From: a virus
IMG/VR virus record: IMGVR_UViG_3300029338_000356
Span: 42,633 to 106,632 of that record
Length of the DNA stretch: 64,000 bases
Reading direction: 5' to 3' (one strand)
Part shown: one piece after another, positions 1 to 64,000 of the stretch
Layout of the letters: each line of letters starts with the position of its first letter
Position numbering within the stretch: position 1 is the stretch's first letter
Notes under the pieces: generated by a model
The model's database searches: none
What the model was told of the DNA's origin: nothing
Seen by the model: the letters and a program-made list of their open reading frames with translations, nothing else
Translations under genes and position numbers: made by a program

Positions 1-66
1 TGTCCCATGCGCGACGCGGGAAACAAAAAAGGGACGGCATCAAGCCGTCCCCGTCAAGGGAAAAAG

Positions 67-270
67 TCAGATGACCACTACCGTGAGAACCGCTACGATG
101 GTCAGGATGACCACAGCCCATCTCATGTTCGGCCTTTCGCAGAATTCTCCCAACGGAGTATACGTGCCGACCAGTTCCTCGACGGCGGGGATGAGGAACA
201 TGAGCAGTAGGATGATGGCTCCAATAGCAATCGCCACAAGCATGTTCTGTTGAGTCAGCCAGCCCAGCAT
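67..270 (-). CDS. small membrane protein (two hydrophobic helices); start taken at internal Met to avoid overlap with upstream gene
   Basis: ORF 67..357; hydrophobic stretches VAIAIGAIILLLMFLIPAV and AVVILTIVAVLTVVVI; internal ATG at ~270. Confidence 0.3.
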   Translation of the reverse strand: MLGWLTQQNMLVAIAIGAIILLLMFLIPAVEELVGTYTPLGEFCERPNMRWAVVILTIVAVLTVVVI

Positions 271-271
271 G

Positions 272-715
272 TCAAGCCGCCTTGTCGAGCTTGGACAGGA
301 GTTCCGTTCCCGCAGGAAGCAGGGTGAGGGTTCCGGAGGCGATGTCAAGTCGGACAAGCCGGTCGGTCAACAGTTCGACGGCGGCGTTTTCGAAACCGGT
401 CTTGTATGCGTTGGCCGTTCCCTGTCCGGCTTGGCGGAGCAGCGTTTCGCTGTTGCGCTCGTATAGTCGGATTGGACGGTCTGCCTCGCCTTGGGCGAGC
501 GTGGATACGAGGCGCATGCCATCCTTGGTGAGGGACGGGGCTGATTGCCCGTTACGTCGGATGAGTCCGGCATCCAGCAGTCGTCTGCCGATGTTGCTTT
601 TGAGAATGTCGGCGGTCAACCTTCCATTTTCGATGTTGTAGAGGATTCTGGTCTCACCTTCGCTGATACCGGCCATGAGGACACGGAAACGTTGGGTGGA
701 GGATTCTTCGTCCAA
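272..715 (-). CDS. hypothetical protein, possible winged-helix DNA-binding fold
   Basis: 147-aa ORF; ...GRLTADILKSNIGRRLLDAGLIRR... pattern resembles wHTH; no strong family signature. Confidence 0.3.
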   Translation of the reverse strand: MDEESSTQRFRVLMAGISEGETRILYNIENGRLTADILKSNIGRRLLDAGLIRRNGQSAPSLTKDGMRLVSTLAQGEADRPIRLYERNSETLLRQAGQGTANAYKTGFENAAVELLTDRLVRLDIASGTLTLLPAGTELLSKLDKAA

Positions 716-752
716 TGCTGCTCCTTTCAGAGGTTTTGGGGTTTTTCTAAGC

Positions 753-1070
753 TCAGAGGATGTTGACGGGAGTGTCGTTCAGACAGTCCCAGTATTCGAG
801 TAGCGCCACCGGCGATAGTTCTTTGAAGGTTCTGACCACGCCGTCATGCATGGTTTTCGCTTGCCAGTATTCCTCGCTGGACGATTCGGGATTGTCCATC
901 ATTTTGGTGGAGTATTTTTCCATTTCCAACAGGTCGAGTCTGCGTATGAGTGCTACGCCGTTCTCTTCCAGCCCGATGTTTTTCGCCACCCAGTCCCGGA
1001 GCATCCAGCAATTGTCGGAGAACATGTGGATTCGTCCACTACGAGCGTCCCGTAGCATCTGATAGTTCAC
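753..1070 (-). CDS. hypothetical protein
   Basis: 105-aa ORF in co-directional minus-strand gene string. Confidence 0.3.
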   Translation of the reverse strand: MNYQMLRDARSGRIHMFSDNCWMLRDWVAKNIGLEENGVALIRRLDLLEMEKYSTKMMDNPESSSEEYWQAKTMHDGVVRTFKELSPVALLEYWDCLNDTPVNIL

Positions 1071-1906
1071 AGTACACCGCCGTCCTCATAGCCGACGGTG
1101 TACTTTCCTGCGGTACCGTGCAGTCCGCAGTTAATCTGCAATCCGTCCAAGATGACCATGCGGTGTGGGGAGAGTTGCACGTCTTCGCGTAGGTTTTCCA
1201 AACGCATGCCTGACGTCAGTTTTATTAACGTTTGACGGTAGGCTCCGTCCAGTTGGCTCCAATATTTGAGATGCGAGTCTTTCAACTGTCGGAATAGAAG
1301 GAGAGCATGAACGTATTGGCCTGTCCAATCCACTTCGTGCATGAGCCGTTCCAACCGGTTCAGTTGGATGGTCACGTCTTCGGGATTGTTCGCTTGGAAC
1401 AGTGGCCCGTACTCATCCAATGCCTCACGTAGTTCCTGCTGTCGCATATCCCGGATTGGGGTTCCTCCGAATTGCGGACTGTTGGCGAGCCATACTGCCA
1501 AATCCCATGTTTCAGCCGCGTTCGCGTCGATGTTCGGATACGCGCAGTCACGGAGCGTTGTCCAGCTGGCGCTTACCTTGACGAGTCCTCGGATTCCGGA
1601 CACGAAGTTCAGGATGGACAGGAACAGGAAGATGATTTTCCATCCTCCCGTCAGGGAGTTCGAATATGCGAGAAGCCATACCGCCACCAGTAGTCCGAGC
1701 GCGTACACCACGACCTGTGGGAGGACTCCCCTACGGAAGATGGTCTGCAAGACTGCTTCCCGGTCTCCGTTGGAGTATAGGCAGTTTTTGTTCACGGTGT
1801 TGTTCTGATATTCCAAGTATTCAGGCTTTCGACGCTTTGACGTATTTCTTTTTCTTGAATCGTTCATCGACCCGGATGACCCAGCCGGTGTCGCTGGTTC
1901 CGGCAA
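1067..1906 (-). CDS. hypothetical membrane protein
   Basis: 279-aa ORF with two predicted TM helices (VVVYALGLLVAVWLLAY; IIFLFLSILNFVSGI); 4-bp overlap with downstream gene. Confidence 0.4.
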   Translation of the reverse strand: MPEPATPAGSSGSMNDSRKRNTSKRRKPEYLEYQNNTVNKNCLYSNGDREAVLQTIFRRGVLPQVVVYALGLLVAVWLLAYSNSLTGGWKIIFLFLSILNFVSGIRGLVKVSASWTTLRDCAYPNIDANAAETWDLAVWLANSPQFGGTPIRDMRQQELREALDEYGPLFQANNPEDVTIQLNRLERLMHEVDWTGQYVHALLLFRQLKDSHLKYWSQLDGAYRQTLIKLTSGMRLENLREDVQLSPHRMVILDGLQINCGLHGTAGKYTVGYEDGGVL

Positions 1907-2210
1907 TCTGGTAGCGGACTCTTCGTTGGATTTTCAGTGGCCGCAGATATTTGTTGAGTCGGAGTTGTCCGACGGTGGGCGGGTCTCCTAGGATGTGGGG
2001 GATTCTTTGTATTCCGTCGTTTGTGTTGAAGTAAAGCAGGATTGGCGTCTCGTCCTTGCAGGAGTCAAGGAACCCTCCTACGGTGTCAAGGTCTTTGCGT
2101 GGACGGGAACGTTCTTGGGTTTGACTGTCCGTGATGTCCGTTTCGGTGTTCAAAAAGGAACCTTCCTTGTTTGTGACTGGTTCCACTATAACGTAGTTTT
2201 TCGCAAACAA
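1821..2210 (-). CDS. hypothetical protein
   Basis: 129-aa ORF; overlaps 3' of 1067..1906 ORF so true start may be internal. Confidence 0.25.
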   Translation of the reverse strand: MFAKNYVIVEPVTNKEGSFLNTETDITDSQTQERSRPRKDLDTVGGFLDSCKDETPILLYFNTNDGIQRIPHILGDPPTVGQLRLNKYLRPLKIQRRVRYQIAGTSDTGWVIRVDERFKKKKYVKASKA

Positions 2211-2235
2211 GGAAGGTTGCAGGAAAAATTCTTTC

Positions 2236-2607
2236 TCAGGCGAGCTTCGAATCGTAATCGTCGATGGGCTGGGTGAGCGTTTTGCCTTCCCTGACCATTT
2301 TTTCTATGTCCTCGTAGTCGTCACAAGCCGCCCACAGTCCGAGGTCAGGGTTGAGATGATACATGGTTCCAGATTTCACACCTTCGTCAACATAGAGTCC
2401 GTGACTGCAAGTGTTGTTGACGTTGGTGGGCTGTGGGTCTTGCTCGTAGTCATCGATGTTCCACGGGTCGCCTTCGGGCAACAGCACGTAGTCTCCGATG
2501 CCGTCCTGAATATCCCGTAGGCGCTGTTCCTGTTCGTCTTGGAGGTCTTGTTCCCTGTCGAGCATGAGGTTGATTTGATGTTCGATGCTGTTGAAGTAGT
2601 TGCTCAT
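2236..2607 (-). CDS. hypothetical acidic protein
   Basis: 123-aa ORF, D/E-rich, RBS-like GGAGAAA upstream of ATG at 2607. Confidence 0.4.
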   Translation of the reverse strand: MSNYFNSIEHQINLMLDREQDLQDEQEQRLRDIQDGIGDYVLLPEGDPWNIDDYEQDPQPTNVNNTCSHGLYVDEGVKSGTMYHLNPDLGLWAACDDYEDIEKMVREGKTLTQPIDDYDSKLA

Positions 2608-3041
2608 GTTTTTCTCCTTGGCTGGCTTTTTCTGTTATTGTGTGAACGCTTCTAGTATAACATCATTCTCTTCTCAAATCGCCACAATGTCGATTAGAAA
2701 AGAAAATGGTTCCGCCACCCAAAAAAAGAATCCACACACGGGTGGCGGAACCCGAAACACACTCCCCGTGAGGAGCGTTCCACAGAGACCGGGAAAGAAA
2801 CCAGATGGTGGAAGATATACCACGAAAACCCGGTCTCAACTGTTACAGTAAACGACCTCGAACATTCATCTGGTGAAAAACCGGAAAAACAGGAAAAATT
2901 TTCCCAACAAGGGGTTTAACGGGTGTTTTTTCTCTTCTAGATGAACCCTTATCTCTCGCGCAAAAAGACAACCCGCCGCCCTCATATGGAATCTCTATAA
3001 CCATAGATTACAGGCGACGGGTCTCATGGAGAAACCGGCTA

Positions 3042-4067
3042 TCAGTTCCCGTCGGCCACGCATTGCGTGAGGAACGACTTCGTTTCGGCTTTTTCCCAAC
3101 TGCTCATGGACAGTTTGTACTTGTCTTTGATGTACACGCGTTTAGCCATATACGAGCATTGGTACGTCTTGTTGGACGGGAGCCAAATGCTGGGCGTTGC
3201 GTCCTTCCACTTGGTCGAGGAACCGTTCAACGCCTCGTCCTTAACAAGGTTCACGCCCTGCTGTTTGATGTTGTTCGCTTCTCCTTCGGACGCGACGAGC
3301 ACTTCCGGGTCGTTCGCATAGGTGATGCGGTCGCCCTTGCGCGAGTCCTTCCACAGTCCGCTGGCCCAAGCGTCGTTGACCGCCACCACATGGTCGATTT
3401 GGACGGCCATGCTGTCTCCGCCTGTTTTCTTCTGTTTGCCGTTGACGGTCTCGTAGGTGTCGCGCTGGAATTTGATGGCATTGCCTGTATATGGGTCTTG
3501 GAGGGTGCCGGTGAGCACCTTGCAGTTCTTGTCCATGGTCACGTCGGTCATGTCGCGTTTGAGGATGTAGTCGCGGGTGGTGCCGTATCCGCAGAGCTGG
3601 TTGCTGTTCTGCCATGTGCCGAAGTCGGTTTTGCGATTGTATCCTTTGGTGTGCGGGGTTGCGGTTTCGATGTCAGCGAGTTTGTCAAGCGCCTGTTTCG
3701 TGGTGATGGGGCTTAAAGCACCTTCAGGAACGCTTGTAGAGGCTTTTTGTGCTTGACTTGAGGAATTGTCCTCGTTTTGTGTCTGCGTCGTTTCTGAGGG
3801 CGTTTCTGCGGCTTCTGGAGTATTGGTTTGCGAATTGGAGCCGGACGACTTCAAGGAAGGCTCCTTCAACCCCAATTTCACATCCGGCTTCACCTTGGAA
3901 TCCTCACCCGGCATCAACTGGGACAAGTCATTGATTTCCGGCAATCCGAAAATCTTCGACATGGGAGTCCACAATCCCAGATTCACGATGAGCACCATGG
4001 CCGTCAACACGACCAGAATGCCGCCAATCAACGAACCGGCGGACATGCCGCCTTTCTTCTTAGCCAT
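3042..4067 (-). CDS. membrane-anchored secreted nuclease-like protein (DUF1524 / HNH-like C-terminal domain)
   Basis: N-terminal TM (LIGGILVVLTAMVLIVNLGLW), S/T-rich linker, C-terminal region with DHVVAVNDAWASGLW ... motif typical of DUF1524/GmrSD-C HNH-like nucleases. Confidence 0.45.
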   Translation of the reverse strand: MAKKKGGMSAGSLIGGILVVLTAMVLIVNLGLWTPMSKIFGLPEINDLSQLMPGEDSKVKPDVKLGLKEPSLKSSGSNSQTNTPEAAETPSETTQTQNEDNSSSQAQKASTSVPEGALSPITTKQALDKLADIETATPHTKGYNRKTDFGTWQNSNQLCGYGTTRDYILKRDMTDVTMDKNCKVLTGTLQDPYTGNAIKFQRDTYETVNGKQKKTGGDSMAVQIDHVVAVNDAWASGLWKDSRKGDRITYANDPEVLVASEGEANNIKQQGVNLVKDEALNGSSTKWKDATPSIWLPSNKTYQCSYMAKRVYIKDKYKLSMSSWEKAETKSFLTQCVADGN

Positions 4068-5420
4068 AGGAAACCTGCCTTTCGATTCTTATTCATAGCT
4101 GCTCATGCAGTTTTTGATGGTCGATTCCTGTTTCACGGGGTGCCGTCGCAACATCGGTCGCGCCGATGGCGTTCAGGTGGTTGTCACCCTCCACAGGCAT
4201 AAGTTCGGGATAGTTCGCAATCCCTACTTGAAGAATGTTCAACGCGGCGTTCAAATCCCTGTCGAGGGTGAGTCCGCATCGTTCGCACTCGTAAGTGCGT
4301 TCGGGTAACGGCATGGGTTTCCTCATGCCGCAGCGGGAGCAGATTTGACTGCTGGGATACCAGCGGTCGATGTTCCGCACCTGCGTCTTGTATGAGAGTT
4401 GGCGTTTGAATTCGTTGAAGCTGCCGTCGCTTATTGATTTGGCGAGACGGTGGTTTTTGAGCATGCCGTTCACGTTCAAATCTTCCATGAAGCATACGGC
4501 GTTCTCGTCCGCTATCGTCCGTGTCGCCTTGTGTAGCCAGTCACGACGTTTGCAAGCCGTATGGTATTCGTAGCGTGCGAGACGCGCTACGGCCTTGCGA
4601 CGGTTCTTGGAGCCTTTCCTCCTGCGTGCGACGATGCGTTGCAAGTGTTTCTTGCGTCGTTCGCGCTTGCGTAGGACGTGCGGGTTCTTCACCGTCAGAC
4701 CGTCCGAGCAGACCGCCAAGGTCTTCACCCCCAAGTCGATTCCGACAACTCCCGTGGCTTGGTTTTCGCACACGCTCATATCGGTTTCGTAGTTGACGCT
4801 GATGAACCATATGCCCGCCTTATGGCTGACTGTGATGTTGTTGATTTTCGTTATCCTCCGTTCATGGGGTATCCTTTCCATCATTCTTATGGTGAGTTTT
4901 TTGGGCAGCCGTACTGTCCGACCGTCGATTTTGACAACACTGCCGTCGATACGGAACGAGTCGTTATGTCCTTTGCGGTGTAGTTTCGGATGGTTGCCAT
5001 GATGTTGAAACAGGTTCGTAAAACCGTTTTGCAGGTCTTTGATTGCCGCTTCCGGCACCCATTTCGAGCATTCTTTGATGAACGGGAACCGTTCGTACTT
5101 GACGCTGTTGAACCATTTCTTGATGCTGTAGTAGTTGTGTTTCGCCACGCCGTCCCGATAGTCCATGTTCCATTTCATCAGGCAGGTGTTGTATGCCAGT
5201 CTGGAGATGCCGCACCAGCGTGCGAGCATATTCCCTGTCTTGTTGTTCACGTTCAATCGGGTTTTGAACGCGCGGCGCATGACGGACATCATGTGCCGTC
5301 CTTGCCGATAAGGTCGAACGCCTTCCTGTAACGGCGCAGCCCGTACAACCTGCACGAGTAGGTGTGAACTATCGTCATCATGTCCTCAACCATTTCCTGC
5401 TCCAAAAAACAAGTTCCGCT
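4068..5420 (-). mobile_element. IS200/IS605-family insertion sequence carrying tnpB only (IS1341-like); ends approximate
   Basis: TnpB ORF fills the element; right end must lie within the 25 bp between tnpB stop (4093) and nuclease start (4067). Confidence 0.5.
4093..5292 (-). CDS. tnpB: TnpB (IS605 OrfB) RNA-guided endonuclease; start at internal Met
   Basis: N-terminal FKTRLNVNNKTGNMLARWCGISRLAYNTCL, RuvC-like core (GIDLGVKTLAV), C-terminal Zn finger CSRCG...CERCG and DRDLNAALNIL; ORF track 4093..5355. Confidence 0.85.
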   Translation of the reverse strand: MMSVMRRAFKTRLNVNNKTGNMLARWCGISRLAYNTCLMKWNMDYRDGVAKHNYYSIKKWFNSVKYERFPFIKECSKWVPEAAIKDLQNGFTNLFQHHGNHPKLHRKGHNDSFRIDGSVVKIDGRTVRLPKKLTIRMMERIPHERRITKINNITVSHKAGIWFISVNYETDMSVCENQATGVVGIDLGVKTLAVCSDGLTVKNPHVLRKRERRKKHLQRIVARRRKGSKNRRKAVARLARYEYHTACKRRDWLHKATRTIADENAVCFMEDLNVNGMLKNHRLAKSISDGSFNEFKRQLSYKTQVRNIDRWYPSSQICSRCGMRKPMPLPERTYECERCGLTLDRDLNAALNILQVGIANYPELMPVEGDNHLNAIGATDVATAPRETGIDHQKLHEQL

Positions 5421-5573
5421 TCACAGGTTCAAGATGATGCTGATGACGAGACACACGATGAACGCGATGGCGATAATCGCACCGGTCAACGGGCCATTGC
5501 TGTTGATGAACTCAGCGAACTTGTCACCCTCACTGGGCTTGTTATGTCCTGTCAATTTAGTTTTCCTTTCGGA

Positions 5574-6854
5574 TTAGTCGTTCGGACCCTCATTGGGGTC
5601 GCCGGTTACGGAACCGTCATCGGAATTCTGGGATGAACTACTGCTGTTGTTGTCTGACGAATCCGAATCGGAGGAGTCGGAATCGTCATTGTCAGAACCG
5701 TCATCACCGGAACCGCTATCGGAATCCGATGAACTGGAATCGGAAGAATCATCATCGTCATCACTGTTGGAAGAGCCAATCAGCGAACGGTCAATGGCAT
5801 TGCTGAACGCCTTCAACGTGGTCAGACTGCCTTCGGCACCCCAGTCAACGATTTTCGCGCTACCACGGGTCGGATTATGGATGAGGACGGTGACGCTCGT
5901 CTCCACGTCGCTCGTTGAACCAGTGTCCGCGTTCGGGTCGTTGGCCGTGCTTGCATCAACCTTCTTCTCGTAGGGTTTGAACGAGATGCTGACGCTCGCC
6001 GCCGCCCATTCGGGATTGTCGGACTTGTTCTGCTTGTCAACGGTCTTGCCGTCCTTGGTGCATTGCACAAGCCAGTCGAGGGACGAGTTCAGATAAGAAC
6101 CCAAGCTTGCGGGTTGATACATGTGGTCGCTGTTCGGGTCTCCGACAAGAACCGTCAAAGCGTTGGAGTCTTTGCCGATGTATGCTTTAGACCAAGCGCT
6201 GACCACGTTTGTCAGGCTCGTGTTCTGGTCAAGCTGAATGTAATCGTCGGGACGGTACGTGTCCGTATTGCTGTTCGAAGTGACGGTCTTTGGAAGCACG
6301 GTCGGCGTTCCCACCGCAGTAGCCACACCATCGGTGACGGCGACAAGCTGGGTGATATCCCTCGTACTTCCATCCGACTTATCGGTGAGGGACATCTGAT
6401 GACTCCAATACTGGGTGGTGGAACCGTTGGAATCGTCCGAAGTGGATGTGCTGACCTCGGTGGCACCATTCCACCATAGGTTCGCATACCCGTATTGGAA
6501 AGCGCCCTTGTCATCATCCAGCCAACTGTACACGGCTTGCAATGCGACCTGCTTGCCGGGCTTGTCGCCGCTGATTTCCTTGTACTTCTCCGTCAGGTAG
6601 GAACCCATTTCGTTCAACGTGTTGATTGCGCGGACGGAAATCATCGGGGCGACCAGACCGGTGCAGATGAACAGGATGATGAGAACCTTCCACTTCTGGG
6701 TGTTCTTCAACGCCTTCTTCCACGCGGTGAGTTCTATCTCGTCCTTGCGTTCTTTTTCGTCGGCGAACAGGTCGGTCTCATTGTTCGGGTTCTGCTTCGC
6801 CTTCTGCTGTCCCATCGGCTGTTTGCCGTTCTTGTCTTTCTTGCTTCCGAACAC
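5574..6854 (-). CDS. type II membrane protein with extracytoplasmic domain and highly acidic Ser/Asp-rich C-terminal tail; possibly VirB8/TcpC-like conjugation component
   Basis: basic N-terminus, single TM (WKVLIILFICTGLVAPMISV), ~300-aa ectodomain, tail DDDDDSSDSSSSDSDSGSGDDGSDNDDSDSSDSD; sits beside replication/transfer genes. Confidence 0.45.
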   Translation of the reverse strand: MFGSKKDKNGKQPMGQQKAKQNPNNETDLFADEKERKDEIELTAWKKALKNTQKWKVLIILFICTGLVAPMISVRAINTLNEMGSYLTEKYKEISGDKPGKQVALQAVYSWLDDDKGAFQYGYANLWWNGATEVSTSTSDDSNGSTTQYWSHQMSLTDKSDGSTRDITQLVAVTDGVATAVGTPTVLPKTVTSNSNTDTYRPDDYIQLDQNTSLTNVVSAWSKAYIGKDSNALTVLVGDPNSDHMYQPASLGSYLNSSLDWLVQCTKDGKTVDKQNKSDNPEWAAASVSISFKPYEKKVDASTANDPNADTGSTSDVETSVTVLIHNPTRGSAKIVDWGAEGSLTTLKAFSNAIDRSLIGSSNSDDDDDSSDSSSSDSDSGSGDDGSDNDDSDSSDSDSSDNNSSSSSQNSDDGSVTGDPNEGPND

Positions 6855-7082
6855 AGTCCCGCTCCGAATCCGTTTTTCGTCTGACTTGCATCCTCCAGTC
6901 TACCGTTCATCGGAGGTTGATTTCACCGTCTTCGAGGTTTTCAGAAAAGTGTCCGCCGCCGGTGTCGGCTTCTCTGTTTTTCTTTTTCCGGAACTTTTCT
7001 TTTTCTCTCTTCCTTCGAAAGCATTCGGACATGCCTAAACGTTCACGTTGACCTGATTTTTCTAAAAGCATTGAGGATACCC

Positions 7083-7400
7083 CTAAGCGGGTTTAGACCT
7101 GCCCAAACATGGAATCCGAAAAATGGTTTTATTCTGATTTTTGATTTTTTTGCTTCTTTTTGAAAAAACCTGTTTTTTGAAAAAGAAGGGAATATAAGGG
7201 TTATTAATACCTTTTGTAACCTTTTGTAACCTTTTGCGGCGCTGAAACCCCTTGTGGCAGTAGGACTGAGGGCACTTTTTGGTGGGAAAAGTCCACACTT
7301 TGGTGGGAAAAGTCCACACTTTGGTGGGAAAAGTCCACACTAGAAAATATGCAAAAATACATGCCGTGAATAAAAAAAATCAAAATATTTGAAGCCTTTT
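7083..7400. promoter_or_regulatory. putative theta-type replication origin: AT-rich DNA with short direct repeats plus iterons
   Basis: AT-rich 7100-7400 with CCTTTTGTAA x2 (+CCTTTTGCGG), immediately downstream of rep. Confidence 0.55.
7278..7340. repeat. three perfect tandem 21-bp iterons TTTGGTGGGAAAAGTCCACAC
   Basis: exact 21-bp period read directly; each unit has internal GTGG/CCAC dyad and a TCCACA DnaA-box-like core. Confidence 0.85.
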
Positions 7401-7494
7401 TTTAAATGGCATTTTCTCGAATTGGAACTTTCGACACAGAAAGTCGGAAGAAGTGGAACCATTTCTTCCATTCCTACTATCGCCCACGCTTCCG

Positions 7495-8484
7495 TCAAAA
7501 AGGATTAGCGGCATTCCTTATATCATCTGTCGATGAATCATTTTGTCCCGAATTGCATGAGACATCCGCTTTGATTACATGTCCGTCGCAGGAACCCGAT
7601 TCTTCTTTCACAACAACAGCGTCCACAATCTTGCCGTTGGAATGAATGGACGAAATGCTCGGATAGACGGTTATGCCATATTCATCAAGACTTGCCTTCA
7701 ATTCAGGCCATGATTCCTTGACTTTGTTCAAGGCTGTCGTGAATCGTCTTTTGAATTCTTTGACCGGATAGTCGCCGTCCTCGAACTGAACGGTTAGGTC
7801 TTTCCACGGGACTTTCATTCCGCACGAGCGTAACTTATTTGTTCGGAAAGCCAACCACATGTAAATATCCAAAGCGAGTGCAGAATTAGATATGTTCCTG
7901 ATAATGGACATTTGAGCAGGAACGGCTTCCTCTATTAGCAGAGACCACATTTGAGAGGAGAACGTAATATAGGATTCCTTATCCTCGCCGCCAAAATCAA
8001 TGCATACTTTCTGCGCTACCGGGAAACTCTCATACATGCCGCTATCATCCGAAACCCAATGTTCCAATGTTATATGGGTGCAAGCAAGATTCTTGATTGA
8101 CTCAAGGAGAAGACGTTTGCTTTTCCCACCAGCGGAAGCACCCATCGCTTCACACATGGCACGATAGCTTCCTCCAAGGTTCACAGTCATGCTTTCGAAA
8201 TCGACCCGAGAGTCTTTGTTTTTAATCAAAGTACGAATGTAAAGAAGAAACAATCGGGGCACAGAACCATACGACCACTTACCTTCAGTCGGAGTGATGA
8301 TGATTGCGGAACGCCCGTTGGTCTTCTTGATGTAATTCACGTCAGGTTTGCGTGCGGGAAAGAAACTGAGCTGGGACATCACGGAGGGAGCATACCGATA
8401 ACTGTCACTGTCGATAGGTCTGATAGAATTACCCATGTAACCACTTTCCTTAAGCCTCTGGTTGCCCTGCCCCGGCTGTTCCAC
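7495..8484 (-). CDS. plasmid replication initiator protein (RepA_N-like, iteron-associated)
   Basis: 329-aa ORF adjacent to iterons/AT-rich DNA; ...FFPARKPDVNYIKKTNG...RLFLLYIRTL... pattern of Gram-positive RepA; paralogous to 22759..23523. Confidence 0.5.
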   Translation of the reverse strand: MEQPGQGNQRLKESGYMGNSIRPIDSDSYRYAPSVMSQLSFFPARKPDVNYIKKTNGRSAIIITPTEGKWSYGSVPRLFLLYIRTLIKNKDSRVDFESMTVNLGGSYRAMCEAMGASAGGKSKRLLLESIKNLACTHITLEHWVSDDSGMYESFPVAQKVCIDFGGEDKESYITFSSQMWSLLIEEAVPAQMSIIRNISNSALALDIYMWLAFRTNKLRSCGMKVPWKDLTVQFEDGDYPVKEFKRRFTTALNKVKESWPELKASLDEYGITVYPSISSIHSNGKIVDAVVVKEESGSCDGHVIKADVSCNSGQNDSSTDDIRNAANPF

Positions 8485-8686
8485 CAGCGCGGGGCTTTTG
8501 CTTTTCTATCGGCAAGCCTACACCATAACCACCTCAGCATATATGTAAAGAACCTTTTTACTGCGGAAACAAAAAAATCTTCCCGCGTTAGAAAAACCAA
8601 TGGGGCGTACGCTCTAATATGAGCGCCGCCCCATCTGGAAGACTCTGGGAGTCTTTTTGTTCATCCGAATATCAGTATACCGGAGC

Positions 8687-9142
8687 CTAATCCTTCTGCT
8701 CGTACTTGTCGATGAGCGTCTGGTCGAAGTGCCCCTGCTGGAAGCAGTAATCCATCGCGGCATTCAACAATACAGCCTGCTTCGTCCCGTATTCGATGCT
8801 TCTCATCTTCCACGCACGCCAGTTTTCGACGGTGACGTTGCTGCCGATTCTTTTCTCTTTCGGCGGCTGATGCGTTTCGGATGGTGCCGATGTTTCAGGA
8901 TGGGTTATGTCGGTGATGAGCCGTGCCCGACGGTCGGCTTCTTCCTCCGTGAGCGTTTGGGCATGCATGTCGGCGGACGTTTGGACTGACTGGTCTGACG
9001 GTTCCCGCGTTTCAGGAACGGCCTGTGTCGGTTCCTGCTCCGTGTTCGGTTCGCTAATGTTTTCCGGTGATTCCAATGGGCGCATGTCACGCTTGTCCTG
9101 CATTCCGGTTGCGAAAGCGTTGCGTTTGATGTTCTTGACCAT
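8687..9142 (-). CDS. putative centromere-binding partition protein (ParG-like; C-terminal ribbon-helix-helix-like segment)
   Basis: directly downstream of parA; C-terminus KRIGSNVTVENWRAWKMRSIEYGTKQAVLLNAAMDYC fits beta-alpha-alpha RHH; acidic unstructured N-terminus. Confidence 0.3.
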   Translation of the reverse strand: MVKNIKRNAFATGMQDKRDMRPLESPENISEPNTEQEPTQAVPETREPSDQSVQTSADMHAQTLTEEEADRRARLITDITHPETSAPSETHQPPKEKRIGSNVTVENWRAWKMRSIEYGTKQAVLLNAAMDYCFQQGHFDQTLIDKYEQKD

Positions 9143-9172
9143 GATTGCCTACTTACTCCCCTGCTCCTGTTT

Positions 9173-9835
9173 TTATTCTTCCACCAGATTGATTTCAGAC
9201 AGATAGTCGATGAGTTCCTGCACGACGCTGGAATATTCCTTGTTGTCGATTTCGGTTGTGCCGTACATGTTCTTGACGGCTTCACGTTCCGTGATGACGG
9301 TTTCGAACCGTGCGATGCCTTCCTCATCCAGTTCGCTGATGCTGTTCCGGGCGAGTTTCGTTCTCGGCTTCACGCGTGTCAACAGGACGATGCCGTTGCG
9401 TGCCGCCGCGTATGTGCGTCCCGCGTGGGTCAAATCGGATACGGATGGCTGGCATGGGATTATCACCACGTCGCCCGCGTTTATCGCCGCCTGTACCACT
9501 CCCGCGTCGGACGGTGGGGTGTCGATGATGACCCAGCCTGAATATTTTTCGCGGATGAGTTCCGGATTGTTCAATACGGCTTCGTTGGTTTGCACGACGG
9601 GGAAGCCGAGCGTGTATGGTTTCGCGTCCGGATTGTCCTGTCTGCGTCTGCGGTTTTCCTGTTCGACGTACATTTCCCACATGGTCGCGCCGCCCGTGTT
9701 GTCGGAGTCCAAGACTGTGACTTGTTCCCCGCGTTTGTGCAATAGTTCGGCCAATGCCATTGATGTGGTTGTTTTTCCTGAACCGCCTTTGATGATTGCG
9801 ACGGTGATGATGACCGTATGGTTTTTGACTCTCAT
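9173..9835 (-). CDS. parA: ParA/Soj-family partition ATPase (start at internal Met 9835)
   Basis: deviant Walker A IIKGGSGKTTTSMALA, VLDSDNTGGATMW, IIDTPPS motifs; ORF track 9173..9958. Confidence 0.85.
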   Translation of the reverse strand: MRVKNHTVIITVAIIKGGSGKTTTSMALAELLHKRGEQVTVLDSDNTGGATMWEMYVEQENRRRRQDNPDAKPYTLGFPVVQTNEAVLNNPELIREKYSGWVIIDTPPSDAGVVQAAINAGDVVIIPCQPSVSDLTHAGRTYAAARNGIVLLTRVKPRTKLARNSISELDEEGIARFETVITEREAVKNMYGTTEIDNKEYSSVVQELIDYLSEINLVEE

Positions 9836-10009
9836 GTTCTGGTTTCCTTTTTCTGCTTCCGGTGTGGACGGAATCATGGTGGGGGTATGTTTTTTGTTTC
9901 GATGATAACAACGGCGAAAAGTCGGCACGCCGAACTGGAAAACCGTTCGGAGAAACATTCCAGTAAAACAATGGAACGGCGTACAGGTTTACAGGCGGAA
10001 CAGAAAAAC

Positions 10010-10062
10010 AGAAAGCCGCGTCCGCGATGAAACGGATACGGCTTTCTTTCGTTTTTTACTCG
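10010..10062 (-). terminator. intrinsic terminator-like hairpin (bidirectional, T-runs both sides) after minus-strand operon
   Basis: GAAAGCCG...CGGCTTTC stem flanked by TTTCGTTTTTT on plus and TGTTTTTCTGTT on minus strand, just past the stop of 10056..10409. Confidence 0.45.
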
Positions 10063-10409
10063 GTAGCAGTGAACACCAGTTTGCGAAGGAACTCCATGAA
10101 CAGTGAACCGATATCAGGCATCTGGGCCGCGATATCCTTCATCCATTCACGCACGGGCAAACCCATGACCTCCAAGACACCGGTGATAATCCACACGAAC
10201 AACAGGAACGCGCAGATGGTCAACGCGGTCATCAACGCGCGGGTGCTTTTCTGCAAGATGGCGAACACGACACTACCGGCGCAAATAATAATCATCAACA
10301 AAGTGAGGATTGCGCCCGTCGGCGTGAACACCCAAGAGAAGAACACAGTGAGCACGTCACCCAACGTTCGTCCCGCAGTGTCAGCGGCTTGGTTTCCTAC
10401 TTCTTCCAT
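10056..10409 (-). CDS. small integral membrane protein (conjugation-cluster associated)
   Basis: 117 aa, two long hydrophobic helices; last gene of minus-strand cluster. Confidence 0.4.
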   Translation of the reverse strand: MEEVGNQAADTAGRTLGDVLTVFFSWVFTPTGAILTLLMIIICAGSVVFAILQKSTRALMTALTICAFLLFVWIITGVLEVMGLPVREWMKDIAAQMPDIGSLFMEFLRKLVFTATE

Positions 10410-10512
10410 TTTTCTAATCTCCTTGACGTTGGAAGGTTTTTCGAAAGGGAAACCGGCGTCGAATGCTGTGGAAGATGATTAAAACATTCGACGCCGGATG
10501 GTCAAACCGACG

Positions 10513-13500
10513 TCACTTCATGAACGGCGGTTTGGGTGTCGGCTGTCCTCCGGTCGGCGGTTTCTTCATACGAAGATTGCCTACGGAGGGGAAACCTGTC
10601 AGGTTTGACGGGTTGGCGTCCACTGGCTGTTTGACGGTCGGTGACGGTGTGGTTGGCGGTTGCATTCGAACCGACGGCTGTTGTCTTACCTGAGCTTGTG
10701 GCTGCGGTTGAGACTGCTGTCGCGGAGCTTGCGCCTGTACCGAACCCTGCTGTTGCGTCTGCCCGGAATCCACCGTGAATTTTCTACTCGGCTGAATTCC
10801 ATTCGGGTTCATAGCCCGTTCGGCACCCGACGGCATCGTAGACCCCGGCAGTCCGGTCGTCGCAGTCCATTCCTCCTGAGCCATCCGCAAATGCTCCTCC
10901 GGAGACTGTTGCACCGGATTCTCGCGCATATACGCCTGTTGCAGCGCATTGTTCACCGATTCAGGCATCGGAGTCGCATTGTCGGTTGCCTTCTGCCAAG
11001 TGGAGGCGGAGGACACGGCGGCGTCCATCGTTCCGGAGGGTAGGGTCTCACCAACAATCTCACCTGTCTCAGTGTTGTACACCGGCTGGTTGGCGTTCGT
11101 TTCGGGTTGAGCTGTCGCATTCTCATTAGGAGATTGATTGTTCTGGCTCATATACGCTTGGACGGAATCATCGACTTCACCGGAGGCCACGGCTTCTTGG
11201 AAAGCCTGTTCCGCATCCTCTTGGGACATGTGCTGGTTATCCACGAAGTCGGCCATCATTCCCTCACGAACCTGATTGAACGCGGACTGTTCGGTCAACA
11301 CCGGAGCCTGTCCTTGAGCGTCGGCTGGAACCGATTCAGTTGGAGTGTCCACCGGAATCGTTTCCGTCTGACCGTCAGTCGGAATCGGCGACGCGCCACC
11401 GGCACCACCGGTTTGGGTTGGGACATCCGGATTCGGAGCCGACGGAGAAGGCATAGGACTGTCACCATTGTCGGAACCACCGTCACCGGTGCCGGAGAAC
11501 GGAGACGACAACGGAGCGTCACCATTAGCCATGTCCAACACGTTGCGACGCCACTGGGCGCGTTCTTTCATACTGCCGGGAGCGGCGTTCTTGATGTCGC
11601 GGATTTTGTCCATCGCGGCTCCCGCACCCACCGCTAGGCCATGATGGAGGTTACGGTCGGCGGCCAGTTTTCCTGCGGCAATCAATCCCAACGGTGCGGT
11701 AATCGGATTGGAGAACAAAGCTCCGGCGACGGCGGCCTTAGCCGCCACCTTCGCTCCGCGTGCGGCTACGTTACGCAAAGGTGCGCTCTTCGCGGCACGT
11801 ACGGCGAAAGCGAGACCAGCACCGGCCATTGCGGCTCCGGCTCCGGCGACTCTTGCCGCACTTTGAAGTTTGCGTCCGTCATTGTTCAGATGATTCATCA
11901 TCTCCGCCCTACGCTGGACCTTGTCGAGAGACATGCCCGGATGCCGTTGTGCGATACGATGCGCGAACGCTTCAGTGTTGTCCGCTCCCTTGAACTTGGA
12001 GGCGGCGGTGTTCAACCGTTGCCGGAACTTGTCGTGGGACTTTTCCATGTGGAGTCGTGTACCGGCGAGACTTCCCCTCACCGTATTGGCGTCCATTCTT
12101 GCCCACGTCCTGCTCTTGCGTCCATGGGATTGAATCGCTTCGAGTTCGCTCTGACTACGGTTCAGCAGGTTCCTGTCGCCGTTGGACAACGCTTCCTGTT
12201 GCGCGCGGCTCATCTTGCTTAGGACGGTCTCGCTTTGACGTGCTCCGTTATGGGCCATGCCAGCGCCGGTACCGTTCGTGGACAAACGTCCGACACCATT
12301 GCCGCCACGACGGAATCCGCCACGCATGGCGCGAATCATACGGTGCTGTCCAATCATGTGCATTCCCTTGCGAAGACCGGAAGCCATTGCGGTTCCACCC
12401 GCCATTCCCATGAGAGCGTTGATGCTGAACGGATTACCCCACTTCAACACTTTCGAACAGAACATGCCGATTGCGGCGATAGCCAACACCGGACTCAATC
12501 CCGCAATCAACTGGTAGGTGAACGAACCACTGCTGGCAGAGGTGAACTTCAACGTCAGGCCACAAATGAATGTTGCGAGAGTACCGAGCGCACCGTACAA
12601 CGCTCCTACCATACTCAACTGGCAGGTGTACGTCGCCCAGTTCTTCAACGCGTTCTTCGGCTTCTCGCCAATCGGGAACGCTTGGACAAGGAACGTGACC
12701 ACGAGGAACAACGCCATCATTATCAGCATGAGCTTCGTCAGTATTAGAACAAGGCTCAACAATCCCCAGACCACGAGATTGACGATGCCTCCGATAAGTG
12801 TTCCGCAAGCACCCAACGTATCGACGTTGTTGTTGCCATACATGTAGTCGATGGTTTTCTTCGCACCGCCCGTGACAGTGGAATCATCCTGAGCGTCACG
12901 AAGATTCGCCTCACTCCAAGTCCCGGAAACGTTCGGCACGTCGAAACGCCATCCGACCGTAGCGGAGTCGCCCCAGTTGGTGTCGTTCTGCTGGTCTTTA
13001 TATGTTCCGTCATCCTCCTTGTTGATATCGGTGGAACGGGAGAAGATTACGGAACCCTGTTTGAGAATCGTCTGGCAGACCGAAGTGGTCTGTTGGATGG
13101 TTTCGTCTTCACTGCCGTTCTGTTTCGCGTCCATCACGCCTTTGCCACCGTTGGTCGGTTTCACATTGTCCAAGTCGTCAATCTTGACACGTACTTTCGT
13201 ACTGCCGTTCTTGATGTTCTTGGTTCCTGTGTCACCGAGGTTGTTGATGAGTGTCGCCCATCCGGCTCGCGCGTAGATTTCCTGATTGCGTTTCGTGCCA
13301 CAGGTTTCCCAGAACACGCCCGCACGGCTGAGATATGTCGCGTTCTCCCTTTCCAACGGTTTGTCGGTGAAGTAAGGATTACGCGGGTCTACCCAACCGT
13401 CCACGGAGAACAACCATTTGGCTCGCTGGTCGCTGATGTGCAACGCCATGGCCTTGTTGGTCAAATCCTTCTGGATGGTCGTGTTCGTGTTGGCTTTCAT

Positions 13501-14517
13501 CTCCAACACGTGGCAGTAACCTTGCCGGGCGTTTTCCGCGATACGGAACGAGGATGTTCCGGTGGTCTGCGGGTTCCCGTACTGCATGGTCACGAACGAG
13601 CGAAGAGAGGTCTCCTCCCAAATACGGTTGATGGCCTTGGTGACGTTGCTTGTATCCTGATTGCCGTTGGACTTCGCCTGTTCGTCATACGCCTGATGCA
13701 TGAAGTACAGGTAATCCTGACAATTGGTTTTCGCACCGTTCGCCGCATGATGGTAGGACATCATGTTTTTATCACTGTCTGCCATGCCGTCAAGGTCGAG
13801 GTTGACCGAAAGCTTGTTGATGGTGTTGTTGATTGTCTGCACGACCCACCATGGGCTTCCGGTCGCCGGTTCTGTGGCGTTCTTTCCGGTTTTGGCCGCT
13901 CCAGCTCCAAGCATCGTGATTGAAGCGAAGCAGAGAACCATGATGACGATTCGTTTGCTCGCCTCTTTGACGGTGCCGATTTGGAATCCAGCCGCGCCAA
14001 CCCAAGCCACGATGCCGAGCACTGCGATGGTGGCGGGGATACCGCCGTCCATCAGACTCGTCACCATGGTGGACACTGCGGAGTCGATGTTCGCACCAGC
14101 CTGTTTCATCGGTTCGAACGAAGCGGCGAACTGGCTGATGGACAATGCGGAAGACCAGCAGACCTGAGTCAACTGCATCAGAATGTTGGGAAGGACGATA
14201 TGGGTCTGCGAGCTGATGGTCTGCTTGACGTTCGAGAACCAACCGGCGACATCGCTGCCACTGTACGGTTCCGTACGCGAAGTGATTTCCCCAACGTAGT
14301 TTCCCCAACGTCCGGAAGGAAGACAACTAGAGATGTCTGATGTAGCACTGTCAGTCCCGCCGTTGGCGCATGTTATCGTCGTGGTCGAATCGTTGACCTG
14401 TGCGGCGAACACGCTGGACGGCAAGACGAACAATGTCATGACCACGCACAACATCAGAATGACGAGCAGGTTCCTTCTACCCGCCCGTTTCACTGGGTCT
14501 CGATATTTTGTATTCAA
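10513..14517 (-). CDS. large polytopic conjugal-transfer membrane protein (VirB6/TrbL-like core with long extracellular N-domain and Ala/Gln/Pro-rich cytoplasmic tail)
   Basis: 1334 aa; signal/TM at N-terminus, cluster of 5-6 TM helices mid-protein (GGIVNLVVWGLLSLVLILTKLMLIMMALFLVVTFLV...), low-complexity C-terminal third; functional call is by architecture only. Confidence 0.4.
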   Translation of the reverse strand: MNTKYRDPVKRAGRRNLLVILMLCVVMTLFVLPSSVFAAQVNDSTTTITCANGGTDSATSDISSCLPSGRWGNYVGEITSRTEPYSGSDVAGWFSNVKQTISSQTHIVLPNILMQLTQVCWSSALSISQFAASFEPMKQAGANIDSAVSTMVTSLMDGGIPATIAVLGIVAWVGAAGFQIGTVKEASKRIVIMVLCFASITMLGAGAAKTGKNATEPATGSPWWVVQTINNTINKLSVNLDLDGMADSDKNMMSYHHAANGAKTNCQDYLYFMHQAYDEQAKSNGNQDTSNVTKAINRIWEETSLRSFVTMQYGNPQTTGTSSFRIAENARQGYCHVLEMKANTNTTIQKDLTNKAMALHISDQRAKWLFSVDGWVDPRNPYFTDKPLERENATYLSRAGVFWETCGTKRNQEIYARAGWATLINNLGDTGTKNIKNGSTKVRVKIDDLDNVKPTNGGKGVMDAKQNGSEDETIQQTTSVCQTILKQGSVIFSRSTDINKEDDGTYKDQQNDTNWGDSATVGWRFDVPNVSGTWSEANLRDAQDDSTVTGGAKKTIDYMYGNNNVDTLGACGTLIGGIVNLVVWGLLSLVLILTKLMLIMMALFLVVTFLVQAFPIGEKPKNALKNWATYTCQLSMVGALYGALGTLATFICGLTLKFTSASSGSFTYQLIAGLSPVLAIAAIGMFCSKVLKWGNPFSINALMGMAGGTAMASGLRKGMHMIGQHRMIRAMRGGFRRGGNGVGRLSTNGTGAGMAHNGARQSETVLSKMSRAQQEALSNGDRNLLNRSQSELEAIQSHGRKSRTWARMDANTVRGSLAGTRLHMEKSHDKFRQRLNTAASKFKGADNTEAFAHRIAQRHPGMSLDKVQRRAEMMNHLNNDGRKLQSAARVAGAGAAMAGAGLAFAVRAAKSAPLRNVAARGAKVAAKAAVAGALFSNPITAPLGLIAAGKLAADRNLHHGLAVGAGAAMDKIRDIKNAAPGSMKERAQWRRNVLDMANGDAPLSSPFSGTGDGGSDNGDSPMPSPSAPNPDVPTQTGGAGGASPIPTDGQTETIPVDTPTESVPADAQGQAPVLTEQSAFNQVREGMMADFVDNQHMSQEDAEQAFQEAVASGEVDDSVQAYMSQNNQSPNENATAQPETNANQPVYNTETGEIVGETLPSGTMDAAVSSASTWQKATDNATPMPESVNNALQQAYMRENPVQQSPEEHLRMAQEEWTATTGLPGSTMPSGAERAMNPNGIQPSRKFTVDSGQTQQQGSVQAQAPRQQSQPQPQAQVRQQPSVRMQPPTTPSPTVKQPVDANPSNLTGFPSVGNLRMKKPPTGGQPTPKPPFMK

Positions 14518-14936
14518 CGGATTTCCATTTCTTGAAGGTCGATAATGTTTTCCGGCTGAGTGGAATTCGGGTAGAAGACCTGCCCTTCAATCTTGCGGCT
14601 CTTCATATCCTGCAAGGTTCTCTTCCACCGTGTCTGTTGGGTGCGGTCTCTAATGGTGCCGACTGCAAAGAACGGAGCCAGTATTCCGCCCAACAGTACG
14701 AAGAACGAGCTGAACATGTATCCGAGCAACGGAGCGAATATGAGGCAAAGAGCCAAGCCCGCCAATGCGCCGACGATAACGGAGAACACGGTTTTGGAAC
14801 GGGCCTCAGTGTTCTTGGTTATCTGGAACGTGTTCTTCCGTTCGATTTCCTCCGGGCCGGACACTTCCGTGATGTCGTCCATCGTCAACCTCGGATGCAA
14901 GGGACCTTTGTATCCTTCGTCTTCCTCATCGCTCAT
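14514..14936 (-). CDS. small membrane protein (VirB3/TcpE-like candidate)
   Basis: 140 aa, acidic N-terminus then two TM helices (VFSVIVGALAGLALCLIFAPLLGYMFSSFFVLLGGILAPFFAV); overlaps next gene by 4 bp. Confidence 0.35.
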   Translation of the reverse strand: MSDEEDEGYKGPLHPRLTMDDITEVSGPEEIERKNTFQITKNTEARSKTVFSVIVGALAGLALCLIFAPLLGYMFSSFFVLLGGILAPFFAVGTIRDRTQQTRWKRTLQDMKSRKIEGQVFYPNSTQPENIIDLQEMEIR

Positions 14937-15041
14937 GATTCAACTCTTTTCGTACGTAAGGTTCTTAAAAGAAAACCGGAGTGGGAACAGAACCGGAAAG
15001 GTCCTCTTCGCATATCCACTCCGGTTTTCCCTCTGCGGATG

Positions 15042-15386
15042 TCAGATTCCCAGATAGGTCTTTCCACTGCCGCCAACCGCGTCAACGAACCAGTCAATCA
15101 ACTTAAGAATTGCCGGAATGGTGACGGTCGGGCCAGCGAGAATGAATCCGACTGCGAGGACGACGAGAATACGTCCGATGTTCGGGCAGAACATCTGCAC
15201 GAGCTTGTTTTGGCGTCCCAACGCCTTGCAAATGCCACCGACGATAAGGCCGAATGCGAGAAGCACTGCGGCGGCAAGACCGATGTTGGTCAACACGGTT
15301 CCCGCGCTACTGCTCAAAATGGTGTCGAACATCTTATGATAGGTGCTCTCAAGGCTGCTTCCAGCCAAGGTAATGGTTCCACCCAT
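15042..15386 (-). CDS. VirB2/TrbC-like small two-TM protein (pilin-like T4SS component)
   Basis: 114 aa, leader-like N-terminus followed by two hydrophobic helices, Gly-rich; typical VirB2/TrbC size and topology. Confidence 0.4.
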   Translation of the reverse strand: MGGTITLAGSSLESTYHKMFDTILSSSAGTVLTNIGLAAAVLLAFGLIVGGICKALGRQNKLVQMFCPNIGRILVVLAVGFILAGPTVTIPAILKLIDWFVDAVGGSGKTYLGI

Positions 15387-15553
15387 TTTTTGAGTTCCCT
15401 TTCGTTTTCCAAACGGAACTCTCCTGCATTTTTCATCCTATCAATCTACGCGGTTGTTTCCAGTCATAGCGAGGTTTTTAGGATAAAAAAAATCCGTCCG
15501 GAAGTTGAAACTTCCGAACGGATTTTGAAAAGCAATATGATGAACGCTAAAAG

Positions 15554-18214
15554 CTAGTCATCATCGTCCATGTCACCATTGCGATAACCGTTATCGAAAT
15601 CGTTCACATGGACAAGGAATGTCGGCTGCAACTGTTCTTGGGTTCGAGTGCGAACAGCCGCCGCATAACGTGGAAGATTCATGACCGCGCCCGAACGCCA
15701 ACCATCCTCCCCGTCATTGTTCGTCAAACGTTTCGCCGTCATATCGGCGATACGCGGAATCGTCGTATTGTATGTGATGAACGTCGAATAGCCGATGAAC
15801 GAATCCAACATCGCGTCGGACAATTGGGTCGGATACTGGGTGGCGAACACGAGAAGAAGGCCGAACGAACGGCCCTGCTCGCGCAATGCGGGCATGATGC
15901 CGTCATTGCCGTTAGCCAACAGGCTCAACTCGTCGCACACGAGCATCGTCCACTTGCCCGCCTTGTCCCAATCCTTGCAATGCGCGAACACCGTATTCCA
16001 GAAACGGTACATGAGCCAGCCGCCGAGAATCTTATCCATACGTTCCGGCAACGAATACCCGTTATGTGGTGCGAGCACAATGTGATAATCGCCCGCATGG
16101 TCGAGAATGTTCGTCCAAGTCACCTTGCCGCGACGTGCGGTGAACATGTGTTCGATGGGAAGGAACTGGTTCACCTTGTTCAACGAGGCGTTCGTCTTGG
16201 CGAGAATGTCACGGTCGGAACGAACCGTATGACCAGCCGCGTCCGGACGGCCATACAATTGTTCGGCGGCACGGGCGGCATACGTCATCTCCTCGAACAT
16301 GTAGCCACTCTTCAACTCCATGCTCAACGCGCGGCACACATGACCCAACGCTTTCGCGGAACCGGCCTGACCGTCGGAACCGCATAATGCGACGACGGCC
16401 CATCCGATTGGACTTAGCTGCATTCGCAACTGTTCCGCACCCGGATACGATTGTTCGAGCTGATGGCAACGTTTCACAATCTCGCTTTCCCAATCCTTGT
16501 TCGCGGATTCGGGATTATGCTTACGTTCCTCCTGTACGTAACGGTCAACCGCCACGCCGATGGTCAACGCTTGGGTGATGATGTTCTGCGAGTCGTTCAG
16601 AATATCACCGTCATCGAACGAGTAGCGCATGGTTTTCGCCACGCTCGCCGCAGTCTCCATCGCATTATTCCCGTCCTTCATGCCGAGCATGTCCAAACAT
16701 ACGCTGTTCGGGTCTGCCAAGTAGACGACTCGTTGCGGACTGGTGAAACCGTGACGTTTGCGATAACGTTCCAACACGTTGACTCCCGTATCATCCTTCA
16801 TCCAAAAATGGATGATACGGGAGTCGTGTCCCCAGATTTTCGGACTGGTGGTTTCTCGTGCGCTGATTGCCCACTGGCTGATGCCATGGGTGAGCACGGT
16901 CTTACCGGAACCGGCCTCGCCGTTGATGGCGATACCGCCGAACAGTTGCGACGGGTCGAGATAACAGTTACGTCCCGTATCGTCTTTCCCGAGGAAGATT
17001 CCATCATGCGACAATACTTCCGGAACCGGATGCAACTCCTGTTTCATCGCCACTCCCTGAGTGACCGGAGTGAACACGGAACTTACGATAATCGGGGAAA
17101 GAATCAACGTGGTACGTTGCGTACCATAAGCCGACACGCGCTCCTTATGAGTTCGCACGCCAAGACGGGTCTGATTATCGGACTCGTTCGCGCCACGGTC
17201 GTTCGCAATCGCATAATATCTGCGTGGCGTTTGGAAAATGTCATCCCACAACGTCCAATTCTTCCAACGGATGAACGAGAATACAAGAAGAGGAGCGAAA
17301 AGAATCGGAATGAATGTCGGGAGCGGAAGCAACCCCAACAGCAGGTAAAGCATGAGAGCCACCGCGCCACCGGCAATCTGAGGTCTTGGAATGTAAACGA
17401 ACGGAATGCACGACAACAGCATGAGGAACAGGAACACGACCAACGTCACCGCAAGCAGTGGAAGCGCGATTCCGAAACCCCAAGCGGAATGGAACAATGG
17501 GAAAATCCCATCCATCACGTATCCTCTTGCAAGACCGCACACACTCCAAATCACGGACAACACTTCCAACAGCATGCTGACGAACAGCAACCCGAATTTC
17601 GGACGGCTAGTATGACTGGACATGTTGGATATGAGCGGACAGATGATTTGACCAATCTTCTGCGCAAGCTGTCGGTTACGGGAAGCCTGACGGCAACCGA
17701 AACTCACACGGGCGCACATCGTGTTGGTTGAAGCGAGTTCGCTTGAATCCTCGACCGCATTGTATTCGTCGCTAATCCAATTGCGAATACGAATCTGCTC
17801 GAAGTATCCCTGATTGCGAAGGGTGATGCTCACGTAACTGTCCGGCGGCATGACCTTCTCGATGCTTGTACGAACGCCGGAATAGTTCGTCCGCATTTTC
17901 TCCATGTTGCTTTTCGAGTTCAACCGGGCACGGAACGGGATGAGAGGATGTGCCGCACTGTTCACACCGTCCGGCAACACCGGCCCGTCGTCGTCTTCGA
18001 CCAATTTCGCGTCGAATCCAGCCAACTGTCCGGCGTTGATGATTCCCTCGCCGTCACCGTAAATGTATTCCTTGACCGGCTCCTCGCCCTTCTTGATGAG
18101 GAGAAGGGTGCAACCATCCAGTTCGGCTGGAATGCTTTCCATTTTCGAACGTTGCTCGTCCGCGTCAAGCTGTTGCAATGTTCTGGTTATCTGATACCAG
18201 TTCGGATTACCCAT
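15554..18214 (-). CDS. type IV secretion ATPase with N-terminal TM domain; most likely coupling protein (VirD4/TraG/TcpA-like), alternatively VirB3-VirB4 fusion
   Basis: 886 aa; 4-5 TM helices at res ~190-330, Walker A GEAGSGKT, Walker B LVCDELS, ~330-aa A-B spacing and ATQYPTQL motif favour T4CP. Confidence 0.55.
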   Translation of the reverse strand: MGNPNWYQITRTLQQLDADEQRSKMESIPAELDGCTLLLIKKGEEPVKEYIYGDGEGIINAGQLAGFDAKLVEDDDGPVLPDGVNSAAHPLIPFRARLNSKSNMEKMRTNYSGVRTSIEKVMPPDSYVSITLRNQGYFEQIRIRNWISDEYNAVEDSSELASTNTMCARVSFGCRQASRNRQLAQKIGQIICPLISNMSSHTSRPKFGLLFVSMLLEVLSVIWSVCGLARGYVMDGIFPLFHSAWGFGIALPLLAVTLVVFLFLMLLSCIPFVYIPRPQIAGGAVALMLYLLLGLLPLPTFIPILFAPLLVFSFIRWKNWTLWDDIFQTPRRYYAIANDRGANESDNQTRLGVRTHKERVSAYGTQRTTLILSPIIVSSVFTPVTQGVAMKQELHPVPEVLSHDGIFLGKDDTGRNCYLDPSQLFGGIAINGEAGSGKTVLTHGISQWAISARETTSPKIWGHDSRIIHFWMKDDTGVNVLERYRKRHGFTSPQRVVYLADPNSVCLDMLGMKDGNNAMETAASVAKTMRYSFDDGDILNDSQNIITQALTIGVAVDRYVQEERKHNPESANKDWESEIVKRCHQLEQSYPGAEQLRMQLSPIGWAVVALCGSDGQAGSAKALGHVCRALSMELKSGYMFEEMTYAARAAEQLYGRPDAAGHTVRSDRDILAKTNASLNKVNQFLPIEHMFTARRGKVTWTNILDHAGDYHIVLAPHNGYSLPERMDKILGGWLMYRFWNTVFAHCKDWDKAGKWTMLVCDELSLLANGNDGIMPALREQGRSFGLLLVFATQYPTQLSDAMLDSFIGYSTFITYNTTIPRIADMTAKRLTNNDGEDGWRSGAVMNLPRYAAAVRTRTQEQLQPTFLVHVNDFDNGYRNGDMDDDD

Positions 18215-18239
18215 GTTTTACCTTCCTTTCCTTTTTTGT

Positions 18240-18749
18240 TTAATCATTCGTGCTCTGCTGATACAACTGCGCGTATGGGAAACCTTCCGGCTTCTGGAAA
18301 GTGGAAAGCTTCTCACGTAACGACAATTGGAGAAGCCATGTAGTCATACGGACGGTTTTCTCCTTCGACTCCAAAGCCCAACCCAATGTCACGTAACCGT
18401 CGTTCACGCTCGAATCATCGTTGATGGTTTCACGCATGACGCGGATTGTTTTGTTCGCAATCCGCCGGGAAGTGTTGAACATTATCGAATCCAATTGCCA
18501 GAGTCGTATCTTCCGTAATGCGGGAACACGTTGCATGTTCGCCATCAGAAACGGAATGACCAAATGTCTACGTCCCGTCTCACATAATGTCTGAACCTGT
18601 TGCAAAGCCCGCGCACGTTCCAATCTTGCTACATCCAACGCGTCCTGCGTCTGTTGGAATGATTCCTCAGTGGAGACCATCGCAATCCTTTCCAATGAAA
18701 CCGTAGAAACCGCCACGGTACGCTTCCGGCATTGTCCAACCGGAAACAT
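18240..18749 (-). CDS. hypothetical protein
   Basis: 169-aa ORF overlapping 3' end of next ORF; true start may be internal. Confidence 0.3.
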   Translation of the reverse strand: MFPVGQCRKRTVAVSTVSLERIAMVSTEESFQQTQDALDVARLERARALQQVQTLCETGRRHLVIPFLMANMQRVPALRKIRLWQLDSIMFNTSRRIANKTIRVMRETINDDSSVNDGYVTLGWALESKEKTVRMTTWLLQLSLREKLSTFQKPEGFPYAQLYQQSTND

Positions 18750-19863
18750 CCCAACCCCAATCCTTCTTTATGATGTCTCGCGTCACGTCCCAACCCCATT
18801 CGCTGACTTTGCGAACGTCACGAACCTGCGGAGTATATTGCGCCCACTCGTCGGAGAAAATGTTGCGTCGTGTTCCACTCATATCCGTATAGTCACCGAA
18901 CCTGTCGGTCGGCATCCCATGCTCGAACCATTCGTCCCAGACCGCGATTCCCATTCGTTGCGACACGGTAGGATTGCCCACGACCATTTCCGTCATGCCT
19001 TGCGTGCGTTGTACCACCGCGTTGAACGATTCGTAACCTTCGTTTGCCTTCGGTATCTGCAACCATACGCAGATGAGTCCGCGACGCTTCATCGGAGAAT
19101 AGGCGAGCATCTTAGCCCAGTTCTGCATCTTCTTATCCAATTCGCTGTTGGACGTTTGGATTTCGATACCCGCCAACACATTGTTCCGGCACAACGTCAC
19201 CACGTCGGTCGCGCAAGCCTTGCCGACCTTCGACTCGGCAACAGCCTGTGGGTCAACGCTACGGAATTTTCCCCAACCATCACCGGATGAGAATTTCACA
19301 CGTGAATCGCGTGCCAACATCAATCCCGCGTGCGCCGCATAAGTGTTATGCCGAACATGGAAACGATTCCCTGCGTAATAGGAAACCGCCATCGTCTCAC
19401 GCATCCACTTTTCCATCCCGTACAATTTCATCGCACGGTTGATAAGACGTGGACTGTTCGACGGTGAAAGCCAAACATGATTCACGGTCTGACCGTACAA
19501 TCGTTCCGCCTGACTGAAACCGACGTTGATGATTCCCAAACGGTTCATCGCACCATACAGGTTCGGTTCGTCACGTTCGAAAGCGGGAGCGCCTTTGATG
19601 GAAAGTCCCGCACGTAGTTGGTCAACCGTGCATGTCTTCCAAGTGAACAATGCTCCGAGGATACTCGAAACGAGTTCGCTGTTCGCTTTTACCATTGTCT
19701 CCGAGAACAGTTTGTTCGCAACGAACCACGGGTGGGTCTGCGCGAACAATCCGGGATGCTCCATCTCGAACATGTCGTTGCCTTTATACCAGTCGGCAAT
19801 GCTTCCGGTCTTCCAAAGATTCTCGTCGTTCGGGTCGAAAAGAAAACGGTCATCGAATGTCAC
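18667..19863 (-). CDS. hypothetical protein (Trp-rich C-terminus)
   Basis: 398-aa ORF, 4-bp overlap with upstream ATPase gene (operon). Confidence 0.4.
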   Translation of the reverse strand: MTFDDRFLFDPNDENLWKTGSIADWYKGNDMFEMEHPGLFAQTHPWFVANKLFSETMVKANSELVSSILGALFTWKTCTVDQLRAGLSIKGAPAFERDEPNLYGAMNRLGIINVGFSQAERLYGQTVNHVWLSPSNSPRLINRAMKLYGMEKWMRETMAVSYYAGNRFHVRHNTYAAHAGLMLARDSRVKFSSGDGWGKFRSVDPQAVAESKVGKACATDVVTLCRNNVLAGIEIQTSNSELDKKMQNWAKMLAYSPMKRRGLICVWLQIPKANEGYESFNAVVQRTQGMTEMVVGNPTVSQRMGIAVWDEWFEHGMPTDRFGDYTDMSGTRRNIFSDEWAQYTPQVRDVRKVSEWGWDVTRDIIKKDWGWDVSGWTMPEAYRGGFYGFIGKDCDGLH

Positions 19864-21074
19864 TTACGCCCACGACCTTTCTTTCCTTCACTGTTCTTAG
19901 CGTTCGGATTGAATCTTTCCGGATTGAAACCACGGTCGGGCAAAGCCCAGTTAAGAATGTTCTCCCTAGCAAAAGCAAGACCGGGGTCATCCCATCTGAC
20001 ATCACCGTTGGCGATATGGTTGCTTGCCTCGACCGTCTGATATTCGGTTCCGAGAAACGTTCCGTATCTCGTATAGTCGAGTCGTCTGTAACCTTGCAGT
20101 CCGACCGGAACGGTGTCCTTGATTCCGATGAGTTCCTTCGGAAGATGATGCTCAGCCAAGGCCGTCAGCAGATTCAACGCGTCTATCTGCGTCTGCCTTC
20201 CAGCCTTGACGATAACCAGACAAGGGTCTCCCGATTGAATGTATGGAAGCAGTAAACCGTTGGCGATATTCTCCCTATCATCCAAATCGTCCGCGCTGAT
20301 TCGGTCAAGGTCGAGCACGACGAAATCCCACAGTCGGCGTGCCGCTTGGATGTACTGACGGTATATCTGCCAGTCCACTCCGATACCGGCTGGAGGTGCG
20401 AAACAGATGTCGTATGGAACCCCAAGGTCACGTCCTCGATTGGCTCCGACCTGCACCTGCATGCCCGGTCGCCAGTCGGCTATCGTATGCAATGGCTTGT
20501 CCTGTCTCGGGTCGAAAAAACTACGTTGGCTGGACTGTCTGATGTTGCCGTCGATGAGCAGAACTCGTAATCCGGCTTGCGACGCACGGTCTGCCAACTG
20601 TCGGCTGGACGTGGTCTTCCCCACTCCTCCGGTGTTGGATGTGATGGGTAGGAGAACCGCAGTCTCCTTCACTTTGTTTTGGAGGATATCGACTACGAGA
20701 CGCTTGTCCGCAAGCTGGATTCCCCAATAAGTCCGTGCGAAATCAGCCACGCTCATGCGTAACATCTGTTCGCTCATGCCCATGGCTCCGACCGGTATCT
20801 GACCGGTGTTGCACCAGTAGACCATGTATCCGGCGTTGGCTATCGGAAGCCAGTTTCCAGCCCTGTCAGTGAAGATGATTCCCTTGAACCCGGAGGGCAC
20901 CGGATGTCTTATCAGATAGTCGGCCTGTGCTTGAATATTGTCTGCGGCGGGCACCTGCCAACGCATGTTTCCGGCTCTCGTAAGGGCCTTTTTGATGGTT
21001 GTGAGAAGCCCTCCGGAGCCGATTATCAGGGAAATCGTTCGTTTTTCCAATAAGACCGCCTCCTGATGGGTCAT
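19860..21074 (-). CDS. CpaE/TadZ-like ParA/MinD-family ATPase with N-terminal receiver-like domain
   Basis: 404 aa; deviant Walker A ITSNTGGVGKTTSSRQLA in C-terminal half, VLLIDGN, VVLDLD motifs; N-terminal ~130 aa non-ATPase domain. Confidence 0.6.
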   Translation of the reverse strand: MTHQEAVLLEKRTISLIIGSGGLLTTIKKALTRAGNMRWQVPAADNIQAQADYLIRHPVPSGFKGIIFTDRAGNWLPIANAGYMVYWCNTGQIPVGAMGMSEQMLRMSVADFARTYWGIQLADKRLVVDILQNKVKETAVLLPITSNTGGVGKTTSSRQLADRASQAGLRVLLIDGNIRQSSQRSFFDPRQDKPLHTIADWRPGMQVQVGANRGRDLGVPYDICFAPPAGIGVDWQIYRQYIQAARRLWDFVVLDLDRISADDLDDRENIANGLLLPYIQSGDPCLVIVKAGRQTQIDALNLLTALAEHHLPKELIGIKDTVPVGLQGYRRLDYTRYGTFLGTEYQTVEASNHIANGDVRWDDPGLAFARENILNWALPDRGFNPERFNPNAKNSEGKKGRGRK

Positions 21075-21969
21075 GTTCCGTTGTTTTCATCGGAACGTTT
21101 ACGGTTTTGTCCGAGTTCTGGCATTTATAGTTTTTTGATATTTAGTTTTTTGTTGGTTTTGCTGTTGCTTTTTTCATTGCATTGGCTGTTCCTGTATTGA
21201 TGTTACCTTGTTTTGATTGTCGTTGACCTTGTTAGTGAGACTATTGACCTTTTCGCTGTTGTCGTTTTGTGCTGTGGTTGTTGTGTGCCGTCGTGTTGAT
21301 ACTGATGTTCGGTTTGTTGTCTTGTGATGGTGTGGCTGTTGCTTTTCTTGTTTCTTGGGGTGTTTGGTGATGTCGTTCTTCTGTTCTGTATGTCATATGG
21401 GTTGATATGTTGTTCTTTTGGTGGATGGTTACGTTGCCTCTGTTGTTTTCATACGTTGTATTCCCGATTTAGGGGTAGGCGTTTCTTCTTCTATTGTCCT
21501 GTTCTTCTGTTGCTTCTATTTGATTAAGATTGCTGCTCTTATATTCTCCTTTTCTTCCTTTTGGTTTTTCTTTTCTTTCTGATTTTCTTGGTTCTTCTTT
21601 TTTGATGTGATGGTGTTTGGTTTCTTTTTCTGATTTTTGGTGGGTAGCGCTTCCTTTCTTTTAGTCTTTTTGATTTTTGGTTTTTCTCTTTTTTGAGTCT
21701 GCTATTCATGTTGACCTACCGGCGTGGACTGGATGGTTTTCATGGTTTTTCTGATAATGGTCGGGTGCTGTTCCTTTTTCATATTTTGTTGGGGACTCTT
21801 TTTGGTTCCGCTTTTCTGTTGGAACTACCGGCGCGGGCGGCGCGGGGAATTGTTTTTTTCCCGTTTTCCTCGTTTGGGGATGCTGTCGGGCGTTACACTC
21901 GTGAATTGAAAATACAGAACACCTCGTTCCGACTGTTAACAGCCTGTACGACCGGAGTGTTCGCCGGAT
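21075..21969. other. ~0.9-kb divergent intergenic region with extreme strand compositional asymmetry (plus strand G+T-rich then C+T-rich, almost no A)
   Basis: read directly: 21110-21420 TG-rich (TTGTTG/GTGTGG), 21480-21700 polypyrimidine (TTCTTCTTCT...CTTTTCTTTCT); no ORF >60 aa on the purine-rich strand. Confidence 0.8.
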
Positions 21970-22692
21970 ATGACGAAAGAAGGTATGATGCCAGACTTCA
22001 CCAATTGGGGATTCAACAACAACCAGCAGTCGGAGCAGGACAATGGTTACGGTTCCGACAATTATGCTGAACCGGAGCAGTCTTCTGTCGAGGAGTCGCA
22101 GACGGAATCCGATTCTCTTAATCAGGAGAGTTCGGAGCCTGTCGCTGACGTGTCCGCACCGGCTGATGGTGAGGACATGAACGTGGACGCTGAGTCCACT
22201 GAAACCGAAGACAAGCCGAAGGGGAAAGGTAAGGGCCGTTCCAATCGCAAACCGCGTGAGAAGACCATGCCGCACATCGAGGAACAGTTCGGCAAGAAGC
22301 TGATTCCTCTTGTCAAATCGTTGGATGACGAGCGTGTGGTTTCTCTTGCCAAGGCGTTGACCGATACGAAGAAGAGCACTCCGGAAGCAGTGCTGGACGC
22401 ATTGACCGAACCGAAGAACCAACGTCGAATCTCCGAGTTCGCGTCCGCGTTGGAAGGGTTGGCTACAGCCGAGCCGGGCATGATTGCCGCAGAGGTGACG
22501 TTGGTGTTCGCGCAGGGCAAGGATATGACCAACCTGCTGTTCTCCGTGCTGAACGCGGTCGCGCCGAAGAAGAATTTCGGCCGTCCGGTTGACGACCAGT
22601 CTCCTGCCGGAATGCGTAAGAACCTGAGCAAGATTGTCGATAATTGGGGTGACGGTGTTGACCTTTCCGTTATCGATGAGCTGAAAATCTGA
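21970..22692 (+). CDS. hypothetical protein with acidic low-complexity N-terminal half and basic KGKGKGRSNRKPREK patch
   Basis: 240-aa ORF, first plus-strand gene after the asymmetric region. Confidence 0.45.
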   Translation: MTKEGMMPDFTNWGFNNNQQSEQDNGYGSDNYAEPEQSSVEESQTESDSLNQESSEPVADVSAPADGEDMNVDAESTETEDKPKGKGKGRSNRKPREKTMPHIEEQFGKKLIPLVKSLDDERVVSLAKALTDTKKSTPEAVLDALTEPKNQRRISEFASALEGLATAEPGMIAAEVTLVFAQGKDMTNLLFSVLNAVAPKKNFGRPVDDQSPAGMRKNLSKIVDNWGDGVDLSVIDELKI

Positions 22693-22758
22693 GTTCCCAT
22701 TCCGACATCATTGAGGGGAGCCGTCCTTACGGTCGGCTCCCCTCTGTTCATACTCGAA

Positions 22759-23523
22759 CTATTGTCTGCGACGTAATCTCAAAGCGTCTTCGGACGAGTA
22801 CACTCCGAACGGGCTGATGGTCACACTGTATTTCGTTATACGATACGTCCACTCGTTCTGACTGTCGTTCAACTCCTTGAATCTATTTAGAAGATTCTGC
22901 TTGGAGAGGCTTTGCCTGCTTGCTGGAAGCAGTGATGGAAGGTCTGCCCGTTCGATGATGAGCCTATGGTCGTTCGGACAATACAATGCCGCCAATGCGA
23001 GCAGGTCTATCGCTATGGCGCTACCCGCGTTGGGGTACAGACACTTCAACGGCATCTGCCGGACGTTCCTTGTCATCATTTTTACGAACGGTTCCGTGAA
23101 CGTGATTTTCCGATGCTCGATAGTGAGACTGTCGGCGGTGATTTCGGTGTGTTCGACCGGCGTGACTTTGACTCCGTCCGCTCCGGTGAACTGGATTGAC
23201 GAGAGCATGAGAAGCTGGTTCCGGACGGTAGTGCGTCCGTCTCCTCCACTGTTCAAACCGCATTTGTTGGCGAGGAAGAAGAAGTCGTCACCGATGGTGA
23301 GCGTGCGGGTTTCCGCATCCCATTCGCGGCTTGGCGTGTTGATGAGAGTGGTGATGATTATGCTTAACAGTCTCGGTACTCTACCGGAGAAACTGTTCTT
23401 GGTTTTCGCACGATAGGGTGCGAACAGCGGATAGGATTCCGCGGTGAGATAGCCGATATCGTAGCCGAGTATCGTATGATAGTCGGCTTTCAGGGTCTCC
23501 AGCCCATAGGTTCCTTCGTTCAT
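22759..23523 (-). CDS. RepA_N-like protein, paralogue of the iteron-associated Rep
   Basis: 254 aa; shares segment pattern with 7495..8484 (YPLFAPYRAKTKNSF / RLLSIIITTL / GGDGRTTVRNQLLML vs FFPARKPDVNYIKK / RLFLLYIRTL / GGKSKRLLLESIKNL). Confidence 0.4.
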   Translation of the reverse strand: MNEGTYGLETLKADYHTILGYDIGYLTAESYPLFAPYRAKTKNSFSGRVPRLLSIIITTLINTPSREWDAETRTLTIGDDFFFLANKCGLNSGGDGRTTVRNQLLMLSSIQFTGADGVKVTPVEHTEITADSLTIEHRKITFTEPFVKMMTRNVRQMPLKCLYPNAGSAIAIDLLALAALYCPNDHRLIIERADLPSLLPASRQSLSKQNLLNRFKELNDSQNEWTYRITKYSVTISPFGVYSSEDALRLRRRQ

Positions 23524-23647
23524 TGTGTCTCCTTATAAAAATGACGGGCGTGTGGTTCCGTCGATAACACAATGATACCCCCAGTATTGTGAGGTCGGAT
23601 ACCAAAAGGTGCCGGTTGACAGCACCGTCCACCGGCACCCTTATAGG

Positions 23648-23956
23648 TTATAAGTCTTTCCTATCCGGCTTTGAACCGTTCCCATCCGTATCGGGTTTTT
23701 TATCCCTACCCACAGGTCTACGAAGTCCAGAACCGGATTGTCCGGCCACACGACGTTCCAATCGAAGCTGATACCGAATCTTCTCCAAGGTCTTCGACGT
23801 GTCCGTGATGTTCCCTTTACGGGCTTCACGAATCCACAGTTGACAACCCCGGTCGAGCATGACGACATCGGATAGTTTCGGTTGCCTTCCGGAACGTTTC
23901 AGTGACTTCGCCGGTGTCTGGTTTTGGTGTTGCTCATCGTCGCACATTCCGCCCAC
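23648..23956 (-). CDS. hypothetical basic protein
   Basis: 102-aa ORF; partially overlaps neighbouring ORF. Confidence 0.2.
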   Translation of the reverse strand: MGGMCDDEQHQNQTPAKSLKRSGRQPKLSDVVMLDRGCQLWIREARKGNITDTSKTLEKIRYQLRLERRVAGQSGSGLRRPVGRDKKPDTDGNGSKPDRKDL

Positions 23957-24161
23957 CTTTCCTTTTCACTGGGGTGGGCGAGCTGGTGTTGCGCCCACTT
24001 TCTCGCTTGTTTCATAGCGGCTTTCTTGCCGCCGTTGAGAGTGTGGGCAGTACCGTTCGCAATGGGAGTGAAGAATCCTTCATCTTCCACTTCGGCGCTC
24101 CACAGATATGACATGAAACCGTTTCTGCGGACATTGATATCGAACTTGTATCCGTCACGGT

Positions 24162-25118
24162 TCACTGGTTGGAAACCTCCATCTTCAGAGAGTTGAAAGC
24201 ATTGACGAACAGGTCGGTCGGAATGGTTTCCGAACCGGAAATCAAAGCCTTGCGGGCCAGATTGTCCACGGTTTGGACGATAAGGGCTGGACTTATGTTC
24301 TCCACATTGATGTCGCATGGTCGAACGTCGGCTTGGATATTCAACTCCTTAAGCCGGTGCATGATAATAAGCCTTGTCGTAGTCTTGTCGGGCAGTGTCA
24401 TGCGAACTCGAACGTCGAACCGACGCCATGCGGCACGGTCGATGAGACCGTCCATGTTGGTCGCGCAGATGAGAATGCAATCCTCCGGAAGCAGGTCTAT
24501 TTTCTGTAACATGAGATTGGTTGCCCGACGCATTTCAGCAACGTCATGGGAGTTGTCGCGCCGTGCCAGAAGCATGTCGCATTCGTCTATGAACAGGAGC
24601 TTTCGTTCCATGTGGAGCCGGTCGAACACCAAGGCGATATTGGTTAACGTCTTACCGAGCTGACTGCTGATAACACGGTCTGCACGAAGGATGACCCCAT
24701 CCAGCCCAAGCCTCTCCGACAGGATGGAAGCAAAGGTGGTCTTACCCGTGCCGGGCGCTCCAGTGAGCATGATTCGATTACGGGGAGCGAGATTATGCGC
24801 GGTCAGGACATCCAGTTTCCCATATTCGGCAACCAGCCCATCCAACAATCCCCGCACGGTCTTATCCCATACGGGCTTATGAGTCCCGTCCGGTGGGAGC
24901 AACGGTTCGGTCAACCCGTCAACCGGTGCCAGATTCGTGTTGACAGCCAGACCCTTCTCGCGTTCCGACTCCGCCAGCCGACGCAGATTCGTAGTGTAAG
25001 CGGTCGGCTTGGCTTTCTCCACCGAGTCGGCCAGCAAGTCGATTTGCTGGGACAGTTTCAAATGGTCTCCGTTGCATGCAGCTCTGACCAGTCGAAGCAT
25101 TTCCGTGCTGTTTAACAT
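24162..25118 (-). CDS. AAA+ ATPase
   Basis: Walker A LTGAPGTGKTT, Walker B LLFIDECD, sensor ICATN, arginine finger region. Confidence 0.7.
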   Translation of the reverse strand: MLNSTEMLRLVRAACNGDHLKLSQQIDLLADSVEKAKPTAYTTNLRRLAESEREKGLAVNTNLAPVDGLTEPLLPPDGTHKPVWDKTVRGLLDGLVAEYGKLDVLTAHNLAPRNRIMLTGAPGTGKTTFASILSERLGLDGVILRADRVISSQLGKTLTNIALVFDRLHMERKLLFIDECDMLLARRDNSHDVAEMRRATNLMLQKIDLLPEDCILICATNMDGLIDRAAWRRFDVRVRMTLPDKTTTRLIIMHRLKELNIQADVRPCDINVENISPALIVQTVDNLARKALISGSETIPTDLFVNAFNSLKMEVSNQ

Positions 25119-25217
25119 ACTGACCTTCCTGCTTTCTGAAAATGATTCTTGTCAATAAACGTTATGGTCAATGTTTGGGAAGTAGAAGGAAATATAAATA
25201 CGGCAGTCTTCCAATCT

Positions 25218-25448
25218 CTATTTGAGAGAGGAACCATAGACGATGATGGAACCCACCGAAACCGACAACACCAGCAGTGACACGACGGTCATCAGCCGAT
25301 AGTTGAACAGGTCTGAACGGGATTTCTCGTCAGGCATCCGACTCATTCTTCCTATCGACAGTCGAGCGTAATGCACCAGCGCGGTCAAGCTCAACGCCGA
25401 CAATATTATGAGAGAAACCATGCAACATATCTGCTCTTTGGAATACAT
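25218..25448 (-). CDS. small membrane protein
   Basis: 76 aa with two hydrophobic helices. Confidence 0.3.
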   Translation of the reverse strand: MYSKEQICCMVSLIILSALSLTALVHYARLSIGRMSRMPDEKSRSDLFNYRLMTVVSLLVLSVSVGSIIVYGSSLK

Positions 25449-25789
25449 CAGACGCCTTTACGAAGCCACAAATCTGGATGGTCGAGATACGGGTACAGTT
25501 CGGGAATCTTTCGCACAGCTTCCCGAATCCAACCGTTCTCGCAGATACGTTCTAAATAATCTAATGGCTTGCGTTGCAGGGACTTCGACTTGGTGTTCCG
25601 TGCCTTGTGGATTGCTTCCACAGCCTTCTTGTTCGCCTGTTGGAATGTGATTTTCCCTTTGGCCTTATCGTCCGAAATGGTTTGCAACCTTGCCATCAGA
25701 CGGTTGATGGTAGCCATATCCTTGGCGTATGGGCATGCCGGAATAGCTGTTCTGCTTATGTCTTCCTTGCCAAATCCGTTGCCGCTCAA
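25448..25789 (-). CDS. hypothetical protein, tandem paralogue A (NGWIREA motif)
   Basis: 113 aa; shares ITFQQAN / ENGWIREAVRKIPELYPYLDHPDLW with neighbour. Confidence 0.4.
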   Translation of the reverse strand: MSGNGFGKEDISRTAIPACPYAKDMATINRLMARLQTISDDKAKGKITFQQANKKAVEAIHKARNTKSKSLQRKPLDYLERICENGWIREAVRKIPELYPYLDHPDLWLRKGV

Positions 25790-26127
25790 ACCGTTGCCTT
25801 CCTTTCCTTTTTACGGCTATGGTCTCGATGTTTGCCCCACCGTTCCGGGCAGTCCAAGTCCGGGTAAACCAAGCCCATCTCGTTTGCCGCTTCACGAATC
25901 CAACCGTTGGTGCAAAGCTTGCAGAGTCGTACCATGGGGCCGCTCGTGGCGCGTGGCATTCCTCCGTTGGCGGTCGCCACCGCGTCCACGGCGAGATGGT
26001 TCGCCTCCTCATATGAGATTGTTCCGTCGCTTTTACCGTCGGCTATCTCCCACAATCTTTTACGCAGGTTGAAGAGCTTCTTGGCCTTCTCGAACGTTGG
26101 ATGGTATGTCTGTATGGTTTCCGGCAT
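25786..26127 (-). CDS. hypothetical protein, tandem paralogue B (NGWIREA motif)
   Basis: 113 aa; ISYEEAN / TNGWIREAANEMGLVYPDLDCPERW; 4-bp overlap with paralogue A. Confidence 0.4.
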   Translation of the reverse strand: MPETIQTYHPTFEKAKKLFNLRKRLWEIADGKSDGTISYEEANHLAVDAVATANGGMPRATSGPMVRLCKLCTNGWIREAANEMGLVYPDLDCPERWGKHRDHSRKKERKATV

Positions 26128-26186
26128 TGTCCTGTCCGAATACTCCTTTCAGTGTTGTCCACTGTGCTCGGATTGCGTTTTTCAGG

Positions 26187-26567
26187 TCAGAGTCCGGCCT
26201 GTTGGAAACGGCCAATCCAATATTTGTAGTCGGCGTCCGCATACGCTTTGTTGCATGTGGTGAGAATTTCCTGATATCGGACTTGAAGGTCGGGTTGGTA
26301 TCGTTCAGTGGACTTCGGGAGCACTGTGGTCATGGCCCCATGGTTGAACAGCAACACCTCACGGTCAGCGGCCTCGTGTTCGAGTTTGCGGTCGATTCCC
26401 TCAAACCATTGGTGTACCTCGTCGTCGTTTGGCAGTCGGCCTTCGCCAATCATTCTGCTCATGGTGTCCTTGAGGCTGAGTAACGCGTCCTGCATGCGTT
26501 CGTTTTTGAACAGGAGTCGTTCCACTTCGGTTCTCGGCTCTCGTTCGGTGTTGTTTTTATCGTCCAT
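26187..26567 (-). CDS. hypothetical protein
   Basis: 126-aa ORF. Confidence 0.4.
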   Translation of the reverse strand: MDDKNNTEREPRTEVERLLFKNERMQDALLSLKDTMSRMIGEGRLPNDDEVHQWFEGIDRKLEHEAADREVLLFNHGAMTTVLPKSTERYQPDLQVRYQEILTTCNKAYADADYKYWIGRFQQAGL

Positions 26568-26595
26568 TGGTTTCCTTCGTTCTTGCGAACATGCC

Positions 26596-26640
26596 TATGC
26601 CCCAGTCCGTTCGGGCTGGGGCATTCCTTTTTGTTTTTTA
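26596..26640 (+). terminator. intrinsic terminator-like hairpin
   Basis: GCCCCAGTCCGTTCGGGCTGGGGC stem-loop followed by ATTCCTTTTTGTTTTTT; lies at the switch between minus- and plus-strand gene blocks. Confidence 0.4.
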
Positions 26641-26814
26641 GGCGTCGAGTTTCTTGATGAAGTGAGCGAACAGTGCGGTGGAGCTGAGTAGAAATGTGAT
26701 GCTGGTGATTGCCATTACCACGTGGCCGTAATCCTGTCTCCACATGAGGAGTGCGCTGACGATTGTGATGAGTGTCAATGTCAGGTTGATGTTGTTTTCC
26801 GTCTGTTTGCTCAT
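26638..26814 (-). CDS. 58-aa two-helix membrane protein (below ORF-track cutoff)
   Basis: hand translation MSKQTENNINLTLTLITIVSALLMWRQDYGHVVMAITSITFLLSSTALFAHFIKKLDA; coordinates +/-1. Confidence 0.3.
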   Translation of the reverse strand: MSKQTENNINLTLTLITIVSALLMWRQDYGHVVMAITSITFLLSSTALFAHFIKKLDA

Positions 26815-27013
26815 GGTTTCTTCTTTTTTTTCTGGCGTGGTTGGGAGTGTGCGACTCCCTTTTTTGTGGACGATTCCAGTATAACAAAGGGTATGGTCGA
26901 ACGCAAATCATCCGACCGCGAATCCCCGAACGGTTGCACACCCCCACCTAATGTGTTAAGCTGACCTCGCCCACACAAAACATTCCACAAGAACGGGAAA
27001 GACCACAGAAACA

Positions 27014-27238
27014 ATGAGCGCAACCAAATACGACAACGGCAACACATCCACACTCCAAGTCATCGACAACGAGGGAACAAACAAGCTCACCATCCTCCAA
27101 TCCCCCAGCTTCGGCAAGGAACTCATGTTCACCATCACCGACAGCGACACCGCGACCAGCGTCGTCGTCAACGACATAGAAACCCTCCGCAAAATCAGAG
27201 ACTTCCTCAACGAAAGCATCCACTGGATGGAAGCGTGA
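27014..27238 (+). CDS. hypothetical small protein
   Basis: 74 aa, first gene of the plus-strand block. Confidence 0.35.
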   Translation: MSATKYDNGNTSTLQVIDNEGTNKLTILQSPSFGKELMFTITDSDTATSVVVNDIETLRKIRDFLNESIHWMEA

Positions 27239-27241
27239 ACC

Positions 27242-27793
27242 ATGGTCGAAGACACCGTTTGCACCATCGGCGTATATGGTGGCCGACAACCGTCCATACT
27301 CGTCAACAACCATCTCGTCTACGGTCGGATGCCCGACTCCGAAACCCAGCCGGACATCATCGCGGACGTTCCGAAAGACAGGCTCGTTGCCAACCTCAAC
27401 CCAGCCTCTGACGGCATGACGGACAGTCCCAGACTTCCGTTGGAACTGTTCGCCGCATGGCTCGCCAACGGTGACGTGGGCCTCAGCTCGCTCGCCATCG
27501 TCCAACGGCTCACCGGAATCACAATGACCGTGAACGGCACGCGCGAACATGGTTGCGAGGACACTCCGAAAGACCCCGGAGACCTACGTCGGATACTCGG
27601 AATGTTCGACATGGTGCCAGTCGCACGTGCCTATCTGAGTCTCATGCGCGACGTGTCGGACGATTGGAAAACCATCATCGACCATTGGAGCGAACTCGAA
27701 AAACAGTATCGGAAAGAGGAACACAATCCATCCGGTTGCGCTCCCAAAACCTACCGGATGTTGAAACGATTGAAGGAAGGAAACCATGCCTAA
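27242..27793 (+). CDS. hypothetical protein
   Basis: 183-aa ORF, 8-bp overlap with next gene. Confidence 0.4.
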   Translation: MVEDTVCTIGVYGGRQPSILVNNHLVYGRMPDSETQPDIIADVPKDRLVANLNPASDGMTDSPRLPLELFAAWLANGDVGLSSLAIVQRLTGITMTVNGTREHGCEDTPKDPGDLRRILGMFDMVPVARAYLSLMRDVSDDWKTIIDHWSELEKQYRKEEHNPSGCAPKTYRMLKRLKEGNHA

Positions 27794-29549
27794 CAAAGAC
27801 ATCAAAACCGAACCACGGTTCATGACCATGATTCAGAAAGACCTCCTCCCGACATGCAAGGCGTTGAATCTCGACGTTGACCCGTTCGCCAACGCGCGGA
27901 CAGTATTCATCGACCGTGACAGCGTAGGACGGATTCTCTCCTACATGAGCGACCATGAAATCAACCCCGAATGGTACGGCCTCCTGCCTGATAATCTGTT
28001 CGTCGGAACCGGACTGCCGGTACTCACCGGCGTCGAAGGCGAATACTTCGCACGTATGACCGGACGGAACCTCACCAAGAAAGTCGCGGCGAAAACATTC
28101 ATCGCGGACATGGAAGCCTACTGGCTGAGCAAGGACAATCTGAAACGGACTGACGGTACGAAAAGCAGCGGAACCACGCTCGGTTTCGGACGTTGCCCCG
28201 GAATGCGTGAGGCCAGCCGATACAACGAACGCATCTTCAAAAGCAACGAATACGAGTACACGAATCCCGTGGACGAGTACGGCATCGACACTGTTTCACG
28301 TTACCGTCAGGTTGGTGAAATCTACAATGAGGTCGACCAATGCTTCAAGGGAATGGCACAGGCGCGTACTCCCCTCGCACCATTCGTCTTCCTCACCCAT
28401 AAGGAATACGAGGGCGGACTGGACACGGTTGTGAACCACTGCCCATACATCACCCATTCGGACGCCACCCGCATCATCGACGGAATGAAACAGTTCCCTC
28501 CGAAACGTAGCGTGGACAGGTTCATGCTCGCTTTCACCATGACAGCGTTCGCGTTCGCCATGAATCAGGTCGAGGAATCCGAACAGTACGAGACGGTCGA
28601 AGTGAAACCACCGAAAACCGAAATCAGACGTCATTCCGGCGCTCCGAAAACCACGTTGCTCATCCATTTGAAACCGGAAGAGCCAGCACCCAAGGCCACG
28701 CCATCCTACGCCAGTGAAACCGACGAATACGATTGGGACAGCATCACCGGACGGGTCGAAACCATCACACCGGACGTTGCCAAGGAAATGCTCGGCGTGA
28801 ACACCAACAACCGCAACGTGAGCCGCACACAGGTCGAACTGTTCGCCCGAACCATGGCGCAGAAGGCTTGGAAAATGAACGGCGAAGCCATCAAATTCAG
28901 CAACACGGGACGCTTGTTGGACGGACAGCACAGGCTCCTCGCATGCGTCGAATCCGGTGTTCCGTTCCGCACTCTGGTCATTCGCGGACTGCCCGAAGAC
29001 ACGCAGGAGACCATGGATGCAGGCAAGAGCCGCACCATGGCTAACGTGCTCGAACTGAAAGGCCGTAACAACGCCAAACAGCTTTCCACCGTGGCCCGTT
29101 CCATCTATCTGAGCGAACAGTTGGGTGTGGAAGCCGCATGCGTCAACAACATGTCACCGACCCGAAATGAACTGCTGACGTTCATCGAAAGCACTCCGCA
29201 ATTGGAGGATACGCTACGACAGGCCAGCACGTTCTACACGAAAAGCAATCATCTCATGTCCACCAGCATGGCCGCGCTCCTCTACTGGACGTTCAACGAA
29301 ATCGACGGTGAGGCGTGCGAACGGTTCTTCGACATGCTCGCCTCCGGCGCTAACCTTGACGAGGGAAGCCCCATTCTCGTACTCCGCAACACGCTGTTCG
29401 ACATCAACAAGCGTGGAGCGCACAGCGACCGTCCAACCCGCCGACGCATCGTCGGAATCACCATCAAAGCATGGAACCAATGGCGTGAGGGAGCGACTGT
29501 GAAACTCCTCAAATTCTCTCCGAACGAACAGTTCCCGGACGCAATCTGA
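27786..29549 (+). CDS. ParB-like nuclease (ParB/Srx) domain protein with N-terminal domain of unknown function
   Basis: C-terminal half carries NNRNVSRTQVELFARTM...NGEAIKF...LLDGQHRLLAC matching the ParBc NpR...DG.hRl.Aa signature. Confidence 0.55.
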   Translation: MPNKDIKTEPRFMTMIQKDLLPTCKALNLDVDPFANARTVFIDRDSVGRILSYMSDHEINPEWYGLLPDNLFVGTGLPVLTGVEGEYFARMTGRNLTKKVAAKTFIADMEAYWLSKDNLKRTDGTKSSGTTLGFGRCPGMREASRYNERIFKSNEYEYTNPVDEYGIDTVSRYRQVGEIYNEVDQCFKGMAQARTPLAPFVFLTHKEYEGGLDTVVNHCPYITHSDATRIIDGMKQFPPKRSVDRFMLAFTMTAFAFAMNQVEESEQYETVEVKPPKTEIRRHSGAPKTTLLIHLKPEEPAPKATPSYASETDEYDWDSITGRVETITPDVAKEMLGVNTNNRNVSRTQVELFARTMAQKAWKMNGEAIKFSNTGRLLDGQHRLLACVESGVPFRTLVIRGLPEDTQETMDAGKSRTMANVLELKGRNNAKQLSTVARSIYLSEQLGVEAACVNNMSPTRNELLTFIESTPQLEDTLRQASTFYTKSNHLMSTSMAALLYWTFNEIDGEACERFFDMLASGANLDEGSPILVLRNTLFDINKRGAHSDRPTRRRIVGITIKAWNQWREGATVKLLKFSPNEQFPDAI

Positions 29550-29571
29550 ACCAGAAAGGAACAAGCCAAAC

Positions 29572-29940
29572 ATGGCTAAAACAGAAAGCCACTCCCCGTC
29601 GAAACTTCTGACCACAGAAGAGGCGATGGCATTGACGAAAAAGCCGGAAGTCATCAACGTTTTGAAAAACAAGCACGGATGGTGGGTAATCTTCACCACC
29701 CAATTCCAAGACGAAGTGACCCTCCGATATCTGCAAGGGGAACGTCCCTCGGAGATATTCCGCAGTCACAATCTCGGACCGGAAGTCCTCGGATACAAGC
29801 GCATAGAACGTTGCGTATACCGGTGGGTCAACCATCCCAGCAAATCCCGCGTCAAACGTTGGCAAACGGAACATCGCCTATATGAGACGTTGAACAAGAA
29901 TCAGACCAACACCGGCAAGAAGGAGAACAACGACAAGTGA
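29572..29940 (+). CDS. hypothetical protein (possible HTH)
   Basis: 122-aa ORF, basic C-terminus; overlaps dnaB start by 4 bp. Confidence 0.4.
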   Translation: MAKTESHSPSKLLTTEEAMALTKKPEVINVLKNKHGWWVIFTTQFQDEVTLRYLQGERPSEIFRSHNLGPEVLGYKRIERCVYRWVNHPSKSRVKRWQTEHRLYETLNKNQTNTGKKENNDK

Positions 29941-31277
29941 GCGTCCCCACACCAATCCACAAGGACATGGCCGAACAAGTATTGTTGGGGGCCATGCTTC
30001 AAGACGCGGAAACGTTGGACAAGGTCATCAGCCAACTTTCCGAAGAGGACTTCTACCAGCCGACCAACCAAACCATCTTCCATAATATAAAGGAACTGGC
30101 CGCAGACAATAACCGTGTGGACGCGCAAATGCTGTCCTCGCACATGATGGACAACGGACAGTTGGAACAGGTCGGCGGCATCGACTACATCGCCCAGCTT
30201 GTCGGCTCCGCACCCACGTCGAACAACAGTGACTATTTCATCAAGCAGATTCGTGACGCGGCCATCCTCCGCCACATCAACGTGGTCGGACAGCAGTTGC
30301 AACAGATGAGCAACGTGTCCGACGCGTCAGCCGAAGATGTGCTCAGCAAGTCGTTGGAGGCCGCGTTCTCGTTGGAGGATTCAAGCCGTTCCGAAGACGA
30401 CGAGTTGAAGACCGCATACCGCCTGTCCGACGAAATGCTCCAACAGTTGGATGAAATGTCACAGAATCCGAACGAGTTCGGAACACCCACCGGCTTCCGT
30501 GACATCGACGCGTTGACGCACGGATTGCAAGCCGGACAAATGGTCATAGTCGCGGGCCGTCCGGGCATGGGCAAGAGTACTCTCGGCATGGATTTCGCGC
30601 GTAACGCCGCACTGCACAAGGGTCTGCCGACTGTGATTTTCAGTCTGGAAATGGGCGGTCACGAACTCATGCAACGTATGTTCGCAGCCGAAACAGGCAT
30701 CCGTCTCGCATCGTTCCAACATCCCGAGAATCTGAACTCGAATGATTGGAACAAACTCAATGCGCTCTGCCATCAGGTCGAGAAGACACCATTGTGGGTT
30801 GATGATTCCGCCATCATCAACATGAGCACCATCCGTGCGAAATGCCGTGCTCTCAGCCGCAAGGTCAACGGGTTGAAGCTTATCGTCATCGACTACCTGC
30901 AACTCATGTCCTCCGGTAAAACCGTCGAGAACCGTCAGCAGGAAGTGTCGAACTTCTCCCGCCAATGCAAAATGCTCGCCAAGGAACTGCAATGCCCCGT
31001 GGTCGTGCTCTCCCAGTTGAACCGTAATGCGGAACAGCGTGCCGACAAGAAGCCGGAACTGTCCGACCTGAGAGAGTCCGGTTCCATCGAACAGGACGCC
31101 GACATGGTGTTCCTCGTGCATCGTCCCGAATACTACGACCGTGAGGAACGTCCGGGCGAAGCCGACGTGATTCTCGCCAAACATCGCAACGGGCCTACCG
31201 AAACGTTCAATCTCGCGTTCATGGGCGAATGCTCCAAATTCGCGGACATGGCCGCAGGTTTCGAAAACGAGTTCTGA
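29937..31277 (+). CDS. dnaB: replicative DNA helicase (DnaB family)
   Basis: N-terminal DnaB domain (QVLLGAMLQD...), Walker A AGRPGMGKST, H2 IVIDYLQLM, VVLSQLNR, ESGSIEQDADMV motifs. Confidence 0.9.
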   Translation: MSVPTPIHKDMAEQVLLGAMLQDAETLDKVISQLSEEDFYQPTNQTIFHNIKELAADNNRVDAQMLSSHMMDNGQLEQVGGIDYIAQLVGSAPTSNNSDYFIKQIRDAAILRHINVVGQQLQQMSNVSDASAEDVLSKSLEAAFSLEDSSRSEDDELKTAYRLSDEMLQQLDEMSQNPNEFGTPTGFRDIDALTHGLQAGQMVIVAGRPGMGKSTLGMDFARNAALHKGLPTVIFSLEMGGHELMQRMFAAETGIRLASFQHPENLNSNDWNKLNALCHQVEKTPLWVDDSAIINMSTIRAKCRALSRKVNGLKLIVIDYLQLMSSGKTVENRQQEVSNFSRQCKMLAKELQCPVVVLSQLNRNAEQRADKKPELSDLRESGSIEQDADMVFLVHRPEYYDREERPGEADVILAKHRNGPTETFNLAFMGECSKFADMAAGFENEF

Positions 31278-31328
31278 AACAAGTTCTGTCATAGTGGGTA
31301 TGCCCACAAAAAAAGAAAGGAAAAGTCA

Positions 31329-32726
31329 ATGCCAACAACATTGCTAATCGTCGCGGCAGTGGCGATACTCATCATCCTGCTCGCGACCGCAAGCTACAAG
31401 GTCTGCCCCGCCGACCGGGTAATGGTCATCACCGGGCCGGGCGGACGACGCTTCGTCTCCGGCGGAAGCGCATTCATCATACCCTTCATCATGCGCGTGG
31501 ACTGGCTCTCCCTCGGAGCGGTGCAGTCGCTCCTGAGAACCGACACGCCGATTCCGACGAAGGACGCAATCCTCATCGACGTGAACGCCGTCGCCAACTT
31601 CCAAATCGCATCCGAGACCATGACCGTGGACGAGAACGGCAAACAAGTCAAAGCGTTGGAGAACGCCGCCAAAAACTATCTCAACCAGTCAAAGGAGCGC
31701 ATGGAGAAAGATGTGACACAAGTGCTCCTAGGCAAGCTGCGCGAGGTCATCGGCAGAACCGAGTTGAAGACACTCATGGAGAACAGGGAAACGTTCGCCA
31801 CGACCGTGGCCGAATCCGCCCGCGTGGACATGGAACGGCTTGGCCTTCAATTGACCACGTTCAACATTCAAGACTTCACCGACCGTCAGAACGTCATCGC
31901 CAACATGGGCGCTGAAATGGCCGCCGAAATCAGCCGGAATGCGAAGCTCGCGTCCATCAACGCGGAACAGGATGTGGCCGTCCGTCAGAACCAGCTCGAC
32001 CTGAAACGAGCCGAACTCCAATCCATCTCCGACAAGGCGCAGGCCGAGGCCGACGCGGTGAAGGGCATCACCGCCGCCGAACAGTCCAAGACTCTCAAGG
32101 TCAAGGAGCAGGAGGCTGAAATCGCCGCCGCCGAGAAGAGGGCAGTGCTCGAACAGAAGAACGCCGAAATCGAAGAGCAGAAACTGAACGCGACCATCCG
32201 CAAGAAGGCCGACGCCGACCGTTACGCCGCCGAACAGCAGGCCGACGCGCAAATGTACACAACCCAAAAACACGCCGACGCGGAACTGTACCTACGTCAG
32301 CAGGAGGCTCAGGCCATCCAATCCACAGCCGACGCGGACGCACACGCGACCGAAGTCAAAGGCAAGGCCGAGGGTTCCGCCGCACAGTCGAAGGGTGTAG
32401 GCGAAGCCGAGGCAATCCGCGCCCAAGGCCGAGCCTACAATGCGATGAACAACACGTACATCCTCGCCCAACAGTACATTCAGATTCTCCCCGACATGGT
32501 TCGAGCCGCCGCCGAACCGCTCACCAAGGTTGACCACATCACCATGTACGGCGACGGAAACAGCACGAAGCTCGTGGGCGACACGGTGAACAGTGTGAGC
32601 CAGTTGAGTGAGGGATTGTCGCAATCCTTGGGCATCGATTTGAAAGCCTTGCTGAACAGTATGGTGGCCGGTCATGCCGCCGGTTCCGCACTAGGTGAGA
32701 AAGTTTCCGAACAGTCCGGAAACTAA
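31329..32726 (+). CDS. SPFH/band-7 (flotillin-like) membrane protein
   Basis: N-terminal TM, SPFH core, long Ala/Glu/Gln coiled-coil (EA repeats) typical of flotillin/YqiK. Confidence 0.8.
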   Translation: MPTTLLIVAAVAILIILLATASYKVCPADRVMVITGPGGRRFVSGGSAFIIPFIMRVDWLSLGAVQSLLRTDTPIPTKDAILIDVNAVANFQIASETMTVDENGKQVKALENAAKNYLNQSKERMEKDVTQVLLGKLREVIGRTELKTLMENRETFATTVAESARVDMERLGLQLTTFNIQDFTDRQNVIANMGAEMAAEISRNAKLASINAEQDVAVRQNQLDLKRAELQSISDKAQAEADAVKGITAAEQSKTLKVKEQEAEIAAAEKRAVLEQKNAEIEEQKLNATIRKKADADRYAAEQQADAQMYTTQKHADAELYLRQQEAQAIQSTADADAHATEVKGKAEGSAAQSKGVGEAEAIRAQGRAYNAMNNTYILAQQYIQILPDMVRAAAEPLTKVDHITMYGDGNSTKLVGDTVNSVSQLSEGLSQSLGIDLKALLNSMVAGHAAGSALGEKVSEQSGN

Positions 32727-32905
32727 CCTGTTCAGGGATATGTTGGAGGGTATGGGAAGCCATGCCCTCCTTATTTTTAAGGGCTGAAAGCATTCTTTCA
32801 AGGTTTTTAATGAGGGTGCGTGCGGTCTATTAGGAATGTAATCCGATACCGACCCCGTTCGATGAATGAACGCGCGCCGGGTCTAGTAAGGAAAGGAAAA
32901 CAAAG

Positions 32906-34636
32906 GTGAAAACCAAAAACCTGTTGAAGGCAACGGTCGCCACGCTTGTGGCCGGTGCCATGGGTTTGGCTGGAGTCGGCTCCGCCATGGCGGCTGATAC
33001 TCGTGTTGACGCATCCAAGCTTGGTGCGGCTGCTCGTCAGACGTTGACCGTCGCTGCTAATGGTGATATTAGCAATCGCACGTTGAAGGCTGTGCCGCTC
33101 GCCTACTATTCGTATGCGCAGACTGATGGCACTAATATTACCGGCTTTGACCTGATTGACGCGAGCAAGGCTTCTGCTATTGCTGACGCACTGACGAAAG
33201 CCCATATTGACACCCAGTCCAAGAAAGACCAGACTGCCGGATACGACTATAATGCGTCCAATCCGATGGTGTGGGTCGTGCAGAATCTCCTTGATTCCGA
33301 GAACAGTCCGTGGGCTGGCAAGCTTCGTGACTTCATCGACCAGTTGAAGAACGAGGCCGCCGTCACCGGCGACAAGGGCACCGCGTTCGCCAAGGGCGCC
33401 GACGCCAAGCATATGACCGCTTCTGTCCGTCCGGGCGTGTATGCGGTCGTGGACGCCACCAAGACCGGTCAGGCGTCCATCGTCATGTTCAACGGCACCG
33501 GCATCGACGGCAAGACCACGTTGAAGAACGGTGAAAAGACCTACACGCTGGGCACCGTGGACTATAAGGTGCATGACGCCGCAGTCAGGAAGGCTATCAC
33601 CTCTGTTGAGAATGGTGATGTGGATGAGAAAATCGGTGAGGACCATGAGGATGAGGGGGCTCGCCAAGCAGGGAAGAAATATTATGCGGTAGCCAAGACC
33701 TCCATCGGCAAGAAGGTCTCTTTCACGATGGGCGGCGCGGTGCCTGTTTGGACTGGCTACGACCATTATTATTATGCGCTCAACGATACGTATTCGGATG
33801 GTCTGACTTTCAACCCGGATAGTATGAATGTCACTGTCGGCGGTAAGACTTTGACTGCTGGCAAGGATTACAAGGTGACGACCGAGGCGGGCAAGTTCCA
33901 TATCCTGTTCGCCCCGACCGCTGATGGTTCTTCCGACATCATCGCCGCCAAGACCACGTTCCCGGTCGATGCGGAAGTGCTTGTCACTTATGACATGACC
34001 GTGAACAAGAACGCCCACGTGGACGGTGTTGACACCAACACGAGCGAGGTCGAATACTCCCATAATCCGAACACCGTCACCGACCATGAGAAGACTCCGG
34101 GCGACACCAACTACGTGTACGTCGGCAAGTTCACTCTGACCAAGACCGATACGAACAATGTTCCGCTCGCGGGTGCCGTGTTCAACATCAAGGATGCCAA
34201 GAGCAATATCGTCAAGTTCGTCAAGGTGGGTGATAACGAGTATCGTGTTGCCGACTCGACTGAGGCCGCTACCGCAAGCGCCGACATCACCACCACCGAT
34301 AAGAACAATGGCGTCATCACCTTGAAGGGCTTGTACGGTGCCTACACGGTGACTGAAACCAAGAGTCCGTTCGGCGGCAGCATTCTGCCGGAGTTCACTC
34401 TGACCGTTGGCGTGGCCCAGTCCAAAGACCATAACACCAGCACTTCGTCCCTCACCAAGTTCAAGGATGATGCCAACCATCTGGCCTCCAAGACCAGTGA
34501 CGATGGAGTGACCGTCATCAACGCCCGCAACATCGCTGACATGCCGAAGACCGGTGCGGTCTGGCTGTCCATCTTCGGCGTGATGACCGTCCTGTTGGCT
34601 GGCGCTTCCGCCCTGCTGCTTCGTCGCAAGGCGTGA
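32906..34636 (+). CDS. sortase-dependent major pilin (SpaA/FimA-like) with MPKTG sorting signal
   Basis: signal peptide, CnaB-type segments (AGAVFNIKDAK), E-box YTVTETKSPFGG, C-terminal DMPKTG + hydrophobic stretch + RRKA. Confidence 0.7.
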   Translation: MKTKNLLKATVATLVAGAMGLAGVGSAMAADTRVDASKLGAAARQTLTVAANGDISNRTLKAVPLAYYSYAQTDGTNITGFDLIDASKASAIADALTKAHIDTQSKKDQTAGYDYNASNPMVWVVQNLLDSENSPWAGKLRDFIDQLKNEAAVTGDKGTAFAKGADAKHMTASVRPGVYAVVDATKTGQASIVMFNGTGIDGKTTLKNGEKTYTLGTVDYKVHDAAVRKAITSVENGDVDEKIGEDHEDEGARQAGKKYYAVAKTSIGKKVSFTMGGAVPVWTGYDHYYYALNDTYSDGLTFNPDSMNVTVGGKTLTAGKDYKVTTEAGKFHILFAPTADGSSDIIAAKTTFPVDAEVLVTYDMTVNKNAHVDGVDTNTSEVEYSHNPNTVTDHEKTPGDTNYVYVGKFTLTKTDTNNVPLAGAVFNIKDAKSNIVKFVKVGDNEYRVADSTEAATASADITTTDKNNGVITLKGLYGAYTVTETKSPFGGSILPEFTLTVGVAQSKDHNTSTSSLTKFKDDANHLASKTSDDGVTVINARNIADMPKTGAVWLSIFGVMTVLLAGASALLLRRKA

Positions 34637-34771
34637 GATTGGAAGATTGGAATACTGCCGTATGAGAAAACTTTTCTGACCGTTTGACGGTTGGAAAAGC
34701 ATGAAATGTTCCGCTTGGCGTGTCGGGAACCCAAATATCGACACGCCACCTTTTAGATTCTTTATAACCGC

Positions 34772-35677
34772 ATGGGAGGGGTTTTGGGAAAACATACGGC
34801 GAAACCGAAAGGCTTGGGAAATCGAGCCATAGCGGGACTTCTCTGCCTAATCCTATCCGCCCTGTCCGGAACCATCCCATTCATTCTCATGATTTCGAAC
34901 AGCAGCCAATCCAACCGGTTGACCGACTCCCACGCGCAAGCCGTGGAAAACACTGACGTGAAACGAATCGCCCAAGAGTATGCGGACGCGCAAGCCTACA
35001 ATCAACGCCTATACGAGGAAGGCCAGTCCATTCTTGGTGAGGCGGAAGACCCTTGGACAGGCGTCAACAAGTCCGAAACGGACAACACGTATCGGAAGCA
35101 ACTATCCACCCCCAAGGATGGGGTCATGGCCACCATCAAATATCCACGCTTGGGCATCAACCTGCCCATCCGGCATGGCACGTCGCAAAACGTGTTGGCC
35201 GCTGGAGCCGGACACTTATACGGTTCCAGTCTCCCCGTCGGCGGCAAGAACACGCATACTGTCATATCCGCGCACACGGGTTTGGCCGACCAGCTCATGT
35301 TCGACAAGCTACGCGGCTTCGGCAGTGAAGCCAAAAAAAGTGACGTCTTCTATCTGATAACCGCCGGACATACGCTCGCCTACAAGGTCACAAGCATTGA
35401 TGTGGTAGACCCATCCGATTTCACCAAACTGAAAATCGTCGCCGGAAAAGACCTCGCCACACTCCTAACCTGCACGCCATACGGCATCAACAACAAGCGA
35501 CTCCTAGTGACCGGCACGCGCACCAGCATGCCGCACCCCGCACCCAGACCCGAAAACGCGCCGAAAGACCACACGAACCAATGGCTCATACTGTACGTCG
35601 GCGGCTTCTGGCTTGCGGTAATCATCATCACCATTCTCATCATCCGTAGAAAAAACCACGCAAAGAAGGAACACTAA
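34772..35677 (+). CDS. class C (pilus-specific) sortase
   Basis: N-terminal TM, catalytic His (ISAHTG), TLLTCTPY catalytic Cys motif, C-terminal TM + basic tail. Confidence 0.85.
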   Translation: MGGVLGKHTAKPKGLGNRAIAGLLCLILSALSGTIPFILMISNSSQSNRLTDSHAQAVENTDVKRIAQEYADAQAYNQRLYEEGQSILGEAEDPWTGVNKSETDNTYRKQLSTPKDGVMATIKYPRLGINLPIRHGTSQNVLAAGAGHLYGSSLPVGGKNTHTVISAHTGLADQLMFDKLRGFGSEAKKSDVFYLITAGHTLAYKVTSIDVVDPSDFTKLKIVAGKDLATLLTCTPYGINNKRLLVTGTRTSMPHPAPRPENAPKDHTNQWLILYVGGFWLAVIIITILIIRRKNHAKKEH

Positions 35678-38600
35678 TGGGTATTCTCAAAAAGCATGTG
35701 GCACATCCGGTAGCATTATTGGCCGCAATCGCCACACTGGCATCCGGCCTGATATGCATGACCAATCCGGTAGCCTCTCCGAAAGCGCATGCGGACGAGT
35801 TGAAACCCGCATATGCTACTGCGAAAATCGTTAAGAAAGCCGACGGTACGGGGCATGGCACGAGTTCGCAAACGTTCGTGAATTCGAAGAACGGGTTCGC
35901 CACGGGCGATGATTCCCCTACCGATGGCGTGGTCGCATCCGGTGATACGGTCGAATATTCTCTCACGTTGAACTTCAACGCGGCGGGCAAGCGTACCATC
36001 AACGTGAAGTTCGACTTGGATGACGCGCCGTATTTGCAGACTGCTGACGGTGGTGGCTTCTGCCAGCCGGGACAACTCGTCACCGCGAAGAAAAACAGTG
36101 ACGGCTCCTGCTCCTACACGGTTCCAGCCGGTGGCGTGGAAACCATGACCCAAACCTTCTATCTGAAAGCAAAAGACACGGGAGGCTTGGTCAAGCCGGG
36201 TCAGATTCCGAAAATCGTCGTCGCCCGCGAAGGTGGAACGTCAACCACGTATCGTACGGATGAGCTGACTGTAGTATCCGCTCCGGCGGCTGACTTGGTC
36301 ATTGACAATGGCGGCAATCCGGTGAAAGGCCAATACTCGTATGAGTATCGTACTTATTGGAGTCAGAACACCGATGCGACCGGTGATTTCACTATTCGTA
36401 CCGACGCGTTGACCTATCCGGGTTATTCGTCCACGAAGGGCGCGTCCACCAGCATCGATTGGACTACCAAAGTGGATATTTCCGACTTCCCGCAGGGCAC
36501 CGTGTGGACTGTAGGCGGTCAGCGGATTACCCGTAACAGTGATAAAGAACAGTATTTGACCGTATCCAGTGGCAAAAACGGTGCGGCGGCGACAATCAGC
36601 TACAGGATTCCCGCCGGAACCGACGCGCTCAAAAACATGAAAGAAGGAGACGTCAAATATTACGATGTCCACCTTGTTCCCGACGAAACCGTGTTCAGCG
36701 TCAAAGACGATAACGGCGACGCACTGTTGAACATGGGCAAAGGTGGAGAACCCGGCTGGAACATTGGACGGGACAAGAGCACCTACAACAAGGATACGGG
36801 TGCCCGCGTTGGCTACCCGTACGCGAACAATGACTGGTCACGAGCCATTATCCAACGGCTCAAGCCGACTCCAGCTGGCAAGATTCCACTGTTCGGCAAA
36901 GGACTGCAACGGCCTAACACTGCGTCCAAGACCATGTTCGACAAGGAGAATCTGACGTTCGACGCCGCCGAAGGCAAAGCCGACATCTACCATTACTATT
37001 CCGACGGTTCCGGCGACACCGTGTCCCGTGGAACGCAAGTCAAAACCATTTTGGAAATGTATGCGGCGAACGTTACGGCGGACAAGCTTAAAAACACTAC
37101 GCCGACCATGCAGGACGAGTGGGATAATACGCGCATGCGGTGGGATGGAAGCTTGGAAGTCACCCAGAACGGCGCTCCGGTTTCCGACTACAAAGTTCAA
37201 TGGGCTGATAGCAAAGACAATTGGCATGACGGGGAACCATCCGACACGGACGCTCCGAACGTCAAGAAGATTCGGGTGACGTTCAACCCCGACGCTTTGA
37301 CTTTGGGAAAGGGTGCGCCGAACGTTCAGGTCACGTTCAACACGCTCGCCATAGCCGACGTGTCCAAAGGCAATGTGGAAGCTTTGGATACGCTGACCGC
37401 ATGGCTTACCGAAGACGATAAGGCGAGCGTCACCAATTGGGTGTGGATTGCCAAGCCGGTAGACCCGACCACCAGTATCGACATCAGTCTGAAAGCCTAC
37501 GATGGTGAAGGCAATCAAGTGTATGCGAACAACAGTTCCAATCACCCGTCCGGAAGCGCAGTCGATTTGATTCCCGGCATGCGAGTGGATTATACGGTCA
37601 CGGAACAGTTGCGCACCATTCTCCTGTCCAATACGAGCATGACGCCGACCATCACGGTGCCGAAACCGAAAGGCTTGTACAATCCGACCTGTGATGATTC
37701 GTTCTGGCAGATGAAAGTGGACGGGAATAATCTCGTGTTCACGCCACGTTCCGGCAAAGTCACGCCTGAAGTAGACCGTATGGGGTCGGCCACTTTGCCT
37801 GACCTGCATTTCAGTGGCATCGTATCCAATCTCGCCACCGGGACTGTCACCGCCAGTGCGAATATGAGCGTGGACGTTGACGAGAACGGCGCATTGCAAG
37901 CCCAAACCATCAAAAGCAATACGCCCAGCGTCCCATTCCCTGTCTCCAATGCGGAAACCAACAGTGGCATCATGCGCGTGAAGACCACGAAGGCTGAAAT
38001 CAGTGACCCGCTTACTTGGGAGTTCAACGTGTACGGCAAGGGCGGCGGCCATACCGGCACCATGGATAGCATGCTACTGCTTCCTGCGAATGGTGATGAG
38101 AAGTACGTGCAGGACAAGCTGGTCGAATATGAGCGTGGATACAGCAACTATCATGGCTCCTACGAACTGACCCAGCCCGTCACGGTCAATATGGACAATT
38201 CGACCAGTACGACCGTCTACTATTCAACCACCACCGGAAAGAAGTCGGATAATCCGGCTGACTACGAGTGGAAGACATGGGATGAATTGTCCGCCATCGA
38301 GAAGAAGAACATCACCGCCATCCGACTGACCAGCACTGTCGTCGCGTCTGACGATAAACTGTCCTATTCGGCGGTGAACGGCACCATCACGCTCATCCCA
38401 TCCGACAATGTGAAAGACGACAAGTACACGCTGTGGCTTGGCCGCAACTATTATTCCGACGCTTCCGACAAACCGGCGGGCAACCAGCCGTGGCCTGACG
38501 TGGCGAAGGTAGTGTCCGGTAGTATCAGCGGTACCGTCTGGTGGGATAAGGATGAGAACACGCTCATCGGAGACGGTGAGGAACGTATCGAAGGAGTGGA

Positions 38601-41061
38601 AGCCGCCCTCGACAAGCAGGATTCAAGCGGCGGCTGGCAGACCGTCAAAACGGTGAAGACCGACAAGGACGGCCATTACGAGTTCGACCTGCTCCACTCC
38701 GGCACCTACCGCACTTCGGTGAAACGCAACACTGGCACCAGTACGGGTGATGGCGTGCAGACGCAGGTCAAAACCTACTACAACAAGCTCGAAGACGTGG
38801 TGAACACGCGCAGCTGGTCGAACAAAATCAAGTCCAACGCGAAAGACACGTCCGACGACATCCACCTAGGCATCGGCGCAGACCAGAAGAACGTGGACTA
38901 CGGTTACGCGAAACCAGACCCGAAAGCCACCGTGGACAAAACCGTCACCGGCACCAGTTGCACTGATACGAAATGCGTCATCAACTGGGATGTCAAAGTA
39001 CAGAATTCTGGCACTAGCCGTTTTGACACGTCCAGTGTCGTTTCTGACCGTATGAGCGCTGATGTGCATGATGTTTCCGCTACCGCCGGTACGGTTTCCA
39101 TCGAATCTGGTGGCGCGAAGCAGGTTGCGACGAGTGGCGACCATAAGTTTGTGTTGACGAGTGAGGGCTTGTTGTATGCGTGGGGTAATAACCAGTATGG
39201 TCAGCTTGGTTTCAAGCCTGACACGACGAATTCTGCCACTCCAATGAACGTGAACAAGCCGACCATCATCAACGGTAGTTGGCTGAAAGTCGCCGCCGGA
39301 GGCAAGCATTCCGCCGCCATCAGCACGGACGGACACTTGTATACGACTGGTTGGAATGGTAGCGGCCAATTGGGTACGGGTGATACGGATAATCGTGACC
39401 AGTGGACGGAAGTCGCTTCGGATAAAACATTCATTGACGTGGCATGCGGCAACCAGTTCACCGTCGCTATCGCAAGCGACGGCACTTTGTGGGGTGCTGG
39501 AAACGCTGTAAGCTATCAGAACTATGCGACTTGGACGCAAATCGGTTCTGATGTCAAGTTCACTCAACTCAGTGCAAGCATGGACGGTTTCATCGCATTG
39601 AACACATCCGGCAGATACCTGTACTACGGTACAGATGTTCAGGGGCAGGGCGCTGGCGGTTATACGCAAGTCGCCGCCGCGTTCGGTCGAATGTATGCGT
39701 TGAAAAATGATGGGACGGTGATTCAGGTTGCCACAACCTATGATGACTCTTATTCGCCTAACTTGTCCGGTTTGAAGGACATTGTGAAAATCAGCGGCGG
39801 ATACAATACCCTGTACGCCATCGACAAGAACCAGCACTTGTGGTCTATGGGTTGGAATGGTGACGGCCAGTTGGCTAACGGTCAGACCGGTAGTGGCACG
39901 TATTGGACGGACGGTAGTACGAGTGGCAATAAGGATATTGTCTACACACCGTTCGATACGAACATTATCGCATCCGACGTGGCGGGTGGCGACCGTGATG
40001 TGCTCATTCTTGGCAAGCAGGTCATGATTGCGGGCTTCGACCCGTATGGTGACGGTAAGACGGGTGGCGCGCGTTCCACCGGTTTGAAAGGCATGGCCGT
40101 ATCGTCCGACCCAACCGCCGTACCTGTCGAACCATCGAGCGAAACCACTAAGAACGGGTTGACTACCCGCACATACAATCTGCCATACAGTATTGAGCCG
40201 GGCGGCTATGTCATCTACCATTTCACCGGCACCGTTGACCGTGATATTACGGATACGACAAAGTGGGAACTGTCCGATATTGACAAGTGGGTGAAAGAGC
40301 ATACGAAGACCATTCTCAACCAAGCATGGTTCGACTCCGAACACACACCATACTCGGGCACGCCGCACGCAAGCGGCAAAACCAAGCCGAACACTCCGGA
40401 CGCTACGAAACTGGATGCCAACACGAATGATGTGACCGGCAATCCGACCTGCCGCACCGACACGGACTATACGGAGGAAGGACGCCAACACTGGTTCAGC
40501 ACGTCCGATGAGGACTCCTGCGACCAAGTCGGCATCATCATCACACCAACCACCACCGCGAAGAAACTCGGTTCCATCAGCGGCCTGTATTGGGAGGACA
40601 CCAACAAGAACGGCATTCAAGATGAAGGTGAGAACACGCATTTCGCCGGTCAAACGGTCATTCTGACTGACGAGAACGGCAAACAGTTGGCAACCACCAA
40701 GACCGACAAGGATGGCAAGTACATTTTCGAACGTCTGGACGCGAACGGCAACAAATACCGTATTCAATTTACCAAAGTGAACCACCGGGACTTCACCACG
40801 CCGGATGTGGGAGACAAGACTCCTGCGACGGATGGAAGCTCCACCGATTCGGACGCTTACACGGACGAAGACAACAAGCTGACCATTACCCTCACCCAAG
40901 ATGCTCCAACCAAGGAGCATGTGGATGCGGGTGTCCTGCCTGAAACATGGTTGGCGACCATGCCGCACACGGGCATGGGATTGCTGTTGCCGCTCCTCAT
41001 GCTCGTCAGCGTCAGCGGACTCGTCACGGCAATCATCCTCCTACGAAAGAAGGAAGAATAG
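35677..41061 (+). CDS. pilus tip adhesin-like large surface protein: signal peptide, RCC1-type beta-propeller repeats, CnaB/SdrD-B-like domains, MPHTG sorting signal
   Basis: 1794 aa; RCC1 repeats (LYAWGNNQYGQLG, LYTTGWNGSGQLGTG, LWSMGWNGDGQLANG), CnaB (GSISGTVWWDKDEN...DKDGHYEF; GSISGLYWEDTNKNG...DKDGKYIF), C-terminal MPHTG+TM+LRKKEE. Confidence 0.7.
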   Translation: MGILKKHVAHPVALLAAIATLASGLICMTNPVASPKAHADELKPAYATAKIVKKADGTGHGTSSQTFVNSKNGFATGDDSPTDGVVASGDTVEYSLTLNFNAAGKRTINVKFDLDDAPYLQTADGGGFCQPGQLVTAKKNSDGSCSYTVPAGGVETMTQTFYLKAKDTGGLVKPGQIPKIVVAREGGTSTTYRTDELTVVSAPAADLVIDNGGNPVKGQYSYEYRTYWSQNTDATGDFTIRTDALTYPGYSSTKGASTSIDWTTKVDISDFPQGTVWTVGGQRITRNSDKEQYLTVSSGKNGAAATISYRIPAGTDALKNMKEGDVKYYDVHLVPDETVFSVKDDNGDALLNMGKGGEPGWNIGRDKSTYNKDTGARVGYPYANNDWSRAIIQRLKPTPAGKIPLFGKGLQRPNTASKTMFDKENLTFDAAEGKADIYHYYSDGSGDTVSRGTQVKTILEMYAANVTADKLKNTTPTMQDEWDNTRMRWDGSLEVTQNGAPVSDYKVQWADSKDNWHDGEPSDTDAPNVKKIRVTFNPDALTLGKGAPNVQVTFNTLAIADVSKGNVEALDTLTAWLTEDDKASVTNWVWIAKPVDPTTSIDISLKAYDGEGNQVYANNSSNHPSGSAVDLIPGMRVDYTVTEQLRTILLSNTSMTPTITVPKPKGLYNPTCDDSFWQMKVDGNNLVFTPRSGKVTPEVDRMGSATLPDLHFSGIVSNLATGTVTASANMSVDVDENGALQAQTIKSNTPSVPFPVSNAETNSGIMRVKTTKAEISDPLTWEFNVYGKGGGHTGTMDSMLLLPANGDEKYVQDKLVEYERGYSNYHGSYELTQPVTVNMDNSTSTTVYYSTTTGKKSDNPADYEWKTWDELSAIEKKNITAIRLTSTVVASDDKLSYSAVNGTITLIPSDNVKDDKYTLWLGRNYYSDASDKPAGNQPWPDVAKVVSGSISGTVWWDKDENTLIGDGEERIEGVEAALDKQDSSGGWQTVKTVKTDKDGHYEFDLLHSGTYRTSVKRNTGTSTGDGVQTQVKTYYNKLEDVVNTRSWSNKIKSNAKDTSDDIHLGIGADQKNVDYGYAKPDPKATVDKTVTGTSCTDTKCVINWDVKVQNSGTSRFDTSSVVSDRMSADVHDVSATAGTVSIESGGAKQVATSGDHKFVLTSEGLLYAWGNNQYGQLGFKPDTTNSATPMNVNKPTIINGSWLKVAAGGKHSAAISTDGHLYTTGWNGSGQLGTGDTDNRDQWTEVASDKTFIDVACGNQFTVAIASDGTLWGAGNAVSYQNYATWTQIGSDVKFTQLSASMDGFIALNTSGRYLYYGTDVQGQGAGGYTQVAAAFGRMYALKNDGTVIQVATTYDDSYSPNLSGLKDIVKISGGYNTLYAIDKNQHLWSMGWNGDGQLANGQTGSGTYWTDGSTSGNKDIVYTPFDTNIIASDVAGGDRDVLILGKQVMIAGFDPYGDGKTGGARSTGLKGMAVSSDPTAVPVEPSSETTKNGLTTRTYNLPYSIEPGGYVIYHFTGTVDRDITDTTKWELSDIDKWVKEHTKTILNQAWFDSEHTPYSGTPHASGKTKPNTPDATKLDANTNDVTGNPTCRTDTDYTEEGRQHWFSTSDEDSCDQVGIIITPTTTAKKLGSISGLYWEDTNKNGIQDEGENTHFAGQTVILTDENGKQLATTKTDKDGKYIFERLDANGNKYRIQFTKVNHRDFTTPDVGDKTPATDGSSTDSDAYTDEDNKLTITLTQDAPTKEHVDAGVLPETWLATMPHTGMGLLLPLLMLVSVSGLVTAIILLRKKEE

Positions 41062-41075
41062 TGAAAGGAACAAGA

Positions 41076-42005
41076 ATGGGCGAACACGCCACACAACATG
41101 GGAGCCGCCATACGGTTCGGCGGCTCCTCGCCAGTCTCGCCATCATGAGCGCGGTCTGCGGCGGCTTCCTCACCGGTAGTGCAATAGCCGCCGAACCAGC
41201 CAAATGCAATACTGGCGTGGACAAGGTTTGCTACGCGGGCTATAATGCGGCGGGTTTGAAACAGATTGCCGACGATTTGAGCGAGAAAGGTAAGGGAAGC
41301 ACATACTATGCCGCAATGGAAGACAATCTGACCAAAGGTACGGCGGGTTTCCTCACCTTATCGGACGGTTCGAATCTCCCATTCCGACTCATCGGCATCC
41401 TCCACGACGACAATGCCGACGGAAGTGGACGGGAAGCAGGATTGACGTTCATGGCTTGGAACGCGTTACCGAAAGCGTATGCCATGAACAATAGTTACAC
41501 CAATAGGGGCGGCTGGCGTGACAGTCTTCTTCGCAATCAGATGAACAATGGTGAAATCTGGAACCAATTCCCCACGGACTTCCAAAACAATGTCACACCC
41601 GTGTTGAAACAAACCAACAACATGGCCTACGGAAGCGCAAGCGGTTCAAGCGCGTCAGCCACAGCGGACAAAGTATGGCTCGTCTCCTACCGTGAACTCG
41701 TGTCCACTATGCATGACGGTTGGAAGACCTACGGTGGTTTTCAAGCGTGGAGTCAGGAGGGAAGTCAATACGAGTACTTCAGCGGCAAGGTGACGAACAA
41801 CTATTCGGGTAATGGCATTCTCTCCGGCATTTACAAAACCGTTTCCGGTTCCACTCCTCTTGGTGCTGGCATCAACCGTTGGTGGGAGCGTTCGCCCTAC
41901 CCGGACTACGGCAACTATTTCCTCCAAGTGAACTCGAACGGCGACCCCAGCTACGACAGCTATGCTAACTATCGCTACTCCGTTGTCCCCGCTTTCTCCT
42001 TCTAA
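41076..42005 (+). CDS. DGR target protein (secreted; C-terminal variable region)
   Basis: signal peptide RRLLASLAIMSAVCGGFLTGSAIAAEPA; last ~55 codons match the downstream TR except at TR adenines; start at internal Met of ORF 40947..42005. Confidence 0.75.
   Translation: MGEHATQHGSRHTVRRLLASLAIMSAVCGGFLTGSAIAAEPAKCNTGVDKVCYAGYNAAGLKQIADDLSEKGKGSTYYAAMEDNLTKGTAGFLTLSDGSNLPFRLIGILHDDNADGSGREAGLTFMAWNALPKAYAMNNSYTNRGGWRDSLLRNQMNNGEIWNQFPTDFQNNVTPVLKQTNNMAYGSASGSSASATADKVWLVSYRELVSTMHDGWKTYGGFQAWSQEGSQYEYFSGKVTNNYSGNGILSGIYKTVSGSTPLGAGINRWWERSPYPDYGNYFLQVNSNGDPSYDSYANYRYSVVPAFSF
41838..42002 (+). repeat. DGR variable repeat (VR)
   Basis: 165-bp alignment to TR (offset 798 bp); ~17 mismatches all at TR adenines, concentrated in AAC codons (VR GGC/ATC/CGT/TAC/GAC/TAT/AGC vs TR AAC/AAT). 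Confidence 0.85.
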
Positions 42006-42017
42006 TCCCCAATCCTT

Positions 42018-42044
42018 GGGTGGTGGGGTTCATCCCCACCACCC
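42018..42044 (+). other. GC-rich hairpin immediately 3' of VR (DGR homing-enhancing stem-loop candidate)
   Basis: GGGTGGTGGGG-ttcat-CCCCACCACCC perfect 11-bp stem ~13 nt after the target stop codon. Confidence 0.6.
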
Positions 42045-42077
42045 CTCCAAACTCAAATCTCACACAAAAGGAGTCCT

Positions 42078-42593
42078 ATGACGGTTCCCGCAAGCAAACG
42101 TACAAAAGCCAGAAGCGAATATGCGAATCAGGCCAGAATCGTGCTCTTGGCTACCAGAAATCTGTTCCGCAAGTGGCCTAAAAGCCGTAACTGTATTGAA
42201 ACCGTGCATGTCATGCATATCGCCTATGAAATGTACTCTTCCGCCTACAGTGCCGACATCATTTATGCGAACACAATCGAGGAACATGAGATGAAACTGC
42301 AACTGTTGTGCAAGGCCCAAGGCATGTTGAACTCACTCTCCGGTCTTGTGGACGATTGGATGGAGTTTCCTCCACGGGAAAAAGACTTGGAAGTCTACAG
42401 GAAATATCCGGAAGGCGACCCCAGATACAATCCCGTCGTCAAGGAGAAGAAATTCGTGAACTATGCGGGAACCATCTACAAGGCGATGGGCGTGTTCACC
42501 GGAGCCGTCAAGTATGAGCGAGACCAGTTGAAGAAAGCTAAAAACGCCGAGTCGAAAACGAACACTATAATGGATACTCGGGCGCAAGCCTAA
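42078..42593 (+). CDS. avd: accessory variability determinant (Avd)-like small helical protein
   Basis: 171-aa basic ORF between target gene and TR, the canonical Avd position; predicted all-helical. Confidence 0.55.
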   Translation: MTVPASKRTKARSEYANQARIVLLATRNLFRKWPKSRNCIETVHVMHIAYEMYSSAYSADIIYANTIEEHEMKLQLLCKAQGMLNSLSGLVDDWMEFPPREKDLEVYRKYPEGDPRYNPVVKEKKFVNYAGTIYKAMGVFTGAVKYERDQLKKAKNAESKTNTIMDTRAQA

Positions 42594-42635
42594 AATATAA
42601 TTGAACAAAATCGGCCATATCCAAACTATGGTGAC

Positions 42636-42800
42636 ACCGTTTCCGGTTCCACTCCTCTTGGTGCTAACAACAACAATTGGTGGGAGCGTTCGCCCAACCC
42701 GAACAACAACAACAATTTCCTCCAAGTGAACTCGAACGGCGACCCCAGCTACAACAACAATGCTAACAATCGCTACTCCGTTGTCCCCGATTCCTCTTAC
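42636..42800 (+). repeat. DGR template repeat (TR)
   Basis: non-coding copy of VR, adenine-rich (12 AAC/AAT codon-equivalents); lies between avd and RT. Confidence 0.85.
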
Positions 42801-42984
42801 CAAAAACTAACATCAGATAGGCCAGTAGTCCAATGGGTGAAAGCCTCCCGAAGGGGAAGGGGATATGGTCGAATGCGCGGCCCCTCGAAAAATGGGTTGC
42901 GTGTGAAAATAGGTTGAGGGAGATATTAAGACTGTCGGAAACGACGGATACTCGCCCCTTAAGCTGGGCGTCCAACATCATTGC

Positions 42985-44214
42985 ATGTCTTGGGTTGTTG
43001 CCGACGACCTGCCCTCAACCATTCTTTTCTCTTTCCCTAGTGAAGGAAGCATTAAAATCGTGAATGCGAGTCAAAGACGTAGAAGACGCCAACGCAGACT
43101 GCAACAACGCTCGGATGATAAGTACAGGAAGCTCCACCGTTACATCGACTTCCAACAAACATTCGGATTCGACGCGCTCTACCAAGCCGCAAGAAAATGC
43201 AAACGCGGCGTCACGTGGAAAAACACAGTGTTGAACTTCGACAATAGGCGTGCCGTCAACTGTTGGAAACTCGCCCAAGAATTAGAGGACGGCACATACA
43301 AGAAGAGAGCGCCAATCCGATTCGACATTTCCGAACGTGGCAAGCTTCGCCATATCAGCGCGGTCTCATTCCGAGACCGGGTGGTGCAACGCGCTCTGTG
43401 CGATAACAGTCTTGTACCCATCGTGGAAAGCCAACTGATATATGATAATGCGGCGAGCCTTCCGAAACGTGGAACATCGTTCGCCCGAAAACGGTTTGAA
43501 CTACACTATAAGCGGGCTTTGGGTAAATGGGAGCATCCGTATGCTGTCATATTCGACTGTTCCAACTATTTCGGCAGTATCAGCTCCCAACGCGCGTTCG
43601 ATATGATTTCCACCCTGTACCGGAGTATCGCCCGCACCGGACGGGAGAAGCAGGATGTGGAACGGATTCTAACCGTATTGAGAATCTTCGTATTGGACGA
43701 ACCCCACTTAGGGTTAGGTAATCAGACGAGCCAAACCATAGCTATCTGGTATCTGAACAAGGTTGACCACTGGTGCATGTCGCAAGGATTCTACGGACGG
43801 TACATGGACGATGCCTACTGTTTCTGCAAGAATCGTGAACAGGCCGAACGTGTGCTGGCCGGTTATGAGCGGCGTGTCAATCAATTGGGATTGCGGTTGA
43901 ACAAGCATAAGACCCGCATAGTGGACTGTCATACCGGTCAACTCACATTCCTGAAACGCGTATACAGTGTACAGGATGACGGCAGTATTCTTATCCGCAT
44001 GCACCATAAGGCGTTGCGTGCAAGCCGACGGCATGCGCGTAACCTTATCCGCTCATATGATGGCGTGCATGTGGGATTGCGGACAGTTCAGGATTCTTGG
44101 ACGAGCCATGAGAGCACACTGTCGGGTCTAACTCACCGTCGTGGACTGTACGCTCGGGAGAAAGCGTGGTATCGGAGGCATTGTGAAATGCGGAAGCTGG
44201 CTTTTCACCCGTGA
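42985..44214 (+). CDS. DGR reverse transcriptase
   Basis: RT motifs incl. YMDDAY (YxDD) and the DGR-specific LGLGNQTSQ (I/LGxxxSQ); N-terminal LYQAARKCKRGVTWK typical of DGR RTs; true start may be GTG ~43060. Confidence 0.9.
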   Translation: MSWVVADDLPSTILFSFPSEGSIKIVNASQRRRRRQRRLQQRSDDKYRKLHRYIDFQQTFGFDALYQAARKCKRGVTWKNTVLNFDNRRAVNCWKLAQELEDGTYKKRAPIRFDISERGKLRHISAVSFRDRVVQRALCDNSLVPIVESQLIYDNAASLPKRGTSFARKRFELHYKRALGKWEHPYAVIFDCSNYFGSISSQRAFDMISTLYRSIARTGREKQDVERILTVLRIFVLDEPHLGLGNQTSQTIAIWYLNKVDHWCMSQGFYGRYMDDAYCFCKNREQAERVLAGYERRVNQLGLRLNKHKTRIVDCHTGQLTFLKRVYSVQDDGSILIRMHHKALRASRRHARNLIRSYDGVHVGLRTVQDSWTSHESTLSGLTHRRGLYAREKAWYRRHCEMRKLAFHP

Positions 44215-44538
44215 TATTCCGGACTTTCCAGATTGTGTGGTGGAGGGGCGTAATCTGCTGGAAGCTTTGGATGGGACGAGAAAAAGATTGTCCGTCCGAT
44301 TAGCAGAAATGGTGGCGCAGAATCTTCCGCTTCCTCAAGAGAGTCGTTGGATGAGATTTCGTGCGGCTTGGATTGCATCGTATTCCACATCGGCATGCTT
44401 ATCGGCTAGTTTTTCTTCCCGGCTTGGTGTTACACTGGGTTTACTTGCATTTCCTTCCTCGGGACTTCGCCCATGTGGGGCTTTAGAGGTTATCGGCGCA
44501 TTGGTTAGAGTATGCCGTTTGAGTGAAAGGAAACTGTC

Positions 44539-45150
44539 ATGGCAGGTTTTGATGATATTACGGTCACTCGCAGTGATGGCCGTTTGAAGGTTAAGGCTCC
44601 GTATAATCCGTTGTTTGCCCGTCGCTCCCGCGCGTTGGGCGGAACGTTTGATGACAAGTCGAAGACTTGGACGTTCGATATGCGTGTGGAAAGGCTGGTG
44701 TTCGAAGCTTTAGACAAATATTTCTGGTGGCATAAGGGCGTGGACGCTGAAAAGCGTGTCACAGTCACCATCGACCCCTACGACTACTTGTACGCGTACT
44801 CCAAGCAGGATAGCGACATTATCTGGTTCGCTGGTCGAATCCTAGTCGAAAAATATCAGCCCGACCGTCCACCGCGCATGATGCCGAATGTGGCTCTCGT
44901 GGATGGCATGTGGCCTAAAACCGGCTTGTATACGGGGTTGAATCTCATTCCCGACAAACTCCGATTATTGGTATGGGATGTTCCCACCAGTTTTCTGGAA
45001 CGATTGTCGTCCGGCAAGTATGAGTTGTCTGAGCCGGATGGTGATACGTTGACTGCGGTTGACGTTCGTATTCAGGCTGTGGAGGAACGGTTAGGCCGGT
45101 TGAGGGAACTCCGAACCCGACTCGCCTCTAATAGTGAGGATGGTGAATGA
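44539..45150 (+). CDS. hypothetical protein
   Basis: 203-aa ORF downstream of RT, 4-bp overlap with next ORF. Confidence 0.45.
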   Translation: MAGFDDITVTRSDGRLKVKAPYNPLFARRSRALGGTFDDKSKTWTFDMRVERLVFEALDKYFWWHKGVDAEKRVTVTIDPYDYLYAYSKQDSDIIWFAGRILVEKYQPDRPPRMMPNVALVDGMWPKTGLYTGLNLIPDKLRLLVWDVPTSFLERLSSGKYELSEPDGDTLTAVDVRIQAVEERLGRLRELRTRLASNSEDGE

Positions 45151-46154
45151 TGCTCTCCGTGCCGATTGATGGTCAAGTCCAGTCGCGTCTCATTCCGCCC
45201 ACGTTCGTGGAAGACAACATCAGCGACATGTTCAAGGCTGTGGACGCCGGACACAATATCGTCGTGACGGCAGTGGACGAGTACGGTAATCGAACCAGTA
45301 TTACCACGCCGGATAATGTGAATCATGACATGCTGGGGCGTCCTCTCGAATTCGCGTCCCATCCCGTACTGATGCGGAATGTGCGCCGTTGGATGGTTTG
45401 GCTGTTGCAAGCGCAATACTGCAAGGATTACAAGTGGGATACGAACAGGCTTGGAGGTTGGATGGAAGTGTTGGGTTTACCAGCCGACCTTGATATTCCC
45501 GTAACGGAGGAACATTTACGCGTGTTGAAGCCTGTGTTTAACAAGGATGATGCCGACCCGTATCGGCTTGTCGCACGATACGACAGGCAACATTATGCTT
45601 CATGCACCCTCGGCACTCTCATACGGTTAGCTGAACAAACCACGCCAAATTATGCCTTGAACAATCCCACCCGCTGGTGCCAAACCGACCGATACCGCAA
45701 ACTCAGCATCCAACCCAATCCAAAAGAAAACTGGGACGGAATGGACAGGGTACGCGACTGTTGGAGCGGATGCGAATGGGCATACCCCGCATTGGAACGC
45801 TACTATAATCCGATTCGACTATTACGAGACGAATACCGGCGGGGAGGACTACCTGAAACCTTCCACTATCCAATACACACGACAAGAGGAGAATACCGGT
45901 TGGCGAAAGGACAAATCAGCCCCCACGCAACAATCCTCCTCAACGGCAAGCCCGTAGGACTCATGTTCAGCGACGATTGCGAGGAACCATTCACCGACCG
46001 GATACCACCCGAATGGTGCGCCACACCCTTACCGGAAAACTATAAGACCACGCCACTCAACCGAAACATTCCCGTAAACGGCGAATTCAAACCATCGTTC
46101 CAGCAAGCCATGCTGGGATTCGTGGAATGGTATGAGAAAACGCACAAGGGATAG
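45147..46154 (+). CDS. hypothetical protein
   Basis: 335-aa ORF. Confidence 0.45.
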   Translation: MMLSVPIDGQVQSRLIPPTFVEDNISDMFKAVDAGHNIVVTAVDEYGNRTSITTPDNVNHDMLGRPLEFASHPVLMRNVRRWMVWLLQAQYCKDYKWDTNRLGGWMEVLGLPADLDIPVTEEHLRVLKPVFNKDDADPYRLVARYDRQHYASCTLGTLIRLAEQTTPNYALNNPTRWCQTDRYRKLSIQPNPKENWDGMDRVRDCWSGCEWAYPALERYYNPIRLLRDEYRRGGLPETFHYPIHTTRGEYRLAKGQISPHATILLNGKPVGLMFSDDCEEPFTDRIPPEWCATPLPENYKTTPLNRNIPVNGEFKPSFQQAMLGFVEWYEKTHKG

Positions 46155-47043
46155 CAAAAAGAAAAGCCCCTCGATTGAGGGGCTTTTTAGTAAATGTCAC
46201 CTTATGTTTTCTCGATTTATGTTGGCGAAGATGCGTGACCCGTTGCCCATTCGCTGGTCGCGCACCCTGCCACGCAAAAGCCGTCCGTCCAGCGTGACCG
46301 TCAGCTTGGACGCGGCTGGACGTTGGCACGTCAGCATACTGGTCGAAGATGCCATCCTCCAACCAGCCAAGAATGGAAACATGGTCGGCATCGACATGGG
46401 ATTGGAACACTTCGCCATCCTCAGCAATGGTGAGAAAATCGACAATCCACGCTATTTGAGACACCATTTGAAAAAACTTCGACTGGCGCAGCAGAAACTC
46501 GCCAAGAAAAAGAAAGGAAGCAACAATTATCGCAATGCCCGTTTGAAAGTGGCGAAGGCATACGCGAAGGTCAAGGATTGTCGTACCGACTTCCTGCACA
46601 AGCTCTCAACCAGAATCATCCGTGAAAACCAAACGGTAGTCATCGAGGACTTGAAGGTACGGAACATGAGCCGACGTTGCAAGCCGAAACCAGACCCGGA
46701 CAATCCGGGCCATTACCTTCACAACGGGCGGAAGGCTAAAAGCGGTCTGAACAAAAGCATTCTGGACGCAAGCTGGCGACAGTTCCGCACCATGCTTGAA
46801 TACAAGGCAGAATGGTACGGTCGCCAGCTCACGGTCATCGACCAATGGTATCCCAGCAGCCAAATCTGCCACACGTGCGGCAAAAACACCGGCATTAAGA
46901 CATTGGACGTCAGAACATGGCAATGCCCATACTGCCACACCATGCAAAACCGTGATATCAACGCCGCCGAAAACATACTATCCGCCGGACTGGCGGTACG
47001 AGCCTGCGGGGATTCACGCCTCACCGAAGCGACACTCCGGTGA
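46132..47043 (+). pseudogene. tnpB: 5'-truncated TnpB (IS200/IS605 OrfB) remnant
   Basis: retains RuvC-I GIDMGLEHFA, RuvC-II, Zn finger CHTCG...CPYCH and RDINAAENIL but lacks the ~90-aa N-terminal region present in the 4093..5292 copy. Confidence 0.7.
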
Positions 47044-47150
47044 ACAAAAGCGCGTGAATCACACCAACCTACAGGAAACTCTTCCCCGCGAGGGGAGGAA
47101 TCCCCCGACTTCAGTCAGGGGAGGAAGTCAAAATAAATATAAAGACTATA
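47040..47150 (+). ncRNA. omega-RNA / IS right-end-like structured region downstream of truncated tnpB
   Basis: CCCCGCGAGGGGAGGAATCCCCCGACTTCAGTCAGGGGAGGAAGTC with paired GGGGAGGAA/CCCC elements directly 3' of tnpB stop. Confidence 0.35.
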
Positions 47151-47260
47151 ACGGTTTAAAAAGACGTGTTGAGAAAAGTCTTTTCTGCCTCATTGGGGTA
47201 TCTTGTGTCTTTTTCTTAGAAGTTTCACTCTACCGATTTGCTTTGTTGTCAAAGTATATA

Positions 47261-47283
47261 TATACTGGGATTGTTCACACAAG
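47261..47283 (+). promoter_or_regulatory. conserved promoter motif copy 1 (TATACTGGGATTGTTCACACAAG)
   Basis: extended -10-like TATACT plus conserved GTTCACACA leader, 28 bp upstream of ATG 47311. Confidence 0.55.
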
Positions 47284-47310
47284 AAATAAGCGTAACAAGG
47301 AGAGTCAAAA

Positions 47311-47625
47311 ATGAACAAGCCCGCATACTTCAAGCAGTTCGGCGCAGACGACTACAACATTTTCGTAGTCAAGGACAAGTCGTATGTCATGAGTCGTTTC
47401 ACAGACGACCCCGAGGGCGTCTACTACATGCTTTTCGAGCATGTCGAGGGTCAGACCGGCGTCAGCTATTACATGTTAGACAATATTCCCGAGACTGTTT
47501 TGGATGATGTTTCCGACGGTGGATATACCGATAGGGAGTTTGCTTCGAGGATTGTCGGTCAGGATAGGTTTGTCCACAATATTCATATCCGTATGCTTCT
47601 GCGTCATTCCGCAATTGGTGCCTGA
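47311..47625 (+). CDS. small protein, family 1 (paralogue of 53811..54119)
   Basis: shared FGA.DYNIF...SYVM.R...YF.LFEH.EG..GV...M.D core. Confidence 0.5.
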   Translation: MNKPAYFKQFGADDYNIFVVKDKSYVMSRFTDDPEGVYYMLFEHVEGQTGVSYYMLDNIPETVLDDVSDGGYTDREFASRIVGQDRFVHNIHIRMLLRHSAIGA

Positions 47626-47732
47626 GTTTTTTTGGGTGGATAACGCTCTTCTTGTCTTTTGGCTGGGAGGGCGTTTTTTGTTTTCTGGGGGTTGTTTGTG
47701 TGTTTTTGGGCGTGTCGTTTTCACAGACACTA

Positions 47733-47755
47733 TATACTGGGATTGTTCACACAAA
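47733..47755 (+). promoter_or_regulatory. conserved promoter motif copy 2
   Basis: TATACTGGGATTGTTCACACAAA upstream of 47784. Confidence 0.55.
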
Positions 47756-47783
47756 AAGATAAAAGAAAACCAAGGAGCAAAAA

Positions 47784-48608
47784 ATGAGCAACATCGACAG
47801 CATCATCGAACGCATCAACAACCTCATGGCAATAGCCGAAAACGAAGCGTCCAGCGACAATGAGGCGCAAATGGCGTTCGAGCGGGCACAGAAACTCATT
47901 AACGAATATCGTATCGAAGACTGGAAACGCGACCGCACTCGTACGAACAAGCCAATCATCGAACGTGGCGTGAACGTAAGCAAAACCACCATCTACCATC
48001 AGCAAGGCTACCTTGCGGACATCATCGCCCAAGCTAACGAATGCCGCGCCTACATTCACGAAAGCCGGTGTGGCGGAAGGATTGAGGAACGTGCCGTCAT
48101 GTTCGTAGGCGAGGAGGACGATGTGAACGCCGCAGTCCTTCTCTTCCAAAGCATCGACCTATACTGCTCAGTCCACGCCCGTACTAGCTACGCGGACATG
48201 ATTGACCAGCACGCCAAAGCGTATTATGAGAACAACAAGGAATACGTCGAAACGCATTACGGACGTGAATCCTATCCGACGCTGACGGAATGCAAACAGT
48301 ACATGCGTCGTGATTATCCACGCGCCAAGTTCTACTATGGTTATCGCGGTGGATTCAACGAACGTTTGAGCGAACGTTTCGAGGAGCTTCGCAAGCAGAG
48401 CTTGGACATTCCCTCCGGTCGTGAGCTTGTGGCCAGCAAGAGCCAGCGTGTCAACGCCTATTTCGACAATCTCGAACTGAAAGCAGCTCGCGTCGCCACC
48501 GCCCGTGGTAGCAAGGCTGGGTTCGTTCGTGGTGTGAGCGACGCGAACAATGTGGGTTTAGGCTTGTCTGAAATGGGTGTTTCGTCCCACGCTTTGCTGA
48601 ATGCCTGA
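47784..48608 (+). CDS. hypothetical protein (274 aa)
   Basis: own promoter motif and downstream terminator. Confidence 0.5.
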   Translation: MSNIDSIIERINNLMAIAENEASSDNEAQMAFERAQKLINEYRIEDWKRDRTRTNKPIIERGVNVSKTTIYHQQGYLADIIAQANECRAYIHESRCGGRIEERAVMFVGEEDDVNAAVLLFQSIDLYCSVHARTSYADMIDQHAKAYYENNKEYVETHYGRESYPTLTECKQYMRRDYPRAKFYYGYRGGFNERLSERFEELRKQSLDIPSGRELVASKSQRVNAYFDNLELKAARVATARGSKAGFVRGVSDANNVGLGLSEMGVSSHALLNA

Positions 48609-48613
48609 CTTTT

Positions 48614-48656
48614 CAGCCCGCTTCCTTGCTTTGGGGAGTGGGCTGTTTTTGTTTTT
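48614..48656 (+). terminator. intrinsic terminator
   Basis: CAGCCCGCTTCCTTGCTTTGGGGAGTGGGCTG hairpin + TTTTTGTTTTT. Confidence 0.6.
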
Positions 48657-48670
48657 CACAACAAACATGG

Positions 48671-48693
48671 TATACTGGGATTGTTCACACAAA
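48671..48693 (+). promoter_or_regulatory. conserved promoter motif copy 3
   Basis: TGGTATACTGGGATTGTTCACACAAA. Confidence 0.55.
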
Positions 48694-48718
48694 AAATACC
48701 AACAAGGAGGAACAAAAA

Positions 48719-49096
48719 ATGAGGGCACGAGACGTTAGCTTCTTCAAGAAAAACGCTTGGAAGGGCACGTATTCCAGCATCCTCACCATTCCGGTTGAAG
48801 CGTTGGCCGACAAGTGTTTCAACACTTGGCTGGACATAGAGGACACGAATTTTGCGGAAGCCTCCCTACCGAACGAGAAGCTTGCCGGACGGTTCCGTGA
48901 GCTTGTCGATTCCGACGCCGAACAGGCGGAATGGGATGAATTCTATGCTTCCGTTGGCAAGGCTTTTTCCGCCATGTCGGTGGATGAACTGGCGTCCAAG
49001 TTCGTGGAGTTGAACGACCCTGCGACCATCCGTCGTGTTCTTTGGGGTTACGGGGACAAATGGTATCTCGATTCCGATTGCGAGCATGAGTTCTGA
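48719..49096 (+). CDS. small acidic protein, family 2 (paralogues 50057..50446, 61875..62258)
   Basis: shared ...W.GT.....T.PV..LAD.C.N.WLDI.D..F..A.LP...LA.RF..LV.SDA.QA.WDEFY..VG..FS..SVDELA..F.ELNDP.TI..VLW. Confidence 0.5.
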   Translation: MRARDVSFFKKNAWKGTYSSILTIPVEALADKCFNTWLDIEDTNFAEASLPNEKLAGRFRELVDSDAEQAEWDEFYASVGKAFSAMSVDELASKFVELNDPATIRRVLWGYGDKWYLDSDCEHEF

Positions 49097-49109
49097 CCGT
49101 CGGGTTTTA

Positions 49110-49146
49110 GCGCCTCTCCCTTGGGTGGGTGGGGCGCTTTTTGTTT
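49110..49146 (+). terminator. intrinsic terminator
   Basis: GCGCCTCTCCCTTGGGTGGGTGGGGCGC + TTTTTGTTT. Confidence 0.5.
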
Positions 49147-49170
49147 GGCGTGTCGTGCCCCAACATGATG

Positions 49171-49193
49171 TATACTGGAATTGTTCACACAAA
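49171..49193 (+). promoter_or_regulatory. conserved promoter motif copy 4
   Basis: TGTATACTGGAATTGTTCACACAAA. Confidence 0.55.
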
Positions 49194-49221
49194 ACATGCT
49201 TGGAAAACAAAGGGAACCAAA

Positions 49222-49710
49222 ATGATTAAGACCATCACCAGCCTCAAAATCACCACATCACACAACCTCTTCGACCGAAACGACACAATCGAATACCTCA
49301 CCATCGACTACTTGGACGAAGACGGCAACCAGAAACAAATCAAAAACCTCCCCCACGAAGAAGACGCCGGAATCTACGACGTCAAAACCGACCCTTGGGA
49401 AGACATACTCGAAGACTGGCGTCTCACAAAACCCGCCTACATCTCATCCTCGGACAAAGGCTGGGAACTGCTCGAAAACTATCTCCAACACCTCACCAGC
49501 ACCCAATCTCAAGAATTGGAGGACAGCCAGAACAAACTGTACGAAGCGGACAAGGTGGCGGATATTCTGCGCAACATCAGCCGTCTCAGCGACGTCGGCA
49601 AAGCCGCTTTCGAGGAAATGCTGAACGTTGATTCCGAAAACGTATGGGACGTGTACTCAAAACATTGGAACCGTATTACGTCGCATCGTTCAGGCAACGG
49701 GGAAGACTGA
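49222..49710 (+). CDS. hypothetical protein
   Basis: 163 aa from internal Met of ORF 49129..49710. Confidence 0.45.
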   Translation: MIKTITSLKITTSHNLFDRNDTIEYLTIDYLDEDGNQKQIKNLPHEEDAGIYDVKTDPWEDILEDWRLTKPAYISSSDKGWELLENYLQHLTSTQSQELEDSQNKLYEADKVADILRNISRLSDVGKAAFEEMLNVDSENVWDVYSKHWNRITSHRSGNGED

Positions 49711-49726
49711 GAAAAAAGGAGGAAGC

Positions 49727-49942
49727 ATGAGCGTCAAGTTCAACGGATTCGACTACATCAGCGACAACGACGGCATGGGCATTCACGTCGTCGCGGGAGC
49801 CGACGACATCTGGTTGCCGGTCGATGACCGTGAGCGTGTGAGGTTCGCACTCGCCGTGCTGGACGGGTTGGAGTCCAAAGAGCTGGATGAAGTCGCCCAT
49901 CAGTTCACCTCGGAGAGAAGACGCGGACATGGTTCGCTTTGA
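49727..49942 (+). CDS. hypothetical small protein
   Basis: 72 aa, RBS AAGGAGGAAG upstream. Confidence 0.4.
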   Translation: MSVKFNGFDYISDNDGMGIHVVAGADDIWLPVDDRERVRFALAVLDGLESKELDEVAHQFTSERRRGHGSL

Positions 49943-50003
49943 CGCCATAATGCTTTAAAAAGCGCTTGGTGGGAAGCTGGTTTGACGTTCGCGTACATTC
50001 ATA

Positions 50004-50026
50004 TATACTGGAATTGTTCACACAAA
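50004..50026 (+). promoter_or_regulatory. conserved promoter motif copy 5
   Basis: TATATACTGGAATTGTTCACACAAA. Confidence 0.55.
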
Positions 50027-50056
50027 AACAGAAAGCCATGAATAGGAGCGCAGACC

Positions 50057-50446
50057 ATGGAACACAAGACCAATGCCGTCGAAGTCAGTTTTCTGAAGAA
50101 AACCAAGTGGACGGGCACTACCACGAGAATGCTGACTTTTCCGGTAGGCGAACTGGCCGACAGGTGCTTGAACGCTTGGCTCGACATTACGGACGAAAGC
50201 TTCTCCCATGCCACACTCCCATCCACGCAACTGGCGGAACGGTTCTCCACGCTCGTGGAATCGGACGCCGACCAAGCCGCTTGGGACGAATTCTATAAAG
50301 CTGTGGGCGAGGAGTTCTCCCGCTTGTCAGTGGACGAGCTTGCCGCGTTTTTCATCGACCTGAACGACCCTTCGACCATAGTGTCCGTGCTGTGGAGCGA
50401 TGGCGAGCACGAGTTTGTGGATTCCGGTTGCGAATACCGGTATTAA
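50057..50446 (+). CDS. small acidic protein, family 2
   Basis: paralogue of 48719..49096 (see above). Confidence 0.5.
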   Translation: MEHKTNAVEVSFLKKTKWTGTTTRMLTFPVGELADRCLNAWLDITDESFSHATLPSTQLAERFSTLVESDADQAAWDEFYKAVGEEFSRLSVDELAAFFIDLNDPSTIVSVLWSDGEHEFVDSGCEYRY

Positions 50447-50463
50447 CGAAGGAAAGCACGACG

Positions 50464-50643
50464 ATGAGAACCAAAGCCAAGGAACTGCCAGCCATCCTCA
50501 CTATCGCCGACACGATGGCCTACCTCTCCTGCTCACGCCAGCACATATACGACCTGCTGAATGCCGGTCGCATACGCACCTACAAAATCGGACGACGCCG
50601 GTATATCGACGCTGACTCGCTCGCCCACCTGTTCTGGAGTTGA
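50464..50643 (+). CDS. small HTH DNA-binding protein (Xis/MerR-type excisionase-like)
   Basis: LTIADTMAYLSCSRQHIYDLLNAGRIRTYKIGRRRYI matches the excisionase/MerR-family HTH pattern. Confidence 0.5.
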   Translation: MRTKAKELPAILTIADTMAYLSCSRQHIYDLLNAGRIRTYKIGRRRYIDADSLAHLFWS

Positions 50644-50647
50644 CGTG

Positions 50648-50797
50648 ATGCCTAACGTGAACCGTGTGGTCATGTTGCCCGCCGAACTGTACCGGCTGAC
50701 CATGCAGTATGCCGAGCGACATGAAGTCTCGTGGAACGATGCGGTCAGATTGTTGGTTGAACAGGCGCTCGGAGAAGATGGGGGCGAAGACTCGTAG
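50648..50797 (+). CDS. small ribbon-helix-helix-like protein
   Basis: 49 aa: VNRVVMLPAELYRLTMQYAERHEVSWNDAVRLLVEQAL beta-alpha-alpha pattern. Confidence 0.35.
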   Translation: MPNVNRVVMLPAELYRLTMQYAERHEVSWNDAVRLLVEQALGEDGGEDS

Positions 50798-50842
50798 CCA
50801 GTATGTTCCGTGCTTGTTGTGGAGTCAGAACTTTACGTATGC

Positions 50843-50865
50843 TATACTGGAAATGTCCACATAAA
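50843..50865 (+). promoter_or_regulatory. conserved promoter motif copy 6 (degenerate)
   Basis: TGCTATACTGGAAATGTCCACATAAA. Confidence 0.45.
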
Positions 50866-50892
50866 ACAGGCGGAGCCAACCAAGGAGAACGA

Positions 50893-51201
50893 ATGAACGA
50901 CACCAAAACCTACTACCAGCCAATCTTCCACGACAACGGCACCATCAGCGTGGTCGCCGGAGACAACACCTACGACCACGCCTACGCGGACAGGCCCATG
51001 AATGAAGCTATCGTGGAAACCTCCCACAGCAAGCCCAATCCAATCAACTGGAAGCACGTCGTATCCAACTGCGACGAACGTTGGAACCTCATCAAAGGCG
51101 ACGCATGCTTGGCAGTTCTGAGCGGCAACTGGGACGTTTTCGAGAGCCGTCACGAAAACAGAATCATGCTTGTCACCCGCAAGGGAACCCGAATCCTCTG
51201 A
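50893..51201 (+). CDS. hypothetical protein
   Basis: 102 aa. Confidence 0.45.
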   Translation: MNDTKTYYQPIFHDNGTISVVAGDNTYDHAYADRPMNEAIVETSHSKPNPINWKHVVSNCDERWNLIKGDACLAVLSGNWDVFESRHENRIMLVTRKGTRIL

Positions 51202-51284
51202 CCTACACTAAAAAACTCGGGGAGAAGTGGCATCCAGACCACTTCTCCCCTCTCTCATATCCGACAAAAAGAAAGAAAATAAAT

Positions 51285-52004
51285 ATGAAGGAACGGAATA
51301 TCTCACTGGAAAACGACCTCATGATGTTAGGTCAGGAGCCAATGGATGAACCCGACTCGTCCACCACCATCGAACTGCAAGAAATCGTGAAGAAGACGGA
51401 ACGAAAAATGCTGAACCCACCGGCACCACCATTGAAATTCGAACCGAAAACAGCGGACAAGTCCACCGAAAACACCGACGAAACCGCCAGCAAGACGAGC
51501 GAGAAAACCACTTCAACAGTAAACAAAACCGCTCCGAAAGCCTACAAGCCCGCCACACGCAAAACCAACAAAACCGCACCTCCAACACCAACCCCCACCA
51601 ACCCGTACGCGCCCGTCGAATACGACTGCAACGGCAAATGGCGTCAACTGTTGACGGGAATCGCCGTCATTGGAATTCTCGTGGCGGCAATCGCATTGTT
51701 GGTAGGAGCGAAAACATGTTGGCGGTTCATCGCCGTAGGCGCATTGACCGCATTCGCCATGCTCCCGCTCTACGGCTGGTTCGACGAACTCGAACGGGAC
51801 ATGGCGGTCAAGGCAGTCGAAAAGGATTACGGGATTCGTATTCTGCAAACAAACGGAGGCAATGGACTCGCGGAAGTGCATTACATGTTCCAGCAGAATC
51901 CAACCGTCGAAGCCGGTATGGTCTCCTATGGTCATGGCTTGGCATGGTTGCGGAGCGTGGGCGGCAAGAAGATTGTCGGACGAAGGCAGCAGGTGAAAAA
52001 ATGA
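51285..52004 (+). CDS. membrane protein with T/P/K-rich N-terminal region
   Basis: two TM helices (LLTGIAVIGILVAAIALLVGA; FIAVGALTAFAMLPLYGWF). Confidence 0.45.
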   Translation: MKERNISLENDLMMLGQEPMDEPDSSTTIELQEIVKKTERKMLNPPAPPLKFEPKTADKSTENTDETASKTSEKTTSTVNKTAPKAYKPATRKTNKTAPPTPTPTNPYAPVEYDCNGKWRQLLTGIAVIGILVAAIALLVGAKTCWRFIAVGALTAFAMLPLYGWFDELERDMAVKAVEKDYGIRILQTNGGNGLAEVHYMFQQNPTVEAGMVSYGHGLAWLRSVGGKKIVGRRQQVKK

Positions 52005-52378
52005 TACCCAGCACGGTGAAGGCCGCACGTTTTCCCGCGTTCTTTTTCAACGGCGTTTGGCAAGGGCTTAAAACCGCGCTTGTACCGCACGCTTGCATAT
52101 CCGACCCGCTGCCTCCCATGCCGACCGTACGCGATTGGCTTCAAGCCCATGGAGGCAACGGCATGGATGCTGACGCATTCGACCGGTGCGAAAGCGAATG
52201 GTATGAGCTGCTGGAGCAACGCAAACGGCAGATGAACGTGTTTTTGGCTGGCTTGTTCGTGGGTACGCTGGTGTATGCGATTGCGGCGCTTGCATTGCTG
52301 GCGCTTGTTGGCTGGTTGGTGTATTCGTTGGTTCCGTTTGATGGTTTCGGGCGTTTGGTTGATTGGGTTCGGGGTTGA
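52001..52378 (+). CDS. small membrane protein
   Basis: C-terminal TM (VFLAGLFVGTLVYAIAALALLALVGWLVY); 4-bp overlap with upstream gene. Confidence 0.4.
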   Translation: MIPSTVKAARFPAFFFNGVWQGLKTALVPHACISDPLPPMPTVRDWLQAHGGNGMDADAFDRCESEWYELLEQRKRQMNVFLAGLFVGTLVYAIAALALLALVGWLVYSLVPFDGFGRLVDWVRG

Positions 52379-52397
52379 GCATTTCTCTATTCTGTAC

Positions 52398-52420
52398 TAT
52401 ACTGGAACTGTTCACACAAA
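52398..52420 (+). promoter_or_regulatory. conserved promoter motif copy 7
   Basis: TACTATACTGGAACTGTTCACACAAA. Confidence 0.5.
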
Positions 52421-52442
52421 CAGGAAACCAAAAGGAGCAGAA

Positions 52443-53366
52443 ATGAGCGACAACATCAACTGGAACGAAACCGCAATCTACGAATTCATGCGATTCGAGC
52501 GCGAACCCGAACGCCGAGTATTCCCCGACCGCGACATCACCAAACTCGCCAAAGCCGGACTCATTCAGGAAAACGAGACGGGCGACTGGACTCTCACCCA
52601 AACAGGCGAAGACGAACTCGCCAACATTAGACAGCATTTCAACTCCGGCAAACTCTCCGAACTACCCCTGAAAGTCCGTAACTACTACTTCGACTGGCGC
52701 GTATACGACGAAAAGAAACTACCCGTCAAGGAACTATCCAAAGTTGCCCTACATGACAGGAGCGCCGAGATTCGCAAGAAAGCGGCCACAATGCTCAACA
52801 AGTTCAGCAAGCTCGACAAGGAAACGTCGAACGGTTTGGCCCACGACGAGGATTATCAGATTCGACTCATGGCGGCAAAGAACGCAGACCCTCACCTCTT
52901 CTTCGAGGAGTCGGACGAGCGCGTGGTCAAGACTCTTATCTATAACCATAATTTCGATGAGGAATGTGTCGAACATTGGCTGGACAATCCCAACAGTCAG
53001 ATTCGCGTTCAGGCGGCTCTTCTGACCGAAGACGGCAAGGTGGATGAAGTGTTGGCCCGCCTCGACTCACAGGATGTGGCGCATGTACTGGCCTGCAAGC
53101 CGCAGTGGGCCACGCGTGAACGAGTCATGAACGCTTGGGAGAACGCGGACGAGGTGGGACGTTACAGGCTGGTCAAGGTCATGCGCGACATGCCGGACTC
53201 GTTCATCAATCAGGCGTTCAAGAGCGACGCGTACATGGCCTTGCATGACCGTTTGGAGGAATACCGAGAAGCTGTCCGTCAAGTGTTGGAGCTTGGCTTC
53301 ATGTTTTCCGAGGACAGTGAGATTCGCCGGAAGATTTGGGAGCGTGCCGAGCACGAGATTGGCTGA
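52443..53366 (+). CDS. HEAT-like repeat protein, family 3 (paralogue of 54274..55239)
   Basis: repeated DRSAEIRKKAATML / DEDYQIRLMAAKNADPHL units vs DRSRDVRRKVADYL / DKDPELRKLAAKHTV. Confidence 0.5.
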   Translation: MSDNINWNETAIYEFMRFEREPERRVFPDRDITKLAKAGLIQENETGDWTLTQTGEDELANIRQHFNSGKLSELPLKVRNYYFDWRVYDEKKLPVKELSKVALHDRSAEIRKKAATMLNKFSKLDKETSNGLAHDEDYQIRLMAAKNADPHLFFEESDERVVKTLIYNHNFDEECVEHWLDNPNSQIRVQAALLTEDGKVDEVLARLDSQDVAHVLACKPQWATRERVMNAWENADEVGRYRLVKVMRDMPDSFINQAFKSDAYMALHDRLEEYREAVRQVLELGFMFSEDSEIRRKIWERAEHEIG

Positions 53367-53377
53367 AAGGGGCAGCA

Positions 53378-53674
53378 ATGCGAAAAGCGACATTCATTAG
53401 GAAATACTACGGGCACGGATATGACGCACATATGGTCTATCTTGTCTACAGCTATCGTGGGCACGAATACACGGTGTATGAGAACCTAGCCCAAGGCAAC
53501 GAGCCTCTCGCGTGGCAACACCGCAATGAGCAAAGCCAAATAGACCAGTTAATAGAGCAGAAAGAGCGGGAAAAGAACGCACAGCCGAAGCCATGCCGTT
53601 ATGAGGATACCGCGCAATATGCCTTCGACCAGTTTTTGAACTACGTCAATGGTGAACCGTCGGACTTTGACTAA
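53378..53674 (+). CDS. hypothetical protein
   Basis: 98 aa from internal Met; overlaps previous stop region. Confidence 0.4.
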   Translation: MRKATFIRKYYGHGYDAHMVYLVYSYRGHEYTVYENLAQGNEPLAWQHRNEQSQIDQLIEQKEREKNAQPKPCRYEDTAQYAFDQFLNYVNGEPSDFD

Positions 53675-53768
53675 CTAATAGTGGTAAAAATTTCCGAGTC
53701 GTGTGAATGCTTTTTGTATTTGCACGGCTTTTTGTTTTTTGCGCTTTTGCGCTTTCTCTTAAATATGA

Positions 53769-53791
53769 TATACTGGAATTGTTCACACAAA
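53769..53791 (+). promoter_or_regulatory. conserved promoter motif copy 8
   Basis: TGATATACTGGAATTGTTCACACAAA (TGn extended -10). Confidence 0.55.
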
Positions 53792-53810
53792 TATGAGAGA
53801 AAGAGCCACA

Positions 53811-54119
53811 ATGAACGAGTATTTCGCACGATTCGGAGCAGAGGACTACAACATCTTCCACAACGGCAATGCCTCCTATGTCATGTTGCGCGTTGCGGAC
53901 GAGAACATGACCTACTTCGCCTTGTTTGAGCACATCGAGGGTCATGCTGGCGTCGGCTGTAGGATGTTCGACTCTCCGACTGAGGTGTTTTTGGATGCCG
54001 CCGTTGACGAGACGTGCTCCGACGAGCAGCTTGCCGACTTCGTTGGACAGCCTGACACCGCTTTCGTCCACAGTATCAATATCCGCAGGATTCTGTATCG
54101 CTCCGGACTTCTGAACTAA
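53811..54119 (+). CDS. small protein, family 1
   Basis: paralogue of 47311..47625. Confidence 0.5.
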   Translation: MNEYFARFGAEDYNIFHNGNASYVMLRVADENMTYFALFEHIEGHAGVGCRMFDSPTEVFLDAAVDETCSDEQLADFVGQPDTAFVHSINIRRILYRSGLLN

Positions 54120-54123
54120 CACG

Positions 54124-54165
54124 GGGATGCGCCCGCAGGGCAACCGGTGGGCACATCCCTTTTTC
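54124..54165 (+). terminator. intrinsic terminator
   Basis: GGGATGCGCCCGCAGGGCAACCGGTGGGCACATCCC + TTTTTCG. Confidence 0.55.
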
Positions 54166-54219
54166 GTGTGCGCGGGGATTGCCCTTCGTTTTGGCTTGGT
54201 TGCGTGTTGTGTTTTTACC

Positions 54220-54242
54220 TCACTTACGCTATACTGGAATTG
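54220..54242 (+). promoter_or_regulatory. conserved promoter motif copy 9
   Basis: CGCTATACTGGAATTGTTCACACAAG. Confidence 0.55.
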
Positions 54243-54273
54243 TTCACACAAGATATGCTGAGAAGGAGAAACC

Positions 54274-55239
54274 ATGGACAACGACGCAATCAACACTCTC
54301 ACCAAAAAGTGGAACGCCAACCTCGTCTACTACTTCGAGGACTTCGACAACGAAACCCACTCGCAACGACTGAGCGCATACATCGACCAGAAGCCCTTAG
54401 ACAAAATCAAGGAAGCCAACCTAATCGAACTGACCAAGGAACGCGACCGTTGGAAGCTTACCAACAAGGGAATCGACCTGCTGGAAAGCATCAAGAACAT
54501 CTACCGGAGTGGAAGAATATTTCTGCTCCCCCTACCATTCCGTCACTACTACATCAACTGCAAGTTGAAGTACAACATGAAAATCGAGGACGGAAAAATA
54601 TACGACGGACTGCGTGAAACCGTGTTGAAAGACCGGAGTCGTGACGTTCGCCGCAAAGTGGCCGACTATCTGGAATACAAGGGAAAACTCAACTACAAGA
54701 CCGCGACCAGCCTCGCCAAGGACAAAGACCCCGAACTACGCAAGCTCGCCGCAAAGCATACCGTTGCAAGCATATACTGGGAGGAAACGGATTACGACGT
54801 TATCCGCTACATGGTGGAAAACAAGCTGGCCGATAGGCTCTGCTTCGAGCATTGGGTGAAAAGCGAAGACGAAACCATCCGCGCCCTATCGGCACCGTTG
54901 GCGGAAGAAAAGGACATAGACCCATTGCTGGACTCCCTCTCCGACGAATCCGCCATCCAAGTCTTGTTTAATAATCCGGAATGGGTCAAAGGTGAGCGTG
55001 CCGTGCGCTTGTGGCGTCGCATGGGCGGGGAAAACCGCCGTTGGATTATGTCCTTTATGTGGAATGTTCCCGATTCTCTGATTGAGGAGTCGTTGGCTGA
55101 ACCTCGTAATTGGCAAATCTCTTCTCGATTGGAGGAGTATAAGAAGGCGTTGCAGACCGTGTCCCGTATGGAGCGCTTGTTTGCCAAGGGTAGTGAGATT
55201 AAACGCAAGATGCGTGCCCGTGCCGGTTTGTCCGATTGA
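54274..55239 (+). CDS. HEAT-like repeat protein, family 3
   Basis: paralogue of 52443..53366. Confidence 0.5.
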   Translation: MDNDAINTLTKKWNANLVYYFEDFDNETHSQRLSAYIDQKPLDKIKEANLIELTKERDRWKLTNKGIDLLESIKNIYRSGRIFLLPLPFRHYYINCKLKYNMKIEDGKIYDGLRETVLKDRSRDVRRKVADYLEYKGKLNYKTATSLAKDKDPELRKLAAKHTVASIYWEETDYDVIRYMVENKLADRLCFEHWVKSEDETIRALSAPLAEEKDIDPLLDSLSDESAIQVLFNNPEWVKGERAVRLWRRMGGENRRWIMSFMWNVPDSLIEESLAEPRNWQISSRLEEYKKALQTVSRMERLFAKGSEIKRKMRARAGLSD

Positions 55240-55253
55240 GGTTTGACGGAGGA

Positions 55254-55295
55254 GAAGCGGGACGCTGTTTTTGGTGTCCTGCTTCTTGTTTTTTG
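55254..55295 (+). terminator. intrinsic terminator
   Basis: GAAGCGGGACGCTGTTTTTGGTGTCCTGCTTC hairpin + TTGTTTTTT. Confidence 0.5.
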
Positions 55296-55321
55296 GGGTT
55301 TTGCGTTTCTCTCAAGTGTGC

Positions 55322-55344
55322 TATAGTGGAATTGTTCACACAAA
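55322..55344 (+). promoter_or_regulatory. conserved promoter motif copy 10
   Basis: TGCTATAGTGGAATTGTTCACACAAA. Confidence 0.5.
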
Positions 55345-55372
55345 GAGCGATAGGCAAAAAGGAGCACATAAC

Positions 55373-55630
55373 ATGTACGCAATCCACTACATCGGCGGCG
55401 CAATCAACGTCAGGAAAATGCCCAAAGCCCAAGCCATCGAATACGCCAAACAAATCAACGACAACCCCACAGGCACATTCCCCGAAAGCGTGAAACTCGC
55501 ACAAAGCGCCGAAGCCCGAGACATCATGCAAAACAGACTCTTCGCAAAAGATATCTACCCCCGCCACAGCGACGTATACAGCATGAGCATGGCTGAACTC
55601 GTCAACGCAGTCAACGAATACTGTTGCTGA
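55373..55630 (+). CDS. hypothetical small protein
   Basis: 85 aa, RBS AAAGGAG upstream. Confidence 0.4.
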   Translation: MYAIHYIGGAINVRKMPKAQAIEYAKQINDNPTGTFPESVKLAQSAEARDIMQNRLFAKDIYPRHSDVYSMSMAELVNAVNEYCC

Positions 55631-55676
55631 AAAACAATCGCCACAAAAACCAACCACACGAAAAAGGACAATCAGA

Positions 55677-56039
55677 ATGTACTCGAAAATCAGCGAAGAC
55701 ACCTATCGGAAACTCATCGACAAACTCGTCAGAATCCCCTACGTGACCGGCGCACACGCAACCCGAGCCATCTTCGGAGACGGAATCGAAGTCGCATTCC
55801 AACACCGTTACATGGGCAAGCAGGTCGAATACTATCTGGTAGCCGACTCACAACGAGACGGCAGACGCTCCTACCGTTGGCGTGGCGGAGTATACACGGT
55901 TCCGTCCGCACACTGGATTTTCGATGACGGGGAATGCACTCCCGTGGATTTGCCGTCGCATAAGCTGGAATCGTTGGATGTTGACGGACTGTATGACGCG
56001 ATTGTGTCCGATTTAGACAAGGCCATGAGGGAATTGTAG
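55677..56039 (+). CDS. hypothetical protein
   Basis: 120 aa. Confidence 0.45.
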   Translation: MYSKISEDTYRKLIDKLVRIPYVTGAHATRAIFGDGIEVAFQHRYMGKQVEYYLVADSQRDGRRSYRWRGGVYTVPSAHWIFDDGECTPVDLPSHKLESLDVDGLYDAIVSDLDKAMREL

Positions 56040-56049
56040 GAAAACGAAA

Positions 56050-56424
56050 ATGCGATTCACGGACGGCAAGGAAAAGCTGGAAATTAAAATCCACGAAGGT
56101 CAGCATTCGTGGGATACGACGGTAGAATTCTTCGACCATTTGACGGCTCCCATTGTGAATGGGACTCGTCAGGTGGGAAACGTTCGCACTCTACTGACGA
56201 ACGTGTACAACAGGATTCTAGGCATGTCCGGCTATCCCGCACCGGAAGCCGACACTCGGGCAATCTACACCATCACCGACTTGGCTGGAAACATTGTCAA
56301 GGAAGGTTCTTTCACTTCGTCCGACAATCCAGCCAACATGTATTGCAGCGGTTGCGGTTGCCTTCTCAGCGAGGAGAACGAGAACCTTTGCGGTGATACC
56401 AGCTGGTGCGATAACTGCTATTGA
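56050..56424 (+). CDS. hypothetical protein with C-terminal Cys4 zinc-ribbon
   Basis: CSGCGC...CGDTSWCDNC. Confidence 0.45.
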   Translation: MRFTDGKEKLEIKIHEGQHSWDTTVEFFDHLTAPIVNGTRQVGNVRTLLTNVYNRILGMSGYPAPEADTRAIYTITDLAGNIVKEGSFTSSDNPANMYCSGCGCLLSEENENLCGDTSWCDNCY

Positions 56425-56494
56425 GAAATTGGAAGACTACCGTTTCTACGCTTCCTTATTGTTCTATCGGATTGTGTTTTGCGCTAATATCATA

Positions 56495-56517
56495 TATACT
56501 GGAATTGTTCACACAGC
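56495..56517 (+). promoter_or_regulatory. conserved promoter motif copy 11
   Basis: TATATACTGGAATTGTTCACACAGC. Confidence 0.55.
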
Positions 56518-56545
56518 AAGAAGTTGCATCCTACTAAGGAGAAAA

Positions 56546-56800
56546 ATGAGCAACACCACCACAGAAATCAACTGGCACAACACTCTCCCCCAAAACTTGG
56601 AAGGCCACAAGTGCATCGCAGTCACCAAAACCGGTGAAACCATCGAAGGCATACTGGAATATCGCACGGCACAACCCGACATGTACGTGAGAATCGATAG
56701 CCTCCACCTCCCCGGCGTCAAACCATGGGTTATTGTCAACCAATGCGAATCCGGCAACGAAATGGGCGAAGAATTCCAGTCCGTGAAAGTGTTCGCCTGA
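56546..56800 (+). CDS. hypothetical small protein
   Basis: 84 aa, RBS TAAGGAGAAAA upstream. Confidence 0.4.
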   Translation: MSNTTTEINWHNTLPQNLEGHKCIAVTKTGETIEGILEYRTAQPDMYVRIDSLHLPGVKPWVIVNQCESGNEMGEEFQSVKVFA

Positions 56801-56811
56801 AAGGTTCACGA

Positions 56812-56976
56812 ATGAGTAACCACGACTGGGTAGCAACCGACAGTCCCAATAAAAACAACACTCACAAGAACAACCGTTCCACTCATAACGGATGGGACGC
56901 CGGTAGCGCTTGGAACCCGCAATCCACGAAACGAAACGAATTCGGCATACGCGATACCGACTGGAGCAATGACTAG
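56812..56976 (+). CDS. hypothetical 54-aa Asn/His-rich peptide
   Basis: short ORF tightly packed after previous stop. Confidence 0.25.
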   Translation: MSNHDWVATDSPNKNNTHKNNRSTHNGWDAGSAWNPQSTKRNEFGIRDTDWSND

Positions 56977-57013
56977 CCCCCACGTCAAAAAACGTTAGAC
57001 CAAAAGGAGAAAA

Positions 57014-57343
57014 ATGAACAGCGACTACTATGAGTATCTGACCACCTCAGCCAAAAACGACCCTGAACTGAACGAGCATGACAAGGAAACCGTATTGGCT
57101 TTCCTGAAACGACTCGACACCAACCCCGACAAGTATGCGGTAGCCCCAAGAACAATCGCCTATTTGGACGAGGAGTCTTTGGCGGATGCTGACATCACAG
57201 CCGAAACCCTCAAGAAGTTCGACATGAGCGTGCCACAATTCTTGGACGAGTGGTGGGAAAACGTCTGGGGTAGCACTACTATTGAGGACGATTGCCTTGA
57301 GGGACTAAACGAAGTTCTAGAACTTCACGAAGTCAGTAGATGA
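57014..57343 (+). CDS. hypothetical acidic protein
   Basis: 109 aa, RBS AAAGGAGAAAA. Confidence 0.4.
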   Translation: MNSDYYEYLTTSAKNDPELNEHDKETVLAFLKRLDTNPDKYAVAPRTIAYLDEESLADADITAETLKKFDMSVPQFLDEWWENVWGSTTIEDDCLEGLNEVLELHEVSR

Positions 57344-57409
57344 TACCAGAATGCCCGTGGAAAACGACTTCCACGGGCATTCTCGTCTCAATTTTTGGAA
57401 GGAGCGCGA

Positions 57410-57625
57410 ATGCCCCACTACTTGTTGGACGCGGCTAATGACGCGACTGAACTCCCATCCGCAGACTTGGATAACATCCAGTCGATTCTGCGTACCACGC
57501 CTACTCTTGATTCGGAAGCGCCCGTGTTGGCTTGCGAGATTCTGGATGCTTGGGACGAGGATTGTAGGATTCTTCGCCGCCGTCCTAGACTGGTGTTGCT
57601 GAATGTTGAGGAGCCGGAATTCTAA
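57410..57625 (+). CDS. hypothetical small acidic protein
   Basis: 71 aa from internal Met, RBS GGAAGGAG. Confidence 0.3.
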   Translation: MPHYLLDAANDATELPSADLDNIQSILRTTPTLDSEAPVLACEILDAWDEDCRILRRRPRLVLLNVEEPEF

Positions 57626-57705
57626 GTGTGGGAAGGTGGTTTTTCGTTCTTTGCACTACCCTGTTGTGTTAGAGTGAGATAGCCCACACCAAAAAAGGAA
57701 AACCA

Positions 57706-57951
57706 ATGGCCTTAAAAGAACTTCCCTATCAAGACGGAATCAACTGGAAAGAATTCGAAGGCAAGTCCGCGATATTCAAATGGAACGGCAAACCCATGGC
57801 CGGAACCCTCTACTTGGACGGTTTCAGCAATCTCGCAGTTCGTGAACTGTCCGGTTACATGCCGGTCTTATATATTTGGCCGGATGATACGAGTCATGTC
57901 AACGTCGAGCGTGTGACGGATTTTCATGTGTTCGAGTTCGTTGAGGATTAG
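57706..57951 (+). CDS. hypothetical small protein
   Basis: 81 aa, RBS AAAGGAAAA. Confidence 0.35.
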   Translation: MALKELPYQDGINWKEFEGKSAIFKWNGKPMAGTLYLDGFSNLAVRELSGYMPVLYIWPDDTSHVNVERVTDFHVFEFVED

Positions 57952-58381
57952 TGTAGTTCGGGACGCTGGCACTGCGGCTTCTATTCCCATTCCGGGGACA
58001 ATCCGAACGTATTATCCCGGCTTCGATATTTGGTTCAACCGCACGGTTCTCCCCTCATTAGGGAAAGGCCGTGCGATTCTTTTAGCCCGCATAAACGGTG
58101 AGTTGGCAGGGTTTTGCGTTCTCAAGAGAAATCCGTCTGAACGGAAGATTTGCACCTTGTATGTTTTCAAGGCTTTCCGAAATCGAGGGGTCGGTTCCTC
58201 GCTGGTCGAATATGCATTGAAATTGCTGGACGAACGGTTCCCTCTGGTGACAGTGCCGGAAGAGTTGTTGCCGCTGTATGAGGGTTTCTTCCGTCGTTTT
58301 GGTTTTCGTCTGTCCGGCTCGCGTGTGGGTTTGTATCGGGTTGGGAAGAGGGAGTTCTTTTTTAATCGAACGCTGGCTTAG
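57926..58381 (+). CDS. GNAT-family N-acetyltransferase
   Basis: FCVLKRNP...LYVFKAFRNRGVGSSLVEYAL acetyl-CoA binding motif A (R/Q-x-x-G-x-G/A); 26-bp overlap with upstream gene. Confidence 0.55.
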   Translation: MCSSSLRISVVRDAGTAASIPIPGTIRTYYPGFDIWFNRTVLPSLGKGRAILLARINGELAGFCVLKRNPSERKICTLYVFKAFRNRGVGSSLVEYALKLLDERFPLVTVPEELLPLYEGFFRRFGFRLSGSRVGLYRVGKREFFFNRTLA

Positions 58382-58414
58382 GTTTGCGTGTTGCGTTTTT
58401 CTACCCCCTTGTGT

Positions 58415-58437
58415 TATAGTGGGATTGTTCACAACAA
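58415..58437 (+). promoter_or_regulatory. conserved promoter motif copy 12
   Basis: TGTTATAGTGGGATTGTTCACAACAAA. Confidence 0.5.
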
Positions 58438-58471
58438 AAAAACAAAGACAAAACCCAAAAAGAAGGACGCA

Positions 58472-58843
58472 TTGAATCAAGCAACTGGCATCGGCAAACG
58501 AATCCTCTTCGATGACCACCCAACTCGCGCGGTATACGACACTGAGGAACTGCCAGCATATGACTCCTATGCGCTTTACCGCGTATACCTGCGTTCTTGG
58601 CAACGACATTCCTGCCGACCGGGAACCGAGGATACTCCCATGTTCGACGTAATATGCCCGGCAAGATGGTGCCGTTGGATTGCTCACGTCAGCATTCTGA
58701 ACTATTTGGACGGCATAAGCTGGTTGGCTTGGCCGGTGGAAGGTGGCGTCAGTTGGCGGCATAGGACAATCGACCCTTATTCCGTCCACTATTCCACCGA
58801 TACACATATTCCGGTAATCGACTTGCGCGAAAGCGAAGAATAG
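58472..58843 (+). CDS. hypothetical protein, probable TTG start
   Basis: ORF-track start 58388 would translate the promoter motif; in-frame TTG at 58472 preceded by AGAAGGACG. Confidence 0.3.
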   Translation: MNQATGIGKRILFDDHPTRAVYDTEELPAYDSYALYRVYLRSWQRHSCRPGTEDTPMFDVICPARWCRWIAHVSILNYLDGISWLAWPVEGGVSWRHRTIDPYSVHYSTDTHIPVIDLRESEE

Positions 58844-58851
58844 GAGAGAAC

Positions 58852-59247
58852 ATGTCCGACACTCAGAACACGTCCCGATTCTCAAACGAAGGCGTCACCT
58901 ACACGAAGCATCAGAACAATGCGGCGCTTAGCATGAGTCCCGCCGAAGATTCGACCATGCGCCGACTGGGATTCACCGACCACCGTGAGGAGTATTGGTA
59001 CCTCTGCCGTTCAGTCTCCCCCGACCATGACATGACATTGAATGTCGAGATTGCCAAGGACGGTAGCGACTGGCAGATAGACGTGTTGGACGAGAACTTC
59101 TGCCAACCCTACGACTACCAGTATTTACTCAACGTGAACCCGACGTTGGATTATCCCAACAAGGTGGCTGACGAATGCGAGAAATGGTTCCGGAAACTAT
59201 CCGAATGGGGTTTGCTACACGGCTGGCATGAGGGAATGTACGTCTGA
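58852..59247 (+). CDS. hypothetical protein
   Basis: 131 aa. Confidence 0.45.
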   Translation: MSDTQNTSRFSNEGVTYTKHQNNAALSMSPAEDSTMRRLGFTDHREEYWYLCRSVSPDHDMTLNVEIAKDGSDWQIDVLDENFCQPYDYQYLLNVNPTLDYPNKVADECEKWFRKLSEWGLLHGWHEGMYV

Positions 59248-59272
59248 AAAAACAGAAAGGAAAAACAAAAAA

Positions 59273-59542
59273 ATGAGCATTCTCAACGAAGAACTGGAAG
59301 AACGGTATCCCATCGAGGAAGGCGACTGCATCACGCTCACACGGGAACAGTTGGCGTTACAGTTGCGTCGCGCATACAAGGCGGGTGCGACCCGCGACTA
59401 TAAGCGCACTCCGCACGGGCATACGGAACTGGTGGAGATTATCGGAAACCTCCAAGACTCCCACTTATTGCCTGATGGCACGGACTTCGAGGATGTCGTA
59501 AGAACAGTTCTGGACGGGCGTGTCAAGGCCATCACCAAATAG
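59273..59542 (+). CDS. hypothetical protein
   Basis: 89 aa, RBS AAAGGAAAAACAAAAAA. Confidence 0.4.
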   Translation: MSILNEELEERYPIEEGDCITLTREQLALQLRRAYKAGATRDYKRTPHGHTELVEIIGNLQDSHLLPDGTDFEDVVRTVLDGRVKAITK

Positions 59543-59546
59543 GCGT

Positions 59547-59568
59547 TATACTAGAAACGTCCACACAT
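59547..59568 (+). promoter_or_regulatory. conserved promoter motif copy 13 (degenerate)
   Basis: CGTTATACTAGAAACGTCCACACA. Confidence 0.4.
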
Positions 59569-59592
59569 TCACTTATCCAAGGAGACCACACC

Positions 59593-60177
59593 ATGAGCTG
59601 GGACAAATACCAAAGTCGAGACCCCAGAAGAATCGACCCAATGAAAACACCACTCTACGATTACGTGGTCTTGGATACCGAAACCACCGGCTTCAAACCC
59701 GAAAACGGGGCTAAACTCATCGAAATCGGAGCCGTGAAAATCCATGACGGAAAACTCGTAGACCGATACGAGCAACTGATTGACCCACACCAGCCAATCC
59801 CCGAATACATCACCTCGCTCACCGGAATCAACGACAGCATGGTCATCGGACAACCCGACGTAAGCCAAGCCATCATCCGATTCGACAAGTGGCTTGGCCC
59901 GCGAACCATCATCATGGCGCATAACGCGTCATTCGATTTAAGTTTCTTGGACGCGGCCATGAAAACCGTGAACGGTGGAATGTTCTTCTTTCCACACCGG
60001 TTCGTGGACACGTTGGAAATGAGCCGGAAAATCCATCCCGAAAAGCCAAGCCATAAGGTTGCCGTGCTTATCCGCGACTATGGTATCGGTGACGTGGAAG
60101 AGCATCGCGCCTTGTCCGACGCGACTCAGGAAAACATGCTGTATGAAGCCATGCGCAGAGAGGAATTTGGCCGCTAA
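59593..60177 (+). CDS. DnaQ-like 3'-5' exonuclease (DEDDh, Pol III epsilon-like)
   Basis: Exo I VVLDTETTG, Exo II MAHNASFDLSFL, Exo III HRALSDA. Confidence 0.85.
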   Translation: MSWDKYQSRDPRRIDPMKTPLYDYVVLDTETTGFKPENGAKLIEIGAVKIHDGKLVDRYEQLIDPHQPIPEYITSLTGINDSMVIGQPDVSQAIIRFDKWLGPRTIIMAHNASFDLSFLDAAMKTVNGGMFFFPHRFVDTLEMSRKIHPEKPSHKVAVLIRDYGIGDVEEHRALSDATQENMLYEAMRREEFGR

Positions 60178-60435
60178 ATGGGATACGAGGACATGTTCAG
60201 TCCCGAATGCAGGGACTATCTGAAATCACGCAAGCCGTCGCAACGGGAGCGGGAGATAGCGAAGCTTGAGAAACAGGCCGACAAGAAGCATGACATGTAT
60301 GGCAACAAAACCCTCTACGAAGTCTCAGGAGAGGTTGCGACCATCTACGAAAGCCAGAAGGCGTTGCGCTTGAGGTTGGAAAGCATCGAGGAAAAACTGG
60401 ACGAACTCTTAAGGACTCAGAAAGGACTGGGGTGA
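60178..60435 (+). CDS. small coiled-coil protein
   Basis: 85 aa; start ATG shares the A of the upstream TAA stop (TAAATG at 60175-60180), so no gap between genes. Confidence 0.4.
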   Translation: MGYEDMFSPECRDYLKSRKPSQREREIAKLEKQADKKHDMYGNKTLYEVSGEVATIYESQKALRLRLESIEEKLDELLRTQKGLG

Positions 60436-61001
60436 GAAACCTTCTTACATGCCCATGCTGTAACAGCATTCCCGAATTTAAGTATCGGGCTAAATCTGAA
60501 CTCCACTGCACTTGGGACGACGAGCAATATTTTCTGCCGAAAGGTTGGGGATACTCCCACTTTTGTCCAGTGGATAATGGTTTGCAAACATCTGGCGGAG
60601 TCGGCTTCCAAACCTTGCACGACGCACAGCGCGACTGGAACTGTAAGGTTGGAAGTTTTCTCCGTAACCCGCTGAACAGTTTCCACTCGTCCATCGAGAC
60701 CGGTGCGGAACTGCTGACCGAATTAGATGATTGTTTCGTTGGGCAGCGAATTCAGCTTGGCGACCGGATATTATTGAGTCGGCGTTCTCTAACCGTTCGA
60801 GGTATCGTGCAGTTCATCCAACGGGACAGTGTTGGCGAAATCAGCGTCATCCTGCGGGATACGGACACCATCAAGTATGTGATTTATTCGCCGGTCTGGG
60901 AGCGTCGGAAGTACATGTTCTCGTATTATATCGAAAGGCGAATGCATTGGATAAAAAAGCCGAAAGGCTCCTCTGCGACGCATACCATCGTGGACGCTTA
61001 G
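60432..61001 (+). CDS. hypothetical protein with N-terminal Cys-rich (zinc-finger-like) segment
   Basis: CPCCNS...HCTWDD...HFCP. Confidence 0.4.
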   Translation: MRNLLTCPCCNSIPEFKYRAKSELHCTWDDEQYFLPKGWGYSHFCPVDNGLQTSGGVGFQTLHDAQRDWNCKVGSFLRNPLNSFHSSIETGAELLTELDDCFVGQRIQLGDRILLSRRSLTVRGIVQFIQRDSVGEISVILRDTDTIKYVIYSPVWERRKYMFSYYIERRMHWIKKPKGSSATHTIVDA

Positions 61002-61178
61002 CGGAGGTTAACGAACATAATCAGGACGCGGCTATGTCCCTTATCGATAACGGGTATGCCGACTATTGGCGTACTCTGTTGGGACACGAGGCCATCAGGC
61101 TGACCGACCACGGGCTTGGTGCCGCACGGAAACTGGAGTCGGATTACTGATTTTCCAGCGTTTTAAAGACTGGATTGT

Positions 61179-61201
61179 TATACTGGAACAGTGGGCACAA
61201 T
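61179..61201 (+). promoter_or_regulatory. conserved promoter motif copy 14 (degenerate; downstream half replaced by hairpin)
   Basis: TGTTATACTGGAACAGTGGGCACAA. Confidence 0.4.
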
Positions 61202-61222
61202 ACTGTGCCCACTGTTTTCTTA
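61189..61222 (+). terminator. perfect hairpin + T-run located between promoter motif 14 and ATG 61241 (terminator for upstream unit or 5' leader attenuator)
   Basis: CAGTGGGCACAATACTGTGCCCACTG + TTTTCTTATT. Confidence 0.45.
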
Positions 61223-61240
61223 TTCTCAGGAGGAACCGGG

Positions 61241-61501
61241 ATGACCCAGCATAGCGACAAAAGCCACAAGAATAAGAAGGTCGTGGTCATTGAGAAGGTG
61301 CGGGACAAGTATGGTTCCGTCATCGCTTTGAAGGTTGTATTGTATCGTCGGCATGATAGTGAGAATGGGAAGGTTTGGGACATGAAGCGTTCTCACACGT
61401 TCAGTGCGGCTTTCAGTCGTCGTGCTTGTAGGGAACAGGCGAAGACGTTGGCTCGTCAGTGGGCTGATAAGTATGGTGCGAAGGTTGTGAAGAGGGGGTA
61501 G
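61241..61501 (+). CDS. small basic protein
   Basis: 86 aa, K/R-rich, RBS CAGGAGGAA. Confidence 0.4.
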   Translation: MTQHSDKSHKNKKVVVIEKVRDKYGSVIALKVVLYRRHDSENGKVWDMKRSHTFSAAFSRRACREQAKTLARQWADKYGAKVVKRG

Positions 61502-61524
61502 TTGTCCTCTTTGACGGTTTATGT

Positions 61525-61547
61525 TATACTGGGGGCGTTCACATAAA
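61525..61547 (+). promoter_or_regulatory. conserved promoter motif copy 15
   Basis: TGTTATACTGGGGGCGTTCACATAAA. Confidence 0.5.
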
Positions 61548-61571
61548 GCCCAGTCGAAAAAGGAGAACACC

Positions 61572-61871
61572 ATGCAGAACATCAACCTCTACAAACTGAT
61601 GTCAAAACTGTACGCCCGTCCCGAAGTCGAGGACGCTGACATCGTGAGCTGCATGTACGAGGACGATACCCTTAAAACGGTCATGCGCAACGGCTTGGTC
61701 GTCGCCATCGGCGTGCAGGACGAATATCCAGCGGTCGCACTGTACACCATATACGCCAACGACGAGGACTACCGAAACAATGAGCCTCTGACCGAAGGCT
61801 TGCACTACGACTTCGAAGACGACCACGACTACAAGGACGGCGTGGAAGCCATCATCAAGGAGGCGTGCTGA
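61572..61871 (+). CDS. small highly acidic protein
   Basis: 99 aa, D/E/Y-rich (DEDYRNNEPLTEGLHYDFEDDHDYKDG); candidate DNA-mimic. Confidence 0.45.
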   Translation: MQNINLYKLMSKLYARPEVEDADIVSCMYEDDTLKTVMRNGLVVAIGVQDEYPAVALYTIYANDEDYRNNEPLTEGLHYDFEDDHDYKDGVEAIIKEAC

Positions 61872-61874
61872 CCC

Positions 61875-62258
61875 ATGGACACCATCATCTTCGTCAAAGA
61901 CCGCAACTGGCCCGGCACGGACAGCCGCATCTATGAGATTTCCACGGCTGATTTGGGCGCAATCTGCGTGGCCGATTGGTCGTCGCTGACGGACGGACAG
62001 TTCTCAGGCGACGTGCTCCCCGACGAGGGGCTGCGCGAACGGTATTTCACATTGTACGAACGCGAGGACGACGACCAAGCCGACTGGGACGCGTTCATCG
62101 ACGACCTCTGGCAGACCGCCGATGACATGGGCTTGGAGGGGCTGGCTGACTGGTTTGTCGAACTGAACGACCCCACCACCATCAATGCCCGCTACTGGGT
62201 GCTCGACGGCATCGAATACTTGGACGCCGCGCACACCATGCCAAGGGACGAAATGTGA
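61875..62258 (+). CDS. small acidic protein, family 2
   Basis: shares ...DW.AF...L......L.GLADWFVELNDPTTI with 48719 and 50057 genes. Confidence 0.5.
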   Translation: MDTIIFVKDRNWPGTDSRIYEISTADLGAICVADWSSLTDGQFSGDVLPDEGLRERYFTLYEREDDDQADWDAFIDDLWQTADDMGLEGLADWFVELNDPTTINARYWVLDGIEYLDAAHTMPRDEM

Positions 62259-62332
62259 CCTGTCTTATCACGGAAACCCCAAAGCCAAGCAGAAACAACC
62301 TCAACCTTCCCCTATGAAAAAGGAGTGGAGAA

Positions 62333-62743
62333 ATGACCGGTTTCATCGCCGTCGATATGCTGTCCGAAATCAGCAAGGCCCTCGAATATGAAAACGATTG
62401 GACTCAACTGAAGGACGGCGTGCTGGAATGCCGACTGCGAGACCAGTATGACGGTGAGCACACCGGACTCGCCCGCGTCACCGTAGACAAGGCGGGCAAG
62501 GTGTCCGTTATGGCATGGTCGGACAATCCGTACGAATACGCAACCATGCCCGACCCCGACTGGACACATGAATACGATTCAGCCGACCCGGAAGCCATCG
62601 CAGACGACATTTGGAACCGTTGCCCATACTGCGGGCGGGAATCCGACAAGTGCATGTGCGAACGTTGCGCGGGCTGCGGCGTCCTTCTGGACTGGAACAA
62701 CAGGGCGGAAGGCGACTACGGCTACTGCGAATACTGCCATTAG
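62333..62743 (+). CDS. hypothetical protein with C-terminal zinc-ribbon
   Basis: CPYCGRESDKCMCERCAGCG...YCEYCH. Confidence 0.45.
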   Translation: MTGFIAVDMLSEISKALEYENDWTQLKDGVLECRLRDQYDGEHTGLARVTVDKAGKVSVMAWSDNPYEYATMPDPDWTHEYDSADPEAIADDIWNRCPYCGRESDKCMCERCAGCGVLLDWNNRAEGDYGYCEYCH

Positions 62744-62761
62744 AAAAAAGGAGAAACAAAA

Positions 62762-63382
62762 ATGCTGAAAATCGAGAAGACACTGAAGGAACTGCGTGAC
62801 CTTCAAAACACCTTGCGTGAACTCGGAATCGAAATGTCCATCAAGGATGCGGATGCCGAAACGAAAAGCGATTATGAGGATGCAGCGATGACCATTGACG
62901 TATATGAGCCGTGTCGTTGTTTCGCGTGGATTGGTATGGACGGCGTGATTCACATGAGGTGGAATTCGTATCCCGATGCCTTCGCGTGGTTTCGGATGAA
63001 CCTGCTTTTGGACCTCGCTCGCGGCTACATGCTGAAAGCGGACAACATCACTAAATCGTGGACGCACCTTCGCAGGAATCTCGACGGACAAGCCGACGAA
63101 ATGCCCCTCCCCGACAAACTGGCCGGAAGGAAAGCGGAATACGAGGATACGGCAAACCGACTGCGCGACCTCATCAAAGCCGACCCGATTGCAATGGATT
63201 TATCCCCTTACGAATGCGAACGCCTTGAAAGGTTCCTCCGCGACCCGCAGAAGGAACGTCTTCTGGAGTACGACCCGGACGACCCGTTTTACAGGAACAT
63301 GTTCAACAGAGGCTTGATTGACCGCGACGGACTGACCGAACTGGGGCGAAAGGCCATGGAACATTACATTGCATCGGCCTGA
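62762..63382 (+). CDS. hypothetical protein
   Basis: 206 aa, RBS AAAGGAGAAACAAAAA. Confidence 0.45.
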   Translation: MLKIEKTLKELRDLQNTLRELGIEMSIKDADAETKSDYEDAAMTIDVYEPCRCFAWIGMDGVIHMRWNSYPDAFAWFRMNLLLDLARGYMLKADNITKSWTHLRRNLDGQADEMPLPDKLAGRKAEYEDTANRLRDLIKADPIAMDLSPYECERLERFLRDPQKERLLEYDPDDPFYRNMFNRGLIDRDGLTELGRKAMEHYIASA

Positions 63383-63523
63383 CCGTCACGTCCATGGTCG
63401 GACAATCCGTATGAATACGCAGCCTCCCGTTCGCTGAGAACCTGTTCTCGTTCGCGCGGAGCGCGGGACGCATTCAATGGACGAAAAATACATCAACCAA
63501 ACAACAAGGAAAGGAAGCATACC

Positions 63524-64000
63524 ATGCTGTTCAAGCTTGAAATAGGAGACTACTCCGAAGACGGTTACGGAGTCCATGAGCCGGTAATCTACGAGACGAA
63601 CTATGATGTCGCCGCCATCGCGGAAGGATACAAGAAGAGTTGCAAGAAGTACGGCATCCAGTTCAACCGTGGCGACAACGATTTCACGGGACTGGGGCTG
63701 AAATGCTGGGATAAACGCGCCCTCTGGTCGAACCCTGACATGGGCGCGAACTGGCTCGACGAAAAGATGTACGACCTGCTGACGCATACCGGCGTCGTGC
63801 CCGAGGAAGACATGATGCCATCCTTGTTGTCCGAAGGCAAATACCTCGCCAATTACGATAGCGAGTCCGACGAGTATGCCAACGCCATCATGAGGTTCAT
63901 CGCCCTCTCCATGCCCGATGACTTCACTTACAGAATTCAGGAGACTGAGAACATTCCGTGCCTGAATGACACGTTGGGAGTCAACCTCGGCTACGGGCTG
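63524..64000 (+). CDS. hypothetical protein (3' partial, runs off window)
   Basis: ATG 63524 preceded by GGAAAGGAAG; open to window end. Confidence 0.35.
   Translation, partial: MLFKLEIGDYSEDGYGVHEPVIYETNYDVAAIAEGYKKSCKKYGIQFNRGDNDFTGLGLKCWDKRALWSNPDMGANWLDEKMYDLLTHTGVVPEEDMMPSLLSEGKYLANYDSESDEYANAIMRFIALSMPDDFTYRIQETENIPCLNDTLGVNLGYGL

Follow-up and report, generated by a model that had tools for sequence, protein, structure and literature searches.

Protein-level searches relate the 64,000-nt stretch of DNA analysed here (the window) to the Bifidobacterium breve megaplasmid pMP7017. At the head of its transfer operon, no non-coding feature stands out more than an intergenic tract of ~850 nt whose + strand is depleted of adenine or, equivalently, whose opposite strand, the sense strand of the adjacent ParA-like gene, is depleted of thymine. 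As judged from comparisons with related loci, it is the composition of this tract rather than its sequence that is conserved across the plasmid family, and because of this conservation the block looks functional. Our preferred reading, held tentatively and with somewhat less than even confidence, is that the tract serves the conjugation operon as an untranslated, U-poor 5' leader of great length or as a regulatory spacer.

Base composition of the tract

Between positions 21075 and 21969, the + strand contains A, T, G and C at frequencies of 0.108, 0.478, 0.248 and 0.165, respectively, compared with window means of 0.243 for A and 0.230 for T. The segment from 21053 to 21909 (+ strand A 0.10, T 0.49) is both the longest and the most strongly AT-skewed one of the 64 kb. 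In 200-nt windows, the AT skew stays below -0.5 without a break over 21018-21915, with a mean of -0.68 (window-wide mean 0.03, sd 0.24), and among all 300-nt windows of the 64 kb, the lowest A content (0.08) is found at 21145 and the highest T content (0.563) at 21395. None of the other segments with an AT skew below -0.5 is longer than ~470 nt, and all of them are located within coding low-complexity regions. These analyses bear out the + strand asymmetry that a first-pass annotation had described at this position and show it to be the strongest in the 64 kb, although its purity had been overstated. The stretch at 21110-21420, described as almost purely G+T, is indeed rich in these bases but contains only 78% of them; the polypyrimidine stretch at 21480-21700 is C+T-rich at a purity limited to 76.5%; and adenine, said to be nearly absent over ~600 bp, is depleted 2.5- to 3-fold, with 7-9% remaining. 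The longest A-free runs measure 51 and 42 nt, and equally long ones occur elsewhere in the window, so that the unusual feature is the maintenance of A depletion across ~850 nt rather than the length of A-free runs. The GC content of the tract is 36-42% (window mean 53%), and its + strand GC skew ranges from +0.2 to +0.46 over 21100-21450.

The T depletion of the sense strand is not a plasmid-wide property, since other non-coding spacers in the same operon (T 0.22-0.31) and third codon positions (T 0.19, A 0.155) lack such a bias. Fourier analysis of the tract detected no 10-11-nt and no 3-nt periodicity, searches for tandem and dispersed repeats within it returned merely weak two-copy families, and a k-mer search across lineages found no common internal motif, recovering the GC box described below and AAGAA-type low complexity. 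The residual T prefers the context CATCA. A DGR variable region was rejected as an explanation: no part of the tract has a second copy in the 64-kb window, and the one RVT_1 gene present lies at a distance of 21 kb.

Flanking genes and coding potential

The tract separates divergent genes, as had been noted at the outset, with a ParA/CbiA-like ATPase identified by Pfam on its left and an acidic protein on its right (Table 1). The ParA-like protein also matches NCBIfam models of the ParA/SopA/MinD type, every one of them below the cut-off, and its gene shares a stop/start overlap with the next one, in the same gene order as in pMP7017. The coupling-protein-like ATPase shows 58.8% identity to pMP7017 and 25-27% identity to actinobacterial proteins annotated as 'type IV secretory system conjugative DNA transfer'. 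Among the encoded proteins, none was assigned to a known relaxase family, and the region shows no recognisable nic consensus; for the 398-aa candidate DNA-processing enzyme, there is no described nic site.

Table 1. Coordinates of the tract, its sequence modules and the flanking genes in the window
Feature	Position	Strand	Remarks
Coupling-protein-like ATPase, VirD4/TraG type, 886 aa	15554..18214	-	tblastn
MarR-like wHTH + PD-(D/E)xK nuclease fold, 398 aa	18667..19863	-	candidate DNA-processing enzyme
ParA/CbiA-like P-loop ATPase, 404 aa	19860..21074	-	opens leftward conjugation (T4SS) operon; Pfam CbiA, AAA_31, ParA matches
Proximal inverted repeat GTTCCG-N10-CGGAAC	21075..21096	.	abuts ParA-like start codon
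Proximal T-poor conserved block	21075..21249	-	probably 5'UTR/RBS and operator
Three direct repeats T(T/G)ACCTT (sense AAGGTNA), spaced 20-21 nt	21203..21251	+	candidate protein-binding sites
Hypervariable, composition-constrained core of T(U)-depleted tract	21250..21800	-	pi, indels, stable A content, weak folding
110-nt direct duplication, unit GCCGGTRG..GAAWAGCRGAMYC-AAAAAAG	21690..21836	.	repeat D3
Distal inverted repeat (hairpin B) GTTCC-N11-GGAAC	21805..21825	.	
GC box CGCGCCGCCCGCGCC (sense strand)	21830..21844	-	best-conserved intergenic sequence
Hairpin A GGGAA-N8-TTCCC	21845..21862	.	adjoins GC box; terminator-like on + strand
Divergent promoter/5'UTR zone	21863..21969	.	putative minus-strand -10 candidate TATTTT at 21909-21914
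Divergent 240-aa protein	21970..22692	+	disordered acidic N-terminus, helical C-terminal domain

The block itself is non-coding. Each frame of the tract on either strand contains 6-16 stops in pMP7017 and in the family of the window itself, in agreement with the initial statement that the region lacks a credible ORF. In lineages L011 and L013, each sense frame has by chance 1-3 stops, owing to a T-free stretch, but gene callers predict nothing there. Nucleotide diversity (pi) by phase amounts to 0.119, 0.093 and 0.118 in the tract, as opposed to 0.013, 0.005 and 0.079 in ParA, and thus shows no codon periodicity; the indels are mostly one-nt (163) and two-nt (37) changes, and no Shine-Dalgarno-like sequence accompanies any of the core's few ATGs. 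That the tract could be the remnant of, or a recoded, minus-strand gene for a basic K/R/E/Q/T/P-rich low-complexity protein is suggested by open stretches of 233-257 codons in the T-poor sequence of L011, by the 61-94-aa ORFs that gene callers now and then predict in the tract and by a 91-aa CDS listed by NCBI within the pMP7017 tract, though on the opposite strand. We consider this scenario scarcely credible and the gene or pseudogene reading largely refuted: apart from the stops, the lack of codon periodicity and the indels that are mostly not multiples of three, there is no common frame or start, the open stretches of L011 and L013 are private to these lineages, and none of the 11 lineages has an ORF conserved in another. 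Similarly, no relative was found to carry an intact or frameshifted low-complexity gene across the region; the discovery of a frameshifted gene of this kind in related sequences is what the first-pass annotation had named as refuting its own proposal.

Conservation in related plasmids

Searched by megablast with the region as query, plasmid and phage collections gave no match, and neither did an initial scan of genome contigs. A T-depleted, A-rich tract of 170-880 nt is present at the same place in all 63 related loci tested, whose ParA identity goes down to 43%, and ends 0-370 nt ahead of the ParA ATG. The T-depleted strand is the ParA-sense strand in every case (T 6-13%, A 31-55%). In 11 of 11 lineage representatives, the tract constitutes the longest AT-skewed segment of the locus, with an AT skew of up to +1.00 in 100-nt windows of L011 and L013. 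T depletion and polarity persist where the tracts are unalignable and the ParA proteins are 43-60% identical, and the composition is conserved from human-gut Bifidobacterium plasmids to Pseudoscardovia. The earlier notion that promoters alone do not explain the skew is supported. In G-rich lineages (sense G 0.33 in L096), T depletion alone persists, which rules out simple C-deamination of an exposed strand. One Arthrobacter plasmid contains a skewed non-coding stretch near its T4CP gene; because its polarity is different, it was not counted as evidence of generality.

Within the window's own family, the sense strand of the core passes from an A/G-rich part (~21480-21700) to an A/C-rich, rut-like part (~21100-21470). 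With a pi of 0.08-0.28, the core is as variable as synonymous sites (0.079) or more so, and it differs between family members by many homopolymer-length changes and by polymorphisms of 45, 48 and 110 nt (duplication, insertion or deletion). The + strand A content is nevertheless held at 5.5-10% among 29 variants, and A-gains (26) are about as frequent as A-losses (24) among core polymorphisms, so that the composition is stationary. Rare alleles include 12 A-gains and 6 A-losses, numbers too small for significance, and the polarised polymorphisms are suggestive only with respect to the question of selection versus mutation bias. Since the sequence is variable, its composition is stationary and both the other spacers and third codon positions are unbiased, the composition looks selected.

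Sequence modules at the tract edges

The edges of the tract are conserved in sequence, and the inverted repeats for which the first-pass annotation had proposed to look are indeed present there in conserved form, beside the conserved GC box. The proximal block has a pi of only 0.007-0.03, compared with 0.079 at synonymous sites, is ~93% identical to L011 despite a ParA identity of just 77%, and may possibly include a promoter (CTATAAATGCC at 21120-21130). The inverted repeat next to the ParA-like start codon (family pi 0.013) is conserved in L011 and recurs as TTCCG-N11-CGGAA in pMP7017 and L086. When we looked for a parS/parC array, in view of the ParA-like ATPase, we found the three T(K)ACCTT repeats in this proximal block and, by repeat and k-mer searches, no repeat array within the skewed core. 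TKACCTTG occurs 10 times in the window (3.7 expected), AGGTCA and CAAGGT are enriched across lineages, and L011, L013 and L054 contain related repeats.

At the distal edge, the unit of the 110-nt duplication is conserved across lineages, and the duplication is deleted in L003/L008 by a deletion between CTACCGGCG copies. Hairpin B is missing in natural deletion variants of the L003 type; elsewhere, its arms change yet stay complementary (GGGTCC/GGACCC in L013, GGTTCC/GGAACC in L018, a 10-bp stem in L086). The GC box, unique in the window, is found as an exact 15-mer in 35 of 110 loci, comprising lineages with a ParA identity of 48-100%, and is near-exact or reiterated one to four times in other lineages. 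Hairpin A has counterparts of other sequence in pMP7017 (GAAAAG/CTTTTC), L015 (GAAAAC/GTTTTC), L011 and L049. The distal module is no better folded than shuffled sequence (z = -1.06). Diversity is also low at 21900-21974 (pi 0.017-0.03). A consensus scan for sigma-70-type promoters in the distal zone at 21863-21969 yielded no passing site; in L086, the sense strand has a TATACTG -10-like element immediately ahead of the GC box.

RNA folding and resemblance to Rho loading sites

Secondary-structure prediction indicated little folding on either strand. The minimum free energy (MFE) of the ParA-sense RNA is -3 to -10 kcal/mol per 150 nt, compared with a window mean of -42.6 (sd 9.3), and the plus strand, at -11 to -25 per 150 nt, is likewise weakly folded. 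The sense RNA folds less than the ParA coding control in 11 of 11 lineages, and Rfam yielded no family for this region of the window at E <= 1, nor, at gathering score, for any of 10 relatives. A long structured non-coding RNA, as initially considered, is therefore not borne out. The same applies to an ssi/sso region, for which extensive single-strand hairpins are needed, whereas both strands fold weakly and no inverted repeat lies inside the tract. Nor does the tract qualify as H-DNA or triplex-forming DNA, for which a homopurine-homopyrimidine mirror repeat of roughly at least 15 nt was required: its overall purity is 76%, runs made up of pyrimidines alone do not exceed 19 nt, and no mirror repeat consisting solely of pyrimidines has arms of at least 8 nt.

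With next to no predicted structure, the sense RNA bears a strong resemblance to the sites at which Rho loads (rut sites). Defining rut-like windows as 78-nt windows with C/G >= 1.3, G <= 20% and MFE >= -6, we obtained 36 of 58 windows in the tract (62%) as opposed to 37 of 4860 elsewhere on the same strand (0.8%). Upstream rut-like windows are present in 7 of 11 lineages, compared with none of the 187 coding windows in each, and the other four (L011, L086, L096 and L018) fall outside this definition. Across lineages, T depletion alone is universal.

Discussion

In the preferred reading, transcription would start near the conserved hairpin-GC-box module (~21830-21915) and head leftwards, and ~700-830 nt of A-rich, U-poor untranslated RNA would precede the ParA-like start at 21074. 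Being nearly devoid of U, this RNA would have almost no secondary structure, no intrinsic terminator and few start codons, and it would therefore be naked and ribosome-free. Naked RNA of this kind is the favoured substrate of the termination factor Rho and possibly of other single-strand RNA binders, and the leader would act as a checkpoint, with the roughly 30-kb transfer operon remaining off unless termination is overcome. The presence and role of Rho in Bifidobacterium are assumed from Actinomycetota in general. We infer sense-direction transcription from the distal end, an action of Rho or another factor and a gating of conjugation, and the fixed polarity of the tract relative to the operon in all 63 loci speaks for this arrangement. 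Against it, the conserved proximal 175 nt could hold the real promoter, which would place the tract upstream of the transcription start. Moreover, 5' leaders of B. breve are normally ~51 nt long (PMC5746004), so that an 800-nt leader would be far outside the norm. The papers on pMP7017 and their supplement, including the transcriptome paper, make no mention of the region, an oriT or conjugation genes.

Rho-dependent leader attenuators are known from E. coli rho and from the Salmonella mgtA and corA leaders. Like rut regions (reviewed in PMC12360218), the tract contains at least 80 nt in which C exceeds G, G is scarce and neither structure nor translation is predicted, but it is several times longer, and its universal trait is U depletion and A-richness rather than C-richness. 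A Gram-positive precedent is provided by the conjugation operon of pLS20, which begins with a 456-nt attenuator leader (PMC13401043). Both this cATT 'zipper' attenuator with its conAn antitermination system and the tract place several hundred non-coding nucleotides immediately ahead of the gene that opens a very long conjugation operon and have a presumed gating role (PMC13401043, PMC8191782). However, the pLS20 leader acts via a long imperfect stem, a terminator and an antiterminator, whereas the tract has almost no predicted structure and no U-tracts and keeps its composition rather than pairing. The hosts also differ (Bacillota versus Actinomycetota), and there is no sequence similarity. 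Given that the sense strand has neither a long stem nor a U-tract terminator, a zipper attenuator of the pLS20 type was rejected.

A possible, if doubtful, alternative puts the function at the DNA level, with the tract forming part of a transfer origin in which hairpin A, the GC box and hairpin B would be recognised and nicked by the DNA-processing enzyme and the tract would serve as an unwinding or helicase-loading zone or as the first or last single-stranded DNA for the coupling protein. A position at the start of the T4SS operon, from which transcription units diverge, would suit this role, and so would the neighbouring genes, which code for a ParA-like ATPase, a nuclease of the wHTH + PD-(D/E)xK type and a coupling protein. 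Comparable ParA-like first genes are those for VirC1 in Ti plasmids and for TraA in the Bacteroides element CTnDOT. pMP7017 conjugates, yet MOB-suite (via PLSDB) types it as non-mobilizable, which we read as no known relaxase family having been detected, so that an unconventional oriT is to be expected somewhere. Further points in favour are the exact preservation and uniqueness of the GC box, the complementary arm changes in the flanking inverted repeats, the low GC content of the tract and the orientation of the genes to the right of the acidic gene, which mostly point to the region, as in leading regions. The Ti-plasmid border with its 'overdrive', bound by the ParA-like VirC1, is an oriT with accessory sites, and the tract resembles it in being intergenic beside genes for a ParA-like ATPase, DNA processing and coupling and in having a short conserved core with inverted repeats. 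Nevertheless, the tract differs from oriT regions in the lack of a known relaxase or nic consensus, the ssb and reported anti-restriction genes of pMP7017 are located elsewhere (~160 kb), and hairpin B is absent from the L003-type deletion variants. In addition, relaxosome melting covers tens rather than hundreds of nucleotides, and oriT models leave both the one-strand lack of T over 300-900 nt and the five-fold length range unexplained. We know of no described oriT with a 300-900-nt strand-asymmetric tract. More speculatively, and at a probability that we rate as low, the tract may be a cis element defined by composition, a 'U-less' (T-less) track of several hundred nucleotides before the transfer genes that would keep RNA or single-stranded DNA completely unfolded and devoid of start, stop and terminator signals. 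It could be the lane on which Rho or another ring motor loads and thereby gates conjugation, or an entry lane for an unconventional, relaxase-free wHTH + PD-(D/E)xK machinery. Such a track may perhaps extend beyond pMP7017-type megaplasmids to other actinobacterial conjugative plasmids.

It is unlikely, in our view, that the tract is a functionless low-complexity spacer, in which a short A-rich 5'UTR or upstream region was expanded by replication slippage and local duplication, its composition is maintained by a locally acting, strand-biased mutation process or by rapid duplication and deletion, and nothing but the flanking modules is of importance. While the 170-880-nt length range, the homopolymer-length changes and larger polymorphisms, a diversity at or above the synonymous level and the lack of over-represented internal motifs besides AAGAA-type low complexity would all be in keeping with this idea, polarity and T depletion recur in unalignable tracts, the composition is stationary although the neutral sites of the plasmid are ~65% GC and unskewed, and the other spacers are unbiased. 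Moreover, replication would be expected to skew the tract the other way, given where ori and ter lie in pMP7017; we infer this from its polarity switches at 117,611 and 37,431 (PMC8313286). Quite improbable is a G/U-rich antisense or divergent non-coding RNA from the + strand, reaching from near the ParA-like start to the hairpin/T-run sites at 21792-21870, possibly with an R-loop on the C-rich template. The positive GC skew over 21100-21450 and two terminator-like sites (21792-21809 and 21845-21862) point in this direction, and a displaced G+T-rich strand is a classical sign of single-strand exposure. However, the promoter scan found no site for such an RNA, the terminator-like tail is not conserved in pMP7017, the positive GC skew is missing in several lineages (L086 and L096, with sense G >= C), and the supposedly exposed strand is not depleted of C in every lineage.

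To our knowledge, pMP7017-type plasmids are the only known conjugative plasmids of bifidobacteria. Being conspicuous and conserved in composition, the tract offers a testable handle on the switching or the start site of their transfer. It would also be a clean example of one-strand base composition selected without selection on sequence, and composition-defined elements of this kind are overlooked by alignment- and motif-based searches. Megaplasmids of this type have been reported in ~10% of human gut microbiome samples, mostly from infants and mothers (PMC10832533). Of the plasmid-specific promoter motif, the window contains 13 copies, none of which lies in the tract region, and a candidate common 5'UTR motif, GRAAACCGTDAAY, is not enriched. 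In pMP7017, the 5'UTRs behind recognisable copies of this promoter motif measure 25-150 nt (PMC10832533); the tract exceeds them 5- to 30-fold in length and lacks the motif, but these short 5'UTRs of the same plasmid family likewise have an A-rich, T-poor sense strand.

Extent and composition of the skewed tract

Base content and a sliding AT skew computed over the entire 64 kb bear out the strand asymmetry that the first-pass annotation had described for the interval between two divergent transcription units. On the plus strand, positions 21075-21969 have base fractions of 0.108 (A), 0.478 (T), 0.248 (G) and 0.165 (C), as compared with window averages of 0.243 for A and 0.230 for T, and among all 300-nt windows, A reaches its minimum (0.08) and T its maximum (0.563) inside this block. 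In 200-nt windows, the AT skew stays below -0.5 throughout 21018-21915 (mean -0.68), as against a mean of 0.03 (sd 0.24) over the whole window. The remaining skewed segments are each shorter than about 470 nt and all lie within coding low-complexity sequence; once an A+T content of at least 45% is also demanded, 21053-21909 (857 nt) is the sole long match. The near-purity originally ascribed to the two halves was overstated, since they are 78% G+T and 76.5% C+T and contain 7-9% A. The divergent flanking genes are as described (see table), and the block indeed lacks a credible open reading frame, with 6-16 stops in each of the six frames.

Features of the window in and around the skewed tract (pi, nucleotide diversity among 29 distinct sequences of the window's own family)
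Feature	Position	Strand	pi	Remark
ParA/CbiA-like ATPase gene	19860-21074	minus		left flank of block
Proximal segment	21075-21249		0.007-0.03	strongly conserved, lower than synonymous sites
Core	21250-21800		0.08-0.28	hypervariable; one small conserved island, 21575-21624
110-nt direct duplication	21690-21836			duplicates conserved unit after GC box
Hairpin B and GC box	21800-21849		about 0.04	distal inverted repeat, 21805-21825; GC box, 21830-21844 (minus)
Distal segment	21900-21974		0.017-0.03	conserved
Acidic 240-aa protein gene	21970-22692	plus		right flank of block
GmrSD-like endonuclease gene	3042-4067
IS605 OrfB/TnpB gene	4093-5355
T-poor coding region	5574-6854	minus		low complexity
RepA_C replication-protein gene	7495-8484
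Second ParA gene	9173-9958			ordinary size
409-aa ORF	42985-44214	plus		reverse-transcriptase domain (Pfam RVT_1, E = 3e-14)
T-poor coding region	51081-52004	plus		low complexity

The two T-poor coding regions, which exemplify low-complexity stretches such as a C-terminal tail rich in Ser/Asp and a linker rich in Thr/Lys/Pro, are locally as poor in T on the sense strand as the tract, but are GC-richer and in frame.

Plasmid family and gene setting

Nucleotide searches with the window against plasmid and phage collections gave no match. At the protein level, the window falls into the family of pMP7017 (NZ_KM406416.1), a conjugative Bifidobacterium breve megaplasmid: its 886-aa coupling-protein-like ATPase shares 58.8% identity with the pMP7017 counterpart, and gene order is common to both. 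The ParA-like protein has homologs in Bifidobacterium sp. SO1, B. callitrichidarum and Pseudoscardovia suis, and many more are encoded on contigs of 170-224 kb from human-gut metagenomes. Its gene is the first of a translationally coupled operon. Behind it come, in this order, the genes for proteins of 398 and 146 aa, for the type IV coupling protein and for further products, including a 1334-aa membrane protein. Given the second ParA gene of the window, this first gene does not encode the plasmid's sole partition-type ATPase. No template-repeat relation was found between the reverse-transcriptase gene and the tract.

The pMP7017 literature searched does not mention the tract region. NCBI annotates a hypothetical 91-aa protein (WP_172685975.1) within the pMP7017 tract, at 53034-53309; it lies on the strand that is poor in A and hence in stops, and is probably a spurious call arising from this property.

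Conservation of composition

All 63 related loci compared, with ParA identities from 100% down to 43%, possess a tract of 170-880 nt with 6-13% T and 31-55% A on the ParA-sense strand, ending 0-370 nt ahead of the start codon. In none of 11 lineage representatives does the 7-20-kb locus have a longer AT-skewed segment, and two loci (L011 and L013) contain 100-nt windows with zero T. The pMP7017 counterpart (52620-53313) is the longest such region of the whole 190-kb plasmid. The asymmetry is conserved throughout the family; the sequence itself is not. The lineages also share an internal layout, which comprises, 5' to 3' on the sense strand, a small hairpin, the GC box CGCGCCGCCCGCGCC, a second inverted repeat inside the conserved unit GCCGGTRG...GAAAAGCGGAMYC-AAAAAAG, an A/G-rich block, an A/C-rich block, a conserved proximal block and the start codon. 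Even in lineages whose ParA is just 48-57% identical to that of the window, the 15-nt GC box matches exactly; it occurs once in the window and is reiterated one to four times in some lineages.

Within the window's own family, diversity in the ParA-like gene shows the pattern expected for a gene (0.013, 0.005 and 0.079 at the three codon positions). The hypervariable core of the tract displays no three-base periodicity among the 29 sequences, and its indels are chiefly 1 nt (163) and 2 nt (37) long, accompanied by 45-, 48- and 110-nt polymorphisms (duplication, insertion or deletion). The aperiodic variation and short indels exclude that the core encodes a protein or did so until recently; the pseudogene remnant that the first-pass annotation had set against its own interpretation was looked for and does not apply. 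Plus-strand A remains within 5.5-10% in 29 of 29 variants, and changes creating an A (26) match those removing one (24), so that the composition is stationary.

The 110-nt duplication is precisely missing, by a deletion between CTACCGGCG copies, from some otherwise near-identical plasmids (L003, L008, L038). In just one relative (L006), 48 bp of normal composition (CTTCCTTGAAAGGGAATAATCAGTGGCCTTGAAAGCTGCAAATATTCA), flanked by CTTCCTT direct repeats, are inserted at a site between positions 21650 and 21651 of the window.

Folding, start codons and promoters

Because U is missing, sense-strand RNA (or single-stranded DNA) would hardly be able to fold. Across 21150-21650, its minimum free energy lies between -3 and -10 kcal/mol per 150 nt, as compared with a window mean of -42.6 +/- 9.3 and an average of -27.6 for low-GC windows, and the direction is the same in 11 of 11 lineages. 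This weak folding lends no support to the structured non-coding RNA or the single-strand initiation region (ssi/sso) proposed in the first-pass annotation; its H-DNA candidate is likewise unsupported. Between 21100 and 21800, the sense strand contains eight ATG and neither GTG nor TTG (24 potential starts in an equal-length coding control), and no Shine-Dalgarno-like sequence was found upstream of the core ATGs. Of the 58 windows in the tract, 36 qualify as rut-like when criteria modeled on E. coli are applied (78 nt, C/G >= 1.3, G <= 20%, MFE >= -6), versus 37 of 4860 elsewhere on this strand. Such windows lie upstream of ParA in seven of 11 lineages, and none of the 187 windows taken from the coding sequence downstream qualifies in any lineage.

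The plasmid-specific promoter/operator motif TATACTGGnnyTGTTCACACAAA described for pMP7017 (PMC10832533) occurs 13 times in the window (26861-58437, e.g. 47733-47755 and 52398-52420; 0 expected), and none of these copies falls in the tract region. All but one are on the plus strand, in the 47-58 kb region, where each precedes a short 5'UTR and then a gene; these 5'UTRs are A-rich and T-poor, as is the tract.

Selection or mutation bias

Selection, rather than mutation, appears to account for the composition of the tract. T-depletion is absent from other non-coding spacers of the operon (sense-strand T 0.22-0.31), and third codon positions are about 65% GC (T 0.19, A 0.155), so that a neutral spacer would be expected to become GC-rich and free of skew. 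The skew would also run opposite to the replication-associated skew expected for pMP7017 from its published ori and ter positions (PMC8313286). Among rare alleles, plus-strand A-gains exceed A-losses (12 versus 6), a direction that fits purifying selection on composition, with numbers too small for significance. An explanation by simple deamination of cytosines on an exposed strand was considered and rejected, as this would deplete C on the T-rich strand too, which is not so in the G-rich lineages L096, L078 and L086; T-depletion of the sense strand is the sole compositional feature universal across lineages.

Possible roles of the tract

In kind, the tract would class as a regulatory leader or intergenic control region of the conjugation operon whose unusual property is that composition is kept, not sequence. 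Its polarity and composition, together with analogy, lead us to favor, tentatively and at somewhat less than even odds, an exceptionally long, untranslated, unstructured and U-poor leader or regulatory spacer belonging to the leftward operon. Among possible mechanisms, Rho-dependent attenuation would be the most concrete. Conjugation operons of Gram-positive bacteria are known to have long regulatory leaders, the 456-nt leader of pLS20 being one example (PMC13401043); however, these act through structure, whereas the tract has the opposite, unstructured design. Several points clearly weaken this interpretation: promoter prediction gave no site at the distal end of the tract, and the conserved proximal 175 nt may hold the real promoter. 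Moreover, four of 11 lineages do not have C>G, and the average B. breve 5'UTR measures about 51 nt (PMC5746004).

The main rival, a DNA-level role at an unconventional origin of transfer, appears unlikely overall but is made plausible by the conserved GC box with its flanking inverted repeats, nearby genes for a nuclease and a coupling protein and the absence of a known relaxase; pMP7017 has no recognized relaxase and is typed as 'non-mobilizable' in PLSDB. Such an origin leaves unexplained both the long T-depletion of one strand and the five-fold variation in tract length. A functionless spacer driven by slippage, at odds with a composition that looks selected, is less likely still; a G/U-rich plus-strand RNA or R-loop is improbable, and a degenerate gene, given the aperiodic core, has a negligible chance. 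The remaining probability is reserved for other explanations.

Skewed sequence was also observed in the Arthrobacter caoxuetaonis plasmid NZ_CP099467.1 (L115, 9800-10600), where a 1.6-kb gap in the annotation, upstream of the coupling-protein gene, contains a G/T-rich stretch of about 500 nt that is nearly devoid of A (AT skew as low as -0.93), followed by about 300 nt that are T-poor. The gap includes reiterated GCGCGGGGCGG boxes and hairpins of GGGGCTTCGCCCC, its ORFs are all short and of low complexity, and its polarity differs from that of the Bifidobacterium tract. Its sequence may hint that skewed non-coding tracts near type IV secretion system genes are more widespread in the Actinomycetota.

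Follow-up and report, generated by a model that had tools for sequence, protein, structure and literature searches.

Organization of the locus

The window analysed here, a 64-kb stretch of DNA, carries four + strand genes at 32906-42005, whose open reading frames are all present at the coordinates described before. In the order given in a preliminary description of this DNA, they encode a major (backbone) pilin (576 aa, 32906..34636), a class C, pilus-polymerising sortase (301 aa, 34772..35677), a 1794-aa adhesin that is a sortase substrate and the putative pilus tip (35677..41061), and a secreted 309-aa DUF6273 protein (41076..42005), the variable protein of a DGR, hereafter called the lectin. 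The 5' boundary of the pilus unit is a terminator-like hairpin with a T-run on the + strand (32745..32770; 11-bp stem, 7 GC pairs, tail TTATTTTTAA), which ends the Band_7/flotillin gene upstream. The sortase stop and adhesin start overlap by 1 nt. The adhesin stop codon ends at 41061, and the gap to the lectin gene is 14 nt, in agreement with the start 15 bp past the stop that had been reported. This gap holds an AAGGA ribosome-binding site, and a scan of it for a terminator-like site, which the preliminary description had named as counter-evidence, found none. The pilin-sortase spacer (34671..34766, + strand) contains two stable hairpins (34671-34699 and 34716-34748), the second of which is terminator-like and followed by a T-rich tail. 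The spacer folds with an MFE of -40.1 kcal/mol (z -3.31), and none of 200 shuffles folded equally well. We consider it a candidate partial terminator or attenuator, setting an excess of pilin over sortase and adhesin; because a terminator-like hairpin separates pilin and sortase, one uniform operon transcript is not assured.

The pilin, which carries a signal peptide, matches GramPos_pilinBB (68.8 bits, cutoff 30.5) and SpaA (38.1 bits) in Pfam, as well as TIGR04226 (55.3 bits). It displays the E-box YTVTETKSPFGG, a conserved pilin-motif-like lysine, K221, and two putative isopeptide triads (K229/D294/N378 and K413/E484/N539), these key residues being kept in 91-100% of 56 family members, and it ends with NIADMPKTG, a hydrophobic stretch/membrane helix and RRKA. 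The E-box, CnaB-type character and DMPKTG end previously ascribed to this protein are thus all seen. The sortase scores 222.9 bits against the NCBIfam class_C_sortase model (cutoff 160), compared with 39 bits for class E, and possesses the TLLTCTPY motif with the catalytic Cys, a DPW lid and a C-terminal membrane helix. It is therefore a class C, pilus-specific enzyme rather than the housekeeping sortase that the preliminary description had raised as the contrary case. In the clade alignment, its relatives are marked by a 4-residue insertion after FDKL.

No known family matched the N-terminal ~975 aa of the adhesin. A SpaA/CnaB-like segment lies near aa 967-1012, followed by an RCC1 beta-propeller at ~aa 1110-1480 (nt ~39000-40120), a C-terminal SdrD_B domain at aa 1635-1753, and LATMPHTG, a hydrophobic stretch/membrane helix and RKKEE at the C-terminus. 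The Pfam matches (RCC1, 86.4 bits; RCC1_2, 91 bits in four stretches; SdrD_B, 84.9 bits in two stretches) agree with the RCC1 blades and two SdrD-B/CnaB domains proposed earlier, and the RCC1 region has matches to structures of UVR8 and RCC1 (E value 1e-29). When copies of the element are compared, this region stands out as an allelic hotspot of mosaic structure.

MPxTG sorting signals in the pilin/sortase clade

The pilin DMPKTG and adhesin TMPHTG motifs are the only two cell-wall sorting signals found in the 64-kb window. As originally noticed, both substrates end in M-P-x-T-G followed by a hydrophobic helix and a basic tail. DMPKTG was found in 120 of 120 close pilin homologues, and MPxTG in ~40 of the 128 pilin cluster representatives that bear a signal, mainly among the ~45 best matches (35-67% identity). 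A survey of MPxTG against this sortase clade, as the preliminary description had suggested, revealed co-occurrence in most of the related loci examined: both substrates are of the MPxTG type in L029, L031, L033, L035, L038 and L041, as is the lone adhesin of L042. Few pilins deviate, with DLPKTG in L006 and MPKSG in L036/37 and L040. In L029, an LPLTG cluster with a 362-aa sortase adjoins an MPxTG cluster with a 301-aa sortase. The Pfam LPXTG anchor model matches the L029 LPLTG pilin; it gave no match to the tails of the pilin and adhesin of the window even at E<=1. MPxTG is thus a sorting signal conserved clade-wide among these pilins and sortases. The clade may not strictly discriminate M from L, since the DLPKTG pilin of L006 is paired with a same-clade sortase.

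A complete DGR rewrites the lectin gene

The DUF6273 target has a C-type-lectin fold and a signal peptide with a cleavage site between AIA and AE. Sequence and domain searches found no sorting signal, lipobox, wall-binding repeat or recognisable pilus-docking/wall-binding module in it. The VR occupies its last 56 codons (168 nt, 41838..42005). The TR (42636..42803), whose encoded sequence includes GANNNNWWERSPNPNNNNNFLQVNSNGDPSYNNNANNRY, has this single VR-like partner in the window. All elements of the cassette lie on the + strand. A GC-rich 11-bp hairpin without T-run (42018..42044, z -4.19) starts 13 nt past the VR, at the site expected for the DGR retrohoming hairpin; it is kept in L032, L035 and L036, with a diverged form in L042. 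Between the target and the TR lies a gene for a basic, helical, 171-aa Avd-like accessory protein (42078..42593), whose AF2 model is a helical bundle (pLDDT 74) with only weak matches in structure searches (best specific match 2gsc, TM 0.81 on target). Its assignment as Avd is tentative, because it had no match in Pfam, NCBIfam or PHROG. The 409-aa DGR reverse transcriptase (42985..44214) matches RVT_1 with 53.6 bits, and its best plasmid matches are cyanobacterial reverse transcriptases, one of them annotated beside avd. The DGR is thus complete, with hairpin, Avd-like gene, TR and reverse transcriptase, and the window has a single VR, at the C-terminus of the fourth gene.

The VR of the window differs from its TR at 17 adenines and at only three other bases, all at the 3' (IMH) end. 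Among 17 natural copies of the element, 15 distinct VRs were found, with 16-27 mismatches at TR adenines versus 3-5 at other bases, so that VR diversity is adenine-specific. Positions templated by AAC/AAT codons display 7-9 residue types, and entropy reaches 0.96 in the VR compared with 0.1-0.3 elsewhere. In L001, a 3-nt deletion is common to TR and VR. We conclude that the DGR actively rewrites the lectin gene.

Carrier element and related loci

The operon lies on a large, plasmid-like extrachromosomal element of about 217-240 kb that is widespread in gut Bifidobacterium, and it also occurs on chromosomes. Its earlier description as plasmid-borne holds in part: the element encodes RepA_C, ParA and DnaB, and the best plasmid matches of its RepA are Bifidobacterium megaplasmids (36% identity), but it is catalogued as viral in IMG/VR, and no conjugation genes were found in the 64-kb window. 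Phage structural genes were likewise not found in this window.

A DUF6273 gene directly follows the RCC1 adhesin gene in six other locus types, with 46-73% target identity, which strengthens the proposal that the DGR target is the last gene of the operon. One of these is the chromosome of B. moukalabense, where the arrangement sits between housekeeping genes on a 745-kb contig. The adhesin and lectin genes overlap by 14 nt in L035, L036/37, L038/39, L040 and L041; they adjoin in L032, and also in L042, there with the same 14-nt offset from the adhesin stop codon as in the window. DUF6273 is present in seven of the eight locus types with a complete RCC1 adhesin, and absent in all three without one, counts that do not represent independent events because the lectin-bearing loci could share one ancestral insertion. 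In L029, an RCC1 adhesin is present and no lectin was found. Conversely, the lectin of L038/39 is intact beside a mere adhesin remnant and a truncated sortase, so the lectin may be able to do without the adhesin. An intact DGR is seen in the ~217-kb element alone; relics occur in about five locus types, those of the Avd N-terminus being seen in L032, L035, L036/37, L040, L041 and L042, together with a reverse transcriptase fragment in L036/37 (65% identity, E 1e-22). Because the adhesin-lectin order and the Avd and reverse transcriptase relics recur in diverged loci, chromosomal as well as mobile, pilin, sortase, adhesin, lectin and DGR look like an old unit.

Proposed mechanism and alternative readings

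Taken together, these data support the earlier interpretation of a pilus operon with a DGR target, and we give a probability of roughly 65% to the overall reading in which 32906-42005 represents a sortase-built pilus operon from the Bifidobacterium adolescentis group, carried on a plasmid-like element, joined to an active DGR and working as set out next. In the proposed mechanism, the sortase would cleave MPxTG between T and G, polymerise the pilin via K221 and cap the fibre with the RCC1 adhesin, whose position at the tip we infer. The co-expressed lectin would be exported by Sec. Since it lacks an anchor, it would be displayed by docking non-covalently on the adhesin, the RCC1 propeller being the foremost candidate for the docking site. 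The reverse transcriptase would copy TR RNA into the VR with adenine mutagenesis, re-programming ~20 residues on the lectin binding face, so that the pilus could keep pace with variable ligands, for instance glycans of the host or of microbes, or the surfaces of recipient cells. That the lectin binds the pilus, and that it serves in mating-pair or in host-surface recognition, are put forward as predictions of this model.

On the pilus side, MPxTG might be a neutral L-to-M variant without effect on specificity, which any sortase of class C or of the housekeeping type would process equally well. Met resembles Leu, LPKTG is found in the L006 pilin and a few clade members, and an MPQTG variant is listed for Lactobacillus paracasei surface proteins (PMC3716772). 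We regard this reading as possible but doubtful, since ~40 cluster representatives, with identities as low as 35%, keep M, as do both substrates in most loci, the sortase clade has its own insertion, and the LPLTG and MPxTG substrates of L029 lie in neighbouring clusters with a sortase each. In L042, a conjugation-like module (FtsK/SpoIIIE, CHAP, NlpC/P60) contains adhesin and lectin genes that have neither pilin nor sortase next to them, suggesting that the 1794-aa protein might be wall-anchored independently instead of sitting at a tip; adhesin and lectin would then be a conserved pair to which neighbouring pilin and sortase genes supply anchoring, a reading also favoured by L006, where pilin and sortase occur with the adhesin absent. 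In the window, L029, L032, L033, L035, L036/37, L040 and L041, however, a pilin, a sortase and a large MPxTG adhesin recur in this order; together with the class C nature of the sortase and the sortase/adhesin gene overlap, this makes an independently anchored adhesin unlikely.

The lectin itself might not belong to the pilus but act, after secretion, freely or at the cell surface, as a DGR-diversified, soluble protein that binds glycans (of host or microbes) or immunoglobulin A and has its gene in the operon only for co-regulation. Its Sec signal peptide without any anchoring motif and its survival in L038/39 beside a truncated sortase and adhesin are consistent with such a function; yet every locus that bears the lectin gene has it tightly adjoining the adhesin gene or overlapping it, and it was never seen beside same-clade pilus loci devoid of the RCC1 adhesin, and we consider the free factor rather unlikely. 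Much less probable still is that the DGR is a phage-type hitch-hiker landed by chance downstream of the operon, its target being a phage-like receptor-binding protein unrelated to the pilus. Gut phage DGRs typically have DUF6273 targets (PMC10743442; bioRxiv 10.1101/2024.10.15.618418), the element is catalogued in IMG/VR, and the pilus trio of L029 lacks the cassette. This origin is difficult to reconcile with a window in which no phage structural genes were found, with the same arrangement between B. moukalabense housekeeping genes, with the 14-nt gene overlap, and with at least six locus types in which the lectin reading frame has stayed intact although the DGR decayed or was lost.

Comparison with known systems

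The element shares its size class, ParA and host genus with the pMP7017 family of bifidobacterial conjugative megaplasmids (PMC8313286), whose RepA is the best match among plasmids (36% identity) of the RepA_C-domain RepA found here. These megaplasmids showed no nucleotide similarity to the locus and no pilin homologue, and, as opposed to them, the element is listed as viral in IMG/VR, and no conjugation genes were seen in the window. With the phage DUF6273 DGRs (tentaclins, Mtd-like proteins; Toutatisvirus hotspot), the locus has in common the target family, the VR at the DUF6273 C-terminus, the cassette order target, avd, TR, reverse transcriptase, and lineages that lose the DGR and keep the target. 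There, the cassette belongs to a tail module; here, it lies in a pilus operon that is also chromosomal, its target carries a Sec signal peptide, and family models fail to recognise the Avd-like protein.

Compared with SpaA-type pili (Corynebacterium diphtheriae SpaA-SrtA, Actinomyces FimA/FimP, Bifidobacterium pil), we found the same class C sortase with lid and C-terminal membrane helix, the same backbone pilin with CnaB-type domains, E-box and tripartite sorting signal, the same conserved lysine 8 residues before the isopeptide lysine, and the same large second substrate in the operon. By contrast, MPxTG replaces LPxTG on both substrates and clade-wide, the gene order is pilin, sortase, adhesin with no base pilin, the adhesin bears an RCC1 beta-propeller instead of a vWFA, thioester or CnaA tip module, and the operon adds a fourth, unanchored lectin gene and the DGR. 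The closest analogue is the DGR-diversified Type V pilus tip of Bacteroides, likewise found in a gut commensal and on a mobile element, with the DGR at the 3' end of the pilus operon and natural adenine-directed VR diversity in human metagenomes; the paper describing it mentions neither sortases, Gram-positives nor Bifidobacterium. In that Gram-negative system, the variability resides in the tip subunit itself, which derives from a lipoprotein and is added by strand exchange, whereas here the pilus is Gram-positive and sortase-built, and it is a separate, secreted protein, not one of the sortase substrates, that varies.

Organization of the pilus operon

The six genes in 32.9-44.2 kb of the window all lie on the + strand, downstream of a terminator-like hairpin (32745-32770) that closes the upstream Band_7 gene. 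The first of them encodes a 576-aa pilin (32906-34636, +), which scores above the cutoffs of the GramPos_pilinBB, SpaA and TIGR04226 models and reaches 75.8 with the whole-protein model NF033902, under its cutoff of 95. In an alignment with 55 family representatives, the best-conserved residues were K221, K229, D294, N378, K413, E484 and N539: K229/D294/N378 and K413/N539 are conserved in 91-100% of family members, E484, inside the E-box YTVTETKSPFGG, in 96%, and K221 (TVDYK), 8 residues ahead of K229, in 98%. The canonical YPK motif is absent from the pilin, and a PDB sequence search with the protein gave no match. The K221/K229 spacing is similar to that of K190/K199 in SpaA. By analogy with the SpaA structure, K221 would be the pilin-motif lysine, and K229, 8 residues further on, would open the first of two Lys-Asn isopeptide triads. 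The protein ends in DMPKTG, a hydrophobic helix and RRKA. The 135-nt spacer 3' of the gene contains two stable hairpins (z -3.3), the second of which (34716-34748) is followed by a T-rich tail and could act as a partial terminator, letting the pilin be made in excess. The Band_7/flotillin gene directly upstream of the operon (31329-32726) is intact in the window; two other copies, L001 and L003, carry it as a pair of ORFs (37 + 368 aa and 260 + 193 aa, respectively).

The sortase gene (34772-35677, +) scores 222.9 bits with the NCBIfam class_C_sortase model (cutoff 160) and 39 bits with class E, bearing out the class C assignment of the preliminary description; its product has a DPW lid, a membrane helix at the C-terminus and the sequence TLLTCTPY. 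The gene's stop codon shares one base with the start of the adhesin gene (35677-41061, +), which encodes 1794 aa with an RCC1 propeller and SdrD_B domains. The propeller region scores 86.4 bits with RCC1 and 91 bits with RCC1_2, both above the family thresholds, and 125.6 with the whole-propeller model WD40_RLD, under its cutoff of 150, and it matches UVR8 structures at E 1e-29. No Pfam family was found at E<=1 in the first 975 aa. The adhesin ends in TMPHTG, a helix and RKKEE. Within the 64-kb window, tripartite sorting signals composed of a motif, a hydrophobic helix and a basic tail were found in the pilin and adhesin tails only. The initial proposal of a sortase-pilus operon with MPxTG signals stands.

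A clade of MPxTG pilins and sortases

Canonical LPxTG is absent from both substrates, and the Pfam LPXTG anchor model (PF00746) gave no match at E<=1 on their two isolated tails; the same model does pick up the LPLTG pilin of the related locus L029. DMPKTG is present in 120/120 close pilin homologues. A search of 50%-identity cluster representatives returned 128 signal-bearing pilin matches, 40 of them with MPxTG; the motif is carried by nearly all of the closest ~45 matches (35-67% identity), and LPxTG is found in more distant pilins. The preliminary description had suggested surveying whether MPxTG accompanies this sortase clade, and in the loci around these pilins both substrates carry the motif. 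The pilin signal is MPKTG in L029, L031 (B. pseudolongum), L033, L035, L041 and L038/39, where the second substrate ends in MPHTG, MPTTG, MPQAG, MPMTG, MPMTG and, for an adhesin remnant, MPTTG, respectively; in L036/37 and L040, MPKSG is paired with MPMTG. L029 naturally pairs the two signal types: directly upstream of its MPxTG cluster is a canonical pilus cluster with LPLTG in both substrates and a sortase of 362 aa. A 4-residue insertion is common to the MPxTG-associated sortases, whereas LPxTG-type sortases are without it. The exception is L006, in which the pilin carries DLPKTG and a nearby surface protein MPNTG.

Across these homologues and loci, MPxTG is a clade property of the pilins and sortases, and it defines a clade missed by the Pfam LPXTG anchor model. 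In the literature searched, neither MPXTG nor MPKTG was found as a sorting signal, MPQTG being mentioned in passing in a Lactobacillus paracasei genome paper (PMC3716772); as far as that literature goes, the clade is an unreported feature. The motif may also be functionally neutral, a reading favoured by the deviating L006 pilin. If the specificity is real, protein engineers would gain from the clade an orthogonal pair of sortase and tag.

A secreted lectin and its diversifying cassette

The target gene (41076-42005, +) starts 14 nt after the adhesin stop, is preceded by an AAGGA ribosome-binding site, and encodes a 309-aa DUF6273 protein with a Sec signal peptide. No terminator-like site was found in the 14-nt gap, in line with the co-transcription of adhesin and target proposed earlier. 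Neither a sorting signal nor a pilin domain, lipobox or anchor was found in the target. Its AlphaFold2 model, built from an alignment of 55 homologues, is confident (pLDDT 85.9), and its more distant matches include TvpA, a variable protein of a DGR, as well as the C-terminal domain of Lcl, a Type V fimbrial protein from Bacteroides and numerous C-type lectins; a PDB sequence search gave noise only. The model thus predicts a C-type-lectin fold with the variable region (VR) on the binding face, and DUF6273 has been described in the literature as a DGR target domain resembling C-type lectins (PMC10743442; bioRxiv 10.1101/2024.10.15.618418). Two patches outside the VR, residues 140-144 and 184-189, are polymorphic among close variants (4-8 residue types) and may be loops adjoining the VR face.

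The VR (41838-42005), the target's last 168 nt, pairs with a 168-nt template region (TR, 42636-42803) that encodes runs of AAC/AAT codons. They differ at 17 TR adenines and at 3 other positions, all 3 at the extreme 3' end; no second partner of the TR was found within the window. The 3' ends of VR (CCCCGCTTTCTCC) and TR (CCCCGATTCCTCT) differ (IMH / IMH*), and a GC-rich hairpin of 11 bp follows the VR (42018-42044, z -4.19); the differing ends would function as IMH and IMH*, and the hairpin, placed where a DGR retrohoming hairpin is expected, would act in retrohoming. Between hairpin and TR lies a gene for a basic, helical protein of 171 aa, for which no Pfam, NCBIfam or PHROG match was found and a PDB sequence search gave noise. 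Its AF2 model is a helical bundle with weak Foldseek matches only, making its assignment as a putative Avd positional and weakly structural. The reverse transcriptase gene (RT, 42985-44214) scores 53.6 bits with RVT_1, and its best plasmid matches are RTs of cyanobacterial DGR-like loci, one of them beside an annotated avd. Rfam gave no match at E<=0.1 on 32-45.5 kb. In many copies of the element, a short segment (44072-44371) that covers the 3' end of the RT gene and the spacer ahead of gene 44539-45150 shows 73-80% identity between flanks of 95-100%.

Diversification among copies of the element

Seventeen copies of the element, with backbones 96-100% identical, carry 15 different VRs. When each VR was compared with its own TR, 16-27 differences were found at adenine positions and 3-5 at other bases. 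A 3-nt deletion is common to TR and VR in one copy, L001, and sequence entropy in the target, whose clusters have hundreds to 1229 members, is concentrated at residues 265-299. From this population-level comparison of copies, as distinct from a time series, we conclude that the DGR is active in human guts or was so until recently. In one IMG/VR copy (L021, 8888-9813), the target gene continues directly into the TR, with no avd-like gene between them, which looks like a deletion by VR/TR homologous recombination.

Variation of another kind is found in 38400-42600, from about aa 900 of the adhesin to its end and through the target and the avd-like gene. This region is a mosaic of diverged alleles with breakpoints that vary by copy, and the backbone outside it is 96-100% identical. 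Identity is lowest (58%) at 39572-39871, within the RCC1 propeller. The propeller as a second DGR target was considered and rejected: there is no second TR-like site, and dS in the RCC1 part is 0.5-0.7, versus about 0.04 in the adhesin N-terminus, with dN/dS about 0.27. These values point to a block imported as old alleles, and the mosaic is as expected if recombination, and not the DGR, had shuffled such alleles.

The carrier replicon

The locus is also present on metagenome contigs of 217-239 kb, and one pilin sequence occurs on 380 contigs. The carrier named by NCBI is B. adolescentis in the case of the pilin and B. pseudocatenulatum in that of a target with 85% identity. The window encodes a RepA_C protein (7495-8484), ParA-like proteins (9173-9958 and 19860-21074) and DnaB (29937-31277), and the best plasmid matches of RepA (36% identity) are Bifidobacterium megaplasmids of the pMP7017 family (PMC8313286); a RepA look-up returned only contigs <5 kb. 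With homologues from the related loci L006, L038 and L042 as queries, no T4CP, relaxase or FtsK-like conjugation gene was found in the window. No phage structural gene was found there either, and 20 ORFs gave no structural PHROG match, so that a phage is the less favoured reading even though IMG/VR lists the element as viral, with contigs up to 216,833 bp. The plasmid-borne location suggested in the preliminary description therefore holds in part: RepA_C, ParA-like and DnaB genes speak for it, the viral listing and the lack of a conjugation gene in 64 kb against it. "Plasmid-like" is the best label, not a proven one given that listing.

Neither the plasmid nor the phage collection contained a megablast match to the 11.5-kb locus. 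With tblastn, the pilin retrieved only distant Clostridium perfringens pilins from plasmids, and the target retrieved a few distant DUF6273 matches in uninformative contexts from plasmids and phages. A jumbo-phage lead from the literature proved irrelevant. The window also holds two IS605-family OrfB/TnpB genes with a Cas12f-like TNB domain and a gene for a GmrSD-type restriction endonuclease domain protein (4093-5355, -; 46132-47043, +; 3042-4067, -), and in L001 a Y1 transposase takes the place of gene 45147-46154.

The lectin persists where the retroelement has decayed

Target homologues with 43-100% identity come from Bifidobacterium. In B. moukalabense (L035, 745-kb contig), the operon lies between EPSP synthase and acyltransferase/GPDH/Ddl genes, in the order pilin, sortase, RCC1 adhesin and DUF6273, the last two genes overlapping by 14 nt; order and overlap are the same in L036/37, L040 and L041. 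L042 carries adhesin and DUF6273 beside FtsK/SpoIIIE, CHAP and NlpC/P60 genes, with pilin and sortase absent. The adhesin-DUF6273 order thus recurs in all these loci, which strengthens the proposal of the target as the last operon gene. The operon of L038/39, located on an element that encodes a TrwC relaxase, has decayed, but its DUF6273 gene is intact. In L032, a deletion of ~3.9 kb from avd codon ~26 into gene 45147-46154 has removed TR and RT and left the target with a frozen VR. In this same locus (L032 11443-11800 against window 42005-46154), the pilin has diverged (64-67% identity), and sortase and adhesin are near-identical.

No intact RT was found in the lectin-bearing relatives L032 and L035-L042, and scans of viral and metagenome collections for diverged loci with an intact RT (RT relatives of 66% and 79% identity) gave the same element only. 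Relics of the cassette are nevertheless present. The hairpin that follows the VR can still be made out in L032, L035 and L036 and, in diverged form, in L042; the first 28-37 avd codons are recognisable in L032, L035, L036/37, L040, L041 and L042. L041 retains a longer avd remnant and a TR-spacer fragment, and L036/37 part of the RT (aa 139-209, 65% identity, E 1e-22). In L029, the pilus trio is accompanied by neither a lectin nor DGR relics, and L031, L033 and L006 have neither RCC1 adhesin nor lectin. In L006 (1-20849, from a Bifidobacterium MAG), a pilin and sortase of this clade directly follow a gene for a TraG/VirD4-type coupling protein, and a MobA/VirD2-like relaxase is encoded nearby; conjugative elements therefore also carry the pilus module, without adhesin, lectin or DGR.

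The simplest reading of these comparisons is that pilin, sortase and RCC1 adhesin, together with lectin, avd, TR and RT, would form an old unit of seven parts, which would have moved between chromosomes and mobile elements, repeatedly losing the retroelement and keeping the lectin, and that this unit remains intact only in the ~217-kb element. Since the loci possibly stem from one founding event, they are not independent replicates. An intact lectin ORF kept across this divergence, together with the overlapping genes, argues for a lectin function within the operon. Loci with a decayed DGR and a persisting lectin provide natural controls for frozen versus evolving lectins.

A putative two-piece pilus tip

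We propose, tentatively and with a probability of about 0.3, that the unanchored, DGR-diversified lectin docks non-covalently on the RCC1 propeller, forming a two-piece, re-programmable Gram-positive pilus tip, and that an orthogonal MPxTG/sortase pair keeps its assembly apart from that of LPxTG pili. The sortase would cleave MPxT/G, polymerise the pilin via K221 and cap the fibre with the adhesin. The lectin would be exported by Sec and, being without an anchor of its own, displayed by docking on the adhesin, where the propeller would be the obvious protein-binding platform; its presence correlates with that of the lectin. DGR retrohoming would rewrite about 20 residues of the lectin's binding face. 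Candidate ligands are host glycans or mucin, IgA and the surfaces of other bacteria. A role in mating-pair recognition is possible, and the mobile contexts beside conjugation genes (L006, L038 and L042) would be compatible with it; since chromosomal copies exist, the operon would not serve a purely transfer function.

Parts of this arrangement can be read differently. The lectin may be secreted as a free factor, as favoured by its intact gene in L038/39, where a whole adhesin is missing; the correlation with the propeller and the gene overlaps speak for the docked lectin. Likewise, the adhesin may be anchored to the wall and not sit at a pilus tip, for which L042, with adhesin and lectin and neither pilin nor sortase, is the supporting case; the recurrence of the pilin-sortase-adhesin order in L035, L036/37, L040 and L041 speaks for the tip. 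That the DGR is a chance hitch-hiker is unlikely in view of the chromosomal synteny and the relics.

Relation to known systems

If the docked lectin is real, it would represent a display principle undescribed for DGRs or sortase pili. Bifidobacterium is a key human gut commensal, and the element is common. As a counterpart to the Bacteroides tips described below, a DGR in a sortase-pilus operon would suggest that accelerated evolution of adhesive appendages is a general gut strategy. The parts themselves are known: SpaA-type pili, class C sortases, DGRs and DUF6273 targets. No paper combining DGR, sortase and pilus was found in the literature searched, within which the coupling of a DGR to a sortase-pilus operon through an unanchored lectin is unreported. 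The closest system is found in Bacteroides, where Type V pilus tips on ICEs are diversified by DGRs (bioRxiv 10.1101/2024.11.15.621889); the study mentions neither a sortase nor a Gram-positive case. There, in a Gram-negative, the variable protein is the pilus subunit itself, whereas the target described here, with no sorting signal, pilin domain or lipobox, is not a pilus subunit. The operon would be the Gram-positive counterpart of the recently described Bacteroides Type V DGR tips, and the first Gram-positive case in the literature searched.

Follow-up and report, generated by a model that had tools for sequence, protein, structure and literature searches.

Does the 3' end of a secreted-protein gene, repeated in non-coding DNA ahead of a reverse transcriptase (RT) gene, belong to a complete diversity-generating retroelement (DGR), and what would such an element diversify in the last gene of a pilus operon? 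The window, i.e. the whole stretch of 64,000 nucleotides that was analyzed, contains target gene with VR, hairpin, accessory gene, TR and RT in exactly the canonical order that the original prediction had proposed. With high confidence, the locus is an intact and complete DGR. Its components and the upstream operon genes are as follows.

32906..34636, + strand: sortase-dependent pilin, backbone subunit, at the start of the operon (Pfam GramPos_pilinBB, E 9e-19; SpaA)
34772..35677, + strand: sortase (Pfam Sortase, E 1e-20)
35677..41061, + strand: 1794-aa surface protein (Pfam RCC1, RCC1_2, WD40_RLD, SdrD_B; C-terminal MPHTG)
41076..42005, + strand: DGR target gene, secreted DUF6273 protein of 309 aa
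41838..41991, + strand: VR, adenine-mutagenised core, encoding target residues 255-305
41992..42005, + strand: IMH-like 3' tail of the VR, stop codon included
42018..42044, + strand: GC-rich DNA hairpin (stem of 11 bp, TTCAT loop) following the VR
42078..42593, + strand: accessory gene, sequence-divergent protein with predicted Avd fold, 171 aa, pI 9.39
42636..42789, + strand: TR, non-coding, 43 adenines
42790..42803, + strand: IMH*-like tail of the TR
42804..43059, + strand: conserved non-coding TR-RT spacer, presumed 3' part of the DGR RNA
43060..44214, + strand: DGR reverse transcriptase, GTG start at 43060 preceded by GAAGGAAG

The VR/TR pair and the reverse transcriptase

The repeat search recovered a direct repeat of 168 nt (41838-42005 vs. 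42636-42803; 88% identity) with the predicted spacing of 798, and a second TR-like copy is absent from the entire 64-kb window. The ungapped core of 154 nt (41838-41991 vs. 42636-42789) contains 15 mismatches, all 15 located at TR adenines; the core TR comprises 43 adenines, and none of the 111 non-A positions is altered (Fisher one-sided p = 6.2e-10). The adjacent tail (41992-42005 vs. 42790-42803) differs at five of its 14 positions (41992, 41995, 41999, 42001, 42003), only two of which (41992, 42001) correspond to TR adenines. The initial estimate of about 17 differences, all at adenines, thus holds for the core but is slightly overstated for the last 11 nt of the range to which it referred: positions 41838-42002 exhibit 19 mismatches, 17 at TR adenines and two elsewhere (41995, 41999). 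Judged from their sequence, these 11 nt seem to behave like an IMH/IMH* tail. The adenine specificity is not confined to the window, as five additional cognate pairs of VR and TR, taken from related loci, exhibit 14-25 A-mismatches each and at most one (0-1) at other positions. Read in the frame of the VR, the TR comprises 17 AAY codons and eight other adenine-containing codons, and a stop codon cannot arise from A-substitution. About 25 residues within the last 55 aa of the target can be randomized, which corresponds to a theoretical number of 10^25 protein variants.

The RT harbors the predicted YMDD and LGLGNQTSQ motifs and matches Pfam RVT_1 and the RT family phrog_1423 (E 4e-55). Among the PDB entries, Bordetella Brt (8ub7_A; E 2.4e-13, 30% identity) matches best, and its best plasmid matches are RTs adjoining annotated avd genes and FGE-type targets. 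In a neighbor-joining (NJ) tree with a small sampling of four DGR RTs and three group II RTs, retron RTs being left out, it groups with the DGR RTs and is separated from the group II RTs with a bootstrap support of 100/100, as the prediction required. The motif LGLGNQTSQ aligns with the DGR signature [LIV]GxxxSQ, whereas group II RTs exhibit QGxxxSP. An in-frame ATG at position 42985 represents an alternative start of the RT gene. The search for a promoter provided no signal above chance.

An ordinary partial gene duplication in the neighborhood of an unrelated RT from a group II intron, retron or defence system would offer a trivial explanation of the repeat. Indeed, the best NCBIfam match by name is a group II intron RT/maturase, at 88.9 bits against a cut-off of 300 bits, and there are weak matches to DRT-type defence RT models. 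The defence scores are all far below their cut-offs, an Rfam search found neither an intron RNA nor a retron ncRNA, and the RT falls among the DGR RTs, away from those of group II, with SQ instead of SP in motif 4. The adenine-only mismatches and their recurrence in related loci speak against a mere duplication. This scenario, contradicted by the A-specific pattern, the RT clade and the sub-threshold defence scores, has a negligible probability.

Accessory protein and putative target-site elements

The ORF between target and TR had been described as basic, helical and Avd-like. The first two attributes proved correct (pI 9.39), but the likeness to Avd has no counterpart at the sequence level, where Pfam, NCBIfam, phmmer against PDB and hhalign were all negative. 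The protein matches neither Pfam PF05635 nor the NCBIfam model 'diversity-generating retroelement protein Avd'; among the 21 members of its family there is not a single Pfam or NCBIfam match, and the Pfam Avd model remains silent even at E up to 1. Profile comparison of the 42078..42593 ORF with hhalign gave no significant match to Avd (probability 0.2% vs. bAvd; 0.55%, E 0.1 vs. four canonical Avds). The predicted fold provides a different picture: the best four PDB matches are Avd-family structures, including the Avd of the Bordetella phage. Four-helix bundles are common folds. In the present case, the model describes a small basic four-helix-bundle protein that is encoded within a DGR, next to its TR and RT. 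All four distant homologues (23-33% identity) are flanked by a target on one side and an RVT_1 RT on the other, and the two homologue loci examined in detail (L020, L021) harbor A-specific VR/TR pairs. That the accessory gene encodes an Avd-fold protein is suggested by the fold prediction, the basic charge, the location of the gene and its conserved association with DGR RTs.

According to a survey (PMC5758913), 29% of DGRs lack a catalogued accessory gene and were proposed to be Avd-independent. If the 171-aa protein represents a cryptic Avd subfamily, some of these DGRs may carry cryptic Avds, and the alignment of the accessory family can be used to re-examine DGRs annotated without accessory gene.

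The tails of VR and TR have a fixed length of 14 nt, and five positions distinguish VR from TR in all loci. The VR tail GCTTTCTCCTTCTAA is identical in nine of nine VRs, and its TR counterpart GATTCCTCTTAC(C/T)(A/G)A hardly varies among the TRs; by analogy with BPP-1, they would represent IMH and IMH*. The hairpin at 42018-42044 has the predicted stem of 11 perfectly paired bp and a loop of 5 nt and starts 13 nt past the TAA stop codon (42003-42005). Folded as DNA it has a dG of -14.7 kcal/mol (z = -5.5), and none of 200 shuffled sequences folds as well. Compensatory variants are present in L013 (GGTGGGTGGGG/CCCCACCCACC) and L019 (GGGGGTGGGG/CCCCACCCCC), and L020, L021, L023 and BPP-1 have hairpins with unrelated sequences at the equivalent site. 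In analogy to known systems, tail and hairpin are putative target-site elements of retrohoming. The TR-RT spacer is almost invariant across ten related loci; it has no Rfam match and no thermodynamic signal (z -1.1), and presumably provides the 3' portion of the DGR RNA.

The locus resembles the DGR of BPP-1 (mtd-avd-TR-brt) in its identical gene order, a VR that occupies the very 3' terminus of the gene for a CLec-fold target, the A-specific VR/TR differences, the divergent 3' tail that tells VR from TR, the GC hairpin shortly past the target stop codon, and an RT with 30% identity and an aligned xGxxxSQ motif. It differs in its location on a plasmid of a Gram-positive host instead of a phage and in its target, which is a secreted DUF6273 protein of a pilus operon instead of a tail-fibre protein. 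Further differences are the accessory protein, which has 171 aa, a beta-hairpin insert and no detectable sequence similarity to the BPP-1 Avd (128 aa), the hairpin (11 bp and 5-nt loop vs. 8 bp and GAAA) and the spacer of about 256 nt.

The mechanism can be outlined by analogy with BPP-1; what we tested is the presence of the components and the A-specific VR/TR pattern. RT and the basic Avd-fold protein would bind a transcript spanning the TR and the downstream spacer, the RT would copy the TR into cDNA with misincorporation opposite template adenines, and this cDNA would be substituted for the VR in the 3'-terminal part of the target gene. The IMH-like VR tail and the GC hairpin would define in which direction the replacement proceeds and where it ends.

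Diversity of the VR and recent activity

Our comparison of nine VRs, i.e. the one of the window and eight from human-gut metagenomes, showed that 39 of the 43 TR-A columns are variable, compared with seven of the 111 non-A columns, and several of these seven track TR polymorphisms. The TR itself is nearly invariant across 11 loci. TR polymorphisms (columns 115, 129 and 135) recur in the VRs of the same loci, that of column 115 in the VR of only one of two cognate pairs, which is consistent with an information flow from TR to VR.

The cassettes L008 and L009 from different samples and contigs differ in 21 of 5451 aligned bases. Seventeen of these differences are located inside the VR, 16 of them at TR adenines, and only four are found in about 5300 flanking bases. 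This concentration in the VR is indicative of recent activity of the element. L008 and L010 are identical in avd and TR and exhibit a single difference in the 1410 nt of spacer and RT, yet 22 in the VR. Both between-sample comparisons point to a recently active DGR.

The locus could alternatively be a frozen relic, whose VR diversity dates back to an ancient diversification followed by ordinary descent. Relics of this kind do exist: TR and RT are gone from two B. pseudocatenulatum isolates (L017, L018) and from B. moukalabense (L019), in which the target with a diversified-looking VR and the hairpin persist. Nevertheless, every component is intact in the window, the RT belongs to a 90%-identity cluster with 930 members, and the accumulation of differences in the VRs of L008, L009 and L010 next to virtually unchanged flanks is difficult to reconcile with ordinary descent. 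We therefore regard a relic as very improbable and retain the interpretation of a recently active DGR.

Pilus operon, host element and known systems

The operon consists of pilin, sortase, the 1794-aa RCC1/SdrD_B surface protein and, in the last position, the DUF6273 target. The pilin terminates with a sorting signal (...MPKTG, a hydrophobic stretch and RRKA), and the combination of this GramPos_pilinBB/SpaA pilin with a Sortase-domain gene is characteristic of a probable sortase-pilus operon. The 1794-aa protein may form the pilus tip or represent a large adhesin; an RCC1/SdrD_B-type protein also directly precedes the DUF6273 gene in L017, L019 and L023. The target has a DUF6273 domain with a predicted C-type-lectin-like fold, in line with the lectin fold initially proposed, and the model places the VR in the ligand-binding part. 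It contains neither an LPXTG-like sorting signal nor a pilin motif that would identify it as a pilus subunit, and its C-terminus ...VVPAFSF directly follows the VR. Across homologues, the cysteine of its signal region is not maintained, a point against attachment as a lipoprotein. An association of the target with the pilus is suggested by the conserved gene order, which is the basis for this proposal. The variable DUF6273 protein is likely a ligand-binding adhesin that works with the pilus, and the DGR would allow the plasmid-bearing population to sample new binding specificities.

The element is probably a Bifidobacterium megaplasmid of roughly 217 kb, distantly related to pMP7017. Contigs carrying it have a size of 207-231 kb, the size class of pMP7017-type megaplasmids (KM406416; B. 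longum 169-198 kb), and recur in many human-gut assemblies. The expected high-GC Gram-positive host is probably Bifidobacterium, because B. pseudocatenulatum isolates carry an 87%-identical operon (85% for the target homologue). RepA is 36-38% and an 886-aa ATPase with distant similarity to type IV coupling proteins 59% identical to the equivalents of pMP7017 and B. longum megaplasmids; at the DNA level, there is no similarity to pMP7017-type plasmids. DUF6273 gene and RT are both absent from the pMP7017-type plasmids in PLSDB and the module was therefore acquired as an accessory. In cultured B. pseudocatenulatum isolates, the operon is present with the DGR deleted, showing that the latter is dispensable. 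No phage genes adjoin the target.

The presence of the operon and its DGR on an element related to pMP7017, a conjugative megaplasmid, raises the possibility that variable adhesin and pilus serve the plasmid itself, namely in recipient recognition for conjugation or aggregation, as a plasmid analogue of phage tropism switching. This proposal accepts the DGR as real and agrees with the accessory acquisition of the module and with L021, a remote representative of this DGR lineage that directly adjoins TraG/VirD4 and TrbL genes. However, these four operon genes, together with a DGR remnant, are also located among housekeeping genes on the chromosome of B. moukalabense (L019), and DUF6273 domains are elsewhere found in phage receptor-binding or decoration proteins or as part of an IgA protease. 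We accordingly consider a function for the plasmid improbable.

The joint reading that the 171-aa protein is an Avd subfamily invisible to sequence models and the DUF6273 lectin an exchangeable pilus specificity module is tentative and, taken as a whole, rather doubtful. If true, the lectin would be a non-covalently attached, exchangeable specificity module of a plasmid-encoded sortase pilus; it could determine which host glycans or partner cells are recognized and perhaps also which recipients the megaplasmid can enter. This would amount to tropism switching by a plasmid in a major commensal of the infant and adult gut. Bifidobacteria are key gut colonizers and probiotics, and their pili have been implicated in host interaction. 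A widespread hypermutation device aimed at a pilus-operon lectin implies that adhesion specificity may change much faster than by ordinary mutation in some Bifidobacterium populations, and the DGR offers one explanation for strain-level differences in colonization. The locus represents a tractable Gram-positive DGR, with cassette-deleted isolates as natural 'off' variants.

The original prediction overstated the novelty of the system, since DUF6273 targets, DGRs of Bacteroides pilus adhesins and DGR-like pairs of bifidobacterial prophages have already been reported. The locus is a new example of a well-known mechanism, which it leaves unchanged, and not a new kind of system; its notable features are the putative sequence-cryptic Avd subfamily and the Gram-positive pilus-operon context. 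C-lectin-like DUF6273 proteins are known DGR targets of gut phages, including tentaclins, Mtd-like proteins and Faecalibacterium prophages (PMC10743442, PMC11792537, bioRxiv 10.1101/2024.10.15.618418), and the combination of DUF6273 and a C-terminal VR has been published as a target type (PMC10743442, PMC11792537). Studies on Faecalibacterium prophages and Toutatisvirus localized the VR at the C-terminal end of the DUF6273 domain, PMC10743442 placed it in a surface beta-hairpin, and some gut-phage relatives keep the target without a DGR. These targets are structural or decoration proteins of Firmicutes phages, whereas ours is a stand-alone secreted protein in the pilus operon of a bifidobacterial plasmid.

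Bacteroides DGRs diversify type V pilus adhesins, and their location on ICEs, plasmids or prophages was examined (bioRxiv 10.1101/2024.11.15.621889); the abstract of this preprint names adhesive pilus components only and the text does not mention DUF6273. Common to both systems are the gut commensal host, the mobile element and the pilus-associated adhesive proteins, but the Gram-negative type V pili contrast with a Gram-positive sortase-assembled pilus whose variable protein lacks a sorting signal. In the same genus, RT/tail-gene pairs of bifidobacterial prophages were proposed as DGRs (PMC8705816). They share with our locus an RT beside a putative variable surface or receptor-binding gene; they are prophage-borne with adjacent tail genes and quoted with no VR/TR analysis, in contrast to the plasmid-borne, pilus-linked element with a computed A-specific VR/TR pair described here. 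TvpA of Treponema denticola and TaqVP of Thermus, two DGR variable proteins whose structures have been solved, represent the FGE-like subclass and exhibit only 9-11% identity with the target over the aligned residues.

Architecture and adenine pattern of the cassette

The region 41076-44214 carries a target gene, a hairpin, an accessory gene, a template repeat (TR) and the gene of a reverse transcriptase (RT) in this order, and both the coordinates and the description in the original prediction are correct, since repeat, ORFs and hairpin were all found as described. The element is a canonical diversity-generating retroelement (DGR) of architecture B.

ORFs and repeat of the DGR cassette
41076-42005, plus strand: target ORF, 309 aa
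42078-42593, plus strand: accessory ORF, 171 aa
42636-42803, plus strand: direct-repeat copy of the target gene's 3' end, non-coding
42985/43060-44214, plus strand: RT ORF with alternative starts

A repeat search recovered a 168-nt direct repeat with 88% identity and a spacing of 798 nt (41838-42005 versus 42636-42803). Ungapped comparison of its first 154 nt revealed 15 mismatches between the variable repeat (VR) and the TR, and all 15 are located at adenines of the downstream non-coding copy. The TR core comprises 43 adenines; at its 111 remaining bases VR and TR agree throughout (0/111 differ; Fisher p 6.2e-10). In the remaining 14-nt 3' tail, VR and TR differ at five positions of mixed type; the tail is uniform across all VRs of the related loci and separately near-uniform across their TRs, and it behaves as would be expected of an IMH/IMH* pair. 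The claim that all mismatches fall on TR adenines accordingly stands for 17 of the 19 in 41838-42002, but not for two, both in the tail. The 17 AAY codons of the TR cannot be converted into a stop codon by adenine substitution, and the theoretical repertoire computed from its adenine codons amounts to ~10^25 proteins. A search of the window found no other TR-like copy, extra VR or remote target. By analogy with Bordetella phage BPP-1, the TR would be transcribed together with the spacer, an RT-Avd complex would prime and synthesize cDNA with misincorporation at adenines, and the VR would be replaced under the direction of IMH and hairpin.

In the hairpin (42018-42044), a fully paired 11-bp stem closes a TTCAT loop; folded as DNA, it has a free energy of -14.7 kcal/mol, and none of 200 shuffled sequences folds equally well. 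Its conservation is documented by compensatory stem variants in the window (GGGTGGTGGGG/CCCCACCACCC), the related locus L013 (GGTGGGTGGGG/CCCCACCCACC) and the Bifidobacterium moukalabense chromosome L019 (GGGGGTGGGG/CCCCACCCCC), and three distant DGRs (L020, L021, L023) exhibit GC-rich hairpins of unrelated sequence at the same position. A classical terminator was rejected because the stem is not followed by a T-run. The hairpin occupies the place that corresponds to the 8-bp/GAAA hairpin of BPP-1 3' of the mtd stop codon, for which Guo et al. are said to have described a role in target recognition in 2011, and this is by analogy its likeliest function here. The spacer between TR and RT has no Rfam match and its fold energy is no better than that of shuffles (z -1.1); related loci are too alike in this spacer for covariation. 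The promoter and terminator scan gave no signal better than chance. A weak Rfam match to Phe_leader on the minus strand (46157-46213; 31 bits versus a gathering score of 55, E 0.034) is almost certainly due to chance.

Reverse transcriptase and accessory protein

The RT matches Pfam RVT_1 and a phage RT family of PHROGs (E 4e-55). Its best PDB sequence match, near full length, is 8ub7_A (E 2.4e-13), the Brt of the Bordetella phage (direct comparison with brt of AY029185: 30% identity, E 2e-17), and the five PDB matches with E < 1e-3 include no named group II intron RT. The best PLSDB matches are RTs on plasmids of Acaryochloris, Prosthecochloris, Vibrio and others; in all three loci that were opened, the RT directly follows an annotated 'diversity-generating retroelement protein Avd' beside FGE-family targets. 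In a small neighbour-joining tree, a 100/100 split sets three group II intron RTs apart from the window RT, which falls with four annotated DGR RTs and three RTs from related loci. The RT contains the motif LGLGNQTSQ; the corresponding stretch reads [IL]P[IL]G[NS]LTSQ in DGR RTs and QGxxxSP in group II RTs. Split, SQ motif and Brt match corroborate the proposed placement in the DGR clade, apart from group II RTs. Identification as a group II RT or as a defence-system RT was rejected, with all group II as well as DRT and defence-RT model scores far under their cut-offs. A scan of GTDB species genomes found no relatives of the RT. GTG 43060, which is preceded by GAAGGAAG, is the more likely start, whereas ATG 42985 has no such site.

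The accessory protein has no match in Pfam, NCBIfam or PADLOC and none in a phmmer search of PDB sequences; an exhaustive HMMER pass retrieved only 30 relatives among 1.84 billion representatives. The Pfam Avd model matches none of the 21 aligned family members, PHROGs yielded a weak match to a family of unknown function, and tblastn against phages gave nothing. The hhalign comparison with bAvd of BPP-1 (probability 0.2%) is not significant, nor is that with four aligned canonical Avds (0.55%); the latter nonetheless runs full length, with WPKSR paired with the Avd xPRxxK motif and the insertion skipped. By sequence, the protein thus falls outside the annotated Avd family. In the confident AF2 model (pLDDT 88.9), four helices (H14-30, H35-61, H67-96, H123-170) form a bundle into which a short beta-hairpin is inserted at residues 100-119, and the pI of 9.39 compares with 9.55 for bAvd and with a published Avd average of 9.5 +/- 0.7 (PMC5758913). 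The same study termed avd genes 'very poorly conserved' and classed 29% of DGRs as lacking an accessory gene.

Four distant homologues (family alignment: 23-33% identity) are each located directly upstream of an RVT_1 RT and, wherever the contig reaches that far, directly downstream of a target gene, which documents the linkage of this gene to DGR RTs. Mismatches of the flanking repeats fall on TR adenines in 22 of 23 cases in L021 and 16 of 17 in L020. The designation 'Avd-like' is hence backed by predicted fold, pI and genomic linkage, but not by any sequence search including hhalign. We conclude from the structural and contextual evidence that the accessory protein probably has the Avd fold and works like Avd; it would represent a new, rare Avd-fold subfamily undetectable by sequence models.

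Diversification and loss across related loci

A scan of metagenome contigs for exact matches to a conserved 29-nt stretch of the repeat identified 13 loci, several of them on contigs of 207-222 kb; the named records are from human gut. From related loci, eight additional VRs and ten additional TRs could be read. The TRs are near-identical, whereas the VRs vary at 39 of the 43 TR-adenine columns versus 7 of the 111 others. In three of these seven (columns 115, 129 and 135) the TR itself is polymorphic and VRs of the same locus bear the TR variant, for column 115 in only one of two cognate pairs; such shared polymorphisms fit an information flow from TR to VR. Five further cognate VR/TR pairs show 14-25 adenine mismatches each and zero or one other. 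Between the loci L008 and L009, which stem from different assemblies, 17 of the 154 VR positions differ, 16 being TR adenines, yet the remaining target gene (385 nt compared), accessory gene, TR, spacer and RT are identical (21 mismatches in 5451 aligned bases in total). L010 matches L008 exactly in accessory gene and TR, but their VRs differ at 22 positions. These comparisons provide strong indirect evidence at the sequence level for recent VR diversification.

Several deviations were observed outside the VRs. The target body (41076-41837) of L008 and L010 shows 27 scattered differences per 762 nt that are not adenine-specific, compared with one per ~1926 nt of accessory gene, spacer and RT; this suggests recombination or diversifying selection independent of the DGR. 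Single substitutions at TR adenines are present in L006 (A31G; 445-612), L011 (A61G; 528-695) and L002 (A to C; minus strand, 223-390), and could be ordinary mutations or reflect occasional self-targeting of the TR. In the low-coverage contig L005 (1-1500), the upstream flank of the target is joined straight to an unmutated repeat of TR type with TR tail, followed by spacer and RT, and the accessory gene is skipped; this junction reflects either VR and TR collapsed during assembly or a genuine deletion by VR/TR recombination.

Two B. pseudocatenulatum isolate assemblies (L017/L018, 8965-9530) are homologous to the window up to 42235 and again from ~49171. Still present are the pilus operon, a VR carrying non-AAY codons, the hairpin and 52 accessory-gene codons. 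A ~6.9-kb deletion (window 42236-49170) has taken out the greater part of the accessory gene together with TR, RT and ~5 kb further downstream, where two uncharacterized ORFs and a TnpB gene were lost. On the B. moukalabense chromosome (L019, 9000-9070) only the variant hairpin and the first nine accessory codons (MTVPASKRT) are left. Its DUF6273 gene was initially considered as a DGR-free native operon gene, a reading rejected because this downstream remnant marks a deleted DGR; the association with the DGR is therefore older than first read. The two cases are independent DGR deletions, each of which froze the VR.

Target, pilus operon and plasmid host

The VR encodes residues 255-305 of the secreted 309-aa DUF6273 target, with an invariant WWERS strand between variable loops, and the predicted fold is C-type-lectin-like, as had been proposed. 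DUF6273 proteins with the VR at their C-terminal end are known C-lectin-like DGR targets in gut phages (PMC10743442, PMC11792537). The protein ends straight after the VR without a sorting signal; lipoprotein anchoring was rejected because the Cys of the signal region is not conserved. Three genes precede it on the same strand.

Pilus operon upstream of the target
34590-34636 (sorting signal), same strand: pilin with GramPos_pilinBB and SpaA, C-terminal MPKTG
Upstream, same strand: sortase
40960-41061 (sorting signal), same strand: 1794-aa RCC1/SdrD_B protein, C-terminal MPHTG

Both sorting signals are of the form MPxTG instead of the usual LPxTG. A large RCC1/SdrD_B protein directly followed by DUF6273 is also found in L017, L018, L019 and the distant metagenomic DGR locus L023, and this gene order suggests that the variable protein may act with the pilus.

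Two isolate assemblies of B. pseudocatenulatum encode a protein with 85% identity to the target, which indicates that the host is Bifidobacterium. The backbone comprises the following genes.

Backbone genes
3042-4067, minus strand: GmrSD_C nuclease
7495-8484, minus strand: RepA_C replication protein, 36-38% identity to RepA of pMP7017 and B. longum megaplasmids
15554-18214, minus strand: 886-aa ATPase, 59% identity to the pMP7017 homologue
19860-21074, minus strand: ParA-like ATPase
24162-25118, minus strand: AAA ATPase
29937-31277: DnaB
31329-32726: SPFH protein

The 886-aa ATPase has homologues of likewise 59% identity on B. longum plasmids (169-198 kb) and shows a more distant resemblance to type IV coupling proteins. 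Three large ORFs have no Pfam match (10513-14517, minus strand, 1334 aa; 18667-19863, minus strand; 27786-29549, plus strand, 587 aa). The relationship to the conjugative megaplasmid pMP7017 is visible by protein-level searches only; a megablast comparison of the cassette and 50 kb of the window with PLSDB plasmids and INPHARED phages gave no match. Unlike the window element, pMP7017-type plasmids lack target and RT. Because element-bearing contigs cluster at 207-231 kb, recurring across samples, and have neither a PLSDB DNA match nor a target/RT-bearing counterpart among pMP7017-type plasmids, the element looks like part of a separate, undescribed bifidobacterial megaplasmid lineage bearing the pilus/DGR module.

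The supposed rarity of such DGRs needs qualification. DUF6273 targets are known, pilus-linked DGR targets have been described in Bacteroides (bioRxiv 10.1101/2024.11.15.621889), annotated PLSDB plasmids already carry DGRs, and RT genes beside tail genes of Bifidobacterium prophages were proposed as DGRs (PMC8705816), but the Gram-positive sortase-pilus context is new, as are the element itself and the lineage of its host plasmid. The searched literature contained no paper joining DGR, Bifidobacterium and sortase, and titles and abstracts revealed none on this type of megaplasmid in B. pseudocatenulatum.

Directly 3' of the RT lie two overlapping, apparently translationally coupled ORFs (44539-45150, 203 aa; 45147-46154, 335 aa) without a match in Pfam, NCBIfam or PADLOC; the former matches phrog_18108 of unknown function (E 4e-8). 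Both were deleted along with the DGR in the isolates and are not located 3' of the RT in L021. Two genes encode IS200/IS605-type TnpB, an RNA-guided endonuclease (46132-47043, plus strand; 4093-5355, minus strand); the match of the former begins at model position 105 of 389, so that its N-terminus is probably truncated. L017 has a TnpB gene near the deletion. The distant DGR of L021 (1-7000), which belongs to the same RT and accessory lineage, has a target of > 1673 aa built of 753-nt tandem repeats with a C-terminal VR, and directly adjoins TraG/VirD4 and TrbL conjugation genes.
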